Positions 1-64,000 of a stretch of 64,000 bases of DNA are shown piece after piece. Where the stretch lies: the NCBI GenBank assembly GCA_964526785.1, contig CAZGMJ010000024.1, forward strand, positions 4,731 through 68,730. The letters run 5' to 3'. How positions within the stretch are numbered: the first letter of the stretch is position 1; every line of letters starts with the position of its first letter. The position numbers were made by a program, and so were the translations under genes. The notes below the pieces were generated by a model. That model worked only from the letters and a program-made list of their open reading frames with translations. It was not told where the DNA came from and made no database searches. This DNA is from an uncultured Pirellulales bacterium. Lineage in GTDB: Bacteria > Planctomycetota > Phycisphaerae > Sedimentisphaerales > Anaerobacaceae.

Positions 1-1
1 G

Positions 2-3000
2 ACGAGCAAGTTCCTTCTCACCGGCATTACCGGCGGCATTCTGCCCGGCGGACTGGAACTCGGACAGACGTACTACTGGCGCATCGACGAGGTCGAAGCC
101 GACGGCACAAAACATGTTGGTACCATATGGAGTTTCTCCGTCCCGGCCGCGACCGCTCAGAATCCTCAGCCTGCAGACGGCGCTCAGTTCATACCGCTGG
201 ACGCGCAGCTTGAGTGGGCCCCGGGCTTCGGCGCGCTGTTCCACACCGTTCACTTCGGCGAAGACTATGACACCGTTCTTAATTCGACAAGCGGCGAGAC
301 GACTGTGGATACTTTCATCGACCCGCCCATGGCGCTGGAAAACGGCAAAACGTATTACTGGCGTGTGGACGAGACGGACCAGCAGACTGTGGTACACCCA
401 GGCGATGTGTGGAGCTTTACCACGATCCCCGAAATTCAGATTTCCGACCCCAATCTCGTTGGGTGGTGGAAGATGGACGAAGGCGCCGGCAATCTCCTCG
501 TCGACTGGTCCGGCTATGGACACCACGGATCGCTGCGAGGTGACACGCAATGGGCCGCTGGATACGATGGCGGGGCGCTGCAGTTCGACGGCGAAGGCGA
601 TTACACCAATATCGATGGATACAAGGGTATCACTGCCGTCGGCGGCACACAACCGGCGTTTACGGTGATGGCCTGGATCAATACGACCAGCAACGCCGAG
701 ATTATCACGTGGGGTAACAACGCAGGACGTGAGCGGCTGTCATTCCGCGTCGATACGGTTATTCGCGTCGAGCACGGAAGCGGCAACATTCGCGGCACGC
801 TCGGTCCCGATCTGCGGGACGGTCAGTGGCACCACGTCGCGGCCGTAATCTATGAAGGCGGCACGATCGACGATGACGGGGTCACAATGTTCGTGGACGG
901 CGTGAATGTGACGCCCGACACATCGGACCCCGACACGTTCAACCTGCAACCCACCGCCGACGTCAGCATCGGCCGTCGGGCAACCAACAACGACCGGTAC
1001 TTCAACGGATTGATCGACGACGCCAGAATCTATGACAAGGCAATGACGCAGGAAGAAGTGGTTATGGTCATGCTGCGTCCCGATCCTCTGGTAGCCTGGA
1101 ACCCGTCGCCGGCAGCAAACTCAGAGCCTCAATTCGAGCAGGTGGCAAGCCTGAGTTGGTCGGCCGGTGACAATGCCGTGCAGCACGATGTATATTTCGG
1201 CACGAGCCAGGCTGCGGTCGAGAGCGCCGATACGGCTTCGCCCGAGTACAAAGGCCGCCAGGCGGGAACAAGCCTGCCGGCAGCAGGCCTTATTGAGTTC
1301 GGCGGCGGACCCTATTACTGGCGGGTCGACGAGATCAACAACGATTCGACAATGACCACCGGAAGGACGTGGGAATTCTCGATTGCGAATTACGTATTGA
1401 TCGATGATATGGAGGACTACAATAACTTCTCCCCCGATACCATCTGGGAAGCCTGGCTCGACGGCTTTGGTAATGCGAGCAACGGTTCGCAGGTCGGCCA
1501 CGATCTCGGCCCGACCGTCGACGCCGGCGAGTTCTACGTCGAGAGAAGTAACGTCCACGGCGGAATACAGTCCATGCCGTATTATTACAATAACGGCAGC
1601 GTCGCTTCTGAGGCTACACTTACGCTCAGCGGTGCCACGCGCGACTGGACGCAGTACGACGTGAAAGCTCTGACGTTATGGTACAATGCGTTCCCCGGTA
1701 GTTTCGGCAGTTTGGTCCAAGAACCGATGGGCACGTACACGATGACCGCGGCGGGAGCCGACATCTGGGGTACGGCGGATGAATTCCACTATGCCTACAA
1801 GATGCTCAACGGACCGGGCAGCATCACTGCGAAAATCGAGTCACTGACTCAGGCCAACACCTGGACCAAGGCCGGCGTAATGATCCGCAACACGCTGGAT
1901 CCAAACTCGGCCAACGCAATGACGCTGGTAGCGTTCAACAACAACCGCGTCCGCCTGCAGTATCGCGGCGACGCGGCCGGCGCTTCGAGCGGCACGGGCG
2001 ATATTCAGAATATTGCCATTTTCCCGCGGTGGTTGAAGATCGAACGAACCTTCTCAGGCGACTTCGTTGCATCGCACGCCGATGACGTCGGAGGCAACCC
2101 CGGCACATGGGAAGACCTTGCGTCCATCAACATCTCGATGAGCCCCAATGTGTACATCGGTCTGGCGTTGACGAGCCATTCGGTGAACAACGTGACTACG
2201 GCGGTGTTCTCGAATGTCTCGACCACCGGCACCGTCACACCGGCGACATTCTCCAATCAGGATATTGGCATCCAGAGCAACGATCCCGAACAGATGTACG
2301 TCAAGATTACGGACGGTTCGGGCAACAGTGCAACGGTAGCCAATCCGGATCCAAACGCTGCGCAGGTGACGAGTTGGACGGCCTGGGGTGAATTCGGTCA
2401 GGGAATCGAGTTGAGCGAGTTTACCGCAGATAACCCGAGCATCAACCTGGCGAACATCAACACGATGACGATTGGCTTCGGCCCGCCGGCCGGAGGCAGC
2501 GGCCTGATGTTCTTCGATGACATCCGGCTGTATCCGTCGCGATGTGTTCCGGAACTGGTCAAGCCCGCGGCAGACTTCAGCAACAACTGTATCGTGGATA
2601 TGCCTGACCTCGAAATGCTCGCCGATGACTGGCTCATCGAAGGATACGACGTCACCGTCGAGGCCGTCAGCGACGCCAATCTTGAAGCGCAGTACAGCTT
2701 CGAGAACAACCTGCTCGACGGCTCGGGCAACGGCTACGGCGGCGATCCGTGCGGCGTGGTTCTCTACGCGGCGGGTCAGGCCGGCCAGGCTCTCGACCTC
2801 GATGGTTTGAGCTTTGTCAACGTCGCAGGCTATGCGGGCGTCACAGGAATGCAGCCGCGAACCTCCTCGGCGTGGATCAAGACCACAGGTCTCGGCGAAA
2901 TCGTCTCCTGGGGCGAGAACAACGTTACCGAGAAATGGATATTCCGCGTCCAGGCCGACAACGGCACGGAAGGTGCTATTCGCGTCGAGATCAACGGCGG

Positions 3001-3430
3001 CTATATAGTCGGCAATACTGACGTCCGTGACGATCAGTGGCACCATGTGGCGGCGGTTCTCGAAGAGGCCCAGACGACCACGCTCGACAATGTCAAGCTT
3101 TACGTTGACGGTGTTCAGGAGTACATCTCGGCTCTGAATAACAACGCGGTCAACACGGCTTCCACCGGCGTGGTTCGGATCGGCGAGGCACCGTGGCACG
3201 ACAGGCCGTTCACCGGCCAGATCGACGAGCTTCGAATCTACAGCCGGGCCGTTCCGCAGGCAGAGATTGCGAATCTCGCCGGCATGTCTGCCGGTACAAC
3301 GTACAGTCAACCGTTGACGTCTTTCCTCACCACGACCCAAGACACGGATATTGTGGATGACGAGAGAATTGACTTCAAGGACTACGCGGTCCTGATCGAC
3401 AGTTGGCTGGACGAACAGCTCTGGCCGTAA
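2..3430 (+). CDS. Large secreted LamG / concanavalin-A-like lectin-domain protein (5' end cut by the window edge)
   Basis: Frame 2 is open from nt 2, with no stop before the GTG at 305 used by the ORF track, so the gene enters from the left edge. Two LamG_3-type modules are visible (GALQFDGEGDY...DGQWHHVAAV...MFVDGVNV...IDDARIYDKAMTQEEV and GQALDLDG...DDQWHHVAAV...LYVDGVQ...IDELRIYSRAVPQAEI). Three YYWR[IV]DE modules lie at nt 68-94, 347-373 and 1308-1334. A central ADIWG...WTKAGVMIRN beta-sandwich-like segment is also present. Confidence 0.85.
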   Translation, partial: TSKFLLTGITGGILPGGLELGQTYYWRIDEVEADGTKHVGTIWSFSVPAATAQNPQPADGAQFIPLDAQLEWAPGFGALFHTVHFGEDYDTVLNSTSGETTVDTFIDPPMALENGKTYYWRVDETDQQTVVHPGDVWSFTTIPEIQISDPNLVGWWKMDEGAGNLLVDWSGYGHHGSLRGDTQWAAGYDGGALQFDGEGDYTNIDGYKGITAVGGTQPAFTVMAWINTTSNAEIITWGNNAGRERLSFRVDTVIRVEHGSGNIRGTLGPDLRDGQWHHVAAVIYEGGTIDDDGVTMFVDGVNVTPDTSDPDTFNLQPTADVSIGRRATNNDRYFNGLIDDARIYDKAMTQEEVVMVMLRPDPLVAWNPSPAANSEPQFEQVASLSWSAGDNAVQHDVYFGTSQAAVESADTASPEYKGRQAGTSLPAAGLIEFGGGPYYWRVDEINNDSTMTTGRTWEFSIANYVLIDDMEDYNNFSPDTIWEAWLDGFGNASNGSQVGHDLGPTVDAGEFYVERSNVHGGIQSMPYYYNNGSVASEATLTLSGATRDWTQYDVKALTLWYNAFPGSFGSLVQEPMGTYTMTAAGADIWGTADEFHYAYKMLNGPGSITAKIESLTQANTWTKAGVMIRNTLDPNSANAMTLVAFNNNRVRLQYRGDAAGASSGTGDIQNIAIFPRWLKIERTFSGDFVASHADDVGGNPGTWEDLASINISMSPNVYIGLALTSHSVNNVTTAVFSNVSTTGTVTPATFSNQDIGIQSNDPEQMYVKITDGSGNSATVANPDPNAAQVTSWTAWGEFGQGIELSEFTADNPSINLANINTMTIGFGPPAGGSGLMFFDDIRLYPSRCVPELVKPAADFSNNCIVDMPDLEMLADDWLIEGYDVTVEAVSDANLEAQYSFENNLLDGSGNGYGGDPCGVVLYAAGQAGQALDLDGLSFVNVAGYAGVTGMQPRTSSAWIKTTGLGEIVSWGENNVTEKWIFRVQADNGTEGAIRVEINGGYIVGNTDVRDDQWHHVAAVLEEAQTTTLDNVKLYVDGVQEYISALNNNAVNTASTGVVRIGEAPWHDRPFTGQIDELRIYSRAVPQAEIANLAGMSAGTTYSQPLTSFLTTTQDTDIVDDERIDFKDYAVLIDSWLDEQLWP

Positions 3431-3474
3431 AGGTAGGACGCACAGCGTATACGCTGGTGTTTCGTGGTACTTCG

Positions 3475-3512
3475 GCAGGCCCGTATCATTGCGATGCGGG
3501 CCTGCTTTTATT
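3475..3512 (+). terminator. Rho-independent terminator after the LamG gene
   Basis: Perfect 9-bp stem GCAGGCCCG (3475-3483) / CGGGCCTGC (3497-3505), 13-nt loop, followed by TTTTATT. It lies 45 nt after the stop at 3430. Confidence 0.6.
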
Positions 3513-3662
3513 ATGACCGGGCGCGATCGTCCTGCACCAATGCGCCTGCGAGCGCACTATGGTGATGTTTGCACTTCCTGGAATCGGCGGACTCTCAAGC
3601 TACGGACGTATCGGAACGATTGCTGTGGTGCAAAGTTTAAGACTGAGGCGGGGTATATTGCC

Positions 3663-4238
3663 CTACGCGCCTGTCTTCTGAAGCAGCCACGCCATGTTGC
3701 GTCCCAATGTCTTCATGGTGTCCAGTCCTTCGCCGTCGCTTTCGACATCGCCGATCTGTCTGCCGATACCGACGTTCCAGTACGACGAACCCGGAATGAC
3801 CATCTGGCTGATGAGGAAGAAATGATTGATCGAATCGAACACATGAATCGAGCCGGCCCTGCGAACCGCGACCACAGCGGCGCCGATCTTCCGCTGCAGC
3901 AGGTCGCCATTGACGCGAACGACCAGACCTGCGCGATCGATCAATGCCTTCAGCTCGGCGGTGAGATCCGCGAAGTATGTCGGTGAGGCGAGGATTATGC
4001 CGTCGGCCTCGATCATCTTCTCGATGTATTCATTTACGCGGTCATCCGTAACCACGCATCGCCTGTCTTTGTTCTTCACGCAGCCGTAGCAAGCCGTACA
4101 CCCCCGAATCCTCTGGCCGGCCAATTGAATCAGTTCGGTTTCGATCCCGGCACTCTCAAGTTCGGCCAGCGCCGCCTTGACCAGAATAGCCGTGTTGCCG
4201 TCCTTACGCGCACTGCCGTTGAAGGCTACTACTTTCAT
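3663..4238 (-). CDS. Iron-sulfur flavoprotein (Isf-like), NADPH-dependent FMN reductase / flavodoxin-like fold
   Basis: Starts MKVVAFNGSARKDGNT (FMN reductase N-terminus) and contains ILASPTYF. Compact Cys motif C-TA-C-YG-C-VKNKDRR-C. GAGGTG RBS sits 6 nt upstream of the internal ATG at 4238, which I prefer over the ORF-track start at 4271. Confidence 0.85.
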   Translation of the reverse strand: MKVVAFNGSARKDGNTAILVKAALAELESAGIETELIQLAGQRIRGCTACYGCVKNKDRRCVVTDDRVNEYIEKMIEADGIILASPTYFADLTAELKALIDRAGLVVRVNGDLLQRKIGAAVVAVRRAGSIHVFDSINHFFLISQMVIPGSSYWNVGIGRQIGDVESDGEGLDTMKTLGRNMAWLLQKTGA

Positions 4239-4352
4239 AATGCTCACCTCAGAATCCTGTTCAGCATCCATTGATTTCGCTCGAAGCAGTGGATAATACC
4301 GGATAAACAGACTACCCGCAAGTGATACAACCCTGACGGAAGAGGTAGATGA

Positions 4353-5849
4353 TCACTCCTGCTGTTGTTGGGCTTCGGCCGGAATCCGCCCCCGACTCCA
4401 CTGCTGAAGTCTTTTTAAGCGTTCCATACCTTGCGCGTAATAGGCGGCATCCAGCGAAGCAAGATGCTCGGCCCAACTGGAATCTCGCCGGGCCGCCCAG
4501 TGCTGATCGACCGAGACAAACTCCATTTGCTCCATCCGGCGGAAAAGCGCCCCTGCGATCAGTTGATGCCCGTCGATAGTCGGATGCACGTGGTCCACGA
4601 GCCAATTGTTGCCAACGATGCCTCCTTCGCTCTCCACTTCCATCATGGCTTTGATATCCACGAGCGGGACCCGATACTCATCGCACAACTCCCGGATGAT
4701 ATTGTGCATAGATTCGAGGATTCGCAGCGGGCAAACATCCAGATCTTTTGCCTGCACCAGCCACCGTTTTGCCTCATCCATGCGCCCCAGTCGGGCGTAG
4801 CACTTCCCAATCGCATACGCCAGACCCGCATGCCGATCATCTATCGCAGCCGCCTCTTCGAGTAACCGGAGCTTGCCATACGTATCCGACCACCCGACTT
4901 TTTCGGCCTTTCGCCGTAGCGTGGCAACACGTTCGACTTGCTCTTCAGGCAATCCGCTTCGTGATTGCGATTTGAAAGGCGGGCAATCCCTCACATTTGA
5001 GGCTGGATTGACGATGATCAGCGGAACTCCTGCTCGTCGGGCCAGGCCGATCATGGTTTCTAGGTTGCGGCGGAAGTGTTCAATCACGCCTTGCCTCCAC
5101 GCCGGATCGCTACTATAAGCCGCCAGACCCTGCTCAAGATCCAGCATGGTCTTGACCTCTTCACTCATGATGGTCTTCGGACCGGCCCTGTGACCGTTCG
5201 TGTGCCGCCGCTGGGAAACGTAACGATATGCCAGTGCGTAACTGCGCAGGTTCAGCAGGATATCATGCAAACGGATCAGCACGTCAGGTATCTTCCTGAT
5301 CTTCGCATACGTGCGGTCTTCCAGAAACTCGTTGTGCCCCATGTAGATAATGACCAGATCGGGCTCATGACCGAGGATTTCCCGCATGATCGGCACGAGT
5401 CTATAACTGGCATATGAAATGCCGCCGCAATTCACAATTTCGTAATCTGTCCCTGCCCCGGCAGCATTGAGACTCAATTCGAGCCATGTTGAAAACGCGG
5501 TCTCAACCGAATAGGGTCTTCCCTGAACGGTCGATCCGCCGAGGCAAAATACGCGGAAGACATTGGCCGGCTTCGCTGCCGGGAACGATTGCTGCCGAAA
5601 CGACACCAGACGTTCGGCAGCGATCTCATACCGACTGCCAGACTTGTTCTTTACGAAGAGCGGGCGCAAAGCCGAGAATGCAATGAATGGATCGTCGGTT
5701 GTCGGCTGCACGGCCGGCGCCAGCAACCTGGCTGTTATTTCCACCGCCACCAATGGAGACAGGACGACCAACAGCAGGACAGGGTAGAATACGAGTCTTC
5801 TTCGTCTGCTGTGTCCTTTGGATTCGCTTTTCTCGTCCGGTATAGACAT
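4353..5849 (-). CDS. Membrane-anchored SGNH/GDSL-like hydrolase with C-terminal TPR-like region
   Basis: N-terminal TM helix (LVFYPVLLLVVLSPLVAV). SGNH-like blocks FCLGGSTVQG and DLVIIYMGHNEF. C-terminal helical repeat (AYAIGKCYARLGRMDEAKRWLVQA). Same strand and downstream of the efflux operon. Confidence 0.65.
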   Translation of the reverse strand: MSIPDEKSESKGHSRRRRLVFYPVLLLVVLSPLVAVEITARLLAPAVQPTTDDPFIAFSALRPLFVKNKSGSRYEIAAERLVSFRQQSFPAAKPANVFRVFCLGGSTVQGRPYSVETAFSTWLELSLNAAGAGTDYEIVNCGGISYASYRLVPIMREILGHEPDLVIIYMGHNEFLEDRTYAKIRKIPDVLIRLHDILLNLRSYALAYRYVSQRRHTNGHRAGPKTIMSEEVKTMLDLEQGLAAYSSDPAWRQGVIEHFRRNLETMIGLARRAGVPLIIVNPASNVRDCPPFKSQSRSGLPEEQVERVATLRRKAEKVGWSDTYGKLRLLEEAAAIDDRHAGLAYAIGKCYARLGRMDEAKRWLVQAKDLDVCPLRILESMHNIIRELCDEYRVPLVDIKAMMEVESEGGIVGNNWLVDHVHPTIDGHQLIAGALFRRMEQMEFVSVDQHWAARRDSSWAEHLASLDAAYYAQGMERLKRLQQWSRGRIPAEAQQQQE

Positions 5850-6015
5850 CCAACAGCACCGCTGATCCTAAATGCCAAAGTACATATGTCGTACAATCCC
5901 AGGATGGTCTCCGGCACACTGGTTGTGTAACATTCGGGCGCATCCAATAGAGTTTGGGATGACGAAGACATGATAGCAGAAACACACCGAGCCTGCATCC
6001 TGCCATAGTGCGACC

Positions 6016-7317
6016 CTACTCATGCCGCAGAGCAATGATCGGATCGACTTTCGCGGCATTCATAGCGGGATAAAGGCCGAATACCACGCCGATCGTCATG
6101 CTGATAATCAGCGGTAACAACACGCCGATCAGCGTAACCACAGTGGCCATACCGGAAAAATACGTAATCAGCACAGGGATCAGGATTCCAAGACCGAGAC
6201 CGACTATCCCCCCCGTCGTAGACAGCACCACCGTTTCGATGAGGAACTGAATCACGATCTGCCCGCGCTTGGCGCCGATGGCTCTGCGAATGCCGATCTC
6301 TCGCGTCCGCTCAGTAACTGAAGCGAGCATGATGTTCATAATGCCAATTCCGCCGACAAGCAGACTAATGCCGGCAATCGATCCGAGCACGATATTGAAA
6401 CGGCGTTTCGTTGCCTCGGCCTGCTTCAACAGCGCCAGAGGCACACTCAATGCATAGTCCTGCTTCTTATGAAACTGTTCCAGCATTCGTTCGATACCGG
6501 CCGCTGTACTCTCGACATTCCGTGGATCGTCAACCTCGACCATGATCTGATGCAATTCCACCTTCTCCCGAATCCTGGAACCCGACGTCCGCTTGGTAAA
6601 TATGTCGCCGAAATAACGCTTTGCGACCTCCATGGGAATGTAGATGTCCACCTCCTGATCGGGAATCTGAATGTTGCCGGCCTGCCCGCTTTCGCTCTTG
6701 ACGATGCCGACAATCTCAAACTGATCGCCGCCGATGCGAATCGTCTGGCCGACACTGCTTTCCGCAGCAAGTATCTTGCGGGCCCCGAACTCGGTCAGTA
6801 CGGCCACGGGCGCCTTTCCCTGCTCGTCGGATGCACGCAGCACGCGACCGGCGACGAGTTCGCGCGGCACGAGGCCGAACCACTCCGGCGTTGTCCCCAC
6901 AACGCGCAGTTCCATCGCCCGCTCGCCAAGCCGCGACTCCTTGCGCATCAGCTTGACCGGCGCAGTTCGCTTGACCGTATTGAAGCTCTCAGCAATCCTG
7001 TGATGATCGTCGTACAGCAGGCCGTAGATGCTCATATGTGAACTCGACGTGCTGGCCTGCTCCTCTTCGGAGGACTTCACGGACGAGATGATGATATTGT
7101 TGCTGCCAAGTTTGCGAATCTGCTCGAGGGCCTCTTTGCTGGCCCCCTCACCCACAGACAGCATGGCCACCACACTGCCGACGCCAAATACGACGCCGAG
7201 CATCGTCAGGAAACTCCGCAGCTTGTGCAGGAGCAGGTTCTCGATTCCGAGCCAGATGTTGCGTGCAATTCGTGTCTGTTGCATCTCAGCCCACCTCGAC
7301 TCTGTCAATCTTGCCAT
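6016..7317 (-). CDS. ABC transporter permease, MacB-like periplasmic core + FtsX domain
   Basis: KLRSFLTMLGVVFGVGSVVAM N-terminal TM helix, a large periplasmic domain, and a C-terminal FtsX four-helix region containing ERTREIGIRRAIGAKR. An alternative ATG at 7284 lies 1 nt after the upstream stop and is equally plausible. Confidence 0.9.
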   Translation of the reverse strand: MARLTESRWAEMQQTRIARNIWLGIENLLLHKLRSFLTMLGVVFGVGSVVAMLSVGEGASKEALEQIRKLGSNNIIISSVKSSEEEQASTSSSHMSIYGLLYDDHHRIAESFNTVKRTAPVKLMRKESRLGERAMELRVVGTTPEWFGLVPRELVAGRVLRASDEQGKAPVAVLTEFGARKILAAESSVGQTIRIGGDQFEIVGIVKSESGQAGNIQIPDQEVDIYIPMEVAKRYFGDIFTKRTSGSRIREKVELHQIMVEVDDPRNVESTAAGIERMLEQFHKKQDYALSVPLALLKQAEATKRRFNIVLGSIAGISLLVGGIGIMNIMLASVTERTREIGIRRAIGAKRGQIVIQFLIETVVLSTTGGIVGLGLGILIPVLITYFSGMATVVTLIGVLLPLIISMTIGVVFGLYPAMNAAKVDPIIALRHE

Positions 7318-7996
7318 CCATCATGTGCAGACGATTCTGAGCATGCTCGGCGATGTTCGGCTCGTGCGTTACCATCACGATGGTCTTACCCTGTTTGTTC
7401 AACTTGTCCAGCAGGTCCATGATCTGCTCGCCCGTCGTCGAGTCCAGATTTCCAGTGGGCTCGTCCGCAAAGATGACCTGCGGATCGTTGGCCAGCGCCC
7501 GGGCTATGGCAACCCTCTGCATTTGTCCGCCGGATAGTTCCGTCGGTCTGTGGTTCAAACGATCACCAAGTTTGACCTCTTCGGCAAGTTCCTTCGCGCG
7601 TTCCGCGCTCTGGGCCGCCTCCCATCCAAGATAATACAGAGGCAACTCGATATTCCGCTGCACAGTCAGCTGAGGAATGAGATTGAAACTCTGGAAAATG
7701 AAGCCCAGATACCTGAGACGCAACTCGCTGAGTTCATCATCATCCAACCGGCTGACGTCATTGCCTTCAAGGCAGAACTGTCCGGACGTCAGGCGATCCA
7801 GGCATCCGAGTATGTTCATCATCGTACTCTTGCCCGAACCGCTCGGGCCCATAATCGCCCAGAAGCTGCCCTCCTCGAATGCGATCGTCACGCCCGCCAG
7901 GGCGTGCACTTCCTCCATACCCATCCGGTACACTTTTCGAGCATCCTCAAGTCGCACAATCTCGCGACGTTTGGTCTGAAGTGCCTGGGCGGCCAT
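7286..7996 (-). CDS. ABC transporter ATP-binding protein (MacB/LolD-type)
   Basis: Walker A GPSGSGKST, signature LSGGQMQRVAIARAL, Walker B VIFADEPTGNLD, H-loop MVTHE. Directly abuts the adaptor gene stop. Confidence 0.93.
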   Translation of the reverse strand: MAAQALQTKRREIVRLEDARKVYRMGMEEVHALAGVTIAFEEGSFWAIMGPSGSGKSTMMNILGCLDRLTSGQFCLEGNDVSRLDDDELSELRLRYLGFIFQSFNLIPQLTVQRNIELPLYYLGWEAAQSAERAKELAEEVKLGDRLNHRPTELSGGQMQRVAIARALANDPQVIFADEPTGNLDSTTGEQIMDLLDKLNKQGKTIVMVTHEPNIAEHAQNRLHMMDGKIDRVEVG

Positions 7997-9721
7997 CTAC
8001 TGGCTCCTCCCACTCGGCCGCGGTCTATTGCCTCCCTGTCCGCCTGGGGGACGTGTGCGGCTACCCCGAGGCTCACCGTTCGGCCCAGCACGTTCGGCAC
8101 CATCTGGGCCGGCCTGTGAACCGCCGGCTCCGTTCACCGCTTCAAGCCTCTTGTTGATTGTGTCCCTCAGGGAGTCGCCCTCGCCATCGGATTGATCGCT
8201 TTGTTCAATGCCCTCAACTCCGGCCGTATTGATGGCCGCGGATCGCAGAGGAGGCGTCATCATCACGACTTCACCCTCTTCAAGCCCGTTGACGACATGG
8301 ATCATCCTGTTGTTGTCCATGCCAATTTCGACCGGCCGGGCTTCAATACGGTCGTCATGCAACACATACACAGTGGGCTTGCCATCTACGCGAATCACCG
8401 ACTGAACCGGAACATAGATCACATCTTTGTACTGTGCGGCAATAATCTCCGCCTTGCAGCTCATTCCTGTTCGCAGCGAAGGATCGTCGCCTTCCAGGTG
8501 AATATCCGACTGATAGACTTTCAAGTCCGGATTCATCCACATGCTCTGCGGATCGGGCAATGGCGATATCCGCGCAACTGCACCCAGGAACTTCTTGCCG
8601 GGCAACGCGTCGACTGTGATGATCGCCGGAAGACCCAACTCTACCTTGTCCAGACTCGCCTCGTGTATATCCACCTCCGCCATTGCCGATGCCGCAGTCG
8701 GCAGATAAATCAGTTCCTGTCTCTCGAATACCTCCACGCCTTCGTCCAGTGGTTCGCGGTTGTCCCGCCAACCCCCTCGGCGCGCGGTAGTAGCGTAGAT
8801 GACCATTCCGTCGGCCGGCGCGTAGATCGTGGCCTTATCGATCTGGTCCTTGAGTTTTTCAAGCTTTGCAGTCTGGCGGTCGAATTCCGCCTTCTTCGCA
8901 TCCCGATCAGCTTTCGCCTGAACCACATCGGCCGTCTGTTTGGCACGTGCCCGCTTCAGGGCCATCTCCGCTTGGTATACGTCGCTTTCAAGCTGCTTGA
9001 TCTGGCGGTTGTAAGTATGTTTTTCGAGCATGTCCTTATCCGATTCCGCCAGTTCAAGGGCGTTCCTTGCCCTCGTGACCGCCAACCGGTCCGCCTGCGC
9101 TTCGGTCTCGGATATGTACTTCTCCTTCAACAATTTCTCCGACCAATCGTTGGTATCTTCCGCCCGCTTGAGCTCCTCCTGAGCCAACTGTATCTGGTTT
9201 CCCGCAGCCGTAAGATCATACCGAAACTGCTCCTCGTAGAGCCGCAGGTCTTCTTTCGCGAACTCCAGTGTCAGTTCCGCCACATTGACATCCGCCTCGG
9301 CCTGATTCTCAACAACTACCAGATTCTCCTTGGCATTGATGTAGGCGGCCTCGGCATTTTGCACCTTGATCTCCTGATCGATCCTGGAATCCTCCAGGCT
9401 GCTGGCGTCCAGTTCGACGAGAAGGTCGCCCTTTTTCACCCGCGTGCCCTCGGCAATCAACGAGAGAATAGACGTGCGGCCCTCCACCTCATTCTTGATG
9501 ATAATCTGCTCGCGCGACTTGATGGTGCCGGACTCGAGAACACTTATGGTCAACGGACCTTTCTTGGCCGTAAAGGTGAGCATCTCCTCAGCAGGCGCCT
9601 GCCCGCCCTGCACTACCTTCATCCAGATAATTAACAGAGCGATGACGACCACTGCAGCCGCGCCGCCGATCATCTTCATGCGTTTCTTCGAATTATCGTT
9701 TTTGTTCTTATTGTCTGACAT
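7997..9721 (-). CDS. HlyD/MacA-family periplasmic adaptor (membrane fusion protein)
   Basis: N-terminal TM helix, long coiled-coil hairpin (EAAYINAKENL...LAQEELKRAED), then beta-barrel and membrane-proximal segments. Unusual G/P/R-rich C-terminal tail of about 50 aa. The start overlaps the TolC gene end by 14 nt. Confidence 0.9.
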   Translation of the reverse strand: MSDNKNKNDNSKKRMKMIGGAAAVVVIALLIIWMKVVQGGQAPAEEMLTFTAKKGPLTISVLESGTIKSREQIIIKNEVEGRTSILSLIAEGTRVKKGDLLVELDASSLEDSRIDQEIKVQNAEAAYINAKENLVVVENQAEADVNVAELTLEFAKEDLRLYEEQFRYDLTAAGNQIQLAQEELKRAEDTNDWSEKLLKEKYISETEAQADRLAVTRARNALELAESDKDMLEKHTYNRQIKQLESDVYQAEMALKRARAKQTADVVQAKADRDAKKAEFDRQTAKLEKLKDQIDKATIYAPADGMVIYATTARRGGWRDNREPLDEGVEVFERQELIYLPTAASAMAEVDIHEASLDKVELGLPAIITVDALPGKKFLGAVARISPLPDPQSMWMNPDLKVYQSDIHLEGDDPSLRTGMSCKAEIIAAQYKDVIYVPVQSVIRVDGKPTVYVLHDDRIEARPVEIGMDNNRMIHVVNGLEEGEVVMMTPPLRSAAINTAGVEGIEQSDQSDGEGDSLRDTINKRLEAVNGAGGSQAGPDGAERAGPNGEPRGSRTRPPGGQGGNRPRPSGRSQ

Positions 9722-11585
9722 GATTCACTCCCTTGGGGACGAATTCTTCCCAGAGGCCTTTTTCATCCACATCCAACAAACCCAAATCGCGCTGGAGTTC
9801 GAGTTCGGAGGTTCGATAATTGACAACGGCAGAGGTCAGGTCGTTTCGTGCCGAAAGCAGGGCATTCTGTGCCTCGAGCAGGAAGAATATTTCCGTTCTT
9901 CCGGCTTCGAGAAACAGTTCCGTACTCTCAAGCCGCCTCTCGGCCACTACGACCTGTTCAGCCTGGATGTTCAGGCTGATGCGCGATTCGAGCAGCGTTC
10001 GCAGCGCATTACGCACAGCCAGCTTAATCTGATCCTCCAATGCCTGAACGGTCCGCGTTGCGCGTTCCAGATCGATCAGGCTGTTTCTATATGCATTGCG
10101 TTCCTGCGTTCTTTCTAGTGGCAAATCCAGGGACAGCAGTCCTCGGTAGATACCGCCGAGATATCCGAATCCGGCCTCGGAATCGTCGTACTCGCGACTC
10201 AGCGAGCCGCCAATGGAGAGCCCCGGCTTGAAGTCGTCCGCCCTTACCACCACCTGGCGCTGGGCGTCAAAGACGCGTCCGACCGCGGTCCGCAAATCCA
10301 GTCGGTTTTCAAGTGCCAGCCGCATGGCCACCTCATCATCGATCTCGTAGGGACCGGCGTCTTCGTAGTCGGCGGGAATTAGTTGAACCGGAGCATCGGC
10401 CGATCTCGCCTCGCCGGAAGCGACGACCTGAGAGGCATCCCGCATTTCCTCCACCAATTCGGTCGCTCTCGAGCGCAACTGTGTCAGATCGTTCGGATCG
10501 AGCTTTACCAACGCATCGGTGGGAAGTCCTATGGACGTCTTGAAAGCGTCCAGGCCGCTCTTGTACTGTTCCTGAGTCGAAATCCACCGGTTCCTCGCGC
10601 TGAGACGCTGCTGCAGGGCCTGATCGACGTCAATCTCGGCGATTCGCCCCGCATCCGCCCGCCGGCGCGACCACCGATGCGAACGTATCGCACTGGCATA
10701 GTTCTCGCGGGCATTCGCCACCGAGTCCATCTGGCGAAGCACGCCATAATAACTGCGTGCGATAGACACCGCAAAGGTCCGTTTGAACCGCTCGAACTCA
10801 TAGATCGCATAGACGACATCTCTTTCCGCCTGTGTCAGCGGTTCGGTGACGATATGTCGACCTGCTCCTCTGAGCAGCGGAATTGTCACCGAAGCGTCGC
10901 TTGTCAGTCCCAGAGACGACGCCCCCCCCTGTGTCAACAAATTGAAGATATCGGTTGCCAGCGCCGCGCTGAGGTCGATACCATTCTTGAGTTTGCGGCT
11001 CACGCCCACATCGGCTCTGTTGGTCACATCGCTAACGGTTGTGTCGCCTTTGGTATTGGTTGTAAGCGTGCTGTCGCCGCCTCCGGAAAAGATGTTGCGA
11101 AAATCGTTGCGACGCAGATCGAGTGTCAAAGCACTTCGAAAGACGTCCTCTTTGCGGGACTGATAGTCATTACTGTTCCTCGCCCCGATCTGCAGCGCGT
11201 CAAGCAGAGAGATCTGCACCGCCTCATTTGGTTCAATCGGACCATCGATAATCTGCGAAGAAACCGCATAGGAATGATCCGCCTCGGGCCAATACTCAAT
11301 ATGCTTGAGTTTGTCCGTTCCCAATGACGCCGGATGTGCAATCGGCAGTCCCTGCTCAGCGATCAGGCGCCTGCGCAGAATATCGCTCGGACGGTCTATG
11401 TTCATCGGTTCGGTCTTATCGAGGGCTGCCTGCTGCTTCTCGGCAATAATCCCGTACGCCACTTTATCGGCATCCCGATGATACTCCTCGGGCGTGCGAC
11501 AACCGACTTGCAGCACTGCAGACAATAGTACTGCCATCACACAGCAGTACCGCAGTCGCTTTAATATAGATACGGGTTTCATCAT
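9708..11585 (-). CDS. TolC-family outer membrane efflux protein
   Basis: Two OEP-type repeats with long helical segments (LLDALQIGARNSNDYQSRKEDVFRS..., LRLALENRLDLRTAVGRVFDAQRQV...). Lipoprotein-like signal ...LQVGC when started at the MMKPVS methionines (11585/11582) rather than at 11627. Confidence 0.85.
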   Translation of the reverse strand: MMKPVSILKRLRYCCVMAVLLSAVLQVGCRTPEEYHRDADKVAYGIIAEKQQAALDKTEPMNIDRPSDILRRRLIAEQGLPIAHPASLGTDKLKHIEYWPEADHSYAVSSQIIDGPIEPNEAVQISLLDALQIGARNSNDYQSRKEDVFRSALTLDLRRNDFRNIFSGGGDSTLTTNTKGDTTVSDVTNRADVGVSRKLKNGIDLSAALATDIFNLLTQGGASSLGLTSDASVTIPLLRGAGRHIVTEPLTQAERDVVYAIYEFERFKRTFAVSIARSYYGVLRQMDSVANARENYASAIRSHRWSRRRADAGRIAEIDVDQALQQRLSARNRWISTQEQYKSGLDAFKTSIGLPTDALVKLDPNDLTQLRSRATELVEEMRDASQVVASGEARSADAPVQLIPADYEDAGPYEIDDEVAMRLALENRLDLRTAVGRVFDAQRQVVVRADDFKPGLSIGGSLSREYDDSEAGFGYLGGIYRGLLSLDLPLERTQERNAYRNSLIDLERATRTVQALEDQIKLAVRNALRTLLESRISLNIQAEQVVVAERRLESTELFLEAGRTEIFFLLEAQNALLSARNDLTSAVVNYRTSELELQRDLGLLDVDEKGLWEEFVPKGVNHVRQ

Positions 11586-12133
11586 GCCCGCATTTGCTCT
11601 GAGAGAGAGAATCAGACCGTCCAACACCTCTGTACCACCCTTTTCTTGCGAATTCGTGCATCCGACAATTGAACGCAGACGCCCCTTGCTACACGATCCT
11701 CAGGAACCATTCGCTCCGTGTCCCACAAGCCACCATCTACGGCATGTGCTGCCTGGGAGGCTGTTGCGGCAGCCGATCCACGTCCTCGCATGTAAGCCGA
11801 CACCAGTCGCCTGGCTGCGGTACTGATCTCACAGCCGCCCACAAAACACCGGACCGATCTCGGCTGCATGATCATTCTGCGAGAATGCCAATGGCTGCCT
11901 CGTAAAGTCCTTTATAACCGTATGTTATTATACCAAAACCGTTTTCATAAGCAAAGACGCAAAACCATGACCGGCTTATTGCAGAGAAATGGTTCTATAG
12001 AGAATTTCCCTGGTTTCGTTTACTTGACGCGGGACCTTTTCGATCCGCATCAGAGTGGGTGCCTGCGAATTCCGGGGTCAGAGTGTATCGTCCGAAAGGG
12101 TCGCAACCGGTCGGAAATTGTCCCGGAAATCTG

Positions 12134-12162
12134 TTGCAGTCCGGCTTCAAGACGTGTAAACT
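12134..12162 (+). promoter_or_regulatory. Candidate sigma70-type promoter for tRNA-Cys
   Basis: TTGCAG (12134-12139), 17-nt spacer, TAAACT (12157-12162), 14 nt before the tRNA 5' end. The match to consensus is only moderate. Confidence 0.3.
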
Positions 12163-12176
12163 ACCTTTTTGGTCGA

Positions 12177-12250
12177 GGCGGCGTAGCCAAGAGGCCTAAG
12201 GCGACGGTTTGCAAAACCGTTATTCGCCGGTTCGAATCCGGCCGCCGCCT
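12177..12250 (+). tRNA. tRNA-Cys (anticodon GCA)
   Basis: I folded the cloverleaf by hand. The 7-bp acceptor stem GGCGGCG/CGCCGCC is perfect. The anticodon stem ACGGT/ACCGT carries the loop TTGCAAA (anticodon GCA). The variable loop is 5 nt. The T arm is GCCGG-TTCGAAT-CCGGC. The discriminator is U73, as expected for tRNA-Cys. CCA is not encoded. Confidence 0.92.
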
Positions 12251-12381
12251 TTCTTCCTTTCCGAGGGAAATACCCGTAATCGCTTTTAGGAGTTCGGCTC
12301 TGTGTCCGCGCGATAACGAAGCACCGCACTGCCTCGCATCATTCGCCTCGTATGCTGCGACATCCTTGCCCCGGGGCGTTT

Positions 12382-13995
12382 CTATCTGGCCTTACTCTTA
12401 ATGGCTTCAAGCTGCTCTTCTGTCACGTTTGCACCGAGCCGCTTTGCTGCGTTGATGTGCTCCCAGGCCTGCCTGTACTGCCCTAGATTGTAGAGTCCCA
12501 CCGCCAGGCCGTAATGTGCGTCGGCAAGCTTTGGATTCAGCGCAACGGCCTCCCGATACGCGTCGGTCGCCTCCTCGTACAGTCCCTGATTGAAGTAGGC
12601 CGCCCCGATATTGTATCGGATCGAGGCATCGTCAGGCTGCACCCCCGCGGCTTTCTTGTACAATTCCAGCGCATCGTCATACTGTTTTTCCTGGAAGTAC
12701 ACATTTCCCAGATTCACCAGTGCCATCAGCACGTCGGGTTGGTACGAGAGAGCCGTGCGATAGGCCTCGATTTCCTCTTTCTGCATGCCGAGTTCGTTGT
12801 AACACTGGGCCAGGCCGCAGTGTGCCTGCACCATCGCAGGATTCAAATCCACCGCCTTTTGGTACTGGGCAACCGCCCGATCACAGTCGCCCATGCGCTG
12901 ATAGATATTGCCCATCTGGCCGAAACAGTCGGCATCATCCGGATGCCGCGAAACAACCTCCTTTAGAAGTGAAAGAGCTTGCCTGTATCGCTTCTGACTA
13001 CTATAGGCTCGCGCCAGGTTCTTTCGTGCATCGGGCAGCTCAGGATCCAGTTCGATTGCCGCCAGATACTCTGAGATCGCGTAGTTCGTCCAGCCTCGCT
13101 CGGTATATGCGTTGCCCAGATTATTGTGCGTTTTCGCCTCATTCGGATTGATCTCAAGGGCCTTCTCATACTGGTATATGGCGTCGGCGATACGTCCGGC
13201 CCGCAAATAGGCGTTGCCCAGACTTGACCGCGATTCGGACAACACGGGATTGAGTTCCACAGCCAGCAGCAACGTCTCGAGGGCGTAGTCGTTATTCCCA
13301 ACGTCGCTGTACACAATCCCCAGATTATTGAAGAAGCACCCCAGCGTCTGGATCTTATCGAGGTTCTTCATATAGATACCATCGCGACGGCCGGGAGGAA
13401 CATTGTATTTCTCAATGTAGTAGTCATCCGATGGGGTGGAACCCCCTGCCACCGTTTCGACGTTGATGCGAGACCGGCCGTCATCATATCGGACGAAGAA
13501 ATGCCCAGGTACCACCACCCCGTGTACAGGCATCCCGAGGCGCTCTCCGATCGAGAGGTACAGCACCGACAAACTCAAGCAATACCCCCTTCGCTTATCG
13601 AGGACGGTATGCAGAAACAGGTCGTTCGGATCGTCCACTTCGCTGACAGCTCGAAAACCAAGTTCCCGGAACAAATAATTGTTGATGATTGGAATGGCTC
13701 GGAAATTCGGGCGCAGCTTTGCCTCTCGCAATCTGGCCTGGATCTCGGAGGCCATATCGTCGAGTTCATCGAGGCACCGCCGGCCGTATACTATATCGCT
13801 CCACCGTTCCGATATGATCAATGCTGCTGTCGCAAGATCCACTTCGCTGGGACGAAGCCGCAGAACCTGACGCATAGACTGCACACGAAGGCCGGGACTG
13901 TTGGCGTTGGCAAGACGCCCGTGAGCACCCGACGCCGCCGGTCCGGCAAGGATCGCAATCGACAAAACTGATGCCAGAAGATAGCTTTTCTTCAT
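12382..13995 (-). CDS. Secreted transglutaminase-like (Cys-His-Asp fold) protein fused to a TPR array
   Basis: Signal peptide. Transglutaminase-like core (RRGYCLSLSVLYLSIGERLGMPVHGVVVPGHFFVRY). At least 8 TPR units with the A..Y..AL...P motif. Confidence 0.85.
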   Translation of the reverse strand: MKKSYLLASVLSIAILAGPAASGAHGRLANANSPGLRVQSMRQVLRLRPSEVDLATAALIISERWSDIVYGRRCLDELDDMASEIQARLREAKLRPNFRAIPIINNYLFRELGFRAVSEVDDPNDLFLHTVLDKRRGYCLSLSVLYLSIGERLGMPVHGVVVPGHFFVRYDDGRSRINVETVAGGSTPSDDYYIEKYNVPPGRRDGIYMKNLDKIQTLGCFFNNLGIVYSDVGNNDYALETLLLAVELNPVLSESRSSLGNAYLRAGRIADAIYQYEKALEINPNEAKTHNNLGNAYTERGWTNYAISEYLAAIELDPELPDARKNLARAYSSQKRYRQALSLLKEVVSRHPDDADCFGQMGNIYQRMGDCDRAVAQYQKAVDLNPAMVQAHCGLAQCYNELGMQKEEIEAYRTALSYQPDVLMALVNLGNVYFQEKQYDDALELYKKAAGVQPDDASIRYNIGAAYFNQGLYEEATDAYREAVALNPKLADAHYGLAVGLYNLGQYRQAWEHINAAKRLGANVTEEQLEAIKSKAR

Positions 13996-14222
13996 AGTTC
14001 GATCCCTGCCCGATATGCCCGGCGCCGCAGCAATGGCCCATACGCATCCGCCGCTATTCTAAGTCTTGTCATAACCTTGGTTTATCGTCCATTTCGCCGG
14101 TTCACTTTGCCTTATCCGCAATACAAGCCCGAAAAGCAGTGCACACGCTCCGGCAAGTATTGTACAATCTATGCTCGTCGTAAAGCCGATGCAACGCGAA
14201 ACCTGTTATTTGGAGGCGCACA

Positions 14223-15110
14223 ATGTCATTGCAGCGCACAACGAAAACTACCGGTCCATACAGCTACATGTTCGGTCAGATCTCCGCTATGCTCATCATA
14301 GCCCTGGTCATGTTATTCCTGTCGTCCTGCCGGACCGGCCAGACAACCGAAACACATCAGGACCAGGGACCTGAGGCCTTAGCCGTGCAGGAAATCGAAC
14401 AAGCGGAGCACATGATGGACGAAGAGCCCGCAGAAGATGGTCCAGAGGCCGACGATCAGTCCGAGCAGGGGATGGAAGAGAGGCCTAAGGAATCTCAACA
14501 AGAGTCCGAACCAAGTATCATAGCGCTGTTTGCCGGCAAATCGCTGGATAAATGGCAGGTCGTCGACTTCGGCGGTCAGGGCAATGTGGCAATACGCGAC
14601 GGTGCGATGCACCTCGAGCAGGGCAACGATATGACCGGTGTCAGATGGACCGGACCGCTTGTACGTACGGATTATGAAATCACGCTCGAGGCCATGCGGG
14701 TGAACGGCTCGGATTTCTTCTGTGCTTTGACGTTCCCCGTCGACGCCAACGCCTGCTCACTCGTGCTGGGCGGCTGGGGCGGCTCGATTTGCGGCATTTC
14801 AAACATCGACTACTATGACGCGGCTAATAACCAGACGACCGCCTTCCGCACGTTCGAGAATGGACAATGGTACGACGTCCGCGTCGTCGTGCGACCGCAC
14901 CGAATCAAGGCATGGGTGGATGAAGAGGAATTGGTTGATGTGGTCATTGTAGGCCGTAACATCGATACGCGATTCGAGGTCGATCCGTGCAAGCCGCTCG
15001 GACTCGCAACATGGCAGACGCATGGAGCCGCCCGAAATATCTGGATGCGCAAACTCCCCCCACTTCCGAAGGAACAGATCGAAGCCGAATCCGAAGACGC
15101 CATGTGGTAA
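14223..15110 (+). CDS. Lipoprotein with acidic linker and DUF1080-like (3-keto-disaccharide hydrolase family) beta-sandwich
   Basis: Lipobox LFLSSC; an alternative start MFGQIS lies at 14268. E/D/Q-rich linker. LFAGKSLDKWQVVDFGG...DYEITLEAMRV...NIWMRKL resembles the DUF1080 jelly roll. Confidence 0.75.
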   Translation: MSLQRTTKTTGPYSYMFGQISAMLIIALVMLFLSSCRTGQTTETHQDQGPEALAVQEIEQAEHMMDEEPAEDGPEADDQSEQGMEERPKESQQESEPSIIALFAGKSLDKWQVVDFGGQGNVAIRDGAMHLEQGNDMTGVRWTGPLVRTDYEITLEAMRVNGSDFFCALTFPVDANACSLVLGGWGGSICGISNIDYYDAANNQTTAFRTFENGQWYDVRVVVRPHRIKAWVDEEELVDVVIVGRNIDTRFEVDPCKPLGLATWQTHGAARNIWMRKLPPLPKEQIEAESEDAMW

Positions 15111-15212
15111 TCGTGTCGAATGGATTGGCGCCGACAACGGTTACGGCTGATGATTGCCAAAAGACACTTACAGCACAGTCGTAGTGCGGCGATCCTGCTA
15201 CTAAGGGCGGTC

Positions 15213-16634
15213 TCACACGTGGCCGTCCTCAATTGGTACTGCCGGCGGTTCGCCCTTGAATAAATCGATGGCCATCCAACGATTCGTTTTGAAGCGCCAG
15301 CGATTTGCCAGGCCCACTGCTGTCACACTTGCGGCCGCGGCAATCCAGGGCCCCAGGGCACCCAGTGAAGGCACCAGTCGGACCAGCACCGACCCACCAA
15401 TACCCAGGACGAGCAGCGTCCCGCATGCAGAGACTCCCGCAATCCAGATCGTATCGCCTGCTCCGCGCAGCGCACCGGTATAGATAACGCGAACGGCATG
15501 GAAACCCTGGTAGATCGCCGCACAAATGAGGATACGGGCACCTATCGCCACGACCCTCGGATCATCCGACCAGAAAGCCATCAGGCGATCGCGGAAAACG
15601 AAAAAGCAAATACCGACAAAACCCATATACGCAATCGCTATCCGCAGGCAAATTCGCGTCTGTTTGATTGCCTGGTCCTTTCGGTTGGCTCCGATGGCCT
15701 TGCCGACAGCCGCCGTCAGGGCCATCGACACACCCACAATCGGCATCACCGACAGGTTCGTATAGGACAATACGGCACTGGTTGCTGCCAGCGCCTGCTC
15801 CCCGAAGCGCCCGACAAGGCTGGCCAGCACCACTCCCCACAGCGCCACATTTACCATCAGCCCGAAGCCTGCCGGCAAACCGACGCGCAAGAGGTTCAGC
15901 ATCCGGCGCAGATTCACTCGGGCAATATGCCTGCTATTGTATGCTCGCGCCATCGGCGGACTAAGGTATATGCACATATTGATGACGGCCGCCACGCTGA
16001 TACCCACAAATGTCCCCCATGCAGCGCCGGCCACTTCCAGCCTGGGAAAGCCGAACTTGCCGAAAATCAGAACGTAATTGGCGAAGATATTGGCGGCCTG
16101 GCCGCATAAGGACGCGAACATGGTGACGATCGGTCGGTGTATGCCCATGAAGAACTGATTGCTCGACCAGTTCACGACTGCCACGATGTGGGCATATAGC
16201 AGAATGCGCAGATAGATCACTTCCAAATCGACAATTGCCTCGGGCTGGCCCATGAAGCGGAAGATACGAGGAGCATTCGGATTGAGTACCAGCACCACCA
16301 GCACGCAATACGCCAACGCCATGTAGATGGTCTGCCAGAAGTAGTTCGCGCACTCCTCCTTCCGCCCCCTGCCCAGACTCTGGCTGACAAAGGTGTTCAG
16401 ACTCGCCATTGCCCCCAGAGCAAATCCCCCGGGCACAAAGGCCAGAAACCCCGCCGGCAGTACCGCCGCCAGCGCCTCATCGCCGAGTCGTGACACCATG
16501 AAGCGATCGATAAACTGCATAACCGTGAAAGACACGGTCGATACGATCATCGGCGCAGAAAGCTTCAGCATGTAGCCAAGCGAAGTTTGATCGTGTGGAT
16601 CGCGCAATTGCGAACCCGGGGATGACAACGACAT
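15213..16634 (-). CDS. MATE-family efflux transporter
   Basis: About 12 predicted TM helices. MATE-like N-terminus (LKLSAPMIVSTVSFTVMQFIDRFMVSRLGDEALAA). The start ATG shares one base with the upstream TAA (TAATG). Confidence 0.88.
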   Translation of the reverse strand: MSLSSPGSQLRDPHDQTSLGYMLKLSAPMIVSTVSFTVMQFIDRFMVSRLGDEALAAVLPAGFLAFVPGGFALGAMASLNTFVSQSLGRGRKEECANYFWQTIYMALAYCVLVVLVLNPNAPRIFRFMGQPEAIVDLEVIYLRILLYAHIVAVVNWSSNQFFMGIHRPIVTMFASLCGQAANIFANYVLIFGKFGFPRLEVAGAAWGTFVGISVAAVINMCIYLSPPMARAYNSRHIARVNLRRMLNLLRVGLPAGFGLMVNVALWGVVLASLVGRFGEQALAATSAVLSYTNLSVMPIVGVSMALTAAVGKAIGANRKDQAIKQTRICLRIAIAYMGFVGICFFVFRDRLMAFWSDDPRVVAIGARILICAAIYQGFHAVRVIYTGALRGAGDTIWIAGVSACGTLLVLGIGGSVLVRLVPSLGALGPWIAAAASVTAVGLANRWRFKTNRWMAIDLFKGEPPAVPIEDGHV

Positions 16635-16948
16635 TAAGAGTCCTCCCCCCGTCCGTCCAATTGCAGCCTCCCAAGCAGCATTCGCCGAGAAACGCCTCGG
16701 ACCTCGACCCGTTTAACAGGTGACGTGTGTCCCGAAACCACGCAGACTTGTTGCTTGCGAATTCCAAGCACCCCGGCCAGATGCTCGCATAGGCATTTGT
16801 TCGCCTTCCCTTTCTCGGGAGGAGCAGTAACTCGCACTTTAAGCGCCTCTCCATGCAACCCGCTCAGCGCAGTGTGACTCGCCCCGGGAACTACCTTCAC
16901 CGGGAATGTCACACCTTCGGAACTCTCTTCTGTTTTCAATTTCGCCAT
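16634..16948 (-). CDS. DUF167 (YggU-like) protein
   Basis: VKVVPGASHTALSG...LKVRVTAPPEKGKANKCLCEHLAGVLGIRKQQV.VVSGHTSPVKRVEV matches the DUF167 pattern. Confidence 0.8.
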   Translation of the reverse strand: MAKLKTEESSEGVTFPVKVVPGASHTALSGLHGEALKVRVTAPPEKGKANKCLCEHLAGVLGIRKQQVCVVSGHTSPVKRVEVRGVSRRMLLGRLQLDGRGEDS

Positions 16949-16995
16949 TATCCCCCGTTGGCGCCGATTCGGCTGGATGGGTCGCTCGGCAATGC

Positions 16996-17292
16996 CTATA
17001 TTTCCCGCAGGTTCGTTCCCAAAGCCATCTGCACATACTTCTCAATCTGCTCCGCCAGTTCACCGAGCGATTCGAGCTGAAAATCCTCATACCCGCCCTG
17101 AATCAAATCACCGTCCATAGCCCGCTTTCCTATGCGCACACGAATCGTAGGCGGCTCTGTCTGTCCGCGGCTGAAATCGCTGTTCTTATGTTCGGTCAAC
17201 TCCACGCGCCAGTCTTCGCTGATAAAGACCAGGCATTTGCCCGTATAAACGGCTGTCGGGAAGTAATCGCGCAGTAACTTGAGCGTTTCCAT
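16996..17292 (-). CDS. Hypothetical protein (98 aa)
   Basis: Clean ORF with balanced composition, co-directional with and 47 nt upstream of the DUF167 gene. I recognise no motif. Confidence 0.5.
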   Translation of the reverse strand: METLKLLRDYFPTAVYTGKCLVFISEDWRVELTEHKNSDFSRGQTEPPTIRVRIGKRAMDGDLIQGGYEDFQLESLGELAEQIEKYVQMALGTNLREI

Positions 17293-17422
17293 AACTCGAA
17301 TCCATTCCGGGCCGTTCGTTCCAGGAACCTGCCCACTGATACGCTGCCATCAAACGCGTGATTCTACCAGAAACCGCGATGTGAGTCATGTGGTTGTTCG
17401 CAGCAGTGTGCGACGTCGGCCG

Positions 17423-18973
17423 TTACTGCTGCATCCGCGGAGCGAGTTTGAGCCAGGCCTGCATCGTCTGACGAAGATTCTCATAGGAACTTCCGCCGAT
17501 ACCGTAGCCCTGGAAGGCAAGGGGACCGTTATAGCCGCAATCACCAAGCACTTCCAGAAAAGCCCCGACGTCATAAGTACCCCGGCCGAGAGGCTGTATG
17601 AGTTGCTCCCAATTGTTGCCGCCCTTGTCGGCCCCGTTAATGCTTACCACGAACAAGTGTGGCATCGCCAGTTCGATCAGCGAACGCAGATCATGGTCGC
17701 TGCCCACCTTCAGATAGTGGCACAGGTTGAACGTGACACCCACGTTCCTCAGTTGTTCCTTTTCCGCGCGTGCATCTTCCTTCATCTGCTTCACGATCCG
17801 TACGGCATCCTCCACCGTCTGAACCAGAAAACCCGTGTGCGGATACAAAGCAACGCGTACGCCCTTCGTCTCGGCCTTTTCCGCAATCTCGCCAATGATC
17901 TCTTTGACGCAATCGTCACCGTCCGTCGACGACGCCTTTAACGTATTGCTGCGTACGTTCAGCCAAAGGATCGTATTGCGTCCCTCAAAGGCATCGATCG
18001 CATTAGTGAGCATGGGATCGTACTTCTGGTCCGCATCGATATTGACTCCAACATATGTGGTGTACAGGCGCAGGTCGTGTTCATCCAGCTCCGCCAGCAG
18101 TGCGTTCATTCCCTGGCACCCCGATGCACCGAATCCGGCGTACCCCAAATCGTCGAGCACACGAGCCATCTTTTCCGGCGTGTCGTATTTGCCGTCTCTA
18201 AGGGCCGTATCCATCGCATAAAAGGGCAACGGCCCGGCCGGTTCGATCCAGACGTTGCGATACGCCACCGGCCCGTGATCACCCTGGAGCATCAGCGGCC
18301 CGAGCGGTTGCTCATCGTTGTAGGCGCTGGCTCGCGTTGGTCCGGAGACTTCGACATCGGCATGCACAAACACGCCGTTATGCACCACCTTCTCGAATCG
18401 CGCATTCGACAGCTTATTGCCGTTCGCATCGAACCGCGGAGCGCGAAAGACAACGTCAAACGTCTGCCACTGCCCCGGCTCTCTTGCAGCATTTGTCCGT
18501 GGCGGACGCCCTTCATACCCCTGAGGCTTTCGATCGTTATCCCAGCGCTGGTATATACCCCCGCAATCGCCATGCTTGAGTCTTTCGTCAGGCACTGCCC
18601 AACTGTCCAGAACCTGAATCTCGTAGCGGCCCTGAAAATACACCCCTGAGTTCGAGCCTTTGGGCACCATGAATTCCACGTGGGCCCGAACGTCTCCGAA
18701 TTCCACCTGGCTGAACAGATGCTTCGTCCTGCCGGTTGGACCATTGAGCACCGTGCCGACGCCGGGCGTACTGCTGAGGAGCTTTTCATTCTGAGGATTA
18801 ACAAAGACGTCCCCTACCACCTGCCATTGGCCTGTATCGCCCCGCCATGGAGACAGGTCGTATCCCGTCAGATAGACGCGCCCATTGAGTTGCTCCGCTG
18901 CCAACATGCTCCCGGTTGTAGACACGATGACAATCGCTGCAACGAGCCACATTCTTTGTGTTGAGAGTCTCAT
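17423..18973 (-). CDS. Secreted fusion protein: DUF1080 (3-keto-disaccharide hydrolase family) + xylose-isomerase-like TIM barrel (sugar phosphate isomerase/epimerase family)
   Basis: Signal peptide. DUF1080 hallmarks (FGDVRAHVEFMVPKGSNSGVYFQGRYEIQVLD ... LMLQGDHGPVAYRNVWI). The C-terminal half shows TIM-barrel features (VALYPHTGFLVQTVEDAV..., VTFNLCHYLKVG..., LFVVSINGAD). Confidence 0.85.
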   Translation of the reverse strand: MRLSTQRMWLVAAIVIVSTTGSMLAAEQLNGRVYLTGYDLSPWRGDTGQWQVVGDVFVNPQNEKLLSSTPGVGTVLNGPTGRTKHLFSQVEFGDVRAHVEFMVPKGSNSGVYFQGRYEIQVLDSWAVPDERLKHGDCGGIYQRWDNDRKPQGYEGRPPRTNAAREPGQWQTFDVVFRAPRFDANGNKLSNARFEKVVHNGVFVHADVEVSGPTRASAYNDEQPLGPLMLQGDHGPVAYRNVWIEPAGPLPFYAMDTALRDGKYDTPEKMARVLDDLGYAGFGASGCQGMNALLAELDEHDLRLYTTYVGVNIDADQKYDPMLTNAIDAFEGRNTILWLNVRSNTLKASSTDGDDCVKEIIGEIAEKAETKGVRVALYPHTGFLVQTVEDAVRIVKQMKEDARAEKEQLRNVGVTFNLCHYLKVGSDHDLRSLIELAMPHLFVVSINGADKGGNNWEQLIQPLGRGTYDVGAFLEVLGDCGYNGPLAFQGYGIGGSSYENLRQTMQAWLKLAPRMQQ

Positions 18974-19022
18974 ATGCTACCTTCCTTCTGTATAATCATT
19001 GGTCGCCGGGGCCATGCTGTTC

Positions 19023-20327
19023 TTACAGACGCCAGGGACTGCGCATGGCGCGTGCGAGCATGCGGTTGGCCTGTTCATCCCCGACAAATGTCTCGGAATC
19101 CGGATCCCATCGCAACTTCCTGCCCAACATCATGGAGATATTGCCGATGTGGGCGATGGTGAAGCACCGCTGACCGATCTCCGGCGGGAAATAGCACTGC
19201 TCGCGCGACTTGATGCAATCGAGAAAATTACGCTGCTCGCCGCCCTTGCACGTATAGAGATGGGTTTCGTTCGGCCCGATCACCGAATCGAGAATCGACT
19301 TTGGTTCGGCCTTCAGTGGTGCACGCCACCCCCGGTTGCCGATCCATCCTTCGTCGCCCTCGAACTTGAGGCTCGGCGTTCCCGAGGTCACGATCAAGCG
19401 GACGCCATCGGCGTACCTGTATTCGATGTGATACTCACGCGCGGTGTCATACAGCCCGCCTTCACAGAAAACACCTTCGCCCTCGACTTCGACCGGCCCG
19501 GTGTATTCGCTGTCATTGCCCCACTGGGCCCCATCAAGCAGATGCGCGCCCCAGTCCGTCAACATGCCGCCCGAGTAATCCTGTATCCAACGGAAGTTCC
19601 AGTGACAGCGATCCTTGTTGTACGGCGCGTACGGAGCAGGCCCAAGCCACATATCGTAATCGAAGCCATCAGGAACGGGCTGGGGCGTTGGATCTCCGTC
19701 CTGGGCCGGTCCGCTGGGCAACTCCACCCGTATGGTGTGTACCTTGCCGATCCGACCGTTCCGCACCAGTTCGCACATACGATGGTACTGATGGACCGAC
19801 CGATCCTCCGTAGACCATTGAAACACACGGTTGTACCGTTTCATGGTTTGGACCAACTGTCTCCCTTCGGCAATCGTCAGTGTCGGCTTTTCGCATTCGA
19901 CGTCCTTGCCCGCTTTCGCCGCCATGATCGACATGGGCACATGCCAGTGATCCGGCGTGGAAATCATCACCGCATCAATATCATCCCGCGCGATCACTTC
20001 CCGGAAATCCGTAAACGTCGCGCAGTCCTTGTTTCCATATTTCTGGTTCACCAGGTCGCGAGCCTTCGTCATGTTCCCGCGATCTACGTCGCAGACCGCT
20101 ACCGCCTGCGCGTCATCTTGTGCCAGAAAACTCTTGAGATTCATGGCAATTCCATGGCCGCCCGTGCCGATAAACCCTATCGTAATCCGCTCGCTCGGCG
20201 CGACGCTGCCCGCCGCCCCCAGCGCCGAAGACGGAACGAGATATGGAAAACCGACGGCTCCCGCCGCGATCCCGGCTCCGGTCCGCAGGAACGAACGCCG
20301 TGTAATCAATCTGTGCTCTCTTGACAT
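19023..20327 (-). CDS. Tat-exported Gfo/Idh/MocA-family oxidoreductase
   Basis: Twin-arginine signal ITRRSFLRTGAGIAAGAVG. Rossmann segment ITIGFIGTGGHG. ISTPDHWH motif typical of the family. Confidence 0.9.
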   Translation of the reverse strand: MSREHRLITRRSFLRTGAGIAAGAVGFPYLVPSSALGAAGSVAPSERITIGFIGTGGHGIAMNLKSFLAQDDAQAVAVCDVDRGNMTKARDLVNQKYGNKDCATFTDFREVIARDDIDAVMISTPDHWHVPMSIMAAKAGKDVECEKPTLTIAEGRQLVQTMKRYNRVFQWSTEDRSVHQYHRMCELVRNGRIGKVHTIRVELPSGPAQDGDPTPQPVPDGFDYDMWLGPAPYAPYNKDRCHWNFRWIQDYSGGMLTDWGAHLLDGAQWGNDSEYTGPVEVEGEGVFCEGGLYDTAREYHIEYRYADGVRLIVTSGTPSLKFEGDEGWIGNRGWRAPLKAEPKSILDSVIGPNETHLYTCKGGEQRNFLDCIKSREQCYFPPEIGQRCFTIAHIGNISMMLGRKLRWDPDSETFVGDEQANRMLARAMRSPWRL

Positions 20328-20397
20328 TACAACTCCTTACCGTATTCCGCCCGCCTGCGAGAGCGGACTGGAACAAACAGAGTGAACCGGTGTCGGT

Positions 20398-20565
20398 TCA
20401 GAATGAAAGCAGGACGTGCCAGATGTACATGTATCCCAGCGCGTCGACGTCTTCCCAAATCTGCCTCGCGATTTGCTCGTCCCCTTTGAGTTCGGGCAAT
20501 TCCTTGAGCTTCTCCTGCCACGGGACACACATGCTCGGCTTTCGTTCGATCTTCTCTTCGCTCAT
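20398..20565 (-). CDS. Small hypothetical protein (55 aa), below the ORF-track length cut-off
   Basis: Hand translation gives MSEEKIERKPSMCVPWQEKLKELPELKGDEQIARQIWEDVDALGYMYIWHVLLSF. A GAGGA lies about 10 nt upstream. It fills the gap between the URO-D-like and oxidoreductase genes on the same strand. Confidence 0.3.
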   Translation of the reverse strand: MSEEKIERKPSMCVPWQEKLKELPELKGDEQIARQIWEDVDALGYMYIWHVLLSF

Positions 20566-20629
20566 AATGCGCAATCCTCAGCAAATTCTCTTATGGAAAC
20601 AGCCATGTCCCGCCGACAACCGCCCGGCC

Positions 20630-21838
20630 TCAATAACCTCCGTATTCACGGGTCGCTTCGGTCATAGCTTTCATATTCTCGATTTGCGCGTCGTTCTGCA
20701 CAATCGCTCCGGCGTCCATGATGTATCCGCCGTCTCTGCCGACCTCCTCGATAATCTTCTTACACTCGCTACGTACCTCCTCCGGTGTGCCGTAACTTAG
20801 CGACACATTTGAAAGCCCGCCGCTGATACAGAACTTATGGCCGATCTTACGATGTGCTTCGAAGACATCGGCTCGGTCAACGTGGTATACGATGGATGCG
20901 TCGGGCAATTCAGCGAACGATTCCAGGTGCGGATTCCAGTCCCCCTCGGCGTAGAAGAGAGTCTGATGGCCCTGGTTCCAGATCTCCTCGATAATCGGCT
21001 TAAGCGTAGGCCAATAGAAATTCTTGAAATGATCCATGTTCACGAAAGGCACGCCCCCGCGGTGCATCCAGAAGCTTACCGGAACGTTCCCCTCCGGATC
21101 GGCTCCGGAAAGCGCCATATGACAAAGGTGCGGCATCAATGCCTCGCAAGCCGCCAGCACCTTCTTCGGGCGCAACTCCAGATCGCTCAGCAGTCCCAGA
21201 TAGCCGCGCATCTTATCCGCAATGATATCGAGCGGAGCCTTGAAGATGCCCGCGATAGCCGAGACCGTACCCGATTCGGCCCTCAATCTCGCACATTGCG
21301 GGCCGAAAGAACTGAAATAGTTCAGCATCGCCATGCCGCCCTTGACGAATGACAGATTGTTGCGAAACGTCGCAGGCTTACCGGGCGGCACAACGTCCTT
21401 AGAGACCCGCGGCAGCCAGATATTGTACAAGAACCCCGTCGGATCCTCGATCAGCGCATCATACTCCTCGGGCTTCATGAAAGCGTCTTCTTCGGCCGGT
21501 TCGCGATACTGAAATCCCGTGTTGGCGCCGATGTGAATGCCGGGTACGCCATAGTACTTCAGGCCGATCGCTTCGGTCAGCCCCGTCCAAACATAGACCA
21601 TATTGGGGACAACCGCATCCCAGTCAAAATCCGCCGCACACTTGCATGCGGCCTCGAACGCCTTATTATAATCGTGGGAAACCTCCTGGCACGTATAGCC
21701 TGCATACTTGCCCGCAAATTCGGCGACGAAGGGCCGAAGTGGGACCATGTCGGGCTTTTCGTTCCGCATCGCTGTCACATATCGCTTCAATCTCGTCTGA
21801 TAAAGCTGCTCCATATCTCCGGCCATGACGGTATGCAC
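20630..21838 (-). CDS. Uroporphyrinogen decarboxylase (URO-D) family protein, MtaA/CmuA-like rather than HemE
   Basis: YQTRLKRYVTAMRNEKPDMVPLRPF..AEFAGKYAGYTCQEV N-terminus and the overall TIM-barrel pattern fit the URO-D family. At 402 aa it is longer than typical HemE. Confidence 0.75.
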   Translation of the reverse strand: MHTVMAGDMEQLYQTRLKRYVTAMRNEKPDMVPLRPFVAEFAGKYAGYTCQEVSHDYNKAFEAACKCAADFDWDAVVPNMVYVWTGLTEAIGLKYYGVPGIHIGANTGFQYREPAEEDAFMKPEEYDALIEDPTGFLYNIWLPRVSKDVVPPGKPATFRNNLSFVKGGMAMLNYFSSFGPQCARLRAESGTVSAIAGIFKAPLDIIADKMRGYLGLLSDLELRPKKVLAACEALMPHLCHMALSGADPEGNVPVSFWMHRGGVPFVNMDHFKNFYWPTLKPIIEEIWNQGHQTLFYAEGDWNPHLESFAELPDASIVYHVDRADVFEAHRKIGHKFCISGGLSNVSLSYGTPEEVRSECKKIIEEVGRDGGYIMDAGAIVQNDAQIENMKAMTEATREYGGY

Positions 21839-22009
21839 TCCTTAACAGGGACACAAAACGTGTTCATTGGCCCGCTCGGCACAGCTACACTCAATCACTT
21901 ACCGGCAGACCCTCAAAGTCCTCCCGTCGACTGCGCAAGTGCCGGCGCGCCAACATCCTCCGACAGCATACCGGACCACTGTTGCCGCGTCAACCACCTC
22001 CAAACCTGC

Positions 22010-23464
22010 TCAATAGGGCTTTTTCTTGATTGGCAGCGGGTCGCGTGTCTCCGCTATCCGATCGAGGAGTTTTCGCGTCAACCTATGTTTGACCGACGCA
22101 TATTGCGGCCTGTCCCAGAGATTGATGAACTCGTTGGGATCGCTGCGAACATCGTACAACTCCCCGTAATTCTCGCCTGGATAGTATGTAAACCGCCACT
22201 TATCGCTGCGCAGCGAATAGTCGTGGTCGGCATGTTCGATATACGCGTACTCATAACCCGTCTCGGAACTGTCGCCCGTCAGGACTTTCGCCTGCGATCT
22301 GCCCTGAACGCCATCCGGACACTCCACGCCCACCAGCTCAAGAATGGTCGGCATCAGATCAATCTCCTGCACGATGCCTTTGACCGTCTTGCCGGCTGCG
22401 ATCCGGCCGGGCCAGTTGAAGATCAGCGGCACATTCGCACTCTGTGGATAAGCCAACCCCTTGAAGTACAAGTCGTGATCCCCCAGCATGTCGCCGTGAT
22501 CCGATACGAACACGATCAGGGTATCATCGCGAAGCTCCAGTTCATCCAGCACCTTCAGTATCCGCCCAATCGCATCATCGATGAATGTCACCTCCCCGTA
22601 GTACTGCGTGCGGTTGTGAGCGGCATCGTCCCTGACACCTTCGCGCCGCTTGACACGCTTCTGTAGATGCGGCGGCTTGTCGGCAAATTCGTCCTCCCGC
22701 CGAATCGGCTCGGGCATATCCTGCTCGCGGTACATCTTGTTGTATGGCGCCGGTGGGTTGTACCCGTGGTGCGGGTCAACGAACGAACAGAACGCAAAGA
22801 ACCGCTCCCCCCGACCGCCGCACTTACGGATGAAGTCAACCGTGTGGGACGCCGACCAGAAGCTGTTGTGTAGTTCGAGGGGTATCCTGTGATCCGGCGT
22901 CTTGTCATGCTCCGGATGATTCCGTTTGATCCAGACCCAGTGCTCGCCGCTCCGTCCATCCTCGCCCAGATGAAACTCCTCGAAGCCATAATAAGGTTCC
23001 GGATGGTTCTCCATCAGCGGTAGCGGGCTGCGATACGGATAATGCGGCAGAAAATGGAACTTTCCCGCTCCGCCCGTGCGATACCCACCACTCTTGAGCG
23101 CATGCGCCAGCGTTGTTTCGCTCTTACGTAAAGACACGCCGTTGGCCCTGACCCCATGCGCCATCGGATAACGGCCGGTAAAGATGCACGCCCGCGATGG
23201 CATACACGCCGCATGCTGCACCCAGCAGTTCTCGAACTTCGTCCCGCCTTCCGCCAGCAAATCCAGATTGGGCGTCTTGATTGCAGAGTTGCCATACGCC
23301 CCGATACAGTCCTTGCGGTGCTGATCGGTCATAATCAGCAGCACATTGGGCGACTTGTGCTTGTCCTCCGCCGCTTTCGCAGACGCCCCTGCGCTGCGTG
23401 CCGCCACCAGACCCGCGGCAGCGGCTGAATACTGGAGAAATCGTCTTCGTGTAACCTCATTCAT
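22010..23464 (-). CDS. Tat-signal formylglycine-dependent sulfatase
   Basis: TRRRFLQYSAAAAGL Tat signal. PNVLLIMTDQHR. Active-site motif C-M-P-S-R-ACIFTGR. FVSDHGDMLGDH. Confidence 0.92.
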   Translation of the reverse strand: MNEVTRRRFLQYSAAAAGLVAARSAGASAKAAEDKHKSPNVLLIMTDQHRKDCIGAYGNSAIKTPNLDLLAEGGTKFENCWVQHAACMPSRACIFTGRYPMAHGVRANGVSLRKSETTLAHALKSGGYRTGGAGKFHFLPHYPYRSPLPLMENHPEPYYGFEEFHLGEDGRSGEHWVWIKRNHPEHDKTPDHRIPLELHNSFWSASHTVDFIRKCGGRGERFFAFCSFVDPHHGYNPPAPYNKMYREQDMPEPIRREDEFADKPPHLQKRVKRREGVRDDAAHNRTQYYGEVTFIDDAIGRILKVLDELELRDDTLIVFVSDHGDMLGDHDLYFKGLAYPQSANVPLIFNWPGRIAAGKTVKGIVQEIDLMPTILELVGVECPDGVQGRSQAKVLTGDSSETGYEYAYIEHADHDYSLRSDKWRFTYYPGENYGELYDVRSDPNEFINLWDRPQYASVKHRLTRKLLDRIAETRDPLPIKKKPY

Positions 23465-23503
23465 AGCAATTCGTCCTCATCTGCCTGTCGGGCCTTCTGC
23501 AAT

Positions 23504-24565
23504 TTACCGCGATCGCTTGAAAGCCGGCAACTCGTCCAGCGTGATCATCGCCTCATGGGGATATACCTTCTCCACCCAGTCTCGCGGGTTCCACTTCTGA
23601 TCCTTCCCGACATACCAGGGCAGACAGTACAACCACTGCGGCCCCTCCTCGGCCATAATATCCGGGTTCGGTATCCCCTGGCACTCGCACAGCGCCAGCA
23701 TCTTGTTCGGCGCAACCTGCCGCATAATCTTGAACGCCTTCATGTATGCATCTTCGCGGAAGTCCGGCCAGCCGAACCAGGAGTTCACATAAATGTCGAT
23801 TCCCGCAATATCCACGTATGCATCCCCAGGATAGAATCGCTTGCGGTACTCAATCGCCTCGACGTCCTTGCCGTGATCGCCCGCCTTCAGGGCCGCACTG
23901 TAAACCCAGATCAGGTTGTTCAGTTCCCGCTCCTTGACGAAATACTCGAACATCATCCGCCATAGTGCTGCAGTGTTCTCCGGCGTCTGCGCGTCCGACC
24001 ACCAGAACCATCCGCCCTCGATCTCGTGCAATGGCCGCCAAAGTACAGGCACCCGCGATTTGAGTAATTGCTCCAGATAATCCGCATGCCTGGCCATGTC
24101 CTTCATCGCAGCCTTATGCTCGTCCGTCCCGGGCGTAACCAACCTGCCGACGTCGATATCCATGAACTTCGGCCGAGTCGCCTCAAACGTCCCGGCTGCG
24201 CTCATCGGATTGGCCCAGTGCCACTCGAAAGAAACGATCCCGCCCTGCTCGTGCCACCACTGCTTGGCCGAATCAATTGCCTTCTGCAGCGTTCGCTTGT
24301 ATTGATCGTCCCAGCGCACCTTCGACCACCCCGACAAATCCACACTCACGAGCGCCGGATATTTGCCGCTTGCCTCATGGGCCTCTTCAGCCTCACCAAA
24401 CTTGTTCTGGCCCACGATGGTCTTCTCACCATAAACCGATTCGAAATAGTCCAGCAGCATCCGCCCTTCCGGGATTAGGGCCTTGTTCACCGGTTCGCCG
24501 GCAACCACAACTGAAGTCAGCGAAAACATCCCAGCAACGAAAGCGCACAAAATGAACCTGCTCAT
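23504..24565 (-). CDS. Glycoside hydrolase family 26 (beta-mannanase-like)
   Basis: Signal peptide. GH26 signature VLWRPLHEIEGGWFWW and IVSFEWHW. Candidate nucleophile region LALCECQG. Confidence 0.8.
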   Translation of the reverse strand: MSRFILCAFVAGMFSLTSVVVAGEPVNKALIPEGRMLLDYFESVYGEKTIVGQNKFGEAEEAHEASGKYPALVSVDLSGWSKVRWDDQYKRTLQKAIDSAKQWWHEQGGIVSFEWHWANPMSAAGTFEATRPKFMDIDVGRLVTPGTDEHKAAMKDMARHADYLEQLLKSRVPVLWRPLHEIEGGWFWWSDAQTPENTAALWRMMFEYFVKERELNNLIWVYSAALKAGDHGKDVEAIEYRKRFYPGDAYVDIAGIDIYVNSWFGWPDFREDAYMKAFKIMRQVAPNKMLALCECQGIPNPDIMAEEGPQWLYCLPWYVGKDQKWNPRDWVEKVYPHEAMITLDELPAFKRSR

Positions 24566-24609
24566 GGTTACCTCCTCAAGGCCCGGCCGTTCTCGCCGGC
24601 CGAATTCGA

Positions 24610-24936
24610 TTAGTCAATGGTGAACACCTTATTGAGCCGTGTGATTTCAAACACCCGGTATATCTTCGGATCAACGTTCCGCAGCGTCAGTTCGCCGCCG
24701 TTCTCCCGCACTCGCTTGTGAATCTTGACCAGCAAGCCCAGGAACGCTGAAGACATGAACCGCACCTGTGAAAAATCTATAAGCAGATTCGACTGCTCCC
24801 CGCCCTTTAACGTCTGCGTCAGACCTCTTTCGATCTCGGTAATCCGCGTTTCGTCCAGTATTTCCCGGTCCTTCAGCGTCACGATGACTACGTCCACGCC
24901 CCGCTGTACCGATAGTCTGTCTTCCCTGGCTTCCAT
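24610..24936 (-). CDS. STAS-domain protein (anti-sigma-factor antagonist family)
   Basis: VVIVTLKDREILDETRI..., LLIDFSQVRFMSSAFLGLLVKIHKRV..GGELTLRNV.PKIYRVFEITRL is a typical SpoIIAA/RsbV-like STAS pattern. I prefer the internal start MEARED at 24936. Confidence 0.8.
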   Translation of the reverse strand: MEAREDRLSVQRGVDVVIVTLKDREILDETRITEIERGLTQTLKGGEQSNLLIDFSQVRFMSSAFLGLLVKIHKRVRENGGELTLRNVDPKIYRVFEITRLNKVFTID

Positions 24937-25496
24937 AACATTCTCCAAATCAGGCAATGCCTTGAAGTCAACCGTACACCATACGGCCATCCCCTTGCTG
25001 CAACGCAACTATCCCTACTCTTGATGTGCTGCGTTGGGAGTACGTGGGCGTTTCCGAACCCGGCCCAAACGCCATCAGTGCGAATTGTAATTCACGCATC
25101 GCGTATCCGCAAGCGTTGTGCAAATACAGCTCGCCTAATGCCGGCATCTCGCCTTTACGCTTGCACAATCACTCTTGCAGGCAGGCTGTTCCGGTTACTT
25201 GAGCAGAAAGACACAAACCAGAAATCTCGCGCGGGAGATCACCGTCAGGTTCAGCGGGTTTGCCACAATGAATATGCCGGGAGAGGCGCAACACACGCCA
25301 ATCTCATACCCCCCACTGGGTACCGCGCCATGCAGCACACTTTTTTTCTCACCCAACCCGCCTCAGGACCATTGCCGTACCGGTTCCTGCGTTCCCGCGC
25401 AGAAGTCCCCGTTTTGCCAAAACGGTCAGACCGTACAATTGCACGATGTGCCTCCAGACCTTAGAATACCTCTGCAATCTGAACGGAGAAACGACA

Positions 25497-25937
25497 ATGC
25501 AAATCAGATCCGTCGACGACGTACTCGCGTTCGCCATTAAGAAGGAAGCCGAAGCACAGCAATACTACGAGAAACTCGCCCGGTGGGTCGAGCGACCGGA
25601 CGTTGCTCACGTCCTCGAGGCGTTTGCCGCCGATGAGTTGCGGCACCGCATCCGCCTTGAGGCGGTCAAAGCCGGCGAGATTGCTGTCGAGAAAGAGGAA
25701 ATAGGCAGCCTCGGTATCGCTGATGCGCTGAATCGCCCCGAACCAGATGTGCGCATGACATATGAGCAAGCGCTGGAAATCGCCATGTTTCGCGAGAAGA
25801 AATCCTACGCGCTCTACACAAAACTGGCCGGCGCCGCGAGAACGCAGGAATTACGCCAGGCGTTCCTCAAGTTGGCCCAGGAAGAGGCCGGCCATAAGCT
25901 CCGGCTCGAAATCGAGTATGACTGGATCACTTCCTGA
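25497..25937 (+). CDS. Rubrerythrin/ferritin-like di-iron protein
   Basis: Two E..H helices (FAADELRHRIRLE and AQEEAGHKLRLE) plus AIKKEAEAQQYY and AMFREKKSYALY. GGAGA RBS 7 nt before the ATG at 25497. Confidence 0.8.
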   Translation: MQIRSVDDVLAFAIKKEAEAQQYYEKLARWVERPDVAHVLEAFAADELRHRIRLEAVKAGEIAVEKEEIGSLGIADALNRPEPDVRMTYEQALEIAMFREKKSYALYTKLAGAARTQELRQAFLKLAQEEAGHKLRLEIEYDWITS

Positions 25938-25967
25938 GGCCGGTCAATTAGGCCCGCGTTGTTTGCC

Positions 25968-28085
25968 CTACTTTCGCCTCGCCAGAATGTAGTCCAGTCC
26001 GAACATATGGCTCTTGACCGCATTGGGATTGGCCCCGAGAATCGCAACCTCCAGCGTGTTCTTGCCCTTTCGCAGTTCGCAACGGGGCAATTCGACATCG
26101 ACTGCCAGGACCGAAGGATTATAGAAATCGTGCGAGTCAATCATTTCTTTGCCATTGATGGCGATACTTACGATACCGTAATCAACCGCCTTGGTGGCTC
26201 CGAGCATCACGTCATATGTGCCCGCCCGGTCCATTTCGAATTCAACCACAAGCCGATCACCTGCGTCCGCATGCCGCCACCACAGTTGCTTGTTATTGCT
26301 CCATCGAAAGCGGGGGATATCCTGGATTTCCGTCGTACCGCCCGTTTTCTCCACTACTTTCACCGTCTCTCCCTCTATGGCGCCTTCGACCTTGTGTGGC
26401 TTTACGATATCTTCGACCGCTCGGGGAACGGATCGCCGGGCCTCTTTGGGATCGGGTTCTACATTGTCCGAATCCCCGGGCCTGGCGTACCAGAACGTGG
26501 TCGGAGCGTAGCTCATGGTCGTGGCCGCCCAGTGCCAGAGTTCCATCTCGAAACGAATCGATTTGTCGAACGGAATGGCATCGAGCGAACGGTAGCGGCT
26601 GTTGACGGTGAACCCCGGCCTGAGATTGCCCTCCCCGCTGGGCTGGGCGTGAAACGCCGACTCGAAGAAGTTCGGCTTGCACCACGCATAGCCATAGTAA
26701 TCCTCAGTACCCGTGCCGATATGCGAAGGGAAGTCCTCGCCGTCGACGTATATCTTCTCATCACCTTCTCCCCACCAGGTATTGGCGGTATTAAACAGCG
26801 TCAAGACATCGCCTACGTACGTTCCCCGGCCGCGCACGGTCACCCAGTTCAGATCGAAGGCACCGTGATCTTTGGCATTTTCATTGGACTGCGTTCTGAT
26901 TTCAGGCCACTGCTTCCAGGCCGCGTGGAAATGGCACGACCGCTCGTCCCAGTCCCACTCGCTGCTCCGCACGCGGCCATAGGCCACCCTGACCGGCTGC
27001 GAACCGAGATTGACAACTTTGATGTTTGCCTCATCCTTAAAGGGCATCACCCAATAGCACGACATGCTCTTATCCTCAGATACACTGTTGTACCACGTTG
27101 CATGCGGACGAATGTGGTACCCGGTGCCAAAGAAATCGCCAAGGGGGCACCAGATGGCATCCTCGCCGTCGAAATCGATCTGCAGCACACTTGACCGCAG
27201 GGCCTGAGGAAGATCCTCCGCTTCCAGCCGCATGGTAAGCGAACGAATTGCCCTGGCTCCGCTGAAATTCAGCGACTTCTGCCCGCCGGGCTGAATTGTG
27301 CCTTCAAGCGTGTCCTCGCGCGTACCATCAAGAGCCGTTCGCTCGTCTCGTGCCAGCATCTGCTGGACGCGGGCAATCAGACTGCGAGACCGATCAAGCG
27401 TCTCAGCAGTGAAGGAGTTCACTACAGTGCCCGGTTCATACGTGCGATAGTTGATCTGATAATACAATGCCTCGCCCTTGCGAGCCCCTTCGTCAATAAA
27501 CGCCCTGGTCTGATACGTGATCTTGCACTGTTCGTCGTACGGAATAGGCAGATACAGATTGTGCCCCCGATGCTTGTACGGCGTCTCGGGCGATACTCCC
27601 TTCGACAATGGTTCGCCCACCAAAGCTCCACCGCTGATCAGGTCCGCCATCGGTCCTTCGATCACAGGCTTTGCCTGGCCGTCAAGATAGACGCGCAAGG
27701 TTCCATTGCTGAATTCGCCGCCGCCCGGCCCATGCCACGTAGCCCAGAAACGAACTACCGCGCCGGGACCCTTGGCGTCCATCAGCACATACTCCTTCCG
27801 TCCGTTGGTTTCCTCGGTACGCACGAAATAACTGCGGTCCCAGTTCGCCCACCAGGTCGGGGACCCCGCCTCGGTGGAGTGCCGGTCATAGCTGCTGAAC
27901 TGTTTGCAGGTATACGCAGGTTGCGGCAGACGCGCCACGTGATCGCGATCGATCATCTCCTCAAGGAGCGACTCGAAGCCAATCGTCACAGGCCGGCCAT
28001 GCGCACCAGACGCAACTATCAGCATGACAGTGAAGAAAAGTCCCAGAGCAAAAACTGAGTGAATGCGAGATTGCGATCGTCTCAT
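25968..28085 (-). CDS. DUF2961 / glycoside hydrolase family 172-like protein with extra C-terminal beta-sandwich
   Basis: Signal peptide when started at MRRSQSRI (28085). DUF2961 hallmarks QFSSYDRHS, GPGAVVRFWATW, WWGEGDEKIYVDGEDFPSHIGTGTEDYYGYAW. About 150 aa of additional C-terminal domain. Confidence 0.85.
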   Translation of the reverse strand: MRRSQSRIHSVFALGLFFTVMLIVASGAHGRPVTIGFESLLEEMIDRDHVARLPQPAYTCKQFSSYDRHSTEAGSPTWWANWDRSYFVRTEETNGRKEYVLMDAKGPGAVVRFWATWHGPGGGEFSNGTLRVYLDGQAKPVIEGPMADLISGGALVGEPLSKGVSPETPYKHRGHNLYLPIPYDEQCKITYQTRAFIDEGARKGEALYYQINYRTYEPGTVVNSFTAETLDRSRSLIARVQQMLARDERTALDGTREDTLEGTIQPGGQKSLNFSGARAIRSLTMRLEAEDLPQALRSSVLQIDFDGEDAIWCPLGDFFGTGYHIRPHATWYNSVSEDKSMSCYWVMPFKDEANIKVVNLGSQPVRVAYGRVRSSEWDWDERSCHFHAAWKQWPEIRTQSNENAKDHGAFDLNWVTVRGRGTYVGDVLTLFNTANTWWGEGDEKIYVDGEDFPSHIGTGTEDYYGYAWCKPNFFESAFHAQPSGEGNLRPGFTVNSRYRSLDAIPFDKSIRFEMELWHWAATTMSYAPTTFWYARPGDSDNVEPDPKEARRSVPRAVEDIVKPHKVEGAIEGETVKVVEKTGGTTEIQDIPRFRWSNNKQLWWRHADAGDRLVVEFEMDRAGTYDVMLGATKAVDYGIVSIAINGKEMIDSHDFYNPSVLAVDVELPRCELRKGKNTLEVAILGANPNAVKSHMFGLDYILARRK

Positions 28086-28461
28086 GTTCGAACTCCTTCG
28101 AAAATGCACACACAAAATTCTGTCAATTGGCTCGGGCAGCACGGCGTTGCCATGAACCGCGTTGCGAACCATGATGCCATCTCCCACGCGGAAGTGCAAG
28201 TCTCGGTCCTGTACGTGCCCGAACCTCGGAATGTCTCTGCAAACGTCGCCATCAATACGGGCACACAGCTCAATCGACGCCGAGCCAGTCTGCATATTGG
28301 TTAGCTCAGGACGCACCTCGCCTGAGACGCCTGACACCATAAACCGCCTGCAGTAACTTGCAAAACAACCGCGGAACCGTAGAATGAACCAGGTTTGATG
28401 GTGTTGTTCATCATAATGTAAAATCCGTATGTTTCATACCATTTCAAGAAGGAGATAGACT

Positions 28462-30216
28462 ATGAAGCTGTCCGTCCGCTTCCCGGCCGTCACGCTGATA
28501 TGCATATTCTGCGTGACCACTGTTGCCAGCGATATCGAATGGGTGCGAAAGAGCACCGAGACTAACGACATGCCTGTACCGAACGATGGCGATCAACAAA
28601 CCTGCTGCGTCGTTGCGGACCTGAATAAGGACGGTGCGGATGACTTTGTGATCGGCGAGCGGACGAAGGCACCGTCGGTTGTCTGGTATTCTTTCAATGG
28701 CAATGGTTGGGACAGGTATATCATCGAAGACGCCCGCTTGAGACCCGAGGCGGGCGGAGATGCGGCCGATATTGACGGCGACGGCGACAAAGACGTCATC
28801 TTCGGCCAGGACGCGAGCGGCAATAGCATCTGGTGGTGGGAAAACCCATATCCCGATTTCTCCAAGCCCTGGAAGCGACGTTCGATTAAGAATTCCGGTG
28901 CGAACAAGCACCACGACCAGACGTTCGGCGACTACGACGGCGACGCCGGGACCGAGTTCGTCTCCTGGAACCAAAGAGCCAAATCGTTACTTTTATACGA
29001 AATCCCCGGCAAGCCGAGAGCAACGGAACCCTGGGAGGCGACAGTCCTCTACTCGTGGACGTCCGGGCGTGAGCGGGAGGGATTCCCGTCGTTACCGACT
29101 GATCTGAATCTCGACGGCAAACCGGATATTATTGGCGGCGGCCGCTGGTTTGAACATCAAGGCGGTACGCAATACATAGAGCACGTGATCGATGCAGAAA
29201 TGGCCTTTACACAATGCGCGGCGGGCCAGCTAATCAAAGGTGGCCGGCCGGAAGTAGTCTTCTCTCCGGGAGATATGGACGGAGACGCCAAATGGTACCG
29301 GCGGGAGAACGAAGAATGGCAAGGCCATAAACTCCGCTACGTTCGCCACGGCCACACGTGCGAGATTCGCGACGTCGATGGGGATAGCAATATGGACATT
29401 ATGATCGGCGAAATGGGCGACCCCGGCGCCGGAGATGAAGCAAAGGTGTATATCTGGTACGGCGATGGCAAGGGGGGATTCCGCGAAGACGTGGTCTGCG
29501 AAGGCCAGGGAATTCACGAAGGCCGCTTCGGGGACTTCGACGGCGACGGTGATCTGGATATTCTCGTCAAACCATACCATCACAATTCGCCCCGCATTGA
29601 CATCCTGCTCAATAACGGCACGGTCAAAAGCGTCGTCGACGGTTGGGAGATTCTCTTCGATGGCGGCGATCTGGACAAATGGCGATTGGCAGGCGGCGGT
29701 GATCCGAGCAGGAAATGGGCGATAGAAGGCGGTACGCTGGCCCGCAGGCCAAAGGCCGGCATGATCTGGACAAAGCAGCGGTTTGATGATTTCATCCTGG
29801 ATCTGGAATTCAAGACCGAGGGCAACAGCGGCGTCTTCTTCAGGACGAACGATCCTGGCAATCCGGTCCAGACCGGCTTTGAAATGCAGGTAAACAAACC
29901 CAGCCCCAAACCGCACAAGAACAGTTCGGGGTCCATTTACGACGCACTGGCGCCCGCCAGGGAGATGACCAAAGCCGGTCAGTGGAACCACGTCATCATC
30001 ACGGCTGACGATAACAGCATTACAATTGTCATGAACGGCGAGAAGATCATCGATATGGACGTCAATCGCTGGGATACAGCGGGCAGGAATCCCGACGAGT
30101 CAAAAAACAAGTTCCGAACTGCTCTGAAGGACTTCGAAAGAGACGGCCATATTGGATTCCAGGACCACGGAGCGAACGTCTGGTACCGCAACGTTAAGAT
30201 CAAGCACTTGCCATGA
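28462..30216 (+). CDS. Secreted FG-GAP/VCBS-repeat beta-propeller fused to a DUF1080 domain
   Basis: AAGGAG RBS and a signal peptide. Repeated DxDGDGxxD-type motifs (DLNKDGADDFV, DIDGDGDKDVI, DYDGDAGTEFV, DVDGDSNMDIM, DFDGDGDLDIL). C-terminal DUF1080 (WEILFDGGDLDKW...EFKTEGNSGVFFR...IGFQDHGANVWYRNVKI). Confidence 0.88.
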   Translation: MKLSVRFPAVTLICIFCVTTVASDIEWVRKSTETNDMPVPNDGDQQTCCVVADLNKDGADDFVIGERTKAPSVVWYSFNGNGWDRYIIEDARLRPEAGGDAADIDGDGDKDVIFGQDASGNSIWWWENPYPDFSKPWKRRSIKNSGANKHHDQTFGDYDGDAGTEFVSWNQRAKSLLLYEIPGKPRATEPWEATVLYSWTSGREREGFPSLPTDLNLDGKPDIIGGGRWFEHQGGTQYIEHVIDAEMAFTQCAAGQLIKGGRPEVVFSPGDMDGDAKWYRRENEEWQGHKLRYVRHGHTCEIRDVDGDSNMDIMIGEMGDPGAGDEAKVYIWYGDGKGGFREDVVCEGQGIHEGRFGDFDGDGDLDILVKPYHHNSPRIDILLNNGTVKSVVDGWEILFDGGDLDKWRLAGGGDPSRKWAIEGGTLARRPKAGMIWTKQRFDDFILDLEFKTEGNSGVFFRTNDPGNPVQTGFEMQVNKPSPKPHKNSSGSIYDALAPAREMTKAGQWNHVIITADDNSITIVMNGEKIIDMDVNRWDTAGRNPDESKNKFRTALKDFERDGHIGFQDHGANVWYRNVKIKHLP

Positions 30217-30419
30217 CGCCACAGAACAGGACCCGCGGTTCGATCTTCCCTGGTTTCGCCGCAGCTTTCGCCCGTTCAGCGCGCACAGCCTCCGTGGTTG
30301 AACTGCAGGAGTTGGCAAGGTACTATGGCAAGTCGACCGTCCGGCCGGCTAATCCGTCGCCCGGGCCAAATCTGCGTCTGTGACGGTCCCTGAGAGTGTG
30401 ACTTGAGAAAGGATTAGAG

Positions 30420-31364
30420 TTGAGCGACCATTACAGGATATTGGTTACAGGTGGAGCAGGCTATCTGGGTTCGGTTCTTGTTCCGGAATTGCTGAGACTG
30501 GGGCACGACGTGGTCGTGCTGGATAGTTTCATGTTTGCACCGAGTTCGCTGCTGGATTGCTGTCGGCATGATGACTTCCAAGTCGTCCGAGGCGATGCCA
30601 GAGACGAAGCGCTCATCAGGAAACTCGTCTCTGATGTAGATGTCATCATACCATTGGCCGCACTGGTCGGAGCGCCGTTGTGCGACCGGGACCCCGTCGG
30701 AGCCGAGACGACCAACGCCGGCGCCATCAGGACGCTGTGCGCGGCAGCATCGGCCAATCAGAGAATCATTATCCCAATCACCAACAGCGGATACGGCATC
30801 GGCGAGAAAGGGGTCTACTGCACGGAAGAGACTCCTTTGCGACCGATTTCGTTGTACGGCCGGACCAAGGTGGAAGCCGAATCGCATGTCCTCGAGCGCC
30901 AGAACAGCGTCAGTCTGCGCCTGGCTACCGTCTTCGGGCCAAGCCCCCGAATGCGGCTCGATCTGCTCGTCAACGACTTCACCTATCGTGCCGTCAAAGA
31001 TCGCTTCGTCGTCGTGTTCGAGGGCCATTTCAAACGAAATTACATACATATTGGAGACGTGGCCCGCGCGTTTCTGCATGTGTTGGATCGTTTCGACAGC
31101 ATGCGAGGCGAGCCATACAATGTGGGCCTTTCCGACGCCAATCTGTCAAAAGTCGAACTGTGCGAGAAGATACAAGACCATCTTTCGGACTTCGTCTTTC
31201 TCGAAGCTTCGATCGGGGAGGATCCGGACAAACGGGATTATATCGTATCGAATGAGAAGATAGAGAAGACAGGATTCAAGCCTGCGTTTTCGCTGGATGA
31301 CGGCATACGGCAGTTGATCAAGGCCTACAGAATAATCGTCAACAGCAAGTACTCGAATGTTTGA
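30420..31364 (+). CDS. NAD-dependent epimerase/reductase, extended SDR family
   Basis: TTG start. Rossmann VTGGAGYLGS. Catalytic Y-G-R-T-K. It lacks the TDE triad of 4,6-dehydratases, having ITNSGYG instead. Confidence 0.88.
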   Translation: MSDHYRILVTGGAGYLGSVLVPELLRLGHDVVVLDSFMFAPSSLLDCCRHDDFQVVRGDARDEALIRKLVSDVDVIIPLAALVGAPLCDRDPVGAETTNAGAIRTLCAAASANQRIIIPITNSGYGIGEKGVYCTEETPLRPISLYGRTKVEAESHVLERQNSVSLRLATVFGPSPRMRLDLLVNDFTYRAVKDRFVVVFEGHFKRNYIHIGDVARAFLHVLDRFDSMRGEPYNVGLSDANLSKVELCEKIQDHLSDFVFLEASIGEDPDKRDYIVSNEKIEKTGFKPAFSLDDGIRQLIKAYRIIVNSKYSNV

Positions 31365-32307
31365 ACGGAAGCGAACATACGTGGCCGGTCATACAGGTCT
31401 GCTGGGTTCTGCGGTTCTACGGGCCTTGCAGACGCGCAGCTGTCGGCACGTCATCACTCGGTTCCATGAGCAGATGGATCTGACCGACGGACCAGCGGTC
31501 ATGCAGTTCTTCGAACAACAGCGACCCGAATGCGTCTTCCTGTGCGCCGGCAGAGCAGGCGGCATCAGGAGCAACCAGGCATATCCGGCCGATTACCTGC
31601 AAATCAATCTGGCAATCCAGAACAGTGTATTCCAAGCGGCACACAAATACGAAACGGAACATGTGGTCTTCTACGGCTCGTCCTGCACCTATCCGCGTCT
31701 GGCAGGCCAACCCATTAAAGAGTCGAGCCTGCTGACCGGACTGATTGAACCGACGAGCGAAGGCTACGCCACAGCCAAGATAGCCGGACTGATAGCATGC
31801 CGCTCCTACAATCGCCAATACAACAATCGACGCTTTATCGCGCTGTTGCCCAATTCGATATACGGCCCCAACGACAATTTCGATCTGGCCGAATCGCACG
31901 TATTGTCGGCACTGATCCGCCGCTTCCACGAGGCGAAATGCAACGGAACGCCGACCGTAATGCTCTGGGGTTCGGGTAGGCCGCGACGCGAATTTGTCTA
32001 TTGTGACGACGCGGCGGCGGCTTCCCTGTTTGCCGTGGAAAACGCCGACAGACTCGAAAACCGACACTATAACATCGGATCCGGGCAGGACTTTTCCATA
32101 AAAGAGTTGGCTGAAATGGTCTGCGACGTGGTCGGTTACGATGGCGCAATTGAGTGGGATACCTCAAGACCCGATGGAACTCCGCGCAAGCTACTCGACA
32201 GCAGTGATTTCCGAGCCCTGGGCTGGCGGTCCGAAGTCGCGATTGCCGAGGGGCTGAAAAGAACGTATGAATGGTATCTCCAGCAACAACGAAAGAGGTC
32301 CTTGTGA
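31357..32307 (+). CDS. fcl: GDP-L-fucose synthase family enzyme (Fcl/ColC-like 3,5-epimerase-4-reductase)
   Basis: Collinear similarity to E. coli Fcl from memory: VAGHTGLLGSAV, AYPADYL, GSSCTYPRLAGQPIKES, EGYATAKIAG, YNRQY, LWGSGRPRREF, SRPDGTPRKLLD. The start overlaps the upstream stop by 8 nt. The substrate could differ from GDP-4-keto-6-deoxymannose. Confidence 0.85.
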   Translation: MFERKRTYVAGHTGLLGSAVLRALQTRSCRHVITRFHEQMDLTDGPAVMQFFEQQRPECVFLCAGRAGGIRSNQAYPADYLQINLAIQNSVFQAAHKYETEHVVFYGSSCTYPRLAGQPIKESSLLTGLIEPTSEGYATAKIAGLIACRSYNRQYNNRRFIALLPNSIYGPNDNFDLAESHVLSALIRRFHEAKCNGTPTVMLWGSGRPRREFVYCDDAAAASLFAVENADRLENRHYNIGSGQDFSIKELAEMVCDVVGYDGAIEWDTSRPDGTPRKLLDSSDFRALGWRSEVAIAEGLKRTYEWYLQQQRKRSL

Positions 32308-33023
32308 AACCGGCAAATGACCGAAAGAGTGGTGATTTCTCGGCCGTAATCCTGGCCGGTGGGTTAGGTACCAGGCTTCGCTCCGTAGTGGCGGACAGGC
32401 CCAAGATCATGGCCGATGTGAACGAACGGCCGTTTTTGACGTACCTTATCGAGCAGCTCGCCAGGGCCGGTGCCACCGAGGTAACACTGTGTCTAGGCTA
32501 CATGGCCCGATATGTGCAGGACTACTTTGGCTCAAGCTATGGGCAGGTCCGCTTGCAGTATTCGGTGGAACACGAACCGGCCGGCACAGGCGGCGCCCTC
32601 GCCATAGCGGATCCGTTGCTCGAGAGCGATACAGTTCTCGTGATGAACGGCGATTCTTATGTGGACACAGACCTTTCAGCCTTCATCGACTGGTACCGAG
32701 ACGCACAACGCTCGGCGGGAATACTCTGCGTTTATGCCAAAGATACTTCTCGATATGGCAGTATCGAGCTCGGCGATAATGACGCCATCACAGCCTTTCG
32801 AGAAAAAAGAGGCTCCAAAGGCCCCGGCTGGATCAACGCAGGGATATACATGATCGCCAGAAGCAAGATCACCACCTTTCCAAGGGGGGCAAAGTATTCT
32901 CTCGAGCGCGAATTCTTCCCTTCGCTGTTAGGCGAAGAACTCGCGGGCTTCAAAGCCTCCGGACGTTTCATTGACATCGGAACGCCCGAATCGTATGCTA
33001 TGGCAAGCTGTTTCTTCGAATGA
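32304..33023 (+). CDS. Sugar-1-phosphate nucleotidylyltransferase (HddC / ManC-N-terminal-like)
   Basis: AVILAGGLGTRLRSVVADRPK (G-x-G-T-R-L loop). LVMNGDSY. The GTG at 32304 forms GTGA with the fcl-like stop and follows GAAAGAGG. Confidence 0.85.
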   Translation: MKPANDRKSGDFSAVILAGGLGTRLRSVVADRPKIMADVNERPFLTYLIEQLARAGATEVTLCLGYMARYVQDYFGSSYGQVRLQYSVEHEPAGTGGALAIADPLLESDTVLVMNGDSYVDTDLSAFIDWYRDAQRSAGILCVYAKDTSRYGSIELGDNDAITAFREKRGSKGPGWINAGIYMIARSKITTFPRGAKYSLEREFFPSLLGEELAGFKASGRFIDIGTPESYAMASCFFE

Positions 33024-33081
33024 ATAGAGGGTTTGCGGCCAAGCCGGCCCGCATGATGGTAGACATGGAGGTCTTGCTGTA

Positions 33082-34212
33082 ATGGTAATCACGCGTACTC
33101 CTTACCGCATATCGTTTTTTGGCGGCGGCACGGACTACTCGTCCTGGTACCTAAAGCATGGTGGCGCTGTTCTATGCACCAGCATAGACAAATACTGTTA
33201 CCTTACATGTCGCCATCTTCCCCCTTTCTTCGAGCATAAGTACCGGATCGTATACTCCCGCATAGAACTGTGCAAGAGCATTCGCGAAATCCAGCATCCG
33301 GCCGTCCGCGAAACGCTCCGCTTTCTTAAACTCAATAGAGGACTCGAGATACATCACGACGGAGACCTGCCCGCCCGCAGCGGAATCGGGTCGAGTTCCT
33401 CATTTACCGTCGGCCTGTTGCATGCACTCTACGGACTCCAGGGAGTCCTCCCCAGCAAGAGACAACTGGCAACCGAGAGCATCCACATCGAGCAGGAAAT
33501 GATTCGGGAAATGGTCGGATCGCAGGATCAGGTAATAGCAGCACTCGGCGGATTGAATCGAATCTCTTTTGCCCGCGATGGCGAAATTGACATCCGGCCC
33601 GTCACCGTCGCAAACGAACGTCGGGACGAACTCAACTCGCACCTAATGCTGTTCTACACGGGAATAAAGCGAACGGCTTCGAACATTGCCAATGGTTACG
33701 CCCAGTCGATGGATAAGAAACACCAGGCATTACTCAGAATGCGTCACATGGTGGATGAAGCCATCGATATACTCAACAGCGACCGTTCATTGAATGAGTT
33801 TGGCGAACTGCTGCATGATGGCTGGCTTCTCAAGCGATCACTTAGTTCTGCAATATCCAATGGAATCATCGACGACATCTACGGCCGGGCTTGCGACGCA
33901 GGCGCGGTCGGGGGCAAAATTCTCGGAGCCGGTGGAGGCGGTTTCCTGCTGCTGTTCGTGCCCCCCTCCGCCCAGAAGCGGGTACGCAAGGTCCTCAGCA
34001 GACTGATCCGTGTGCCCTTCAAATTCGAAACGGGCGGCAGCCAGGTCGTCTTCTACGAACCGCAACAGGAAGACTACCGCGAACTGGAGCGGGACCGGGC
34101 CACAAGGCAACTCGATTCCTTCAAGGAACTGGAAGCTCTCGAAGATCGCGAATTCGTGGAAAGGCGGATACCTGCAAGAAGAACCCAAGACGAGGTGGAA
34201 TCACCGCTATGA
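33082..34212 (+). CDS. GHMP-family sugar kinase (HddA-like, D-glycero-D-manno-heptose 7-phosphate kinase family)
   Basis: TPYRISFFGGGTDYSSWY N-terminus. GHMP motif II PARSGIGSSSSF. KILGAGGGGFLLLF motif III. GGAGG RBS. Confidence 0.85.
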   Translation: MVITRTPYRISFFGGGTDYSSWYLKHGGAVLCTSIDKYCYLTCRHLPPFFEHKYRIVYSRIELCKSIREIQHPAVRETLRFLKLNRGLEIHHDGDLPARSGIGSSSSFTVGLLHALYGLQGVLPSKRQLATESIHIEQEMIREMVGSQDQVIAALGGLNRISFARDGEIDIRPVTVANERRDELNSHLMLFYTGIKRTASNIANGYAQSMDKKHQALLRMRHMVDEAIDILNSDRSLNEFGELLHDGWLLKRSLSSAISNGIIDDIYGRACDAGAVGGKILGAGGGGFLLLFVPPSAQKRVRKVLSRLIRVPFKFETGGSQVVFYEPQQEDYRELERDRATRQLDSFKELEALEDREFVERRIPARRTQDEVESPL

Positions 34213-35024
34213 CGTCCGTTGGTTCGCTTGAGAAAAAAGCCCGCTGGGTCCGCCGCGAAACGCTGAAGCTCCACAAGCGAGCACCCGAGTCGCGCGTCGC
34301 CTCGTCCTTGTCAATGGTCGAAATATTCGTAAGCCTGTATTATGGCGGTGCGATGCAGTTCGACGCAACCGACACGTTTAGCTCGATGCGAGACCGCTTG
34401 ATCATCAGTAAGGGACACGGCGCAGTCAGCCTGTATCCCATTCTGGCCGATCTGGGATTCCTCGACAGAAAGAACCTCGACACGATCAATGAGCCCGGAG
34501 CCCTTCTCCGGGCCATCCCTGACATGACCATCCCCGGATTCGAGACCATCAACGGGGCGCTTGGGCACGGCCTTGGCATAGCCTGCGGCGTGGCCATGGC
34601 AATGCGGCTGCGCAACACCGACCGCAGAGTTTTCGTCATATGTGGCGACGGGGAACTGAATGAAGGGTCCGTTTGGGAGGCGGCCATGTTCGCGGGCTAT
34701 CACAAGCTGGACAATCTTATCCTTATCGTGGACTGCAATCAGATGTCGATGCTCGGTTACACGAAGGAAATCCTGGATTTGCAGCCGCTTTCGCAGAAAC
34801 TGGAGGCCTTCGGATGGCTTTCCGGCCGGACGGACGGCCATGATATCGAGCAACTCTGTGACATTCTGCACCAAATGAAGAACTCGACCGAGAACAAGCC
34901 AAAGGCGCTTATTGCGCGTACCGTCAAAGGCAGGGGCGTCCCCCAACTGGAAGGCGATCCGCTCTGCCACGTCAAGAGTCTTCGTCCTGAAGAGGTCGAC
35001 GCTTTGCTTGAGGAACACGCATGA
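34209..35024 (+). CDS. Transketolase, N-terminal (thiamine-diphosphate-binding) subunit
   Basis: ATGA overlap with the kinase stop. SLSMVEIFVSLYY, ISKGHGAVSLYPIL. ThDP motif GDGELNEGSVWEAAMFAGYHKLDNLILIVDCN. Confidence 0.9.
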   Translation: MTSVGSLEKKARWVRRETLKLHKRAPESRVASSLSMVEIFVSLYYGGAMQFDATDTFSSMRDRLIISKGHGAVSLYPILADLGFLDRKNLDTINEPGALLRAIPDMTIPGFETINGALGHGLGIACGVAMAMRLRNTDRRVFVICGDGELNEGSVWEAAMFAGYHKLDNLILIVDCNQMSMLGYTKEILDLQPLSQKLEAFGWLSGRTDGHDIEQLCDILHQMKNSTENKPKALIARTVKGRGVPQLEGDPLCHVKSLRPEEVDALLEEHA

Positions 35025-35992
35025 CCGAACCCAGGACAAAGACAATGCGGGACGCCGTAATCGAACGCATTTACGCGAGAATGGCAGAGGACCGGAGCAT
35101 CTTCTTCGTCTCGGCAGACTTTGGGGCCCCGGCGCTGGACCGCATACGGCAGGACTACCCTGACCGTTTTGTCAATGTCGGTATTGCCGAGCAGAATCTG
35201 GTGAATGTGTGCACGGGTCTGGCCCTGGAGGGATTGACCGTGTACGGCTATGCCATCGCCACCTTTCTGACCATGCGAGCCTATGAACAGATACGCAACA
35301 ACATCTCCCTGATGGCCAGGCACCGGCAGATGAATGTGAATCTGCTCGGCGTCGGCGCAGGTCTCAGCTACGATATGTCCGGGCCCTCGCATCATTGTCT
35401 CGAGGATCTGTCCATCATGCGGACGCTGCCCGAGATTGCGATCTTCTCGCCGGGTGACTGGATGATGGCCGAAGCGTTCGTGGACGTATCCATCGGGCAG
35501 AAGGCCCCCAAGTACTGGCGGCTCGATGGCAAACCCGTCCGGTCGATCTACAGCGACGGAGTTGACGTCTGCTGGGATAAGGGCTTCTTCGAGCTATCGA
35601 CTGACGGCGATGTCTGCCTGCTGGCCACCGGATGCATGACGGGCCGCGCATTGGAAGCTGCTGATGCGCTGCGAACCGACGGAATCGCTGTCGGCATAAT
35701 CGATCTCTTCATGCTTCGCCCGCTGGACGCAGATGCACTAACGAAGGCGCTGAGTAGCTACCACACGGTCATCACAATCGAAGAAGGTTTTATTGGAAAA
35801 GGCGGTCTGGATAGCCTGATTTCCGGTATTCTGCGGGCTTCGGGAAGCCAAACCCAGCTCGAATCGCTCGGTTTCCCCGAAGCACATGTGTTCGAATGTA
35901 ACAACAGAGATGCGCTGGTTGAATGGAATGGCTGTGGCCCACAGGCAATAGCCCGGACCGTCACAGACTGTCTTATGCGGTCGAGAAGGTAG
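35021..35992 (+). CDS. Transketolase, C-terminal (pyrimidine-binding + C-terminal domain) subunit
   Basis: ATGA overlap with the N-subunit. FVNVGIAEQNLVNVCTGLALEG, ATFLTMRAYEQIRN. Domain III is present. Confidence 0.9.
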   Translation: MTEPRTKTMRDAVIERIYARMAEDRSIFFVSADFGAPALDRIRQDYPDRFVNVGIAEQNLVNVCTGLALEGLTVYGYAIATFLTMRAYEQIRNNISLMARHRQMNVNLLGVGAGLSYDMSGPSHHCLEDLSIMRTLPEIAIFSPGDWMMAEAFVDVSIGQKAPKYWRLDGKPVRSIYSDGVDVCWDKGFFELSTDGDVCLLATGCMTGRALEAADALRTDGIAVGIIDLFMLRPLDADALTKALSSYHTVITIEEGFIGKGGLDSLISGILRASGSQTQLESLGFPEAHVFECNNRDALVEWNGCGPQAIARTVTDCLMRSRR

Positions 35993-36003
35993 AAAAGGAG
36001 CCA

Positions 36004-37212
36004 ATGGTGTCTTCGGGACAATTGCAAAGTGCAGACACGCAGAAGAGGCTCAACTGGCCCCTGATGGTGAATAACATCACACGCTCGGACCTCGACGTCC
36101 TGATTGAATTCCTGCGCGACATGCCCCGCCTCACGCAGTCGGGCAATGTGGCCGCGTTCGAGCGGGAATGGTCCGAGTGGCTCGGTGTACGGCACAGCGT
36201 TTTCGTTAATTCCGGTTCCTCGGCCAATCAAATCACAATGGCCGCACTGCGACAGCTTCACGGCCCGGGCGAGGTCATCGTGCCGACACTGACGTGGGTG
36301 TCGGATATCGCTTCGGTTCTCCAGCACGGACTCACCCCTGTCTTCGTGGACATCGATCCAAAGAATCTGTGTATGGATACCGAGCAGGTGATCGCCAGGT
36401 TGAACGACCAGACGCGCGCGGTCTTCATCACCTACGTACAGGGCTTCAATGGCTTGACGGACCGCCTTTTGACCGAGCTGAACAAACGCGGCATTCCGCT
36501 TATTGAGGACGTGTGCGAATCCCACGGCGCGACGTTTCACGGCAGAAAACTGGGCAGTTTCGGTCTGGCCTCGAATTTCTCTTTCTACTTCGCACACCAC
36601 ATGAGCACAATCGAAGGAGGAATGGTGTGCACAAATGACAATGACTTTTACCAGACGGCCCGCATGCTGCGATCGCATGGCATGGTCCGCGAGGCATCTG
36701 ACAACGCGCTCAAGTCCGGCTATGCCGACAAATACGCAGACCTTAATCCTGACTTCATTTTCGCCTTTCCCGCATATAACATGCGCAGTACCGAGATCAA
36801 TGCTGTCCTCGGTCGCAGCCAACTGAAACGCCTGGACGAAAACAACGCGAGGCGCAGATATAACTTAAAGGTCTTCCTGGATAATCTTGATTCGGAAAGA
36901 TACCGCACGGATTTTGACCTTGAAGGCAGTTGTAATTACGCGCTTAATCTGATCCTGCGCCGGCCGGATCAAGAATTGAGGGATCGCGTCGAAAACGCAC
37001 TCAGGGCAGCAAACGTGGAATTTCGCAGAGGCAGTGCAGGCGGCGGAAATCAGTTGCGACAGCCCTACCTGCGACAGCGTCTCGGTCATCGTGAATACAA
37101 GAAGTACCCGCAAACCGAACACATACATTTCTTCGGCTGTTACATCGGGAACTATCCCGACCTCGATGAGGCCGATATCAAAGCCCTGTGCAAGTTACTA
37201 AACGGGCTGTAA
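36004..37212 (+). CDS. DegT/DnrJ/EryC1/StrS-fold PLP/PMP enzyme of the RfbH/ColD 3-dehydratase type (Lys replaced by His)
   Basis: AAGGAG RBS. VNSGSSANQI, VIVPTLTWVS. The active-site stretch is NFSFYFAHHMSTIEGGMV, where aminotransferases of this fold carry the Schiff-base Lys. Confidence 0.8.
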   Translation: MVSSGQLQSADTQKRLNWPLMVNNITRSDLDVLIEFLRDMPRLTQSGNVAAFEREWSEWLGVRHSVFVNSGSSANQITMAALRQLHGPGEVIVPTLTWVSDIASVLQHGLTPVFVDIDPKNLCMDTEQVIARLNDQTRAVFITYVQGFNGLTDRLLTELNKRGIPLIEDVCESHGATFHGRKLGSFGLASNFSFYFAHHMSTIEGGMVCTNDNDFYQTARMLRSHGMVREASDNALKSGYADKYADLNPDFIFAFPAYNMRSTEINAVLGRSQLKRLDENNARRRYNLKVFLDNLDSERYRTDFDLEGSCNYALNLILRRPDQELRDRVENALRAANVEFRRGSAGGGNQLRQPYLRQRLGHREYKKYPQTEHIHFFGCYIGNYPDLDEADIKALCKLLNGL

Positions 37213-37224
37213 GAGGAGTGTGCC

Positions 37225-38697
37225 TTGGAGAAACAGGTCGATATTGTACTCGTTAAGCCCGGCAGCCAGAAGCAATTATACGGTGATCTGGCTGTGGATC
37301 AATTGACCGCTATCGAACCGCCTCTGTGGGGGGCCATACTGGCCGGCTTCCTCCGCGACCGTGGCTACTCGGTCTTGCTCTACGATGCAGAGATCGAGAA
37401 CTGGTCCTACGAACAGACTGCGACCGCTGTAGCCGAAGCAGCTCCCCTTCTGGCTGCGGTCGTTGTATCGGGTTCGAACCCCTCTGCCAGCACGATGAAC
37501 ATGTCCGGAGCCGAGCAGATACTTGCATACCTCGGACAGCAGGCTCCGGAAATACATACTCTTCTTGCAGGCCTGCATCCCAGCGCTCTGCCGCAGCAGA
37601 CTATGCAGCAAGTGGATGTTGATTTCCTGTGTCAAGGCGAAGGCTTCTACACGCTCCCCCCCCTTATCGACGCGCTCAAAACAAACGCCCGTGACCTTCA
37701 TATGGAAGGCCTTTGGTACAGGCAAAGCGACCAAATCGTGGCAAATCGCCGGCCGAGCTTGCTGGACGATCTTGGCCAACTCGGCACACCTGCCTGGGAC
37801 ATGCTGCCGATGGACAGGTATCGGGCGCATAACTGGCATTGTTTCGATCACATCGACCAACGCAGCCCATATGCGATCCTGTACACGAGTCTCGGCTGCC
37901 CATTCAGATGCTCGTTCTGCTGCATTAACGCCCTTTTCGGCAGGAACACGATTCGTTACCGGCCGATTGATTCGGTCATGGATGAACTCGATCTTCTCGC
38001 CGGCAGGTACGGCATACGAAACATCAAGATTATCGATGAAATGTTCGCTCTCAATGAAGAACGTGTCATCGAGCTTTGTGACAGGATTATCGAGCGAGGT
38101 TACAACCTGAATATGTGGGCCTACGCCCGCGTCAACACGGTAACGCCCGCAATGTTGACGAAGATGAAGCAGGCCGGCATTAACTGGCTGGCGTACGGCT
38201 TCGAATCGGGATCAAAGAAGGTAATCGAGGACGTTACGAAGGGCTACACGGTCGACCACGTCCAGAGCGTTGTGGAGATGACATACTCTGAAGGTCTCCA
38301 TATATGTGGCAACTATATCTTCGGCCTGCCCGAAGACGACTACGATTCGATGCAGCAAACTCTCGAGATGATGTTTGAGATCAATGCCGAATGGGCCAAC
38401 ATCTACTGCGCAATGGCATATCCGGGTTCGCGGCTGTACGAAATGGCAAAGGAAAACAACTGGCCGCAGCCCGAGTCCTGGCAGGGTTATTCCCAGTATC
38501 GATACGACTCACTGCCCCTGCCGACCAGGCATCTCGCAGCCGGACAGGTCCTGGCTTTTCGCGACTATGCTTTTCACGCTTACTATGATAATCCGCGATA
38601 TCTTTCTATGATAGACGCTAAATTCGGCCCTGACACCGTGGCACATATTCGCCGGATGGCCGCAAAGCAACTCGAACGCAAACACGCATTTGTCTAA
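37225..38697 (+). CDS. Cobalamin-binding (class B) radical SAM enzyme, probable methyltransferase
   Basis: N-terminal B12-binding-like Rossmann segment (DIVLVKP..., VVVSGSNPSAST). Radical-SAM cluster motif C-PFR-C-SF-C within YTSLGCPFRCSFCC. TTG start after GAGGAG. Confidence 0.85.
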   Translation: MEKQVDIVLVKPGSQKQLYGDLAVDQLTAIEPPLWGAILAGFLRDRGYSVLLYDAEIENWSYEQTATAVAEAAPLLAAVVVSGSNPSASTMNMSGAEQILAYLGQQAPEIHTLLAGLHPSALPQQTMQQVDVDFLCQGEGFYTLPPLIDALKTNARDLHMEGLWYRQSDQIVANRRPSLLDDLGQLGTPAWDMLPMDRYRAHNWHCFDHIDQRSPYAILYTSLGCPFRCSFCCINALFGRNTIRYRPIDSVMDELDLLAGRYGIRNIKIIDEMFALNEERVIELCDRIIERGYNLNMWAYARVNTVTPAMLTKMKQAGINWLAYGFESGSKKVIEDVTKGYTVDHVQSVVEMTYSEGLHICGNYIFGLPEDDYDSMQQTLEMMFEINAEWANIYCAMAYPGSRLYEMAKENNWPQPESWQGYSQYRYDSLPLPTRHLAAGQVLAFRDYAFHAYYDNPRYLSMIDAKFGPDTVAHIRRMAAKQLERKHAFV

Positions 38698-38753
38698 AAC
38701 GCTTGGTTGTATCCTCGCGTGAATGGACACAGACACGAACGGACTGATACCAG

Positions 38754-39695
38754 ATGCTGCTGTCGATTGTCTTTTCATTCCGAAACGAGCAGGAAGTAAT
38801 TCCCGAGTTGATCAACAGGCTCCGCAACACCCTCGACGGTCTGGACATTGACTACGAACTACTCTTTGTTAACGATGCCTCGACCGACGGCTCGCTGGAA
38901 CTGCTCCTCAACTACCACGACAAGGACCCGCGCGTCAAGATCATCAATATGTCCAGACGGTTCGGCGTAACGCCTTGTGTGATGGCCGGGTTCAGGCAGG
39001 CCAGAGGCGATGCGGTCGTGTATATGGACGCAGATTTGCAGGACCCGCCCGAACTCATCCCTGAGATGCTGGAAGCCCGTCGCCAGGGTGCAGACGTCGT
39101 TAATACCATACGCACAAAACGCAAGGGCGAGAATCCCGCGAAGATGTGGTTGACCAAGCGAGCGTACGGGATCATAAACCGTGTCGCCGACATAGATATA
39201 CCGCCCAATTCCGGCGATTTCAAGCTGCTCTCGCGCAGAGCGTTGGATCAGGTATTGCGTCTCAATGAATACGACCCGTACATGCGAGGTCTCGTTCGCT
39301 GGGTCGGATTCAAACAGGTGGACATACCTTACGAGCGGGACGCACGCCATGCAGGCAAGCCCAAGTTCTCGCTTCTGAACAGCTTGAATCCTATGAAGGA
39401 GTTTGTCCGCGGGCTCATTTCGTTCTCAGAACTGCCACTGTACTTCGCATTGGTCGTGGGATTTCTGGTCTCTGTGGGAGCCTTCGGCTATCTGCTCTAC
39501 ATCGTCATTACGCGCGTATTCCTCGACATGCATCGCCCGGGTTGGCCCGCAATCATGGTCACGATGCTCTTTCTCGGCGGCACAACGCTATTCACCATCG
39601 GTATTCTGGGCCTGTACATCGGCAAGATTCATCACCAGACCAAGGGCCGCCCACCATACATCATCGAAAGCACCATAGGACTGGATAACGATTGA
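38754..39695 (+). CDS. GT2-family polyprenyl-phosphate glycosyltransferase (DPM1/GtrB/ArnC-like)
   Basis: LSIVFSFRNEQEVI, LLFVNDASTDGS, DADLQDPPELIPEML. Two C-terminal TM helices (LPLYFALVVGFLVSVGAFGYLLYIVI; WPAIMVTMLFLGGTTLFTIGILGLYIG), characteristic of the lipid-phosphate-sugar synthases. Confidence 0.85.
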   Translation: MLLSIVFSFRNEQEVIPELINRLRNTLDGLDIDYELLFVNDASTDGSLELLLNYHDKDPRVKIINMSRRFGVTPCVMAGFRQARGDAVVYMDADLQDPPELIPEMLEARRQGADVVNTIRTKRKGENPAKMWLTKRAYGIINRVADIDIPPNSGDFKLLSRRALDQVLRLNEYDPYMRGLVRWVGFKQVDIPYERDARHAGKPKFSLLNSLNPMKEFVRGLISFSELPLYFALVVGFLVSVGAFGYLLYIVITRVFLDMHRPGWPAIMVTMLFLGGTTLFTIGILGLYIGKIHHQTKGRPPYIIESTIGLDND

Positions 39696-41470
39696 CTAAA
39701 ACGGCTATGGGAACATCTGAGCAACCGAGCGGTCGGCCCCTGGCAATTGTGTTAGTCGCTTCCGGTCTCATCGGATTCGGCCTCGGTTTGTCCAACGCGA
39801 CCTGGCAGGTAACCGTCGAGACCGGCCAGGTACTTGCCGGTCTCGTGCAATACCCGAAGGACAATCCTTTCTACATCTATCACCTGAAAGTCTTCACGAT
39901 CATCAATCATATCAGCGCGATATTGCTCCGCACCGGCTTGTCGGAACAAACCGCCTCCATATTGATCTCGGGCGTGCTCGGAACAATATCCTTCACGGCG
40001 ATCGCTTCGCTGATCTTTGCGATCAGTCGCTGCATCGGCCTGTCCATACTCGGAACACTCCTGGTGTATCTGGCAAACCTTGTCGGCGACGGGACTGTGT
40101 ATCCCATTTTGCTGATGGGCCAACCCCCCACATATGGAATTCTGGGGACCTCCTTTGCAGTCCTCGCAGTCGGCCTGATCGGATCACGGGCATACCGAGC
40201 AGGCCTGTTTTGTCTGCCGGTAGCACTCAGCGTCCATCCATCCATCGGTCTCTGGATCGCGTCGATCGGTCTCATCTGCGCGGCATCTGATTGGTCTTTT
40301 GCGAAACGCATACTGCGGCGTTGCTATCCATACCTCATCGCGGGCATTCTGCTGACCACACTGGCGGCCGCCTGGCAGATATACCTGATGCGAGGCGTAC
40401 CCGATACGGATCCCCGCATACAGCAGCAGTATCTAAGCGCATTTGTCCAACATTGGGATTCGCACCGACGCCCGCTGTATGAATGTGAACCGGGGCACGG
40501 AATACTCGTTCCTTGGGGCGTCATTTACTGTGCGTATAGCATCATGACCGGATTCTGTGGCCGCAGACTCTTCGAAGATAACAAGGCGGCGGTCTTTCTC
40601 TTTCGTGTGGCAATATGGTCGGGTGCGATATCGCTGCTTCTGGGCATACTGACACATCTGCCGCCCCAGAGTATTCCAACCTCTCTGCTGATCCTCATGC
40701 CCGGCAGATACGTCAATCTCAATAACATTATGCTCGCCCCACTGGTTTTCGGCATCCTGATCTCGCCCCGATTTCGGCCGTACATGACCAATCTCAGAAT
40801 GTTCGTCCTGTTAATGGTCGGCGCATTACTCTCCCGGCACGATGAGGCACAGTTCATTGTCTTCGGCGCAACCCTGATATGGATAATGCATGTTGCCTTG
40901 AGCAGCAAATCACCTGCAGAGCGTCCTGCAATCGGAGAAAGGACGAGGCGAATTGGCTACGCATTGGCCGCATCTGTGGCTCTCTGCGGCGTCCTGGCCA
41001 TCAATCTTCCACGCGAAAAATACGTCAACCGTTTTCTGCGCCATCCCGATCCCATGCGAGATCGCACGAACGATCCATTCTATGCCACCGTCGCTGAACG
41101 CCCCGGCCTCCTGACGATCACCCATTTCAGCCCGCTTATTCAGCTACGCACCCGTAGACCGATCCTCGCCGACATGGCATCGCCCAATTTCTTCACCTAT
41201 GCACCCGAAACCGCGCCGATGTTCGATCGCATCCTTCGGCAAGTCTATGGAGTGAATCTGCTGCAACCACCGCCTGAAAACCTCAAGCACGAGGAGATCC
41301 GCCCCGAACTCTACCGCCGGCTATGGGAAGAACGCCCCCCTTCTCAATGGAAGAACATACGCCGGACCTTCGGGACAACCGATGTCCTGACTCCCGCCGA
41401 CTGGGTACTGCAACTACCCGTAGTCACTCAAGACCACCACTTCGCCCTGTACGCAATACCCGCCGATTGA
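39692..41470 (+). CDS. Polytopic membrane protein (about 11-13 TM helices + ~170-aa soluble C-terminus), candidate GT-C-type glycosyltransferase
   Basis: The start overlaps the GT2 stop (TTGA); an alternative ATG lies at 39707. Hydrophobic helices run through about aa 400, followed by a hydrophilic tail. I recognise no named motif, so the function is inferred from context only. Confidence 0.6.
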   Translation: MTKTAMGTSEQPSGRPLAIVLVASGLIGFGLGLSNATWQVTVETGQVLAGLVQYPKDNPFYIYHLKVFTIINHISAILLRTGLSEQTASILISGVLGTISFTAIASLIFAISRCIGLSILGTLLVYLANLVGDGTVYPILLMGQPPTYGILGTSFAVLAVGLIGSRAYRAGLFCLPVALSVHPSIGLWIASIGLICAASDWSFAKRILRRCYPYLIAGILLTTLAAAWQIYLMRGVPDTDPRIQQQYLSAFVQHWDSHRRPLYECEPGHGILVPWGVIYCAYSIMTGFCGRRLFEDNKAAVFLFRVAIWSGAISLLLGILTHLPPQSIPTSLLILMPGRYVNLNNIMLAPLVFGILISPRFRPYMTNLRMFVLLMVGALLSRHDEAQFIVFGATLIWIMHVALSSKSPAERPAIGERTRRIGYALAASVALCGVLAINLPREKYVNRFLRHPDPMRDRTNDPFYATVAERPGLLTITHFSPLIQLRTRRPILADMASPNFFTYAPETAPMFDRILRQVYGVNLLQPPPENLKHEEIRPELYRRLWEERPPSQWKNIRRTFGTTDVLTPADWVLQLPVVTQDHHFALYAIPAD

Positions 41471-41519
41471 GCGTCATACACCCAATACGCAATTCAGATT
41501 CGCACACTACGCCGCCATA

Positions 41520-43106
41520 TTACTTGAAGATGCCCTGCAAAGCGTCGAAAATAGCCCGTTCGAGTTCATCCTCAGGCTCTTCTTCCTGTTCCCTGGGCTG
41601 CTCTGCGGGTTTGGGCTTCTTCACAGGTTTCCTGATTGGAACTTTGAAAGCATATGCGTCACGACAGGGCAACATCTCGGGAGAAATCTCCGACAGATCG
41701 ACAGCAATGTCTTTGCCTTTCCGCTGCCAGGAAAGATTACGCTTAAGCCCCAACATGGTCACGGCCGCATTGTCCTTCGGATCGACGTCTCTTAGAATCA
41801 GTTCACGGCCCGGCCATCGCGGCGCAATCGCATAGATTAGCTCCGGTTTGCTCGTGAAGAAAACCTCAATGGATGCCCGCCCCTTCTCAGACGGCTCCAC
41901 CAAATCGAGAATGCTGTACTGCGTCTTGTGCTGGCCGTAAGAACGATCGGGCACGTCTCCCTGGCTCCACTGACAGTTGCGATTCCACGCCTTTGTGCCA
42001 TAGATCGCCTCGCCGTTAACGCTAAGCCATCGTCCGATGCCCAACAGCCGGTCCTGCATGATCAAAGGAATGCGGCCGTCAGCCGTCGGCCCGACGTCCA
42101 GCAGCAGATTGCCGCCTCGGCTGACAAGGTCCACCATCATCAGCACCAGTTCGCGGACGCCCTTGTAATTGCTCAGCGGCTCGTTGCGATTGTAGCCGAA
42201 CGAATTTCCGATGCCGCGGTTCTCTTCCCACGGATGCGTGCCCTGGTCGAGACCTGCTCCGTATTCCGTGGTATAATATCCGCCGTGCTTGTGCCGAATG
42301 TCCTTGCCCCATCGATCGTTTATCACAACCTCGTTGCGCACGGGCGATTCGTTGAACAGCCATGCGAGCAGCTCGGGAGATTTCCATTGTTTATCCGTCA
42401 TGTCCCACTCGCCGTCGCTGAAAATCAAGGCAGGCTTGTAGTTGGTGACAACATCCTTGAACTGCGGCCACATATGCTCGGTCACGTAGCGCTGTCGATC
42501 CATGCGCCACAGCGGGTTGAACCATTCGTACAGTGAATAGTACAGCCCCATCTTCAGATTCGCGCGGCGAACCGCTGCACCGAGTTCCCCCAGCAAGTCC
42601 CGCCTCGGACCGACCTCCGTGCTGTTCCATAGCCTGCCCCAGGTCTTGTTCGCCTCCTCGCTGGGCCACAGACAGAAACCATCGTGGTGCTTGGATGTCA
42701 GGACCACGTACTTGGCCCCCGCTCTGGCAAACAGGTCGGCCCACTCCGCCGGCTCGAACAACTCGCACCTGAACATCGGCGCAAAGACGCTGTAGGCAAG
42801 AGACGAGCCGTAGTTCTCCCTGTGAAACTTGCCCCAGTCATTGTCCTGAAGTGTCCCGTCTGCATTAAACGCATGACGCCAGTACCACTCCGAGTAGGCG
42901 TCCTCAGGTCCCCAGGCCGGAACGGAATAGATGCCCCAGTGAATGAAAATCCCGAACTTCGCGTCCAGGAACCACTCCGGCGTCGGTCGACTGTCCAGCG
43001 ACTGCCAGTTCGGTTCGTACCGCTTCTGTGCCGCCTCCGCTGTAGCAATAATCGCCGGCAGCACAACTATCGTCAAGAGAACATACTTCACGGTTTTACA
43101 CTGCAT
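41520..43106 (-). CDS. Alpha-L-fucosidase, glycoside hydrolase family 29
   Basis: Signal peptide. PEWFLDAKFGIFIHWGIYSVPAW, YSEWYW, KHHDGFCLWPS. Confidence 0.92.
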   Translation of the reverse strand: MQCKTVKYVLLTIVVLPAIIATAEAAQKRYEPNWQSLDSRPTPEWFLDAKFGIFIHWGIYSVPAWGPEDAYSEWYWRHAFNADGTLQDNDWGKFHRENYGSSLAYSVFAPMFRCELFEPAEWADLFARAGAKYVVLTSKHHDGFCLWPSEEANKTWGRLWNSTEVGPRRDLLGELGAAVRRANLKMGLYYSLYEWFNPLWRMDRQRYVTEHMWPQFKDVVTNYKPALIFSDGEWDMTDKQWKSPELLAWLFNESPVRNEVVINDRWGKDIRHKHGGYYTTEYGAGLDQGTHPWEENRGIGNSFGYNRNEPLSNYKGVRELVLMMVDLVSRGGNLLLDVGPTADGRIPLIMQDRLLGIGRWLSVNGEAIYGTKAWNRNCQWSQGDVPDRSYGQHKTQYSILDLVEPSEKGRASIEVFFTSKPELIYAIAPRWPGRELILRDVDPKDNAAVTMLGLKRNLSWQRKGKDIAVDLSEISPEMLPCRDAYAFKVPIRKPVKKPKPAEQPREQEEEPEDELERAIFDALQGIFK

Positions 43107-43202
43107 TTTTCACCTCCGAGGTCAACTCTATCTGCACGCCCAACTACGAAACGACACAGCGGGCCTCTTGCACTTGTGTGATTTAGAAATCTCGATATGT
43201 GC

Positions 43203-44081
43203 CTATTCGTCTTTCTTCTTGTCGCCGAAAAGCCCCTTCAGCCCGTCAGCTACTCCCTCCCCAACTTCGCCGACCCCCTTCATCACGCCCTCGCCTATAT
43301 CTCCACCTTTCTGAATGGCATCCACGCCGGCCTCGATACTCGTCCCGATGATCTTGCCGCTGCCGTCGAGCAGCGCCGCCGGCAAAGCGCCCAGTTTTTC
43401 CAACTCCGTCCCGATCGAGCCCAGCATCTCCTTGGGAAGCACACCCGTACCCTTCTCCGCAACACCGCCCGCGATAGCAACCAGAACCTTGGCAATAACG
43501 CCGCCGGCGTCCAGCGCCTTGTCGCCACCCAGATCTTCCATCGTGATCTTCGACAAATCGAGTGTGAGCGTGTCGACCCTGCCAGGAACAGGCAGGAGTT
43601 TCACTTTCGCCTTTGCGTTCGTGATCTCCAACAGGTCAATATGGACTTTCTTGCCCGACGGTTCGCCCGAACCGCTCGGCGGAAGCGAATTCAACACCTC
43701 TTTGATGTTATTCTTCAGCAAATCCTTCTGCTCGAGTACCACAACTACACCGTCGAGTTGGATGCGTTTGATCTGCACGGTGTCACTGAGAAGCGATCCG
43801 GTATCGACGGCCACTTTGCCTTGCGGCAGTTCGAGCAAATGTTTGTGCTCATAGCCCTGCGGATTCGCAATGGTCAAATCCCCCAGTGCAAGACTCCCGC
43901 CAAAAACGGAAAGATTCGCTGAGCCGACGGTGACCGGAACACTCAATTTCTGACTGCCGCCGTACTCTATGCCCTTCTTGACGGCACTGTCGGCAAAAAC
44001 GCTCACTGCAATAATCACAACCAGCAGCACAACAAGCAGCACCGCAACCACACCGAGCAGTTTCTTCAGGGGGTTCTTCAT
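43203..44081 (-). CDS. Membrane-anchored AsmA/DUF748-like hypothetical protein with Gly-rich C-terminal tail
   Basis: I prefer the start at MKNPLKK, preceded by AAAGGAAAGGA. N-terminal TM helix. Repeated beta-rich pattern (VTVGSANLSVFGGSLALGDLTIANP..., IKRIQLDGVVVVLEQ). The tail reads GEGVMKGVGEVGEGVADGLKGLFG. Confidence 0.6.
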   Translation of the reverse strand: MKNPLKKLLGVVAVLLVVLLVVIIAVSVFADSAVKKGIEYGGSQKLSVPVTVGSANLSVFGGSLALGDLTIANPQGYEHKHLLELPQGKVAVDTGSLLSDTVQIKRIQLDGVVVVLEQKDLLKNNIKEVLNSLPPSGSGEPSGKKVHIDLLEITNAKAKVKLLPVPGRVDTLTLDLSKITMEDLGGDKALDAGGVIAKVLVAIAGGVAEKGTGVLPKEMLGSIGTELEKLGALPAALLDGSGKIIGTSIEAGVDAIQKGGDIGEGVMKGVGEVGEGVADGLKGLFGDKKKDE

Positions 44082-44384
44082 AGTCGTGTCCTTTCCTTTC
44101 ATGCGCCGACGCGCTCAAGGCAGTCCATGCCCCGCACAAACACACAATCTGAACATTTCGATTCAGTAATATATATTAACCTTCCTGTGCGCATGTGCCA
44201 ACAGTCTTATGACGCATCTTTTGGGCCAAATTCGCAAAAGCGAAGCAGGGAATCCCCTTGCGAACCAAGGGTTTGAAGTCAGCTACAAACCGAAAGAGTA
44301 GCTCCGGCGACCTCCATTCCCCCGCCGGAACTCGCATGAGAAGTCTGTACTCGCGGCAGCCTTGCCGCAACCGCAGATGTGGCC

Positions 44385-44603
44385 TTAGTGGCCGTGCCGG
44401 TAACGCGGTTGGCACTGTGGCCTTCCCGGCCTGATGATCACGCTATGCGGATAGACTGCCGGCCTTCTATAAACCACGACCGACCTTGGGGCACACGCCG
44501 CAGGCCTGCGCCGCACACAGTACGTATCGTAGGTATTGATCTCGCAACCGGCAATGCACACGCCTGAAATCAGCAGTATGGTTGTCAGCAGTATCCGTTT
44601 CAT
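44385..44603 (-). CDS. Small Cys/Arg/Pro-rich lipoprotein (72 aa)
   Basis: GGGAGGA RBS 7 nt upstream. Signal peptide with lipobox IAGC. Confidence 0.5.
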   Translation of the reverse strand: MKRILLTTILLISGVCIAGCEINTYDTYCVRRRPAACAPRSVVVYRRPAVYPHSVIIRPGRPQCQPRYRHGH

Positions 44604-44628
44604 TGGTGAATCCTCCCATAAGATGGCG

Positions 44629-44784
44629 TTATCCCTTGCGAGCGGTCGCGCGTCGGGGCACCGATAATTGGGTCCAGACCTCCATTTTGCTTTCCCAGCG
44701 ATGCGCGTCTATGCAGGTATGCGGGCGAACCGCCGGTCGAAACCACTTCTGCAGCCGTCTTGTCATGTTGCGAATACTAATCAT
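44629..44784 (-). CDS. Possible small basic protein (51 aa)
   Basis: The internal ATG of the 77-aa track ORF is preceded by GAGGTG at -6. The ORF ends 25 nt before the lipoprotein gene. I recognise no motif. Confidence 0.25.
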   Translation of the reverse strand: MISIRNMTRRLQKWFRPAVRPHTCIDAHRWESKMEVWTQLSVPRRATARKG

Positions 44785-44997
44785 TTCCGGCACCTCACGA
44801 TCGTCCTTGTGGAAGAACTTCTCTACTCGTAAAAGGCACAAGACCGCACAACGGTAACGCAAGATAGCTTACAGGCACTGATTGCCGCGTTGGCCCTCGC
44901 GCAGGCAAACAACGGAACTTTTTTCCAAATCCGCCCTTTTTTTGTTGCACACAACCGCCAATATTGTTAACGTACTGTTACAAGTGAGTCTCCCAAG

Positions 44998-45053
44998 CCC
45001 CTGAGTAAGACTCCTCTCCCTCCTCTTCCGCATGAACTCAGGGGCATTTTTTT
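44998..45053 (+). terminator. Orphan intrinsic-terminator-like hairpin; possible 3' end of a small RNA
   Basis: Perfect 9-bp stem CCCCTGAGT (44998-45006) / ACTCAGGGG (45036-45044). The 29-nt loop is almost pure pyrimidine (CTCCTCTCCCTCCTCTTCC). It is followed by CATTTTTTT. No + strand CDS lies upstream. Confidence 0.4.
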
Positions 45054-45331
45054 CTTCTTCACAGCAACCTGCTCCTGGAATGTGCGCCGGATATCAGGTC
45101 ACATGCGCGGAGCACATCGCCAATGCGACAGCGATTTTCGAAGACCAAAGTGCCTGAGAGAGTGAATTTGCGTTCTACTTGTCTGCACGTTACACTGAAG
45201 CCAAGGGCCTCGTCGGCTGATTTGCCTTCACCCGCTCGACAATAGCTGTGCGCCCAGGTTCGTAGAGTAGCTGCGACAAGAAGTACAACTTTACAGCGAT
45301 CACATGGCTTGACAAACGCCGGGAATATGCC

Positions 45332-45988
45332 ATGCAGATACCCTTTACTACTAAAGAATTCTTCGACGTATTCGAATCGTATAATACGGGCATAGCAACC
45401 GCCCAGATCATAGCCTATGCCCTTGGCTGCATAACCGTCATTTTGGCCAGAAAGGCCGATCTACAGCGTAGCCGAGTCATTGTCGCCCTGCTCGCCCTGT
45501 TCTGGTTTTGGATCGGTATCTTCTACCACATCATGCATTTCGCACAGATCAATCCGGCAGCGCGCTTTTTCGGAGCGATGTTCGTCGCTCAGGGCCTGAT
45601 CTTTATCATAGCCGGTTGCGTCTATGGAAAACTTCGTTTTTCTTTCAAACGCAGACCGATTCCTCTCGTTGGGGTGGCCTTTATAGTCTACGCCATGGCA
45701 ATCTACCCTGCCATAGGCGCGCTATTTGGGCACATGTACCCGCGCTGCCCCGTCTTCGGAGTAGCGCCCTGCCCCACGGTCATCTTCACATTCGGGCTGT
45801 TGCTCTGGACATCTACACCTGTGCCAATGTACGTACTGATTATTCCGTTCCTTTGGTCCCTGATCGGCTTTTCTGCAGCTCTGCGATTGGGAGTCCCACA
45901 GGACTACGGCATGGTTGTAGCAGGCATCCTTGGTACTATCCTGATCATTATGAAGAACCGGCGATTGCGATCATGCTCAGGGAATTAG
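45332..45988 (+). CDS. Multi-pass membrane protein of unknown function
   Basis: Six hydrophobic helices and good ORF length. I can name no catalytic motif. Confidence 0.7.
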   Translation: MQIPFTTKEFFDVFESYNTGIATAQIIAYALGCITVILARKADLQRSRVIVALLALFWFWIGIFYHIMHFAQINPAARFFGAMFVAQGLIFIIAGCVYGKLRFSFKRRPIPLVGVAFIVYAMAIYPAIGALFGHMYPRCPVFGVAPCPTVIFTFGLLLWTSTPVPMYVLIIPFLWSLIGFSAALRLGVPQDYGMVVAGILGTILIIMKNRRLRSCSGN

Positions 45989-46134
45989 CTGTTGCGCACT
46001 TGTATCGCATACTGCGATCTTACCAGGCACGAGCACACTGCAGATGGTCGGCCTTGACCAGACACCGCCATAGCCTTTATGCTTACGCTCGTTTGATTCA
46101 GATTTGCCAATATGCACGATGGAGAACACATATA

Positions 46135-46950
46135 ATGAAGACGCACGGCATCCTTCTCATCATCGCACTTTCGAGCACGACCCTGCTCGTGGCATCCTGC
46201 AGTGGAAACACCGATTCCACAGGTAGCCGCAACAGGTTGCCTGTTGGCGAACAATACGAATTATTCTGGGCGGATGAATTTGAGGGAGAGAAGCTGGATA
46301 CGGACAAATGGGACTACCGCGCGCTCGGACCACGCCGAGACGCCGTCAACGTCAAAGATACAGTGGCGCTGGACGGCAACGGCCACCTGATCCTGACCAC
46401 CAAACGCCGCGGCGACACCTGCCACACGGCAATGATAGGCACGCAGGGTAAGTTCGAAACCGCATTTGGCTATTTCGAGTGCCGCGCCAAACTGCAGAAG
46501 CAGATTGGGCATTGGTCGGCATTCTGGCTTCAGAGCCCGACTCTGGGCAAACCCCTCGGCAATCCCCGGAAAGCGGGAACGGAAATCGATATTTTCGAGT
46601 ATCTGCGAAAGGATGGCCCGCGCGTACACCATAACCTGCATTGGGACGGCTATGGCAAGGAGCATAAGACCACCGGCACGACAGTAACCGTCCCTGGCTT
46701 GGAAGAAGGCTGGCATACATTCGGCTTACTCTGGACGGAAGAACAATACGTCTTCTACGTCGATGGGAACCAGACATGGCGGACGGACAAGGGCGTTTCC
46801 CATCGTCCCGAATACATCATATTGAGCCTTGAGGTCGGCAAATGGGCTGGCGACATCGAGCAGGCCGATCTGCCGGACCACCTGTCCGTGGATTATGTTC
46901 GAGTATATAAGAAGAAGCCCTCTCAAGATCAGTTGGACGAGAACAAATAG
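46135..46950 (+). CDS. Glycoside hydrolase family 16 lipoprotein (beta-glucanase/laminarinase-like)
   Basis: GGAGA RBS. Lipobox LVASC. LFWADEFEG. Catalytic E-I-D-I-F-E. The upstream 210 codons of the track ORF are an artefactual extension. Confidence 0.88.
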   Translation: MKTHGILLIIALSSTTLLVASCSGNTDSTGSRNRLPVGEQYELFWADEFEGEKLDTDKWDYRALGPRRDAVNVKDTVALDGNGHLILTTKRRGDTCHTAMIGTQGKFETAFGYFECRAKLQKQIGHWSAFWLQSPTLGKPLGNPRKAGTEIDIFEYLRKDGPRVHHNLHWDGYGKEHKTTGTTVTVPGLEEGWHTFGLLWTEEQYVFYVDGNQTWRTDKGVSHRPEYIILSLEVGKWAGDIEQADLPDHLSVDYVRVYKKKPSQDQLDENK

Positions 46951-47147
46951 CAATCCCCCGTACTCTCACCCTTTCGGACCGCATCACATTCCTCGCCCTT
47001 ACGGCAATAGGTACTGCTATGGCTCTCTTGACACGCTACGCCCATTGGCGGTATGCTCGTGCAGCATTGGCAGGATCAGAAAGGATTGAATGCACATTCG
47101 CTGCAACCGAAACGGTACAGCACGATCTTCTTTCGCTCTTCTAATCT

Positions 47148-48056
47148 ATGGAAGCCGTAGTCCTCGAAAATGTGAACAAGTCCTTCGGCCCGGTGCAAGC
47201 TGTTGCAGATGTGACCGGACATATAGCAGCCGGCACGGTCTGCGGCTTTCTCGGCCCCAACGGGGCGGGCAAGACGACAACAATCCGAATGATTATGGAT
47301 ATCATTCAGCCCGATGCGGGACGGATCGCGGTGCTGGGCAACAGTTCGGCCCGTGCGGCCAGGTCGCAAGTCGGCTATATGCCCGAAGAACGAGGCCTGT
47401 ATCGCAAAATGACAGCGGCCAAAGTGCTGTCGTATTTCGGTTCGCTAAAGGGCGTCGAAAACCGAACTCTGGGCCGGCAGGTGGCCAAATGGCTCAAGCG
47501 TGTCGACTTGTCAAACTGGGCGGACAAGAAGGTCGAGGAACTCAGTCGCGGGATGCATCAAAAGCTTCAGTTCGCCGTCACTGTCATCAATGACCCCGAT
47601 CTGCTCATCTTGGATGAGCCGTTTTCGGGCCTCGACCCGCTCAACACCGATCTCCTTAGAGCGATCATTCGCGAAATGAAGGATGCCGGACGAACGGTCA
47701 TCTTCTCGACGCACGCCATGCATGAGGCCGAGACCTTGTGCGACGATATCATCTTGATCAACAAAGGAAAAGTGGTCCTGGACGGACCCTTGGCCCGGAT
47801 TCGAGAACAGAACAGGCTCTCCGCGGTGTCGGTCCGAATCGAAGGAAATGCAGATTTCATTCGGACTCTGCCCGGCGTTACGGCCGTTACTCGAAACGCC
47901 GATAGAATCGAGATCGCTCTGGCCGAAGATGGCGATACACAGGAACTGCTGCTGGATATCGCCAGGCGCGTTCGCGTGCGGTCTTTCGAGGAGAAAATCC
48001 CTTCGCTTCACGAGATCTTTGTCAGCATGGTTGGACGAGATGGGAAAGATTCTTAG
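47148..48056 (+). CDS. ABC transporter ATP-binding protein (ABC-2 / NatA-type)
   Basis: Walker A GPNGAGKTT, signature LSRGMHQKLQF, Walker B LLILDEPFSGLD, H-loop STHAM. Confidence 0.92.
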   Translation: MEAVVLENVNKSFGPVQAVADVTGHIAAGTVCGFLGPNGAGKTTTIRMIMDIIQPDAGRIAVLGNSSARAARSQVGYMPEERGLYRKMTAAKVLSYFGSLKGVENRTLGRQVAKWLKRVDLSNWADKKVEELSRGMHQKLQFAVTVINDPDLLILDEPFSGLDPLNTDLLRAIIREMKDAGRTVIFSTHAMHEAETLCDDIILINKGKVVLDGPLARIREQNRLSAVSVRIEGNADFIRTLPGVTAVTRNADRIEIALAEDGDTQELLLDIARRVRVRSFEEKIPSLHEIFVSMVGRDGKDS

Positions 48057-49314
48057 AGTGGCACAACGCGAGTACGCCGAAACGGTCAGGACAAAGACCT
48101 TCATCCTCGGCGTCCTGATGGCCCCGGTGATCGTAGCCGGCATTATATTCTTCACCGGTCGCATATCGCGAGGTCCGAGCGGAACCCGACCGCCGTTGCG
48201 AGTCGAAGTGACAGATCATTCCGCCCAACTCGCACAAGAGATTCGCTCGGCTGTGGCCGAACGCAACCAGGCCGATCCGGACCGCAAGTTGGTCCTCTCC
48301 ATGCTCGATGCGAAAAACGACGATCGCAAAGACATTGAGGCAAGAGGCAAAGCCCGGCTGCGAGAAGGAAAAACGGATGTCTATGCAGTGATCGACCCCA
48401 ACATCATCGCCGGCGATGGTCAAATACACTTCTACACCTACAAACCCAAAGCATCCAATCTCGACAGACTCGGCTCCGTTGAGCATCTGCTGAGAACGGC
48501 GGTGATCAATCGGCGATGCGAAGTTGAAGATATCTCCGCCCAACTGCTAAGCAGAATCCGCCGGGTGTCCGTTGTGACCATTGAAGTGGGCGAAACGGCC
48601 GGCAAGCAGAAGGTGCAGAAACAAAGCGACAAGATCATGAAGATGATGGTGCCCTTCTTCTTCATGTACCTAATGTTCATGGGTATGATCGGCACCGGCC
48701 AGCACATGATCAGCAGCGTAATCGAAGAGAAGGGCTCTCGCGTCATTGAAGTGCTTCTCTCAGCGGTCAGTCCGTTCCAGTTGATGACGGGCAAGATCGT
48801 GGGGTTGGCCGGTATCGGACTGACGGTAGTCGGCATCTGGGGAGGAGCAGCTTTTGCCGCCGCACGCTACAAAGGCTTCCAGGTCGATGTGCCGCCCGCA
48901 ATGCTCGTGTATTTCGTGCTCTACTTCCTCCCCGGATTTCTCCTGTTCACCTCCCTGCTCGCCGGCGTCGGCTCCGTCTGCAACACGCTCAAGGAGACCC
49001 AGGGACTGATGATGCCGATCATGCTGGTATTCATCCTGCCTCTGCTGGCGTGGATGAAACTGGCCCAGGAACCGGACGGCCTGCTTGCCCGGGCGCTGTC
49101 CTTCTTTCCGCCGTTAACCCCGATGGTCATGATGCTGCGCATCTCCGCCAGCGAAGATATCTCTGCGATTGAAATAGGCGCCTCGCTCGTTGTGCTCGTG
49201 CTCGGTCTGGCAATTACGATGTGGGCGGCCGCAAAGGTCTTTCGCACCGGCATTCTTATGTACGGAAAACGCCCGGGCCTGCGCGAAATACTCCGCTGGG
49301 TCCGTCATGCGTAG
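48040..49314 (+). CDS. ABC-2 family permease (NatB-like) with large extracytoplasmic loop
   Basis: The start MGKILRVAQREYAETVRTKTF overlaps the ATPase gene end by 17 nt. TM1 is followed by a ~180-aa loop and then 5 TM helices. Confidence 0.85.
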   Translation: MGKILRVAQREYAETVRTKTFILGVLMAPVIVAGIIFFTGRISRGPSGTRPPLRVEVTDHSAQLAQEIRSAVAERNQADPDRKLVLSMLDAKNDDRKDIEARGKARLREGKTDVYAVIDPNIIAGDGQIHFYTYKPKASNLDRLGSVEHLLRTAVINRRCEVEDISAQLLSRIRRVSVVTIEVGETAGKQKVQKQSDKIMKMMVPFFFMYLMFMGMIGTGQHMISSVIEEKGSRVIEVLLSAVSPFQLMTGKIVGLAGIGLTVVGIWGGAAFAAARYKGFQVDVPPAMLVYFVLYFLPGFLLFTSLLAGVGSVCNTLKETQGLMMPIMLVFILPLLAWMKLAQEPDGLLARALSFFPPLTPMVMMLRISASEDISAIEIGASLVVLVLGLAITMWAAAKVFRTGILMYGKRPGLREILRWVRHA

Positions 49315-49365
49315 CGGGAAAAATGAAAACCAGTTGCTTCTTTGGATTACACGCATATACGCAAT

Positions 49366-50109
49366 ATGAGTGGTACCTTCTACAATTTGGGAAAAAAACT
49401 CGGCCCGAAAGTCCGCAAAGCCAAATGGGTATGGCATTCTGCCACAGGCACCGAGGCCGATGCAATCAAGACCGAAAACGAAGTCGGCCGCGATCTCGCG
49501 TCTGAGGTGCGATGCCAACTGGCTCTCGATACGGACCCGAAAATCCGAGCCCTGTTGAAGAAAATCGGATCGCGTCTGTCCAAATGCGTTGCCAATCGCT
49601 ATCGTACGTTCAGCTTCGAATGTGTCGAGCAGGGCAAGCCCAATGCTTTCGCACTTCCGGGCGGTTTCATATTCATCACACGCTCGCTTATCGAACTCAG
49701 TAAGCGCGATAAGGATGAATTGGCTTTCGTGCTCAGTCATGAGATGGCCCACGTTATTCGCGGCCACGCGATGGAGCGAATTATGAGTCAATCGGCCGTC
49801 TCAGCCGCCGCCCGCGTCACACCTGCCCGCAGTGTGCTCGGCGGATGGCTCAAGCGCGTCGGCATACAGTTCCTCGAAAGCGCCTATTCGCAGGATTTGG
49901 AGACCGAGTCAGATAGACTCGCTGTTCGGCTCACAAAGACGGCACGGTACGACCCCAATGGAGCGATACGCCTGCTCTCGCGTCTGGCCGAACTGAATAC
50001 GGACCAACAGGACAGCGACCTCAGCGCATACCTCTCGTCGCATCCACCGCACAGCAACCGAATCCTCAGCATCCAACGGATGATTGCCAAACTGGACGAA
50101 CGATCGTAG
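49366..50109 (+). CDS. M48-family zinc metallopeptidase
   Basis: NAFALPGGFIFITRSL followed by HEMAHVIRGH (HExxH). The start is uncertain (ATG 49366 vs TTG 49342). Confidence 0.85.
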   Translation: MSGTFYNLGKKLGPKVRKAKWVWHSATGTEADAIKTENEVGRDLASEVRCQLALDTDPKIRALLKKIGSRLSKCVANRYRTFSFECVEQGKPNAFALPGGFIFITRSLIELSKRDKDELAFVLSHEMAHVIRGHAMERIMSQSAVSAAARVTPARSVLGGWLKRVGIQFLESAYSQDLETESDRLAVRLTKTARYDPNGAIRLLSRLAELNTDQQDSDLSAYLSSHPPHSNRILSIQRMIAKLDERS

Positions 50110-50161
50110 CTCACTGCAGAACCAGCACAACCATAACAGAACACAACGAGAAGCGTCGAAG

Positions 50162-51439
50162 ATGAAACACAATATCCTGATAGCGGTACTCATGCTGTGC
50201 ATAAGCCCCGTCGCCAACGCGGAAAACGCCGTCCAAAGCGGCTTCTACCGAGATTACTGGGCACAGTGGGACGAACGCATCAGCAACTGTCGCGGCCGTC
50301 TTCGCGTAAACGACACCGAACTGAGCCTGAACGAGAACTTCGGCAGACGCAGCGAAGCCAGAGCAAACGGCCTCGCCCTCATTCACATAGATGAGGACCT
50401 GTTTGCCTTACGTTCGAGCGAATTGTATCTGGAAATATGGGGCGGCCACCCGCATACAGCCGACAAACGCTTCTACCTCAACGGCAAACAGCGTTACGAT
50501 CTGCCCGAGGTGGGTACCGCCGCCGGAAACTGCACGTACGACTACCCCACGATCCCCGTAGAGGTTCGCCACCTCGTCCGCGGCGCCAATGCCCTGCAAT
50601 TCGCGTGCGATCGCGGGAAATCTTTCTGGGGACATTTCATCCTGGATAATGCCGCGTTGCGCTGCTATCTCCAGCCCGACCATGCAGACCTCAAAGCCGC
50701 CGGACTGGACAAGTTCAGTGCCGCAGTGGCCGTGGAAGGCGATCCGGTAGCAGTTGGCGACACGATCCGGCTGTCCCTGTCATACCCGAAGAACCTCGAA
50801 CCACATATCCTATCTGTAGATTACTTCGCCCGCTACTTCGGATTCGACGACAACGGCGACGACCGCCAAAATGACTGGCATGGATATACGCAGAACCGCC
50901 TGCCTCGCAACCATGTCGGGACGGCTTCCGTTGCACCATACACAGTCTCCTGGAACGCTGCGATGATCCCCAGCCAACCCCAGCCAATGGCCGTACGCGC
51001 CGTAGTGCATCTCAAGAGCGGTCTCAAGTACGCGACAGAACCGACAGCAGGCCTCTCATTTGCCGAAGGTAGAAGTCGCGTACGAATGTACCGGTGCTCC
51101 GATATGCCGGTGCCATTCTGGTCTCGTGCCTCGCGCGTGAAGAAGGCGACCATCGAACTGCCTGCCGACATGTCAAATATCAGTAGGGCTCGACTGATGA
51201 TCAAGATATGGGATGGCGGTGAGGGATCGGTAGATAAGCCATTCAGGATAAACGGCCATGCGTACGACATCACCTCGCACAAAGCAATTCACGATGTCGT
51301 GTTTACAGTTGCGGATGTCGATCCTCAACATCTCTGCAGCGGAGCAAATACGCTGATGCTTCTGTCCGACACAACACATCACGGAATCGAGGTCCTTCTC
51401 CCCGGCCCCGTATTGGTCATACGCTATGAAGGTGAGTGA
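50162..51439 (+). CDS. Secreted hypothetical protein with an internal two-domain duplication
   Basis: Signal peptide MKHNILIAVLMLCISPVANA. Two related segments (ELYLEIWGGHPHTADKRFYLNGKQRYDL...NALQF and ARLMIKIWDGGEGSVDKPFRINGHAYDI...NTLML). Confidence 0.7.
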   Translation: MKHNILIAVLMLCISPVANAENAVQSGFYRDYWAQWDERISNCRGRLRVNDTELSLNENFGRRSEARANGLALIHIDEDLFALRSSELYLEIWGGHPHTADKRFYLNGKQRYDLPEVGTAAGNCTYDYPTIPVEVRHLVRGANALQFACDRGKSFWGHFILDNAALRCYLQPDHADLKAAGLDKFSAAVAVEGDPVAVGDTIRLSLSYPKNLEPHILSVDYFARYFGFDDNGDDRQNDWHGYTQNRLPRNHVGTASVAPYTVSWNAAMIPSQPQPMAVRAVVHLKSGLKYATEPTAGLSFAEGRSRVRMYRCSDMPVPFWSRASRVKKATIELPADMSNISRARLMIKIWDGGEGSVDKPFRINGHAYDITSHKAIHDVVFTVADVDPQHLCSGANTLMLLSDTTHHGIEVLLPGPVLVIRYEGE

Positions 51440-51588
51440 TACAGCCCGTCCCGGACCTGGCGGTTGCGATTACCGCGCCCCCGCAATCGCAGGCAACGCG
51501 GCCGATTCAGCGGGCAAGTCGTCGATGAAACGAAAAGCGTATGGTCTCTGTCCACTCCTTCCGGAACCAGCGACTACCCGCTGTTTAT

Positions 51589-53004
51589 CTATACGCAACA
51601 CTTCTGGACCGCGGTCCCTTGCGGCAAGGTGAAGCACACGGCCCCATGACTTTCCTGGGTCGTCTTAACCCAGATTCGCCCGCCGTGCATCTCAATCAAC
51701 TCCTTGGCAATAGCCGGCCCCAGATTGAGTGAACTACTCTGTTCCGACTTGGCCATCTGCACATGTTCGAAGGCATTGAGTACATCCCCGAGGCCGTCCG
51801 GGCCCCCAGCGAGGTCATCGCCCTGTATCTCCACTACGAAATCAGGCCCCGCCGGGCGTACTTGCACCCCAATTCGGCCGCCGTCCCTGCTCCCATCAAT
51901 TGCGCATACCAGCAGACTGCGCAAAACCTGTTTGATGCGGACATAGTCGCCGACAACCATCCACTGCGGATCCACGCCCGATACGTCAATGGTCAATTGC
52001 CTTTCACCGGCCAGTGACGCAAGCGCTTCTGACACATTTGAAATCGCCGTATCGAGGGGGAACTCCTGCCTCTCCAACCTCGCTCGACCACCGCTCACAG
52101 ATAGCAAATCGTGAAAATCATGAATGAGGCCCCTGGCGTCTTCCGTCCGATTCTGCGATAGCATCGTATCGAGCGACTTGCCCACCGCGATGGCCATTTC
52201 GTTAAGAAGACGATTCTGCTTTTCGAGTTTGGCATTGGCGCCTCGGAGTTCGTCTTCGGCGAGAATACGATCGGTAATATCGCGCCCCACGCCCACAATC
52301 GCCATATCACGTCCCTTCGTATCCTTGATGATAGACCGAGACAGTGAAACAGGAAAAATGCTGCCGTCCTGGCGTTTGTGATAGAAACCTACCTCCCAAC
52401 TGCTGCCGATGGCTCGGCTCTGGAATACGCTCCTGGTCCCATGCGTCGCTTCATTGCCGGCCCAGAGAATGCTCCCTTCTCTGCCGACAATCTCCTCTTC
52501 CTTGTATCCGTACGTCCGACAGAACGCACGGTTGACAAAGACAATCTTGTCGTCCAGATCGGTAATATATACGCTGTCGTCCGTGCTCCTGATCGCCCCG
52601 GAAAGCAGTCGCAGATGGTCCTCCGTGCGCTTGTGTCGAATTGCGTTTTCAACGGTTATGGGAAGTGCCTTAAGGTAGCTTCGATCCACGTCCTTTGTGA
52701 GATAGTCGTACGCACCTGCCTGCCAGACCTGAACTGCCACATCTTCATCGCCCGCACCGGTAACCAGAATGACCGGCGCATCTTTCACCATTGCCAACAC
52801 ATCGAGAGCTGAGCCGTCGCCTAGCGAATAGTCTGAGATGACCGCATCGAAACTTGAATCCTTCAGCACTTGCTTCGCCTCGCCGACGGACCCCGCCGTC
52901 GTGCAATCATATGGCAACTCCTCCGCTTTCACGAACCTCTCAAACGCCTTTTGGTCCAGCTTGTCGTCTTCGACAAGCAACAACTTGTACTTCACGTCGC
53001 CCAT
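51589..53004 (-). CDS. Receiver-PAS-degenerate histidine-kinase-like protein
   Basis: REC (LLLVEDD...AVISDYSLGDGS...ILVTG...YLTKD). PAS (VYITDLDDKIVFVNRAFCRTYGYKEEEIVGR). The C-terminal HATPase-like fold has eroded H, N and G1 boxes (see findings). Confidence 0.85.
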   Translation of the reverse strand: MGDVKYKLLLVEDDKLDQKAFERFVKAEELPYDCTTAGSVGEAKQVLKDSSFDAVISDYSLGDGSALDVLAMVKDAPVILVTGAGDEDVAVQVWQAGAYDYLTKDVDRSYLKALPITVENAIRHKRTEDHLRLLSGAIRSTDDSVYITDLDDKIVFVNRAFCRTYGYKEEEIVGREGSILWAGNEATHGTRSVFQSRAIGSSWEVGFYHKRQDGSIFPVSLSRSIIKDTKGRDMAIVGVGRDITDRILAEDELRGANAKLEKQNRLLNEMAIAVGKSLDTMLSQNRTEDARGLIHDFHDLLSVSGGRARLERQEFPLDTAISNVSEALASLAGERQLTIDVSGVDPQWMVVGDYVRIKQVLRSLLVCAIDGSRDGGRIGVQVRPAGPDFVVEIQGDDLAGGPDGLGDVLNAFEHVQMAKSEQSSSLNLGPAIAKELIEMHGGRIWVKTTQESHGAVCFTLPQGTAVQKCCV

Positions 53005-53009
53005 TTGTC

Positions 53010-53432
53010 TTACCCCCTTGTCGGCAACTTGCTCGCGTCTCGCATGAAATGCTCGATTATTCGCAGCGACTCCGAGAACTCCTCGAAGTCTGTCGATTTC
53101 ACAACATATGCGCATGCCCCGGCCTCCAGTGCCTTCTGTTTATCTTCGGCTTCATCCGAACCGCTTAGCGCAATGACGGGTATCGAAGCCAGGTCCGCGT
53201 CCTGTTTGACGGCATCGAGGAACTCCAGTCCGCTCATACGCGGTGCGTGCATATCCAGTATAATAGCCTCTGGCATGCTCTTTCGATCGGCCGTCAATAC
53301 CTCCAGAGCTTCGCAGCCATCCGCAACATGAACAACGTGCACCGACGCACAATGCCCTTTCAACACACGCCGCACAACCATCGCATCAATGCGGTCATCT
53401 TCTACCAATAGTATTGACCGTTCGTCCTGCAT
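53010..53432 (-). CDS. Single-domain response regulator (CheY/Rcp-like)
   Basis: ILLVEDDRID, IILDMHAPRMSG, IPVIALSGS, YVVKS. Confidence 0.9.
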   Translation of the reverse strand: MQDERSILLVEDDRIDAMVVRRVLKGHCASVHVVHVADGCEALEVLTADRKSMPEAIILDMHAPRMSGLEFLDAVKQDADLASIPVIALSGSDEAEDKQKALEAGACAYVVKSTDFEEFSESLRIIEHFMRDASKLPTRG

Positions 53433-53542
53433 TTGCGACCCCCTTTATGCCGTTCTTCGCGTTTCTCTTGATGCGTCTGCTTCATACTACTCCGTTCGGC
53501 CGTCCGATCCGCCACATGTTTTCTCATCACGTTCCGTTGCTC

Positions 53543-54037
53543 TCACTCTCTCACACCCCTTGTGCCATCCGTCGCAGCACAAGTATGTGCAGTCCCCTCC
53601 GCCTGCGCACATGCTGGTATTTCGCTGACCGCCCAATAGCGGTGCACGGCACGCATCGTCTCCAGAAAACTCGCATAGTCAATGGACTTAACCATGTAGC
53701 CGGCCGCCCCCAGATCGAAAGACCGCTCGATATCTCCTCGTTCGCTTGACGTCGTCAGTATCGTTACCGGTATCTTACGGTGCCGATCGCTCGCCTTTAG
53801 CACATCGAGGAACTCAAAACCATTCATTCGCGGCATATTGAGATCCAGCAGTATCAGGCAAGGCTGCGAACCGGCTGATTCGTTCAGATACTCTAACGCT
53901 TCCTCTCCGTTGGATCGATGAACCAATGAATTCTCCAGTTTCAGATCGCGCACCGCCCGTCGTACGGCCATCGCATCGACCATATCGTCTTCAACTAACA
54001 GTATTGGCCTCGAATCACGCACAGCCAGCCTCCACAT
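53543..54037 (-). CDS. Single-domain response regulator (CheY/Rcp-like)
   Basis: ILLVEDDMVD, LILLDLNMPRMNG, IPVTILTTS, YMVKS. The start is ATG 54037 or GTG 54022, and either overlaps the upstream gene end. Confidence 0.88.
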   Translation of the reverse strand: MWRLAVRDSRPILLVEDDMVDAMAVRRAVRDLKLENSLVHRSNGEEALEYLNESAGSQPCLILLDLNMPRMNGFEFLDVLKASDRHRKIPVTILTTSSERGDIERSFDLGAAGYMVKSIDYASFLETMRAVHRYWAVSEIPACAQAEGTAHTCAATDGTRGVRE

Positions 54038-55145
54038 GTTGTTTTGGAAAAGTAAAGTAGAATGTCGTACCCGCGCCCACCTCGGACTCCAGCCATATTC
54101 TCCCCCCGTACATCTCGACAATCTTTTTCACAACCGTCAACCCGACGCCCGTGCTTTCATAAGCGTCTGTCGCCGAGAGCGTTTGGAACATCTTGAAGAT
54201 TTTCTCATAGTACTTTTCAGCAATGCCGGGACCGTTGTCACTTACGTGGAACTTCCACATGTCCTCGTCTTCGACACAACCGACCCGCACTCGCCCTTCC
54301 GGCTTGTCCATATACTTGACTGCATTGCTCAGCAGATTCTGAAATACCTGCGATATGCGCGTATGCTCGCAAACCACAACAGGCAGTTCGCCTTCAATGG
54401 AAAAATAAATATCGACGGGCGCCGAGAGCATGTCCCATATCTCCGGAACCAGCGTATCGAGGTGCACTGTCGATGTCTGCTCCTTCTGCCTGCCCACCCT
54501 CGAATAGTGCAGAATCCCATCGATCAGCTTATGCATGCGATCTACGCGATCGGCCAGTAATTCCATCTGCTCCTTGCCTTCTTCGGTCAGCCTGTCGATA
54601 TTGTCCTCCATGATCCATTCGGCCAGTGTCTTTATGCCGCGCAGCGGAGCCTTCAGATCGTGCGACACGATCGAGGCGAAATCGTTCAACTCCCGATTCG
54701 TGTCTTCCAGATCCTTGAGAAGCTTGCTCAAATTGCGCTCCGCCCGTTTGCGCTCCACCGCATAACGGATAATCCGTACCAGTGCGAACTCCAGTGACTT
54801 GCCTTTTACGAGATAATCCTCAGCACCGTTGCGAATGGCTTCCAGCGCTAGTTCGCTGTCGGCCGCCCCCGTCAGCACAATTACGGGAACCTCGCCGCTG
54901 ACCTCGTGCACCTTCTGTACTGTCTCCAAACCGTAGCTGTCGGGCAGTCCGAGATCGAGCAGAACGATATCACTGCGCACCGCTTCCAGGTGCCGGACTG
55001 CTTCCGAAAGCGTGCCGACTGCCGTTACCTCGAAGACCACCGAATCGCACGTTTGCTTGAGCGGCATTTCGACAAGCCGGCGATCCGCGGGGTCGTCGTC
55101 AACCAGCAGGACACATATTCGCTCTTTGTCTGTATTCATCAGCAT
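54015..55145 (-). CDS. Hybrid receiver-histidine kinase (REC-HisKA-HATPase_c)
   Basis: REC (VLLVDDDPADRRL, VLLDLGLPDSYG, VIVLTG, YLVKG). H-box SIVSHDLKAPLRGI. N-box LLSNAVKY. G1 DNGPGI. G2 GVGLTVVKKIV. Confidence 0.9.
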   Translation of the reverse strand: MLMNTDKERICVLLVDDDPADRRLVEMPLKQTCDSVVFEVTAVGTLSEAVRHLEAVRSDIVLLDLGLPDSYGLETVQKVHEVSGEVPVIVLTGAADSELALEAIRNGAEDYLVKGKSLEFALVRIIRYAVERKRAERNLSKLLKDLEDTNRELNDFASIVSHDLKAPLRGIKTLAEWIMEDNIDRLTEEGKEQMELLADRVDRMHKLIDGILHYSRVGRQKEQTSTVHLDTLVPEIWDMLSAPVDIYFSIEGELPVVVCEHTRISQVFQNLLSNAVKYMDKPEGRVRVGCVEDEDMWKFHVSDNGPGIAEKYYEKIFKMFQTLSATDAYESTGVGLTVVKKIVEMYGGRIWLESEVGAGTTFYFTFPKQHVEAGCA

Positions 55146-55581
55146 GTGGGGCTCTTTTGCAAATGACAAACCAATAACCGGTAACATTGTGCAGGACTTC
55201 ATGGAAGCCTTCGAGACTTCCGGGTTTCTTGATATAACCGGCTGCCTGAAACTTGAAACTCTCGATGATATCCTTCTCGGCGTCTGATGTCGTCAATATG
55301 ACCACCGGGATGGATGCCAATCCGGGCTCGGATTTGAGCCATCGCAGAAACTCCTGACCGCCCATGCCCGGCATGTTCAAATCCAGTAGGATCAGATCGG
55401 GAAACGGCGACTGTGTATCCCCCTCCTGGCTCCGACGCAAATACGCCACCGCATCTTCCGCACTGTCGGCCACGCGAAGCTCATTCGCAATCCGATCGTT
55501 GCTCAGTGCCTTGGCCACCAGCTTCTGATCGCCGCGATCATCTTCGACCAGCAATATTATGACTTCCTGAAACAGGTCCAT
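55099..55581 (-). CDS. Single-domain response regulator (CheY/Rcp-like)
   Basis: ILLVEDDRGDQKL, LILLDLNMPGMGG, IPVVILTTS, YIKKP. The upstream 115 codons of the track ORF are an extension. Confidence 0.9.
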   Translation of the reverse strand: MDLFQEVIILLVEDDRGDQKLVAKALSNDRIANELRVADSAEDAVAYLRRSQEGDTQSPFPDLILLDLNMPGMGGQEFLRWLKSEPGLASIPVVILTTSDAEKDIIESFKFQAAGYIKKPGSLEGFHEVLHNVTGYWFVICKRAPHADEYRQRANMCPAG

Positions 55582-55586
55582 CGTCC

Positions 55587-56096
55587 TTATCCTTTCCAAT
55601 TTGCGCCGCCCGCCTCGTGCACCACAGTGGCGTCGCAGACGTTCTGACTCCGCACAACAGACTGAGGCCCTTGAACAACCGCACCGTAGCCGAACCAGTA
55701 CATCAATAGATTCTCCATGATTCGCTTCAGATCGCCGCCCGAAGGCTTCTGTACATACCCCGCCGACTGCATCGCATAACACGCCTGGATATCTTCCTCC
55801 GAATCCGAGGTTGTCAGGACTACCACCGGAATTGTGCAGAGACGCGGCCTGGACTTGACATGCATAAGAAATTCCCGGCCGCCCATACCGGGCATGTTCA
55901 GATCCAACAGGATCAAATGCGGCCACGGGCTTTCTACATCGCCCTCCTCGCTCCGTGCAAGATATCTCAAAGCCTCCTCGGCACTGGGAACCACATGCAG
56001 CATTACGTCTATCGACTGACTGCTCAACGCCTGCTTTGCCAGCTTCTGATCGGCCGGGTCATCCTCCACCAATAGTATCACAAACGAATTCATCAT
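55587..56096 (-). CDS. Single-domain response regulator (CheY/Rcp-like)
   Basis: ILLVEDDPADQKL, LILLDLNMPGMGG, IPVVVLTTS, YVQKP. It starts 5 nt after the kinase stop. Confidence 0.9.
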   Translation of the reverse strand: MMNSFVILLVEDDPADQKLAKQALSSQSIDVMLHVVPSAEEALRYLARSEEGDVESPWPHLILLDLNMPGMGGREFLMHVKSRPRLCTIPVVVLTTSDSEEDIQACYAMQSAGYVQKPSGGDLKRIMENLLMYWFGYGAVVQGPQSVVRSQNVCDATVVHEAGGANWKG

Positions 56097-56100
56097 GCTC

Positions 56101-57705
56101 TTACTCCACTGTGCTGCAGCCTGCTCCGACCCGATGTGTATCGTCTGCACGAACCGGCTGGCCGGATCCGTCCGCCGACAACGTAAACCAGAAAGTCGAA
56201 CCGTCGCCGTAGACGGACTCGACGCCTATCTGGCCGCCGTGTCGCTCAACAATCTTTCTGCAGACCGCTAACCCGATACCCGTACCCTCGTATTCCGACC
56301 GGGCATGCAGCCGTCGAAACATCACAAAGACGTTCTCCGTCTGCTCGCGTTTTATGCCGATGCCGTTGTCCTGTACCTCAACGCGTAGCCGGCCGTTCTG
56401 TTGCCGAATCGATCGGATCGTGATCTCAGGGATCACGCCCTCCCCCCTGTACTTGATTGCATTGCAAACCAGGTTCTGAAGCAACTGTCGTATCTGCGCA
56501 GGATCGCCCTGCACGGCGCCGAGCGGCTCCGGAACGTTGATGCGCGCATTGCTCTCCTCAATCATGACAGCCAACTCCACGCTCTCCAACTGCCGCACGA
56601 TTTCATCAAGATCGACCGGTCCAAAATCCACACCTTTGGTCGTTACGCGCGAGTATTCGAGCAATGCCTCAATCATCTGCTGCATCCGATCAGCACCGTC
56701 CACCATGAACGTAAGGTTCTCCCGGTCGTCGTCGTCGAGCTTGTCTTTTAGAGATTCCCAGAGCAACTGCCCGAAGGCTGTTATCTTTCTTGTCGGTTCT
56801 CTCAAATCGTGTGACGCGACGTATGTGAACTCCTGCAATTGACGGTTGGATTCACTCAACCTGTCGTTCATATCCTGTAACGACGCTTCCACACCGGCCC
56901 GTCGCACGATCTCCTCCTTGAGTTGGCTGTTGGCCGCCGATAGTTCTGCTGTACGCTCTTCGACTTTCGTCTCCAGTTCCGCCTTCGCCTCGACCAGTTG
57001 TCTTTCGCGATGCTCGATGCGCTCCAGCATGTCGTTAAAGGCGTCAACGAACAGGCCGAGTTCGTCATTGCTCGATTTCACAGCCCGTCGAGAGTAGTCC
57101 TCATCTTCGGAAACAGCTCGGGCCACTTCTGCCAACTCCCGGACCGGGGCGCTGATGATCCGCTGTAGTTTGCAGGAGACGAGATAAGCCATCCCTAACG
57201 CTGCTATGGCAACGAGAACGACCGCCCGCATTTCCGCCCAGAACTGAGAATCCGTCTCGCGCAGATCCATCTGGAGAAATACCGTCCCGATAAGTGCATC
57301 ATCTTCACGCAGTCTCTCGAAGATCTTCAGGTAACTGCCCTCGAACCAGCACCGTTCCCCCTCGCATGCGGGAACCGAGAAAGCGTCTTCCACGTGGACG
57401 TTCTTGTGCGTCGCAAGAACGCCGCCATCGCGGTCGTACATACACGCAAATACAATCGACGGCTCCGCTCTCAGAGATTGTAGAATATCCGCCGCCGTTT
57501 CGGCATCATATGATTCCAATGCGCCGCGACAACTGTCGCCTATGATGTGTGCATAGCAGGATATGCTGTTGACCGCCCTCGCATACTGCGCATTCCGCTG
57601 ATGCAGCACCTGAACGACGCTGCTCACCGCAATCGCGGCCATGCAAGTGGCCATGATGATGGCAATCAGCTTGTGCTGGATCGCCGTTTTGAACTTGCGT
57701 CTCAT
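56101..57705 (-). CDS. Membrane sensor histidine kinase (TM-sensor-TM-HAMP-coiled coil-HisKA-HATPase_c)
   Basis: Two TM helices flank a ~135-aa extracytoplasmic domain. HAMP (ISAPVRELAEVARAV). H-box YVASHDLREPTRKI. N-box LVCNAIKY. G1 DNGIGI. G2 GTGIGLAVCRKIV. Confidence 0.9.
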   Translation of the reverse strand: MRRKFKTAIQHKLIAIIMATCMAAIAVSSVVQVLHQRNAQYARAVNSISCYAHIIGDSCRGALESYDAETAADILQSLRAEPSIVFACMYDRDGGVLATHKNVHVEDAFSVPACEGERCWFEGSYLKIFERLREDDALIGTVFLQMDLRETDSQFWAEMRAVVLVAIAALGMAYLVSCKLQRIISAPVRELAEVARAVSEDEDYSRRAVKSSNDELGLFVDAFNDMLERIEHRERQLVEAKAELETKVEERTAELSAANSQLKEEIVRRAGVEASLQDMNDRLSESNRQLQEFTYVASHDLREPTRKITAFGQLLWESLKDKLDDDDRENLTFMVDGADRMQQMIEALLEYSRVTTKGVDFGPVDLDEIVRQLESVELAVMIEESNARINVPEPLGAVQGDPAQIRQLLQNLVCNAIKYRGEGVIPEITIRSIRQQNGRLRVEVQDNGIGIKREQTENVFVMFRRLHARSEYEGTGIGLAVCRKIVERHGGQIGVESVYGDGSTFWFTLSADGSGQPVRADDTHRVGAGCSTVE

Positions 57706-57729
57706 AATCGATGCATATCCCCACTTTTG

Positions 57730-57745
57730 TGCAATTTACGCCCCT
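57730..57745 (-). promoter_or_regulatory. Candidate sigma54 (-24/-12) promoter in front of the sensor kinase operon
   Basis: The minus-strand sequence AGGGGCGTAAATTGCA has GG-N10-GC spacing and a perfect TTGCA -12 element. The -24 half (AGGGGCG vs TGGCACG) is weaker. It lies only about 25 nt upstream of the ATG at 57705, which is uncomfortably close. Confidence 0.25.
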
Positions 57746-58697
57746 ACCGACTTATCCAGACAATTGGCCTTTCCGCTTCACCAGTGTCAACATCTCGAAA
57801 ACAAGTCTGCTCACACCGACTCCCATCGCATCCTTCGGACGGTACAGGATTCTCTGGCACGTTTGCCGCAAGCGCCTCGACCGGTCCTCTCTTTCTGGTT
57901 CCCGAAGACATATCCCAACTGATGCCAGTCAGCATCAAGCCGGCGAAGACTACCAAAGTGTAGATTCGGCACTTCAACATTGCACCATAGTATTTCTCAT
58001 ACCGTTTCCAATATCCTGCGGCCTCACCGCGTTTCCAGACAGTAACTGACCGGCATGGACGCTGCGATATACAGCATCTCAAAATCGTCCGGTCAATCGG
58101 GACCGAACCGCGTGTCGTATCCTTCTATCGTCTGCAAAACGCTGCTGTTTGAGCAGAATTCCCGACCAGCGGCATCAAAACGCCCTCATTGCCCGCTCTT
58201 ATCCGGCACGAGAGCATTACCGGACGGCGGCCCGGCGAGTCAGGAGACACAGTTCGCTCCTCTGAACAACTACGGACCATGTAATTGCCAAGCCGCTGCG
58301 CACACTCCGTCCCCCGATGCGCTCTATTCGGACCGCCCGCAATTTCCCCCTGCTGGCACGTTTGGGCCGCCCGTGAGAAGGCACGGCAAATCATTTACAA
58401 AGATTTGCCGGTGCATTAAGTCGGTTGTGCAGTTGACCGATAGGAGGAGGGTCGAATGGTTGTATCATGGCTTCGGAGTAAAAGGGTGCTGTATGTTTCG
58501 TAAGTCGCGCAAAACAGATTCATCGTTGCAAACAAGTCCTGTGATCCGCTGGTATCCCAGCAGCCGAAGCTGCACCAATAACCCGCAGCGCAAAGTCAAA
58601 CACAGACAAATGCCGCCGTTGATGGTCCGAAAAGCGGATTGGCGCAGATAACTCTATGGCCCGTCCCTCCATACTCCCGCCTGCTTTCCCTTGAGAT

Positions 58698-60083
58698 CTA
58701 TAGCAGCCCCAGTTGCCGCGCCTCGGCGTAGAGACCATACTGCTTCATCTTTTTGAAAAGCGTAGTCCGATTAATGCCGAGTGCCTCAGCCGTCTCCTTG
58801 CGATTCCAGTTATGCCGGCGCAGAGCCGACCGAATCAGGGCCGCTTCGTGCCGCACCATCGCTTCTTTCAACGGCATTTCATCACCGCATGCCCCCAACT
58901 CATTCGACGGCTGCAGGAGTTTATCGGGCAGGTCATCAACCCCGACGAATGTGCCTTTGCTCAATAAGGCTGCTCGCTCCACCACATTCTCCAACTCTCG
59001 GACGTTCCCGGGCCAGCCGTAACGTTCGAGACGCTCGATGGCTTCGTCCGTAAATCGCAAGATGCGCTTCCGATGGCGCAGAGAGTATACTTCGAGAAAA
59101 TACTCCGCCAGCAGTCGCACATCTCCGATACGCTCCCACAAGGGCGGCAGGTCAATAGTCACAACATTGATACGGTAAAACAGATCTTCCCGGAATCTGC
59201 CGCGGCGCACCTCTTCTTCAAGCCTTCGATTGGACGCCAGAAGCACCCGCGTATCAACGGTTATCGTCTGATTGCTCCCCACCGGCTCGAACCGTTTGTT
59301 CTCCAGAACGCGCAGCAGTTTCGTCTGCAGACCGGGCGAAGCGTTCGATATTTCGTCGAGGAAGATCGTGCCTCCGTCTGCCGCCACAAATTTTCCCGCT
59401 TTGTCGACGACGGCGCCGGTGAAAGAACCGCGGACGTGCCCGAACAATTCGCTCTCCAGGAGCGTTTCCGGAATCGCACCGCAACTGACCTCAACAAATC
59501 GCTGGTCCCGCCGACTCGAATGCTGATGTATCACTCTGGCCAGCATGCTCTTGCCCGTTCCCGAAGGACCAGTCATCAAAACCGTCGCCGAGGTGTCGGC
59601 AACTGCCTCGACCAATTCGAAGATACGCATCATCTTGTAGTTCTGGCTGATAATGCTGTCCAGACTGCGTTTGCGTTGCAGTTGCAGACGTAAATCCTCG
59701 TTTTCACTGATGAGTGACTGCTGTTTCAACGCCCTCGCTACCGCCATCCGCAAATCATCGTCGATCACCGGCTTTGTCAGATAGTCATAGGCCCCAAGCT
59801 TGATCGCCCGCACCGCACTCTCTATCGTCCCATATCCTGCAATCACGATGACAACCGTATGCGGATGCTCGATCGTCACCGCCTCCAGCAGTTCGAGCCC
59901 ACTCCCATCGGGCAGATTCAGGTCTGTGATGATCAGGCCAAAGTCCTCCCCACTGAGCCGCTCCAGAGCCGCCCTCCGACTTGCCACACCGACGGCCGCA
60001 TAGCCTTCAGCCGATAGAAAGTCGCAAAGAGAATCCAGTATTACCTGATCCTCGTCGACGACAAGAATGCGCTTCTTCTTCAT
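58698..60083 (-). CDS. Sigma54-dependent response regulator (NtrC family: REC-AAA+-HTH_8)
   Basis: REC (ILVVDEDQ..., LIITDLNLPDGSG). Walker A GPSGTGKS. ESELFGHVRGSFTGA (GAFTGA-type loop). C-terminal ETAEALGINRTTLFKKMKQYGL. The start is uncertain (60083, 60101 or 60140). Confidence 0.9.
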   Translation of the reverse strand: MKKKRILVVDEDQVILDSLCDFLSAEGYAAVGVASRRAALERLSGEDFGLIITDLNLPDGSGLELLEAVTIEHPHTVVIVIAGYGTIESAVRAIKLGAYDYLTKPVIDDDLRMAVARALKQQSLISENEDLRLQLQRKRSLDSIISQNYKMMRIFELVEAVADTSATVLMTGPSGTGKSMLARVIHQHSSRRDQRFVEVSCGAIPETLLESELFGHVRGSFTGAVVDKAGKFVAADGGTIFLDEISNASPGLQTKLLRVLENKRFEPVGSNQTITVDTRVLLASNRRLEEEVRRGRFREDLFYRINVVTIDLPPLWERIGDVRLLAEYFLEVYSLRHRKRILRFTDEAIERLERYGWPGNVRELENVVERAALLSKGTFVGVDDLPDKLLQPSNELGACGDEMPLKEAMVRHEAALIRSALRRHNWNRKETAEALGINRTTLFKKMKQYGLYAEARQLGLL

Positions 60084-60365
60084 CTTCCTGCCCGACCTCA
60101 TTGCCTCGCGGCCGCTGCCGTGCACCTGCCTCAGCCGCACCTTTGATGTGCGCTCACAACATTCGATGTTGCTCTACGGCAACACATATGACGTGTTTTC
60201 GGATCATAATGCAGGTCCCTTAAGCTGGAAGCGGATTGCCTGATAAGACGGCCACCTGAAAGTCTGTGCTTGCGAACACCAGGCGTGAATAAGTGAGGTA
60301 TGAAGACCGGCTGTACAATCTCTATTTCGCAATATCGAGGATTCTGCGCACGCCGTGCTTGCTTT

Positions 60366-61241
60366 TTACAGCAGCAACTGCCCCTGAAAAACCTCGACCG
60401 CCGGACCCGTCATATAAACGCAGTTATCCTGCTCGGACCAGTTCAGTTCGAGATCCCCGCCCGGCAAATGTGCCGTGCATAGACGCGCCTGCCGACCCGC
60501 CAATACTCCCGCCACCGCACACGCACAGGCTCCGCTGCCGCACGCCATGGTAATGCCGCTGCCGCGCTCCCACGTCCGCATGGTAAACGCCGCAGGTTCG
60601 TCGGTCTGAACAAAATGCACGTTCGTTCGATTGGGAAACAGTTCGTGATTCTCGATTACCGGACCGATCTTAGCAAGCTCGATCGCCCCCACATCCTCGC
60701 AGAAAAACACTGCATGTGGATTGCCCATGGAAACGCACGTCATGGATAGCTCTTCTCCCTCTATGGGAATAGGCTGGTCGATAACACTCTCCCCTGACAA
60801 CCCGACGGGAATCTTTGCCGGCTCAAGGATCGGCTGGCCCATATTCACGCAGACCTTCTGTACTCTGTCGTCCCCGTCGGTTAGCAGACCCAAAGTGAGG
60901 ATGCCGTTGCCGGTTTCCACGTTGAGCGAAGCCGGGAACGACTGCTGACCGGGCACCGCAAAGGCGGTACCGGCATCCGCCAAATCGTGTTCGTATGCGT
61001 ACTTGGCCACACAGCGAACACCATTGCCGCACATCTCCGCCTCGGAGCCGTCGGCGTTGAAGATCCGCATCCGCACGTCCGCCGTATCCGACGGACACAC
61101 CAGTATCAGTCCGTCGCTGCCGATACCCGTATGCCGATCGCTGACCACCCGGGCCAGATGCGCAGGCTCTTCCACGTGCTCCTCAAAGCAATTGACATAG
61201 ACGTAATCGTTACCCAAACCGTGCATTTTGGTGAACTTCAT
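60366..61241 (-). CDS. dapF: Diaminopimelate epimerase
   Basis: MKFTKMHGLGNDYVYV N-terminus. Both catalytic Cys regions are present (AEMCGNGVRC and ITMACGSGACA). GGAGA RBS before the ATG at 61241. Confidence 0.92.
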   Translation of the reverse strand: MKFTKMHGLGNDYVYVNCFEEHVEEPAHLARVVSDRHTGIGSDGLILVCPSDTADVRMRIFNADGSEAEMCGNGVRCVAKYAYEHDLADAGTAFAVPGQQSFPASLNVETGNGILTLGLLTDGDDRVQKVCVNMGQPILEPAKIPVGLSGESVIDQPIPIEGEELSMTCVSMGNPHAVFFCEDVGAIELAKIGPVIENHELFPNRTNVHFVQTDEPAAFTMRTWERGSGITMACGSGACACAVAGVLAGRQARLCTAHLPGGDLELNWSEQDNCVYMTGPAVEVFQGQLLL

Positions 61242-61608
61242 AGTCAGTCTCCGTGATCCAATTCGCAGAATTGTACCATAGCGATGGCCCCAACGCAAGC
61301 TGCTTACGCTGCGCACAAGCGTTCACGGCCCGCCGCACCGCCGCCGGGTCCATGAGCCGTCATACCCAAATCCCCAACAACGCAACCTCAGACAACTCCA
61401 CGCTGGACCATCTGTTATCTGTCCTGCGCGTTTACCGGCTTTTTCATGAACCCTGGTGTTGAAATCTGGCACCAGATACGGTATGCTGGTCTTTCATGTT
61501 GCTTGGTGCCGACATACTGCGAGTCGCGTGCCCCGGCTCAACATTGCTCCGCGCCGGGTACGATACGTTGATGAATCGCTTACTTGTTAACTCAATAGGA
61601 GTCCCCCC

Positions 61609-63063
61609 ATGGCAAACACAACAAGACGAGAATTCCTGAAATCCTCACTGGCGGCCGGAGCTGCGTTCACCGTATGCGGCACCGCGGCAACTCCCCGTGT
61701 ACTCGGCGCAAACAACCGCCTGCGTATCGCGGTTGCAGGCGTCCATGGGCGCGGCGGCAGCCACATCAAGGGCTGGCTTGACCAGGACAACGTCGAGGTA
61801 GCCTACCTTATCGACCCGGACAAGAACGTGTTGGAAGGCAAGATGAACGGCCTAAAGAATATGGTCAAAGGCAAGTTCACCTGCAAGGGCGTCACCGATG
61901 TGCGGGAGGCGCTCGAGGATAAGAACCTCGACGCCATTTCCATCGCCACCCCGAACCACTGGCATTCGCTGATGACAATCTGGGCTGCCCAGGCGGGCAA
62001 GCACGTCTACGTGGAAAAGCCTATGAGCCACGACATCAAGGAAGGCCGTGTCGTTGTTGAGGCGCAAAAGAAATATGGGGTTGTTATCCAACACGGAACT
62101 CAGAGACGAAGCAGTTCCCGCAACGCCGGCCTGCACGATCTCATTCGCTCCGGCAAGTTCGGCAAGCTGAAAATCTCTTACGGCTATTGCTGCAAACCTC
62201 GAAGCGGCATCGGCTTCGACAGCCCGGAAGCGCCCCCGGATAACCTGGACTGGAATCTGTGGCGCGGCCCCGCCGTCATCGACACATATCATGACAATTA
62301 CGTTCATTACGACTGGCACTGGTTCTGGGAAACCGGTAACGGCGACATGAACAATCAGGGCACCCATCAGCTCGACATGGCCTATTGGGCGCTGGACAAA
62401 GGTCTTACGCATCCGATCCGCGCCATGGCGCTCGGCGGCCGCTTTAAGTGGGAAGACCAGGGAGAAACGCCGAACACCATGTTTGGCATGGCCGAATATC
62501 CCAACGGACAATGGGTCTTCTTCAACGTCCGTAACGTCAACTATGACGGCTATCAGCGTCAGGTCGAAAATGAATACTATTTCGAGGACGGCGGTAAGAT
62601 CATCCGGGGCAAGTATTACCCCAAGGGCAGTGACAAAGGGGAAAGCTTCGATATCCCCAGCGGCGACGTCACCCCGGGCGGCAACTGGGGCAGCTTCATC
62701 GCCGCCTGCCGGGCCGGTGATCCGAGCATGGCCAACGGCAACGCCGTCGACGCCCATCGAGGCTGTGTCGTGGGCCACCTCATGAACAACTCGTACCGTC
62801 TGGGCCGAAGAGTGCCTTTCAATGCTAAAGCGGGCAGCTTCGGCGACAACAAGGATGCCTACGAACACTTCATGAAACTGCACGAGATCATGAGGGACGG
62901 CGTTGGCATTCCGGAAGACAAGGTGAATTATACCGTCGGACCCTGGCTCACCTTCGATCCCAGGACCGAGACCCATACGGGTCAGCACGCCGTCGCGGCC
63001 AACCGGTTGCTCAAGGACCCGAACCGCGCGGGCTTCGAAGTGCCGGAACCCGACAAGGTGTGA
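61609..63063 (+). CDS. Tat-exported Gfo/Idh/MocA-family oxidoreductase
   Basis: TRREFLKSSLAAGAAF Tat signal. LRIAVAGVHGRGGSH Rossmann segment. ISIATPNHWH, EKPMSH. Confidence 0.9.
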   Translation: MANTTRREFLKSSLAAGAAFTVCGTAATPRVLGANNRLRIAVAGVHGRGGSHIKGWLDQDNVEVAYLIDPDKNVLEGKMNGLKNMVKGKFTCKGVTDVREALEDKNLDAISIATPNHWHSLMTIWAAQAGKHVYVEKPMSHDIKEGRVVVEAQKKYGVVIQHGTQRRSSSRNAGLHDLIRSGKFGKLKISYGYCCKPRSGIGFDSPEAPPDNLDWNLWRGPAVIDTYHDNYVHYDWHWFWETGNGDMNNQGTHQLDMAYWALDKGLTHPIRAMALGGRFKWEDQGETPNTMFGMAEYPNGQWVFFNVRNVNYDGYQRQVENEYYFEDGGKIIRGKYYPKGSDKGESFDIPSGDVTPGGNWGSFIAACRAGDPSMANGNAVDAHRGCVVGHLMNNSYRLGRRVPFNAKAGSFGDNKDAYEHFMKLHEIMRDGVGIPEDKVNYTVGPWLTFDPRTETHTGQHAVAANRLLKDPNRAGFEVPEPDKV

Positions 63064-63419
63064 CACGCACAAACAGGCTAAGAGGCGTGCCTGGAGCGCA
63101 TCGTCCAATGCGCATCCGCGCAAGGCGCGCAAGACCATACAGGCAGTGGAGCCGATTCATAGAGCCCCACTGCCTCTTTCTATAGCGCGTTGCCCATGCC
63201 CTCTGATCCGTATGGCTGTAATCACCGACGCAAGCAACTACTCCCAAGCGGCAGCATCGCCGAACAATGCCCCCTCTCGGCTAACCACAGGCACCCGAAG
63301 CCCTGCGCCGGTGCCTCACACTTCCGGCCCTGGATATACCACCTGGCACGTGCAATCACAATGCCCGCACAACAAAGCTCAAAAACGGCCTTGCACTCCC
63401 CCTCTCCCGCGCAACGCTT

Positions 63420-63848
63420 TTACTGATCGGAAAAGTCCGCCATCACCTTGTCGAGCCGTTGCTGAGCTTTTTGCACCTCAGGATCCTGCATGTGCGGCAT
63501 AATCTTCATCATCGAGCCGACCATCTTCTTGCCCGCCTCTTCCATTGTCGTCTGCACCTCTGCCAGTTCCGGGGGCGCCTCAGAAGCTCCTTCCAACTCC
63601 GGATACTTTTTCGACAACTTCTTCATCGTAGGGACCAGCTTCTCCATCTTGTCGGCAAAACGATCCATGGCTTTGGCAACCGCCTCCGCGCTGTCCGCAC
63701 TGTCAAGGGCAGTTGCGTATTCGTTGACAGCGCCAGCGAACCGATTAGTCGCATCTTCCACGTCGCCATACTTCTTGTCACTGCAACCGCTTAGAAGGCA
63801 GGACGCCAACAACAAACACACCGAAAGAATCATTGCTCTCTGTTTCAC
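63420..63848 (-). CDS. Helical lipoprotein of unknown function
   Basis: Signal peptide with lipobox LLSGC. The remainder is an A/E/K-rich helical sequence. Confidence 0.65.
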   Translation of the reverse strand: MKQRAMILSVCLLLASCLLSGCSDKKYGDVEDATNRFAGAVNEYATALDSADSAEAVAKAMDRFADKMEKLVPTMKKLSKKYPELEGASEAPPELAEVQTTMEEAGKKMVGSMMKIMPHMQDPEVQKAQQRLDKVMADFSDQ

Positions 63849-64000
63849 AGCTCAACTCTCCAAAAAACTCATCTGCGGATTCGACGGACGCATCAACGTG
63901 TCCGAATCGACTGATATCTCCGTGATTATACAGACTCATAGCGCTCATGCCACCAAAAACAAATCCAAACTGAACGTATTAGCACCCGGCTGCATTTCCA

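Follow-up and report, generated by a model that had tools for sequence, protein, structure and literature searches.

The window analysed here is a stretch of 64,000 nucleotides from an uncultured Pirellulales bacterium, and an ORF check of it places ten genes on the forward strand at the coordinates given in Table 1. The genes are tightly coupled: the ATG of ORF2 at 31357 lies inside an overlap with the ORF1 stop codon at 31362-31364 (ATGTTTGA), the junctions ORF2/ORF3, ORF4/ORF5, ORF5/ORF6 and ORF9/ORF10 are formed by GTGA at 32304, ATGA at 34209, ATGA at 35021 and TTGA at 39692, respectively, and other intergenic gaps measure 58 nt (33023-33082), 12 nt (37212-37225) and 56 nt (38697-38754). 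The overlapping stop and start codons are the basis for reading the genes as an operon, and their arrangement is far beyond chance, since unrelated phyla show the identical gene order. A preliminary description of this DNA had reported ten coupled genes and assigned families to the first nine. The coordinates and junctions match base by base, and profile-HMM searches (Pfam, NCBIfam) uphold all nine assignments, with every named Pfam family matched well over its gathering cut-off and all NCBIfam equivalog scores under their respective cut-offs. The sole correction concerns ORF7, for which the start described earlier (35923) would create a 70-nt overlap with ORF6; the ATG at 36004, which lies 11 nt past the ORF6 stop with AAGGAG as its Shine-Dalgarno sequence and yields a protein of 402 aa (homologues, 389-401 aa), is probably the true start.

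Table 1. Genes of the operon and their predicted products (Pfam scores in bits)
Gene	Coordinates	Strand	Predicted product	Pfam match
ORF1	30420..31364	+	Extended SDR	Epimerase, 117
ORF2	31357..32307	+	Fcl/ColC-like SDR, GDP-4-keto-sugar 3,5-epimerase/4-reductase family	
ORF3	32304..33023	+	Sugar-1-phosphate nucleotidylyltransferase, HddC-like (heptose-1-P guanylyltransferase)	NTP_transferase, 98
ORF4	33082..34212	+	GHMP kinase, HddA-like (D-glycero-D-manno-heptose-7-P kinase)	GHMP_kinases_N and _C
ORF5	34209..35024	+	ThDP-binding N-terminal subunit, split transketolase-type	Transketolase_N, 106
ORF6	35021..35992	+	Pyrimidine-binding and C-terminal subunit, split transketolase-type	Transket_pyr, Transketolase_C
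ORF7	36004..37212	+	ColD/RfbH-type PMP-dependent sugar 3-dehydratase	DegT_DnrJ_EryC1, 225
ORF8	37225..38697	+	Cobalamin-binding radical-SAM enzyme	B12-binding, 50; Radical_SAM, 60
ORF9	38754..39695	+	GtrB/ArnC-type polyprenyl-phosphate GT2, two C-terminal membrane helices	Glycos_transf_2, 109
ORF10	39692..41470	+	Membrane protein of ~13 helices with C-terminal periplasmic domain; GT-C fold predicted	

The first genes of the operon, together with ORF7, point to a sugar that is probably derived from a heptose. ORF1 is ~58% identical over residues 6-313 (E 2.6e-114) to the protein of PDB entries 6VO6/6VO8, the former of which we take to be Cj1427, the GDP-heptose C4-dehydrogenase of Campylobacter jejuni, and homologues of ORF1 (51-73% identity) occur in nearly all related cassettes. 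In NCBIfam, ORF3 scores highest against HddC (160 bits) and mannose-1-P guanylyltransferase (155 bits), in each case under the cut-off, and ORF4 matches HddA at 133 bits and has heptose kinases without exception as its top four PDB matches (3K85, WcbL 4USK/4USM, 4N3O). For ORF7 the top PDB matches are ColD/WbdK (1.7e-47); its HH aligns with the HH of ColD at the position of the Schiff-base Lys, and both DegT classes found in the cassette carry His at the catalytic Lys position. On these sequence criteria ORF1 is classed as a Cj1427-type C4-dehydrogenase and ORF7 as a ColD-type 3-dehydratase, so that a 4,6-dehydratase and an E3-type reductase, both of which had been listed as expected but missing partners, would not be needed. 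The combination of ORF1, an HddA/HddC-like kinase and nucleotidyltransferase and the ColD-type His suggests that the pathway opens with a heptose, presumably carried on GDP, that would be converted to its 4-keto and then its 3-deoxy-4-keto form. For C. jejuni enzymes of the ORF1 and ORF7 families, in vitro conversion of GDP-heptose to GDP-3-deoxy-4-keto-heptose has been reported (PMC10680097). GmhA-like SIS genes adjoin the cassette on a plasmid of the cultured Solidesulfovibrio magneticus RS-1 and at seven other loci. On the RS-1 plasmid, pDMC1, the complete system is present together with gmhA and lhgO, and the last gene of the cluster encodes an L-2-hydroxyglutarate oxidase (328 bits, above the cut-off); this enzyme is consistent with the 2-oxoglutarate/L-2-hydroxyglutarate ping-pong cycle that Cj1427 is reported to run (PMC10680097) and thereby supports a heptose origin.

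The role of ORF2 is harder to place. It scores 403 bits against the GDP-L-fucose synthase model NF047922 (cut-off 500) and 324 bits against E. coli Fcl (1BSV), and it is an optional member of related cassettes, no counterpart having been found in those of Chitinispirillaceae, Desulfotignum and NaphS2. Fcl-type enzymes normally reduce a C4 ketone, an activity that would compete with branching at C4 and so counts against the scheme developed below.

At the other end of the operon, ORF9 has a DAD motif and hydrophobic C-terminal helices at residues ~229-252 and ~266-290. It scores 257 bits against PgfS and 152 bits against ArnC in NCBIfam and, among proteins of solved structure, matches GtrB sll0501 over its full length (5EKE, 236 bits), ArnC (145 bits) and DPMS (81 bits), in keeping with its earlier description as a lipid-phosphate GT2 with two membrane helices. 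ORF10 has no match in Pfam or NCBIfam; its family (1,411 representatives at E<=1e-10) has no Pfam match in any of 48 members searched and no sequence-profile link to PMT_2 was found. Its AlphaFold2 model (pLDDT 92.7, pTM 0.92) is placed by Foldseek closest to ArnT (5F15) and EmbA/B (E ~2e-4; TM 0.42, a modest similarity), followed by AftA, AftD, DPY19, AglB, STT3 and ALG9/12, with EmbC also among the matches and with probabilities of 0.9-1.0 for GT-C enzymes against no more than 0.28 for transporters. Of 48 family members, all have R339 and 47 have E43, a residue of the loop that follows TM1. The model thus agrees with the suggestion that ORF10 is a GT-C glycosyltransferase and disfavours a transporter, and we predict that the protein transfers a lipid-phosphate-linked sugar to an extracytoplasmic acceptor. 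Most ORF10 loci have a GT2 gene adjacent or nearby; reduced clusters (Fcl, NTP, kinase, PMT_2, GT2 and ORF10) also exist, which shows that ORF10 can occur without the full sugar pathway.

The preliminary description had concluded that the locus follows the single-sugar decoration logic of ArnC/ArnT or GtrB/GtrC and does not make a polymer. The homology of ORF9 and the predicted fold of ORF10 favour its lipid-carrier logic. Searches of the window's large ORFs turned up neither Wzx/Wzy/Wzz, a polysaccharide ABC exporter or an initiating phosphoglycosyltransferase, nor GmhA/GmhB or a flippase, as had been noted; the exclusion of a polymer does not follow from such absences, because GT-C enzymes with lipid-phosphate donors can build polymers. 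The mycobacterial arabinan is one, made by GT-C enzymes from lipid-phosphate monosaccharides, with the Emb/Aft enzymes using decaprenyl-phosphate arabinose. That exclusion is weakened further by tandem ORF10 paralogues in some relatives (L019, L022, L031 and L034). By itself or together with further GT-C enzymes, ORF10 might therefore be an Emb/Aft-like polymerase for a homopolymer or a long side chain; EmbA/B/C, AftA and AftD are among its closest structural matches, a second, PMT-like GT-C gene lies beside it in L001, L008 and RS-1, and both the carbocyclic caryose and the bicyclic bradyrhizose are known as homopolymers (PMC9092360, PMC4743980). We regard this as unlikely, though worth serious consideration, given that the window holds one GT-C gene only and that the top match, ArnT, is a single-transfer enzyme; the sequence itself is silent on processivity.

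Between these ends lie the transketolase-type and radical-SAM genes. ORF5 has a ThDP motif (GDG at residue 146, with N ~30 residues on), and ORF6, which among PDB entries comes closest to the C. hydrogenoformans split transketolase (6YAJ, 132 bits), keeps the cofactor-activating Glu, in IAEQN. Its substrate channel is non-canonical: ORF6 has GAGLSYDMSGPSHH where the canonical enzyme has HAGLTVGEDGASHQ, a replacement common to all cassette transketolases, which are without the canonical substrate-channel His and Asp. In many genomes a pyruvate-dehydrogenase-E1-type alpha/beta pair takes the cassette position of the transketolase pair; the two types are only 23-25% identical, whereas neighbouring genes are 57-67% identical. 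E1 alpha/beta enzymes are known to add C2 branches to keto-sugars, and split transketolases have been proposed to do so (PMC12247030). This substitution at the same position argues that ORF5/ORF6 would add a C2 (hydroxyacetyl) branch to a keto-sugar rather than supply a precursor.

ORF8 has a CX3CX2C motif at residue 225, and its best profile matches, HpnJ (152 bits; cut-off 578) and BchE (133 bits), are far under the cut-offs. By sequence it belongs to a very large, highly conserved and uncharacterised family, in which over 7,800 relatives reach E<=1e-30 and identity across phyla is 65-70%, and which is always located in the heptose/ThDP cassette. Our favoured guess, tentative as it is, has ORF8 join C7 to the branch by radical C-C bond formation, which would close the ring of a caryose-like carbocycle; C-methylation of the branched sugar is about as likely, the sequence having no feature that discriminates cyclase from methylase, and the nearest solved relative, the methyltransferase QCMT (9CCB, 74 bits; AprD4, 64 bits), counts against the cyclase.

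The same enzymes could be given more ordinary roles, with the split transketolase supplying sedoheptulose-7-phosphate for GmhA, ORF8 acting as a plain C-methyltransferase and the product being an unbranched C-methyl-3-deoxy-heptose. Heptose is indeed made from sedoheptulose-7-phosphate, which transketolases normally produce, ORF5/ORF6 resemble a genuine split transketolase as well as matching transketolase profiles, and most characterised B12 radical-SAM enzymes are, like QCMT, methyltransferases. We nevertheless consider this improbable: the E1-type pair of orthologous cassettes cannot make sedoheptulose-7-phosphate, the lost His and Asp belong to the canonical channel, one genome region (L122) holds a canonical split transketolase besides the cassette type, and a ThDP pair is present in nearly all cassettes with the radical-SAM enzyme, which would be unexpected of a dispensable enzyme.

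Gene-neighbourhood comparison, a check proposed with the original description, finds the operon genes co-conserved in at least 10 phyla, and genes 1-8 are a widespread, mobile and modular cassette, which occurs in many phyla, among thousands of environmental bacteria, and is linked in other genomes to Wzm/Wzt polysaccharide loci, Wzy_C, GtrB-like and GT-C genes, its outlet here being a GtrB-like GT2 and ORF10. That distribution, and the absence of PKS, NRPS, cyclitol or nucleoside genes for an aglycone from the window, make it very improbable that the sugar serves an aminoglycoside, nucleoside or glycolipid antibiotic and not the cell envelope, even if split transketolase and E1-type branching have so far been discussed only for actinomycete antibiotic clusters (PMC12247030) and ORF8 counts AprD4 as one of its solved relatives. 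In agreement with the earlier statement that no characterised pathway has this enzyme combination, none was found in the literature searched; the sugar-making cassette is common in environmental bacteria, yet no description of its product is known.

Taken as a whole, we think it rather probable that the operon converts GDP-heptose to a deoxygenated, C-branched sugar that is loaded on a lipid carrier and transferred to an acceptor outside the membrane. Genes 1-8 would turn heptose, with GmhA and GmhB supplied from elsewhere in the genome, into an unusual GDP-linked higher-carbon sugar: ORF1 would oxidise C4, ORF7 would remove the C3 hydroxyl to give GDP-3-deoxy-4-keto-heptose, and the split transketolase-type enzyme would add a hydroxyacetyl C2 unit to the C4 ketone, creating a tertiary alcohol and extending the skeleton to nine carbons, after which ORF8 would modify the branched sugar; ORF2 might epimerise or reduce at a step that we do not place. 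Genes 9-10 would use the sugar, with ORF9 transferring it to undecaprenyl phosphate at the cytoplasmic face, a flippase encoded outside the operon carrying it across the membrane and ORF10 passing it to an envelope acceptor. By analogy, a carbocyclic nonose resembling caryose makes an attractive candidate for the product.

The closest known system is the capsular GDP-heptose modification of C. jejuni (HddA, HddC, Cj1427, HS:5 C3-dehydratase, C4-reductases; PMC10680097), which shares with the operon a heptose kinase, guanylyltransferase, Cj1427 homologue, His-type PLP/PMP 3-dehydratase and Fcl-like SDR; from these shared families, the first four steps of the operon would correspond to characterised C. 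jejuni chemistry. GDP-3-deoxy-heptoses have been obtained there only by mixing enzymes of different serotypes (PMC10680097). The C. jejuni pathways are without the ThDP and B12 radical-SAM enzymes that the operon has, and they rely on cytoplasmic glycosyltransferases and capsule ABC export in place of a lipid-phosphate monosaccharide and a GT-C enzyme. The outlet resembles three-component periplasmic glycosylation systems (GtrA/GtrB/Gtr*; ArnC/ArnE-F/ArnT; the Und-P-ribose system of C. youngae with GT136; PMC11127046), in which a GtrB/ArnC-family glycosyltransferase adjoins a GT-C-fold membrane enzyme. As in arn, sugar pathway genes accompany the transfer genes; unlike these systems, the operon has no flippase gene, ORF10 falls outside all Pfam GT-C families and the donor would be a heptose-derived branched sugar. 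We know of no polyprenyl-phosphate heptose that has been described.

ThDP-dependent branching is represented by YerE (yersiniose) and the E1 alpha/beta 'alphaKADH2' enzymes (aldgamycin, kibdelomycin), and has been proposed for split transketolases in miharamycin/amipurimycin formation; reports to date predict 13 branching transketolases, all from Streptomycetes, and none has been characterised in vitro (PMC12247030). In those systems, as here, a ThDP gene adjoins deoxy-4-keto sugar nucleotide genes; the cassette family likewise includes both E1-type and split-transketolase-type enzymes, and a 3-deoxy-4-keto sugar plus an acyl anion equivalent would repeat the substrate logic of yersiniose. They differ in using CDP- or dTDP-6-deoxyhexoses in place of a presumed GDP-heptose, and the cassette belongs to loci for envelope glycans in Gram-negative and environmental phyla. 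For ORF8, the enzymes compared are the sugar-modifying radical-SAM enzymes HpnJ (hopanoid cyclitol ether), calditol synthase Cds and BchE and the B12 radical-SAM C-methyltransferases GenK, QCMT and TokK. The shared feature is a B12-binding domain joined to a radical-SAM core, but ORF8 belongs to a very large family of its own that is tightly conserved. A role in building carbocycles out of sugars is assumed for HpnJ and Cds (PMC9092360). The skeleton of caryose, a sugar of B. caryophylli, matches on paper the one expected from an E1-type cassette: heptose C7 plus a C4 acetyl branch gives C9, a ColD-type enzyme would account for the missing 3-hydroxyl, the acetyl group would provide the 9-methyl and, stereochemistry left aside, the radical-SAM enzyme would finish the skeleton by linking C7 to C8 in a ring, whereas the transketolase type of the present operon would yield a 9-hydroxy analogue or another ring.

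The decisive result for the sugar pathway comes from the first gene of the operon. ORF1, an SDR, aligns end to end with PDB entries 6VO6/6VO8 (~58% identity, E 2.6e-114), which we take to be C. jejuni Cj1427, and on this identification ORF1 is the putative Cj1427-type C4-dehydrogenase of the pathway. A heptose origin of the sugar is favoured because this match agrees with what is seen in three neighbouring genes. The closest solved relatives of ORF4, a GHMP kinase, are all heptose kinases; the best NCBIfam matches of ORF4 and of the nucleotidyltransferase ORF3 are HddA (133 bits, under the equivalog cut-off of 600) and HddC (160 bits, under the cut-off of 300), respectively; and ORF7, a DegT-family protein, resembles ColD. 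ORF7 is closest to ColD/WbdK and carries His-His at the position of the aminotransferase Schiff-base lysine (FYFAHHMSTIEGG aligned to SFYSHHIATMEGG of ColD), and the His is kept in 36/36 close homologues. Such a replacement of the Schiff-base Lys of the DegT aminotransferases by His places ORF7, as judged from its sequence, among the predicted ColD/E1-type PMP-dependent 3-dehydratases. The remaining early gene, ORF2, encodes a close relative of Fcl. The C4-dehydrogenase and C3-dehydratase of C. jejuni yield GDP-3-deoxy-4-keto-heptose in vitro, and the NADH bound to Cj1427 is recycled with 2-oxoglutarate, which becomes L-2-hydroxyglutarate (PMC10680097).

The preliminary description had listed a 4,6-dehydratase, GmhA/GmhB and an E3-type reductase as expected partners that were missing from the window. 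The GmhA isomerase and GmhB phosphatase were indeed not found among the large window ORFs scanned; GmhA-like SIS genes adjoin the sugar-making genes in Solidesulfovibrio magneticus RS-1 and seven other loci. The other two partners turn out not to be needed: a 4,6-dehydratase would not be required because C4 would be oxidised directly, nor an E3 reductase, since ColD-type enzymes regenerate PMP from glutamate.

ORFs 1-8, the sugar-making cassette, were followed by tblastn scoring of two locus sets, with the B12 radical-SAM enzyme ORF8 as seed for 80 metagenome loci and the membrane protein ORF10 as seed for 36 genome loci. There are >7,800 relatives of ORF8 at E<=1e-30, with identities that are typically 65-70% from phylum to phylum, and the radical-SAM gene is nearly always found beside genes for a Cj1427-like SDR, an HddA-like kinase, a nucleotidyltransferase, a His-type DegT protein and a two-subunit ThDP enzyme. 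In the 28 metagenome loci that extend 6 kb or more upstream, the SDR was present in 22, the kinase in 21, the nucleotidyltransferase in 18 and the ThDP pair in 17 (8 of the transketolase type and 9 of the E1 type). An apparent lack of the ThDP enzyme in many ORF10 loci was an artefact of transketolase-only queries, and the gap was filled by E1-type queries.

The ThDP slot of the cassette is occupied by either of two kinds of enzyme, a split transketolase (here ORF5/ORF6) or an alpha/beta pair of the pyruvate-dehydrogenase-E1 type (E1_dh 226 bits), which share 23-25% identity with each other; the neighbouring cassette genes are 57-67% identical. The E1 type is a known family that adds C2 branches to keto-sugars, as for example in aldgamycin and kibdelomycin, and split transketolases have been proposed for C2 branching in miharamycin and amipurimycin (PMC12247030). 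The canonical transketolase ThDP motif (GDG...N) and activating Glu are retained, with GDG at residue 146 of ORF5 and the cofactor-activating Glu motif IAEQN in ORF6. The substrate-channel motif of canonical transketolase (H-x-G-x4-G-E-D-G-x-[ST]-H-Q) is not kept, ORF6 having GAGLSYDMSGPSHH versus HAGLTVGEDGASHQ in 6YAJ; in this motif the His binds phosphate and the Asp the acceptor, as do His469 and Asp477 of yeast transketolase. All homologues of the cassette transketolase type carry GVGxGxSYDxSGP[ST]HH in place of the canonical SHAGLTxGxDGxSHQ. Two split-transketolase pairs occur together in one comparison locus (L122), one with the cassette-type motif and one with the canonical motif. Because an E1-type enzyme can be exchanged at the same slot and has no sedoheptulose-7-P among its possible products, because both types have a known or proposed role in branching, and because the substrate-channel motif is changed, we read ORF5/ORF6 as a branching enzyme that would act on the 3-deoxy-4-keto intermediate.

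ORF8 combines an N-terminal B12-binding domain (PF02310, 50 bits, cut-off 32) with PF04055 (60 bits) and a CX3CX2C motif (CPFRCSFC at residue 225), as is characteristic of class B radical-SAM enzymes. Its best NCBIfam profiles are HpnJ (152 bits, cut-off 578) and BchE (133 bits, cut-off 481), neither of which is a methyltransferase; all other profiles score lower, and the curated cut-off of no named B12 radical-SAM equivalog (HpnJ, BchE or others) is reached. Among solved structures, ORF8 is most closely related to QCMT, a methyltransferase, and AprD4, a dehydratase. Two observations would favour C-C ring closure as the reaction of ORF8, namely that the cassettes of Desulfotignum and NaphS2, which have seven genes and are of the E1 type, contain no branch-ketone reductase, and that the skeleton of caryose fits the output of an E1-type cassette. 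Caryose is a 4,8-cyclo-3,9-dideoxy-nonose whose biosynthesis has been called unknown (PMC9092360). At the level of the skeleton, it corresponds to a heptose that has lost its 3-hydroxyl and gained a C7-C8 bond as well as an acetyl branch at C4, which is the predicted product of the E1-type cassettes.

In one conceivable route, C4 of GDP-heptose would be oxidised and its C3 deoxygenated, the ThDP enzyme would then put a two-carbon branch on C4, and the B12 radical-SAM enzyme would then close a carbocycle from C7 to the branch. Within a cassette family that numbers thousands in many phyla, the E1-type cassettes might in this way give rise to caryose-like 4,8-cyclo-3,9-dideoxy-nonoses and the transketolase-type cassettes, including that of the window, to hydroxylated analogues. 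A GT-C family that has not been classified before would deliver the window product by way of a polyprenyl-phosphate intermediate. That genes 1-8 provide, through this entire series of steps, the first genetic handle on caryose-type carbocyclic higher sugars is a tentative proposal, and one that we consider rather doubtful as a whole. The best 120 matches obtained with the Azospirillum radical-SAM protein as query included Azospirillum, Ferrovibrio, Arenibaculum and Magnetospirillum, and none of them was from Burkholderia or Trinickia caryophylli. Bradyrhizose was dropped as a direct match because its carbon count is unlike that of a heptose plus C2: it has ten carbons and a hemiacetal ring that can be closed by O-4, O-5 or O-9 (PMC9912281), from which we infer a 4,9-cyclo-decose. 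Its candidate gene cluster includes a dTDP-glucose 4,6-dehydratase-like gene (PMC4743980).

For the export of the sugar, the preliminary description had suggested a logic of the Gtr/Arn type, in which a GT2 loads a single sugar on polyprenyl phosphate and a membrane protein transfers it outside the membrane. The two enzymes of this scheme are supported by homology and by fold. ORF9 is a full-length GtrB/ArnC homologue (236 bits with GtrB 5EKE, 145 bits with ArnC) that has the two C-terminal hydrophobic (membrane) helices and the DAD motif of the polyprenyl-phosphate glycosyltransferases. The structural model of ORF10, built on a 48-sequence alignment (pLDDT 92.7), consists of ~13 long helices with a helical loop after TM1 (residues 35-84); position 43 in the family is E in 47/48 and D in 1/48 sequences, E85 is E in 47/48 and R339 is invariant. 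The GT-C superfamily is recognised by 7-13 TM helices and a conserved acidic residue in the extracytoplasmic post-TM1 loop, and ORF10 has both, the residue being E43. Its structural neighbours are exclusively GT-C proteins, with ArnT and EmbA-B (E ~2e-4, probability 1.00) joined in the Foldseek results by EmbC, AftA, AftD, DPY19, AglB, STT3 and ALG9/12, at modest GT-C TM scores of 0.3-0.42. ORF10, to which the model assigns a GT-C fold, would use a lipid-linked monosaccharide as donor, and on the strength of these structural matches the post-TM1 loop is taken to be periplasmic. The dedicated flippase of such systems, which the preliminary description had already missed, is lacking: no GtrA, SMR, MATE or ArnEF gene occurs in or adjoining 30420-41470, where the intergenic gaps are <=58 nt, and the sole MatE gene of the window lies on the opposite strand at a distance of 14 kb. 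For the three-component system of C. youngae, the flippase of the Und-P-sugar has been proposed to be a MATE protein (PMC11127046).

ORF10 might polymerise its substrate rather than add one residue, a less probable reading that is kept in view by the tandem ORF10 copies of some relatives and the presence of Emb/Aft proteins among the structural matches. Two ORF10-family genes per locus were seen in L019, L022, L031 and L034, in tandem in all of these but L022, and such pairs hint at more than one transfer reaction. A transporter can be dismissed, as MFS and other transporters reach a Foldseek probability of <=0.28 and TM ~0.1. As a putative GT-C glycosyltransferase, ORF10 represents a family of 1,411 clusters (representatives at E<=1e-10). 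ORF10 has no match in Pfam or NCBIfam, nor any of the 48 relatives in Pfam; hhalign showed no relationship between the family and the co-located PMT_2 GT-C proteins (probability 0.6%), and the C-terminal residues 440-592, when modelled on their own (pLDDT 90), had no significant PDB neighbour, the best being the C-terminal domain of AglB-S2 (E 0.25).

Conservation of the gene neighbourhood, which the preliminary description had named as a check on the operon, is borne out by the recurrence of the GT2 gene, ORF10 and the cassette in many lineages. The closest ORF10 relatives belong to Pirellulales and Sedimentisphaerales MAGs, in which orders the ten-gene order is identical; a Chitinispirillaceae cluster has the same order without the Fcl gene, and rearranged versions exist in Geoanaerobacter, Acidobacteriota, Nitrospirota, Lentisphaerales, Thermoflexales, Acidimicrobiia, Hydrogenedentales and Myxococcota. 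Elsewhere, the cassette precedes Wzm/Wzt and cytoplasmic glycosyltransferase genes, so that cassette and outlet (ORF9 plus ORF10) appear to be separable modules. Three reduced clusters (L001, L008 and L011) contain the Fcl-like, nucleotidyltransferase, kinase, PMT_2 GT-C, GT2 and ORF10 genes and are devoid of the SDR, ThDP, DegT and radical-SAM genes, which suggests that the outlet module serves a simpler sugar too.

All ten plus-strand ORFs that had been described are present in the window. Their junctions are as first reported, with the ATG start at 31357 overlapping the end of ORF1, GTGA at 32304, ATGA at 34209 and 35021, and TTGA at 39692; the remaining gaps are 58, 12 and 56 nt. In a profile search, ORFs 1-9 all match the Pfam families predicted for them, well over the gathering thresholds. 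Only the start of ORF7 needs revision, most likely to ATG 36004, since this codon lies 11 nt 3' of the ORF6 stop, has AAGGAG ahead of it and yields a protein similar in length to its homologues. The TTGA overlap at 39692 marks one of two possible starts of ORF10; the other, ATG 39707, matches the 587-aa protein of a cluster member on a 70.7-kb NCBI contig. The operon is flanked upstream by a gene for an FG-GAP/DUF1080 protein and downstream by a convergent fucosidase gene, both of carbohydrate degradation and unrelated to it, and the rest of the window has a gene content typical of Planctomycetota. The surrounding degradation genes and the nearest relatives, which are Pirellulales, indicate a source in that phylum. 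A promoter/terminator scan of 30100-41700 gave counts at or under shuffled expectation and was uninformative.

Locations of the features discussed, in the window unless another replicon or locus is named
Feature	Location	Strand	Content
MacB-type tripartite efflux set	6016-11627	-	FtsX/MacB_PCD permease, ABC ATPase, HlyD-like adaptor, outer-membrane OEP protein
MatE-family transporter	15213-16634	-	upstream of the operon
Carbohydrate-degradation genes around the operon island	20630-30216 and 41520-46950		sulfatase, GH26, DUF2961, FG-GAP + DUF1080, alpha-L-fucosidase, GH16
Ten-ORF operon	30420-41470	+	ORF1 to ORF10
Regulatory genes	51589-60140	-	hybrid histidine kinases and response regulators (PAS, HAMP, CHASE8), then a sigma-54-dependent response regulator
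Two split-transketolase pairs	L122, 3867-8900
RS-1 cluster	pDMC1 (NC_012797.1), ~21950-39660	one strand	complete E1-type system
RS-1 cluster, sugar genes			radical-SAM, NUDIX protein, kinase, E1 alpha + beta, Fcl, DegT, SDR, nucleotidyltransferase
RS-1 cluster, further genes			VTT/DedA protein (heads cluster), two GT2, PMT-like GT-C, ORF10 homologue
RS-1 cluster, last two genes			L-2-hydroxyglutarate oxidase lhgO (over NCBIfam cut-off), GmhA-like SIS protein

A complete system of the E1 type is carried, between IS66 elements, by the 58.7-kb plasmid pDMC1 of the cultured strain RS-1 (Table), whose ORF10 homologue is 28% identical to that of the window (E 4e-46). Its lhgO gene lends independent support to chemistry of the Cj1427 type, as it fits the 2-oxoglutarate cycle, and its GmhA-like SIS gene does the same for the heptose origin. 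A NUDIX hydrolase gene stands beside the kinase and radical-SAM genes both here and on plasmid AZO_p6 of Azospirillum lipoferum 4B, and has no counterpart in the window. The existence of a complete system in a cultured bacterium makes the predictions directly testable.

The preliminary description knew of no characterised pathway with this set of enzymes, and the combination was not found in the searchable literature, from which the ORF8 radical-SAM family and its pathway are likewise absent. Thousands of close relatives of the radical-SAM enzyme in sediments, soils and groundwater suggest that bacterial surfaces may bear a very common sugar that is chemically unknown, and the cassette offers a concrete proposal of a route to sugars such as caryose. 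If true, the pathway would for the first time extend the C-branching of sugar nucleotides by transketolase-type (or E1-type) enzymes beyond the actinomycete antibiotics, and it would be the first GDP-heptose pathway to include a B12 radical-SAM step. ORF10 would define a GT-C-fold family of ~1,400 representative clusters that has no Pfam model, and we know of no earlier polyprenyl-phosphate donor of the heptose type.

Compared with known systems, the operon falls outside the canonical transketolases, the named radical-SAM equivalogs, the Pfam GT-C families and the YerE pathway. Exclusion from the last, yersiniose-type pathway follows from the lack of a 4,6-dehydratase gene in the operon and from its HddC/ManC-like nucleotidyltransferase, with which the CDP-glucose family scores just 77 bits. 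The action proposed for ORF5/ORF6 on a 3-deoxy-4-keto sugar would nevertheless parallel that of YerE on CDP-3,6-dideoxy-4-keto-glucose, although YerE is a ThDP enzyme of the AHAS/decarboxylase family with a CDP-3,6-dideoxy-4-keto-hexose as substrate and that of the operon is of the split transketolase type. With the GDP-heptose pathway of C. jejuni the operon shares its early logic, to which it would add branching by a ThDP enzyme and, further, a B12 radical-SAM step. In its working it resembles the three-component Gtr/Arn systems (PMC11127046), with the difference that it would be fed by a GDP-heptose pathway like that of C. jejuni.

What the first reader, a model, noticed from the sequence alone, without database searches (positions are those of the whole stretch)
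51589..57705. Seven consecutive two-component genes: three kinase cores, six receiver domains, no output domain
The minus-strand order is TM-HAMP kinase, REC, REC, REC-kinase, REC, REC, REC-PAS-kinase-like. The genes are tightly packed: gaps are 0-6 nt or overlaps, apart from one 110-nt gap at 53433-53542. The four stand-alone receivers are close paralogues of the Rcp/CheY type (LLVEDD...ILLDLNMPxMxG...IPVxxLTTS...YxxKP). The intact kinases carry the SHDL[KR]xP H-box. The block contains no DNA-binding, GGDEF/EAL, Hpt or chemotaxis domain. The only candidate effector is the sigma54 activator about 1 kb upstream (58698-60083). The wiring cannot be read from sequence: who phosphorylates whom, whether the receivers act as phosphate sinks, whether this is a branched relay. 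This density of output-less receivers is unusual.
Basis: partly seen in the sequence, partly recalled or inferred. Interest (0 to 1): 0.6.

Follow-up and report, generated by a model that had tools for sequence, protein, structure and literature searches.

The report
Two-tier kinase cascade ending in pseudokinase
Seven back-to-back bacterial signalling genes are real; they look like an expanded version of a three-gene module common in one group of planctomycetes, whose last protein is a receiver fused to a "dead" kinase that probably acts as the pathway's output, which makes this an interesting variant of known designs, not a new kind of system.

Summary
Seven minus-strand genes (51589-57705) encode CHASE8-HAMP-HK (A), REC (B), REC (C), REC-HK (D), REC (E), REC (F) and REC-PAS-degenerate HK (G). 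Spacing is -47 to +5 nt, apart from one 110-nt gap. No Hpt, DNA-binding, GGDEF/EAL or Che domain was found.

The genome is a Sedimentisphaerales (Phycisphaerae, Planctomycetota) MAG. About 45 related genomes carry a shorter core: sensor HK, Rcp-type stand-alone receiver, REC-PAS-(pseudo)HK. The window has the longest version seen.

Trees and specificity-region signatures split the block into two tiers:
- A with B, C and D's receiver.
- D with E, F and G's receiver.

G belongs to a populous, uncharacterised family. In 121 members:
- The phospho-accepting His is Glu in 115 (Lys here).
- The N-box Asn is Arg in 105 (Cys here).
- The G2 glycines are lost.
- The receiver Asp is invariant.

I read G as the terminal response regulator with a non-catalytic PAS-pseudokinase output. 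The stand-alone receivers would be branches or sinks. None of the phosphotransfer is shown.

Comparison with relatives does not support a link to the neighbouring sigma54 activator.

The closest precedents are BphP1-AgR-ExsG-ExsF, RedCDEF and DivL. This scan has flagged other multi-kinase clusters with histidine-less kinases on other DNA. Verdict: new variant of a known kind, moderate interest.

The parts
56101..57705 (-). A: membrane sensor histidine kinase (two TM segments, CHASE8 periplasmic domain, HAMP, HisKA with SHDLREP, intact HATPase_c). Proposed tier-1 kinase.
   Evidence: Pfam. The N, G1, F and G2 boxes are intact in the alignment. The kinase core falls in a separate 'A-type' clade that is always followed by r-r-RK. 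In 12 related loci, CHASE8 kinases are preceded by YfiR/DUF4154 (8e-38) and a TonB-receptor plug protein. The window genome lacks YfiR.
55587..56096 (-). B: stand-alone receiver (start at MMNSFV), 4 nt after A
   Evidence: Pfam REC 64 bits. All phospho-site residues are present. The B clade is found only in loci with an A-type kinase. Its alpha1 signature is DQKL.
55099..55581 (-). C: stand-alone receiver, 53% identical to B. Its tail overlaps the start of D.
54015..55145 (-). D: receiver fused directly to an intact HisKA/HATPase_c core (SHDLKAP). Proposed tier-2 kinase controlled by its own receiver.
   Evidence: Pfam. The kinase core nests in the clade of kinases that precede r-G in relatives. 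Its receiver alpha1 signature, DRRL, resembles that of B and C.
53543..54022 (-). E: stand-alone receiver of the widely conserved Rcp-like type. Likely start is GTG 54022 behind GGAGG-N6. The alternative is ATG 54037.
   Evidence: It is an orthologue of the receiver found between kinase and G in most related loci. The best solved structures are phytochrome response regulators.
53433..53542 (.). 110-nt spacer between E and F. No promoter-like or terminator-like site was predicted inside it.
53010..53432 (-). F: divergent paralogue of E (40% identity, long branch) with its own Shine-Dalgarno sequence. It keeps the E-type alpha1 signature DAMxVRR.
51589..53004 (-). G: REC-PAS-pseudo-histidine kinase. 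It has Lys276 at the phospho-His position, Cys367 at the N-box Asn, degenerate G1 and G2 boxes and a shortened DHp hairpin. The receiver is intact.
   Evidence: Pfam shows no HisKA. Alignments. AlphaFold model: helices 244-283 and 287-304, then an alpha/beta CA domain, with pLDDT 81-93 over residues 260-390. Foldseek returns PAS-DHp-CA kinases, DivL and NifL. Orthologues at 46-61% identity occur in many Sedimentisphaerales genomes.
58698..60083 (-). Neighbour, probably a separate system: NtrC-type REC-AAA+-HTH sigma54 activator
   Evidence: Pfam. It is 69% identical to the G001 orthologue, which has an adjacent PAS-HK. No orthologue of that kinase was found in this assembly.
57730..57745 (-). 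Weak sigma54-like motif (AGGGGCGTAAATTGCA) 25 nt before the start of A
   Evidence: It scores 9 of 12 consensus positions. No counterpart was found upstream of A-type genes in four relatives.

Best explanation
The block is one operon. It encodes a two-tier histidine-kinase cascade built on a module that is conserved in Sedimentisphaerales.

Tier 1. The membrane kinase A senses something at the envelope through a YfiN-type CHASE8 domain. It phosphorylates the stand-alone receivers B and C and the receiver of D.

Tier 2. The phosphorylation state of D's receiver sets the activity of D's own kinase core. D in turn phosphorylates the stand-alone receivers E and F and the receiver of G.

Output. 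G is the terminal response regulator. Its output is not enzymatic. It is a strongly conserved PAS domain plus a catalytically dead DHp/CA module. This probably acts through protein-protein contacts, for example on other kinases of the same subfamily.

The four stand-alone receivers act as parallel branches or phosphate sinks that shape timing and gain.

What is shown: the domain content, intact or dead catalytic residues, conserved gene order, and clade and signature partitioning. What is inferred: every phosphotransfer step, the sign of the REC-to-kinase control in D, and what G binds.
For: One operon:
- Tight spacing and overlaps.
- No predicted internal terminator in the gaps.

Conserved core:
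- K-r-G, or K-r-g-K, occurs in about 45 related loci.
- cK-r-r-RK-G occurs in L023, L025 and L044. cK-r-r-RK-r-G occurs in L012.

Partitioning into two tiers:
- Kinase tree: A-type cores form their own clade. D nests among kinases that precede r-G.
- Receiver tree: five orthologous groups. The B and C groups occur only where an A-type kinase is present; the D-REC group does so in five of six loci, and its sixth member (L043) shows no A-type kinase in the stretch held.
- Specificity regions. DHp alpha1 after the His reads REPTRKITsFGQLL in A-type and KAPLRGIKTLAnWI in D-type, each conserved within its clade.
- Receiver alpha1 reads DQKL/DRRL in B, C and D-REC, against DAMxVRR in E and F.

G as the constant partner:
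- G follows a D-type kinase even in loci without a stand-alone receiver: L023, L025, L028, L041 and L044.

G family, 121 sequences:
- His position: Glu 115, Asp 3, Lys 2, Ala 1.
- N-box Asn: Arg 105.
- Receiver Asp: 121 of 121.
- No member has a Pfam HisKA hit.
- REC-PAS holds most of the invariant columns.

Precedent: BphP1 phosphorylates AgR and the receiver of the REC-kinase ExsG. Receiver phosphorylation inhibits ExsG, and ExsG phosphorylates ExsF (PMC3899027).
Against: - No expression or phosphotransfer data exist.
- G's receiver alpha1 (DQKAF here, DQMAF in the family) is intermediate between the two signature classes. Its donor is therefore ambiguous.
- The sister species G001 has A-B-C-D-G without E or F. 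The stand-alone receivers of tier 2 are therefore dispensable.
- The window's G departs from its own family at the conserved replacement residues: Lys instead of Glu, Cys instead of Arg, and an altered G1.
- Many relatives carry a REC-PAS protein with no pseudokinase part at all. The pseudokinase module may be decaying here rather than functional.
- The AlphaFold model is only moderately confident (mean pLDDT 68.8).
- With about 50 related, non-independent loci, the clade co-occurrence is suggestive, not statistical proof.
Confidence: 0.45

Rival explanations
1. The neighbouring NtrC-type sigma54 activator (58698-60083) is the real output. Having lost its own kinase, it is now phosphorylated by A or D. 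The receivers compete with it as sinks.
For: - It lies on the same strand, 1 kb upstream.
- The PAS-HK that sits between dapF and the activator in sister species G001 is absent from this position. It has no orthologue (best hit 29% identity) in the 97.8%-complete assembly.
- rpoN is present.
- A sigma54-like motif lies before gene A, which would allow a feedback loop.
Against: - The activator's receiver alpha1 (ILDSLCDFLS) is unchanged from the G001 orthologue, which has its own kinase. It is unlike the signatures of receivers B to G.
- Adjacency to the cluster is seen only in this genus. Related modules in other genera have no activator beside them.
- The promoter-like motif scores only 9 of 12 and is not conserved.
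- The assembly has 162 contigs, so a relocated kinase could be missed.
Confidence: 0.12
2. G works like DivL or RedE. The dead kinase docks the phosphorylated stand-alone receivers E and F on its DHp. It either reads their state and passes it backwards through PAS, or acts as their dedicated phosphatase.
For: - G lacks the His and has a degenerate ATP lid, yet is conserved.
- It sits directly after a stand-alone receiver in most loci.
- The DivL DHp-CA structure 4q20 is among the fold matches, with TM 0.66-0.71 normalised to the target.
- DivL and RedE are experimental precedents (PMC4211667 and PMC5361649; PMC2755868).
Against: - In the window protein and most relatives the DHp hairpin is about 28 residues shorter than in A or D. 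The helix ends 7 residues after the His-equivalent position. That removes the part of the bundle where receivers normally dock (established knowledge from the HK853-RR468 complex).
- Several loci have G without any stand-alone receiver. Many have REC-PAS without the pseudokinase part.
Confidence: 0.15
3. There is no cascade. The block is a product of tandem duplication holding two or three independent, insulated pathways (A with B and C; D with E and F; G on its own). They merely share a transcript.
For: - Clusters of receivers are common in this genome: C52, C5, C7, C6, C40 and C65.
- Related loci show many permutations, such as K-r-K-r-G and K-r-G-K-r, typical of duplication and shuffling.
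- B/C and E/F are paralogue pairs.
Against: - D has no sensor domain other than its receiver, so it needs an upstream donor.
- The D-REC clade occurs in loci with an A-type kinase in five of six cases, the exception being L043, and shares the alpha1 signature of B and C.
- G always follows a D-type kinase.
Confidence: 0.2

Closest known systems
BphP1-AgR-ExsG-ExsF cluster of Rhizobium NT-26 / Agrobacterium (PMC3899027)
   Same: - A gene cluster made only of two-component parts.
- A sensor kinase phosphorylates an Rcp-type stand-alone receiver and the N-terminal receiver of a REC-kinase.
- That REC-kinase in turn phosphorylates another stand-alone receiver.
- There is no classical output domain.
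- Here A, B/C, D and E/F have the same architecture. E's best solved relatives are phytochrome response regulators.
   Different: - The sensor here is a CHASE8-HAMP membrane kinase, not a phytochrome.
- D has a HisKA core, not an HWE core.
- Each receiver is duplicated.
- A seventh gene, the REC-PAS-pseudokinase, ends the array and has no counterpart in the ExsG cluster.
- Phosphotransfer is untested here.
RedCDEF 'four-component' system of Myxococcus xanthus (PMC2755868)
   Same: An operon combining a true kinase, a kinase-like protein that cannot autophosphorylate, and receivers without output domains. Signalling is by phosphate routing among them.
   Different: - RedE keeps a phospho-accepting His and receives phosphate from RedD. 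G has no His (Lys here, Glu in the family) and carries its own receiver and a PAS domain.
- There is no dual-receiver protein here.
DivJ/PleC-DivK-DivL of Caulobacter (PMC4211667, PMC5361649)
   Same: A histidine-less, ATPase-independent kinase homologue is used as a signalling part next to a stand-alone receiver. G's model superposes on DivL DHp-CA, 4q20.
   Different: - DivL has Tyr at the His position, a full-length DHp that docks DivK~P, several PAS domains and a membrane anchor. It has no receiver.
- G has Glu/Lys, a shortened DHp and an N-terminal receiver.
YfiBNR envelope-stress system of Pseudomonas (PMC3375315, PMC4887326)
   Same: A's periplasmic domain is CHASE8, the YfiN-type sensor. 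In 12 related loci the CHASE8 kinase is preceded by a YfiR/DUF4154 gene.
   Different: - The output here is a histidine kinase, not a GGDEF cyclase.
- The window genome has no YfiR gene.
- YfiB was not searched for.
NifL (PAS-PAS-H-GHKL anti-activator of NifA)
   Same: It is a PAS-containing kinase homologue that does not phosphorylate and acts through protein contacts. NifL-NifA (9qq6) and NifL PAS1 (2gj3) are among the structure and sequence matches of G.
   Different: - No conserved pairing of G with a sigma54 activator.
- G has a receiver.
- Flavin binding by G's PAS is only a lead from sequence similarity.

Membership tests
HisKA-type sensor histidine kinase (genes A and D) | Phospho-accepting His in an H-box within a HisKA/DHp domain | tested here: met
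   SHDLREP in A and SHDLKAP in D. Pfam HisKA scores 37.8 and 45.9 bits against a cut-off of 26.9.
HisKA-type sensor histidine kinase (genes A and D) | Intact N, G1, F and G2 boxes of the HATPase_c domain | tested here: met
   A has NAIKY, DNGIGI, FVMF and GTGIGL. D has NAVKY, DNGPGI, FKMF and STGVGL. HATPase_c scores 97 and 102 bits.
HisKA-type sensor histidine kinase (gene G) | Phospho-accepting His | tested here: not met
   Lys276 in the window. Among 121 family members: Glu 115, Asp 3, Lys 2, Ala 1. His is kept only in L029 and L038. There is no Pfam HisKA hit.
HisKA-type sensor histidine kinase (gene G) | ATP-binding residues (N-box Asn, G1 DxGxG, G2 GxGxG) | tested here: not met
   In the window, Asn is replaced by Cys, G1 reads QGDDL and G2 reads SLNLGP. 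In the family, Asn is replaced by Arg in 105 of 121, and G2 reads DLALGL.
Receiver (REC) domain, phosphorylatable | Acidic pair, phospho-acceptor Asp, Thr/Ser and Lys | tested here: met
   All six receivers of the block and the NtrC receiver keep them. G's Asp58 is invariant in 121 of 121.
Rcp / phytochrome-associated stand-alone response regulators | Closest sequence relatives are Rcp1, RcpA, RcpB and bacteriophytochrome response regulators | tested here: met
   For E: 5brj at 3e-24, 5ic5 at 6e-24, the 8avv fusion at 2e-20, RcpA at 5e-18, RcpB at 9e-17 and Rcp1 at 5e-16. CheY scores about 1e-10 to 1e-11.
Rcp / phytochrome-associated stand-alone response regulators | Partner kinase is a phytochrome (PAS-GAF-PHY photosensor) | tested here: not met
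   A has CHASE8-HAMP and D has only a receiver. There are no GAF or PHY hits.
His-Asp-His-Asp phosphorelay | An Hpt domain or Spo0B-like phosphotransferase | tested here: not met
   No Hpt hit at E <= 0.01 in any of the seven proteins. Tails are 30 residues or fewer. G's C-terminus folds as DHp-CA. G lacks a His at the DHp site.
BphP1-AgR-ExsG-ExsF-type branched kinase cascade | Gene set: sensor HK, stand-alone receiver, REC-HK, stand-alone receiver | tested here: met
   A, B/C, D and E/F in that order. The precedent was read.
BphP1-AgR-ExsG-ExsF-type branched kinase cascade | HK1 phosphorylates the receiver of the REC-HK, and this changes the REC-HK's autokinase activity | not testable with these tools
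   There is only indirect support: clade co-occurrence and alpha1 signatures.
DivL-like pseudokinase | Full-length DHp that docks a phosphorylated stand-alone receiver | tested here: not met
   The DHp is about 28 residues shorter than in A or D. Helix 1 ends 7 residues after position 276. Binding itself is not testable here.
YfiBNR-like envelope sensing | CHASE8 sensor domain with a YfiR (DUF4154) partner gene | tested here: inconclusive
   CHASE8 in A scores 30.5 bits against a cut-off of 27. YfiR is present before CHASE8 kinases in 12 related loci, including sister species G001. It is absent from the window genome by tblastn.
NtrC-family sigma54 activator (neighbour 58698-60083) | REC + Sigma54_activat AAA+ + Fis-type HTH | tested here: met
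   83, 220 and 49 bits respectively. rpoN is present in the genome.

The most novel reading that the evidence does not exclude
The REC-PAS-pseudokinase family is a previously undescribed class of phospho-switched, non-catalytic kinase homologue. In it His is fixed as Glu, the N-box Asn is fixed as Arg, and the DHp is shortened. It would serve as the terminal output of Rcp-type kinase modules in Phycisphaerae. It could do so by pairing with and gating other kinases of the same subfamily: the 'post-G' kinases encoded right after it in many relatives, which are represented in this genome by an orphan PAS-kinase on contig C32. That would link kinases into chains without any transcription factor in the locus.
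Probability: 0.25. Interest if true: 0.6.

Novelty: new variant of a known kind. Interest (0 to 1): 0.42.

Why it matters
- How stand-alone (Rcp-type) receivers and histidine-less kinase homologues produce an output is an open problem in two-component signalling.
- This locus, with about 45 simpler relatives, offers a natural series: K-G, K-r-G, K-r-g-K, cK-r-r-RK-G and cK-r-r-RK-r-r-G. Adding a kinase tier, adding receivers or losing the pseudokinase part can be compared across it.
- The conserved Glu-for-His and Arg-for-Asn replacements in more than 100 sequence clusters argue for a repurposed function, not a decaying one. That function could be tested with a handful of purified proteins.
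- The organisms are uncultured anaerobic planctomycetes, so any physiological role is out of reach for now. The general design (kinase cascades, pseudokinases, receiver sinks) is already known. The value is as a clean comparative model, not as a new principle.

Tried and rejected
1. Sigma54 promoter before gene A. The motif at 57730-57745 scores 9 of 12. Nothing at 8 of 12 or better was found upstream of A-type genes in L023, L012, L025 or L044. It was not used as evidence.
3. Relics of the G001 PAS-HK, of YfiR or of the TonB-type receptor in the 1-kb gap 57706-58697 or between dapF and the activator. tblastn found nothing better than E 0.01.
4. Rfam on 57600-58800. No match at E <= 1.
5. A conserved non-signalling effector gene next to the module. 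Clustering of all ORFs in about 50 related loci gave three kinds of result:
   - antisense shadow ORFs;
   - YfiR and a TonB-receptor gene upstream of CHASE8 kinases;
   - generic ABC-ATPase or sugar-epimerase neighbours in one subgroup.
6. LOV photochemistry for G's PAS. The Cys of GxNCRFLQ is Gly in the family consensus (GKNGNILW) and in the window (GREGSILW).
7. Literature on two-component systems of Sedimentisphaerales. Nothing relevant was found.
8. A statistical partner prediction (DCA) was not attempted. There are too few, non-independent loci, and no large training set was available in the sandbox.

Full report
**What is there**

The minus strand carries seven genes:
- A, 56101-57705: two TM segments, CHASE8, HAMP, HisKA, HATPase_c.
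- B, 55587-56096: REC.
- C, 55099-55581: REC.
- D, 54015-55145: REC-HisKA-HATPase_c.
- E, 53543-54022: REC.
- F, 53010-53432: REC.
- G, 51589-53004: REC-PAS, then a weak HATPase_c with no HisKA hit.

Junctions:
- A|B: +4 nt.
- B|C: +5 nt.
- C|D: -41 to -47 nt.
- D|E: -8 nt. E most likely starts at GTG 54022 behind GGAGG-N6, which also matches the N-terminus of its orthologues.
- E|F: +110 nt.
- F|G: +5 nt.

No promoter-like or terminator-like site falls in the gaps. A and D have complete H, N, G1, F and G2 boxes. All six receivers keep the residues needed for phosphorylation. No Hpt, DNA-binding, GGDEF/EAL or Che domain appears at E <= 0.01. The tails after the receivers are too short to hide one.

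**Where it comes from**

The window is contig C24 of a 5.87-Mb, 97.8%-complete assembly with 55 receiver domains. Record titles of the closest relatives name Sedimentisphaerales, Phycisphaerae and Planctomycetota MAGs. The 'Pirellulales' labels are on automated bins.

**The block is an expansion of a conserved module**

G has full-length orthologues (46-61% identity) in many genera of the same family. I labelled all ORFs in about 50 related loci with HMMs built from the window's domains. In the notation below, K is a kinase, cK a CHASE8 kinase, r a stand-alone receiver and RK a receiver-kinase. The arrangements are:
- K-r-G: sensor kinase, stand-alone receiver, G. This is the commonest.
- K-r-g-K: about 17 loci. 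Here g is a 287-292-aa REC-PAS protein without the kinase-like part, followed by a large kinase.
- K-G without a receiver.
- K-r-r-G.
- K-r-K-r-G.
- cK-r-r-RK-G in L023 (same genus), L025 and L044.
- cK-r-r-RK-r-G in L012.

The window's cK-r-r-RK-r-r-G is the longest.

**Two tiers**

The kinase-core tree has three clades:
- A-type cores, always followed by r-r-RK.
- D-type cores, the kinases that precede r-G. The window's D is nested here.
- Kinases that follow G or g.

The receiver tree gives five orthologous groups: G-REC, D-REC, B, C and E. F is a long branch beside E. The B and C groups occur only in loci with an A-type kinase. The D-REC group does so in five of six loci; the exception is L043.

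The regions that set partner specificity in known systems differ between the tiers and are conserved within them:
- DHp helix 1 after the His reads REPTRKITsFGQLL in A-type and KAPLRGIKTLAnWI in D-type.
- Receiver alpha1 reads DQKL or DRRL in B, C and D-REC, and DAMxVRR in E and F.
- G-REC is intermediate, with DQKAF here and DQMAF in the family.

D has no sensor other than its receiver. The simplest reading is A to B, C and D-REC, then D to E, F and G-REC.

This is the design shown experimentally for BphP1-AgR-ExsG-ExsF. There the phytochrome kinase phosphorylates AgR and the receiver of ExsG. That phosphorylation inhibits ExsG's kinase, and ExsG phosphorylates ExsF (PMC3899027).

**The last gene**

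G is a member of a large family, not a one-off wreck. A protein search found 909 sequences at E <= 1e-20. The best 120 clusters all have REC, PAS and HATPase_c, and none has HisKA. Their names are generic.

In an alignment of 121 sequences:
- The phospho-His column holds Glu 115, Asp 3, Lys 2 (the window and a 97% twin) and Ala 1.
- The N-box Asn is Arg in 105.
- G1 keeps only D-x-G.
- G2 is DLALGL.
- The receiver Asp is invariant.

Two genome-derived orthologues keep a His.

Most members, including the window's, lack about 28 residues of the DHp hairpin. An AlphaFold model built on 60 sequences gives helices 244-283 and 287-304, followed by a confident CA-like alpha/beta domain. The hairpin therefore ends about two turns after position 276. 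Foldseek returns only PAS-DHp-CA kinases, plus the known non-phosphorylating homologues DivL, NifL and the plant phytochrome C-terminal modules. No Hpt or effector fold is hidden there.

REC-PAS carries most of the invariant columns. G is the constant companion of D-type kinases, even where the stand-alone receiver is missing. I therefore take G as the cognate, terminal response regulator, with the PAS-pseudokinase part as a non-catalytic output.

Two caveats apply:
- The window's G deviates from its family at the very residues that are fixed elsewhere.
- Many relatives do without the pseudokinase part.

The module may therefore be relaxing in this lineage.

**Input side**

CHASE8 is the YfiN-type periplasmic domain. 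In 12 related loci, including the sister species, the CHASE8 kinase is preceded by a YfiR/DUF4154 gene (8e-38) and often by a TonB-receptor plug protein. The window genome has neither.

**The sigma54 activator**

In sister species G001 the order is dapF, PAS-HK, NtrC-type activator, about 1.7 kb, YfiR, A-B-C-D-G. The window lacks both the PAS-HK and YfiR. No orthologue of that kinase exists elsewhere in the assembly.

Against it:
- The activator's receiver alpha1 is unchanged from the G001 orthologue and unlike receivers B to G.
- Adjacency is confined to this genus.
- The sigma54-like motif before A is weak and not conserved.

rpoN and six activators are present in the genome.

**Comparison and verdict**

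The parts are ordinary two-component domains. The general designs are documented: kinase cascades through REC-kinases (ExsG), four-component systems with a kinase-like protein (RedCDEF, PMC2755868) and histidine-less kinases used as sensors (DivL, PMC4211667). Notes from this scan also describe other multi-kinase clusters with histidine-less kinases on unrelated DNA.

What is particular here:
- The REC-PAS-pseudokinase family with fixed Glu and Arg replacements and a shortened DHp.
- Its strict pairing with one kinase clade.
- The graded series of array lengths, of which this window is the maximum.

I class it as a new variant of a known kind, of moderate interest. All phosphotransfer steps and the action of G remain inference.

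Noticed in passing
window 58544-58651 (minus strand): A 108-nt stretch starts 47 nt after the activator's stop codon. It is 74% identical to the same position in sister species G001 (L023 3294-3401), while the rest of the roughly 1-kb spacer shows no similarity. There is no Rfam match. It could be a 3' UTR element, a small RNA or a binding region.
   Followed up: partly
window 60084-60365 compared with L023 620-1852: Sister species G001 has a 410-aa PAS-HisKA-HATPase kinase between dapF and the sigma54 activator. The window has only about 280 nt there. The assembly holds no orthologue of that kinase (best hit 29% identity). The activator is therefore an orphan in this genome.
   Followed up: yes
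L023 4300-4902; L025 1106-4132; ten further loci: CHASE8-HAMP kinases in relatives are preceded by a YfiR/HmsC-like (DUF4154) gene and often by a TonB-dependent-receptor plug protein. This suggests a YfiR-controlled kinase input. Both genes are missing from the window genome.
   Followed up: yes
G000:C32:21428-23749 (+): An orphan 773-aa multi-PAS histidine kinase has a core 47% identical to D and 41-51% identical to the kinases that follow G in relatives. No receiver gene lies nearby. It sits beside an RND efflux pump. It is a candidate extra donor or partner for the window's receivers.
   Followed up: partly
window 52240-52620 (PAS domain of G, residues ~130-255): The best solved-structure sequence matches are flavin-binding PAS domains: MmoS 3ewk at 3e-17, Chloroflexus LOV proteins at about 1e-8 and NifL PAS1 at 2e-7. 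The LOV cysteine is Gly. The domain is the most conserved part of the family, so a redox or flavin input to G is possible.
   Followed up: partly
L048-L065 (about 17 loci): A short form of G, REC-PAS only (287-292 aa, about 61% identical over that part), is always followed by an 830-1010-aa kinase of a distinct clade. It looks like a split or alternative version of the module.
   Followed up: partly
G000 contigs C52:32538-36735, C5:33716-36365, C7:12074-14974, C6:2493-3694: The same genome has several smaller clusters of three or four receiver domains within a few kb. Dense receiver arrays are therefore a habit of this genome, not a peculiarity of this locus.
   Followed up: no
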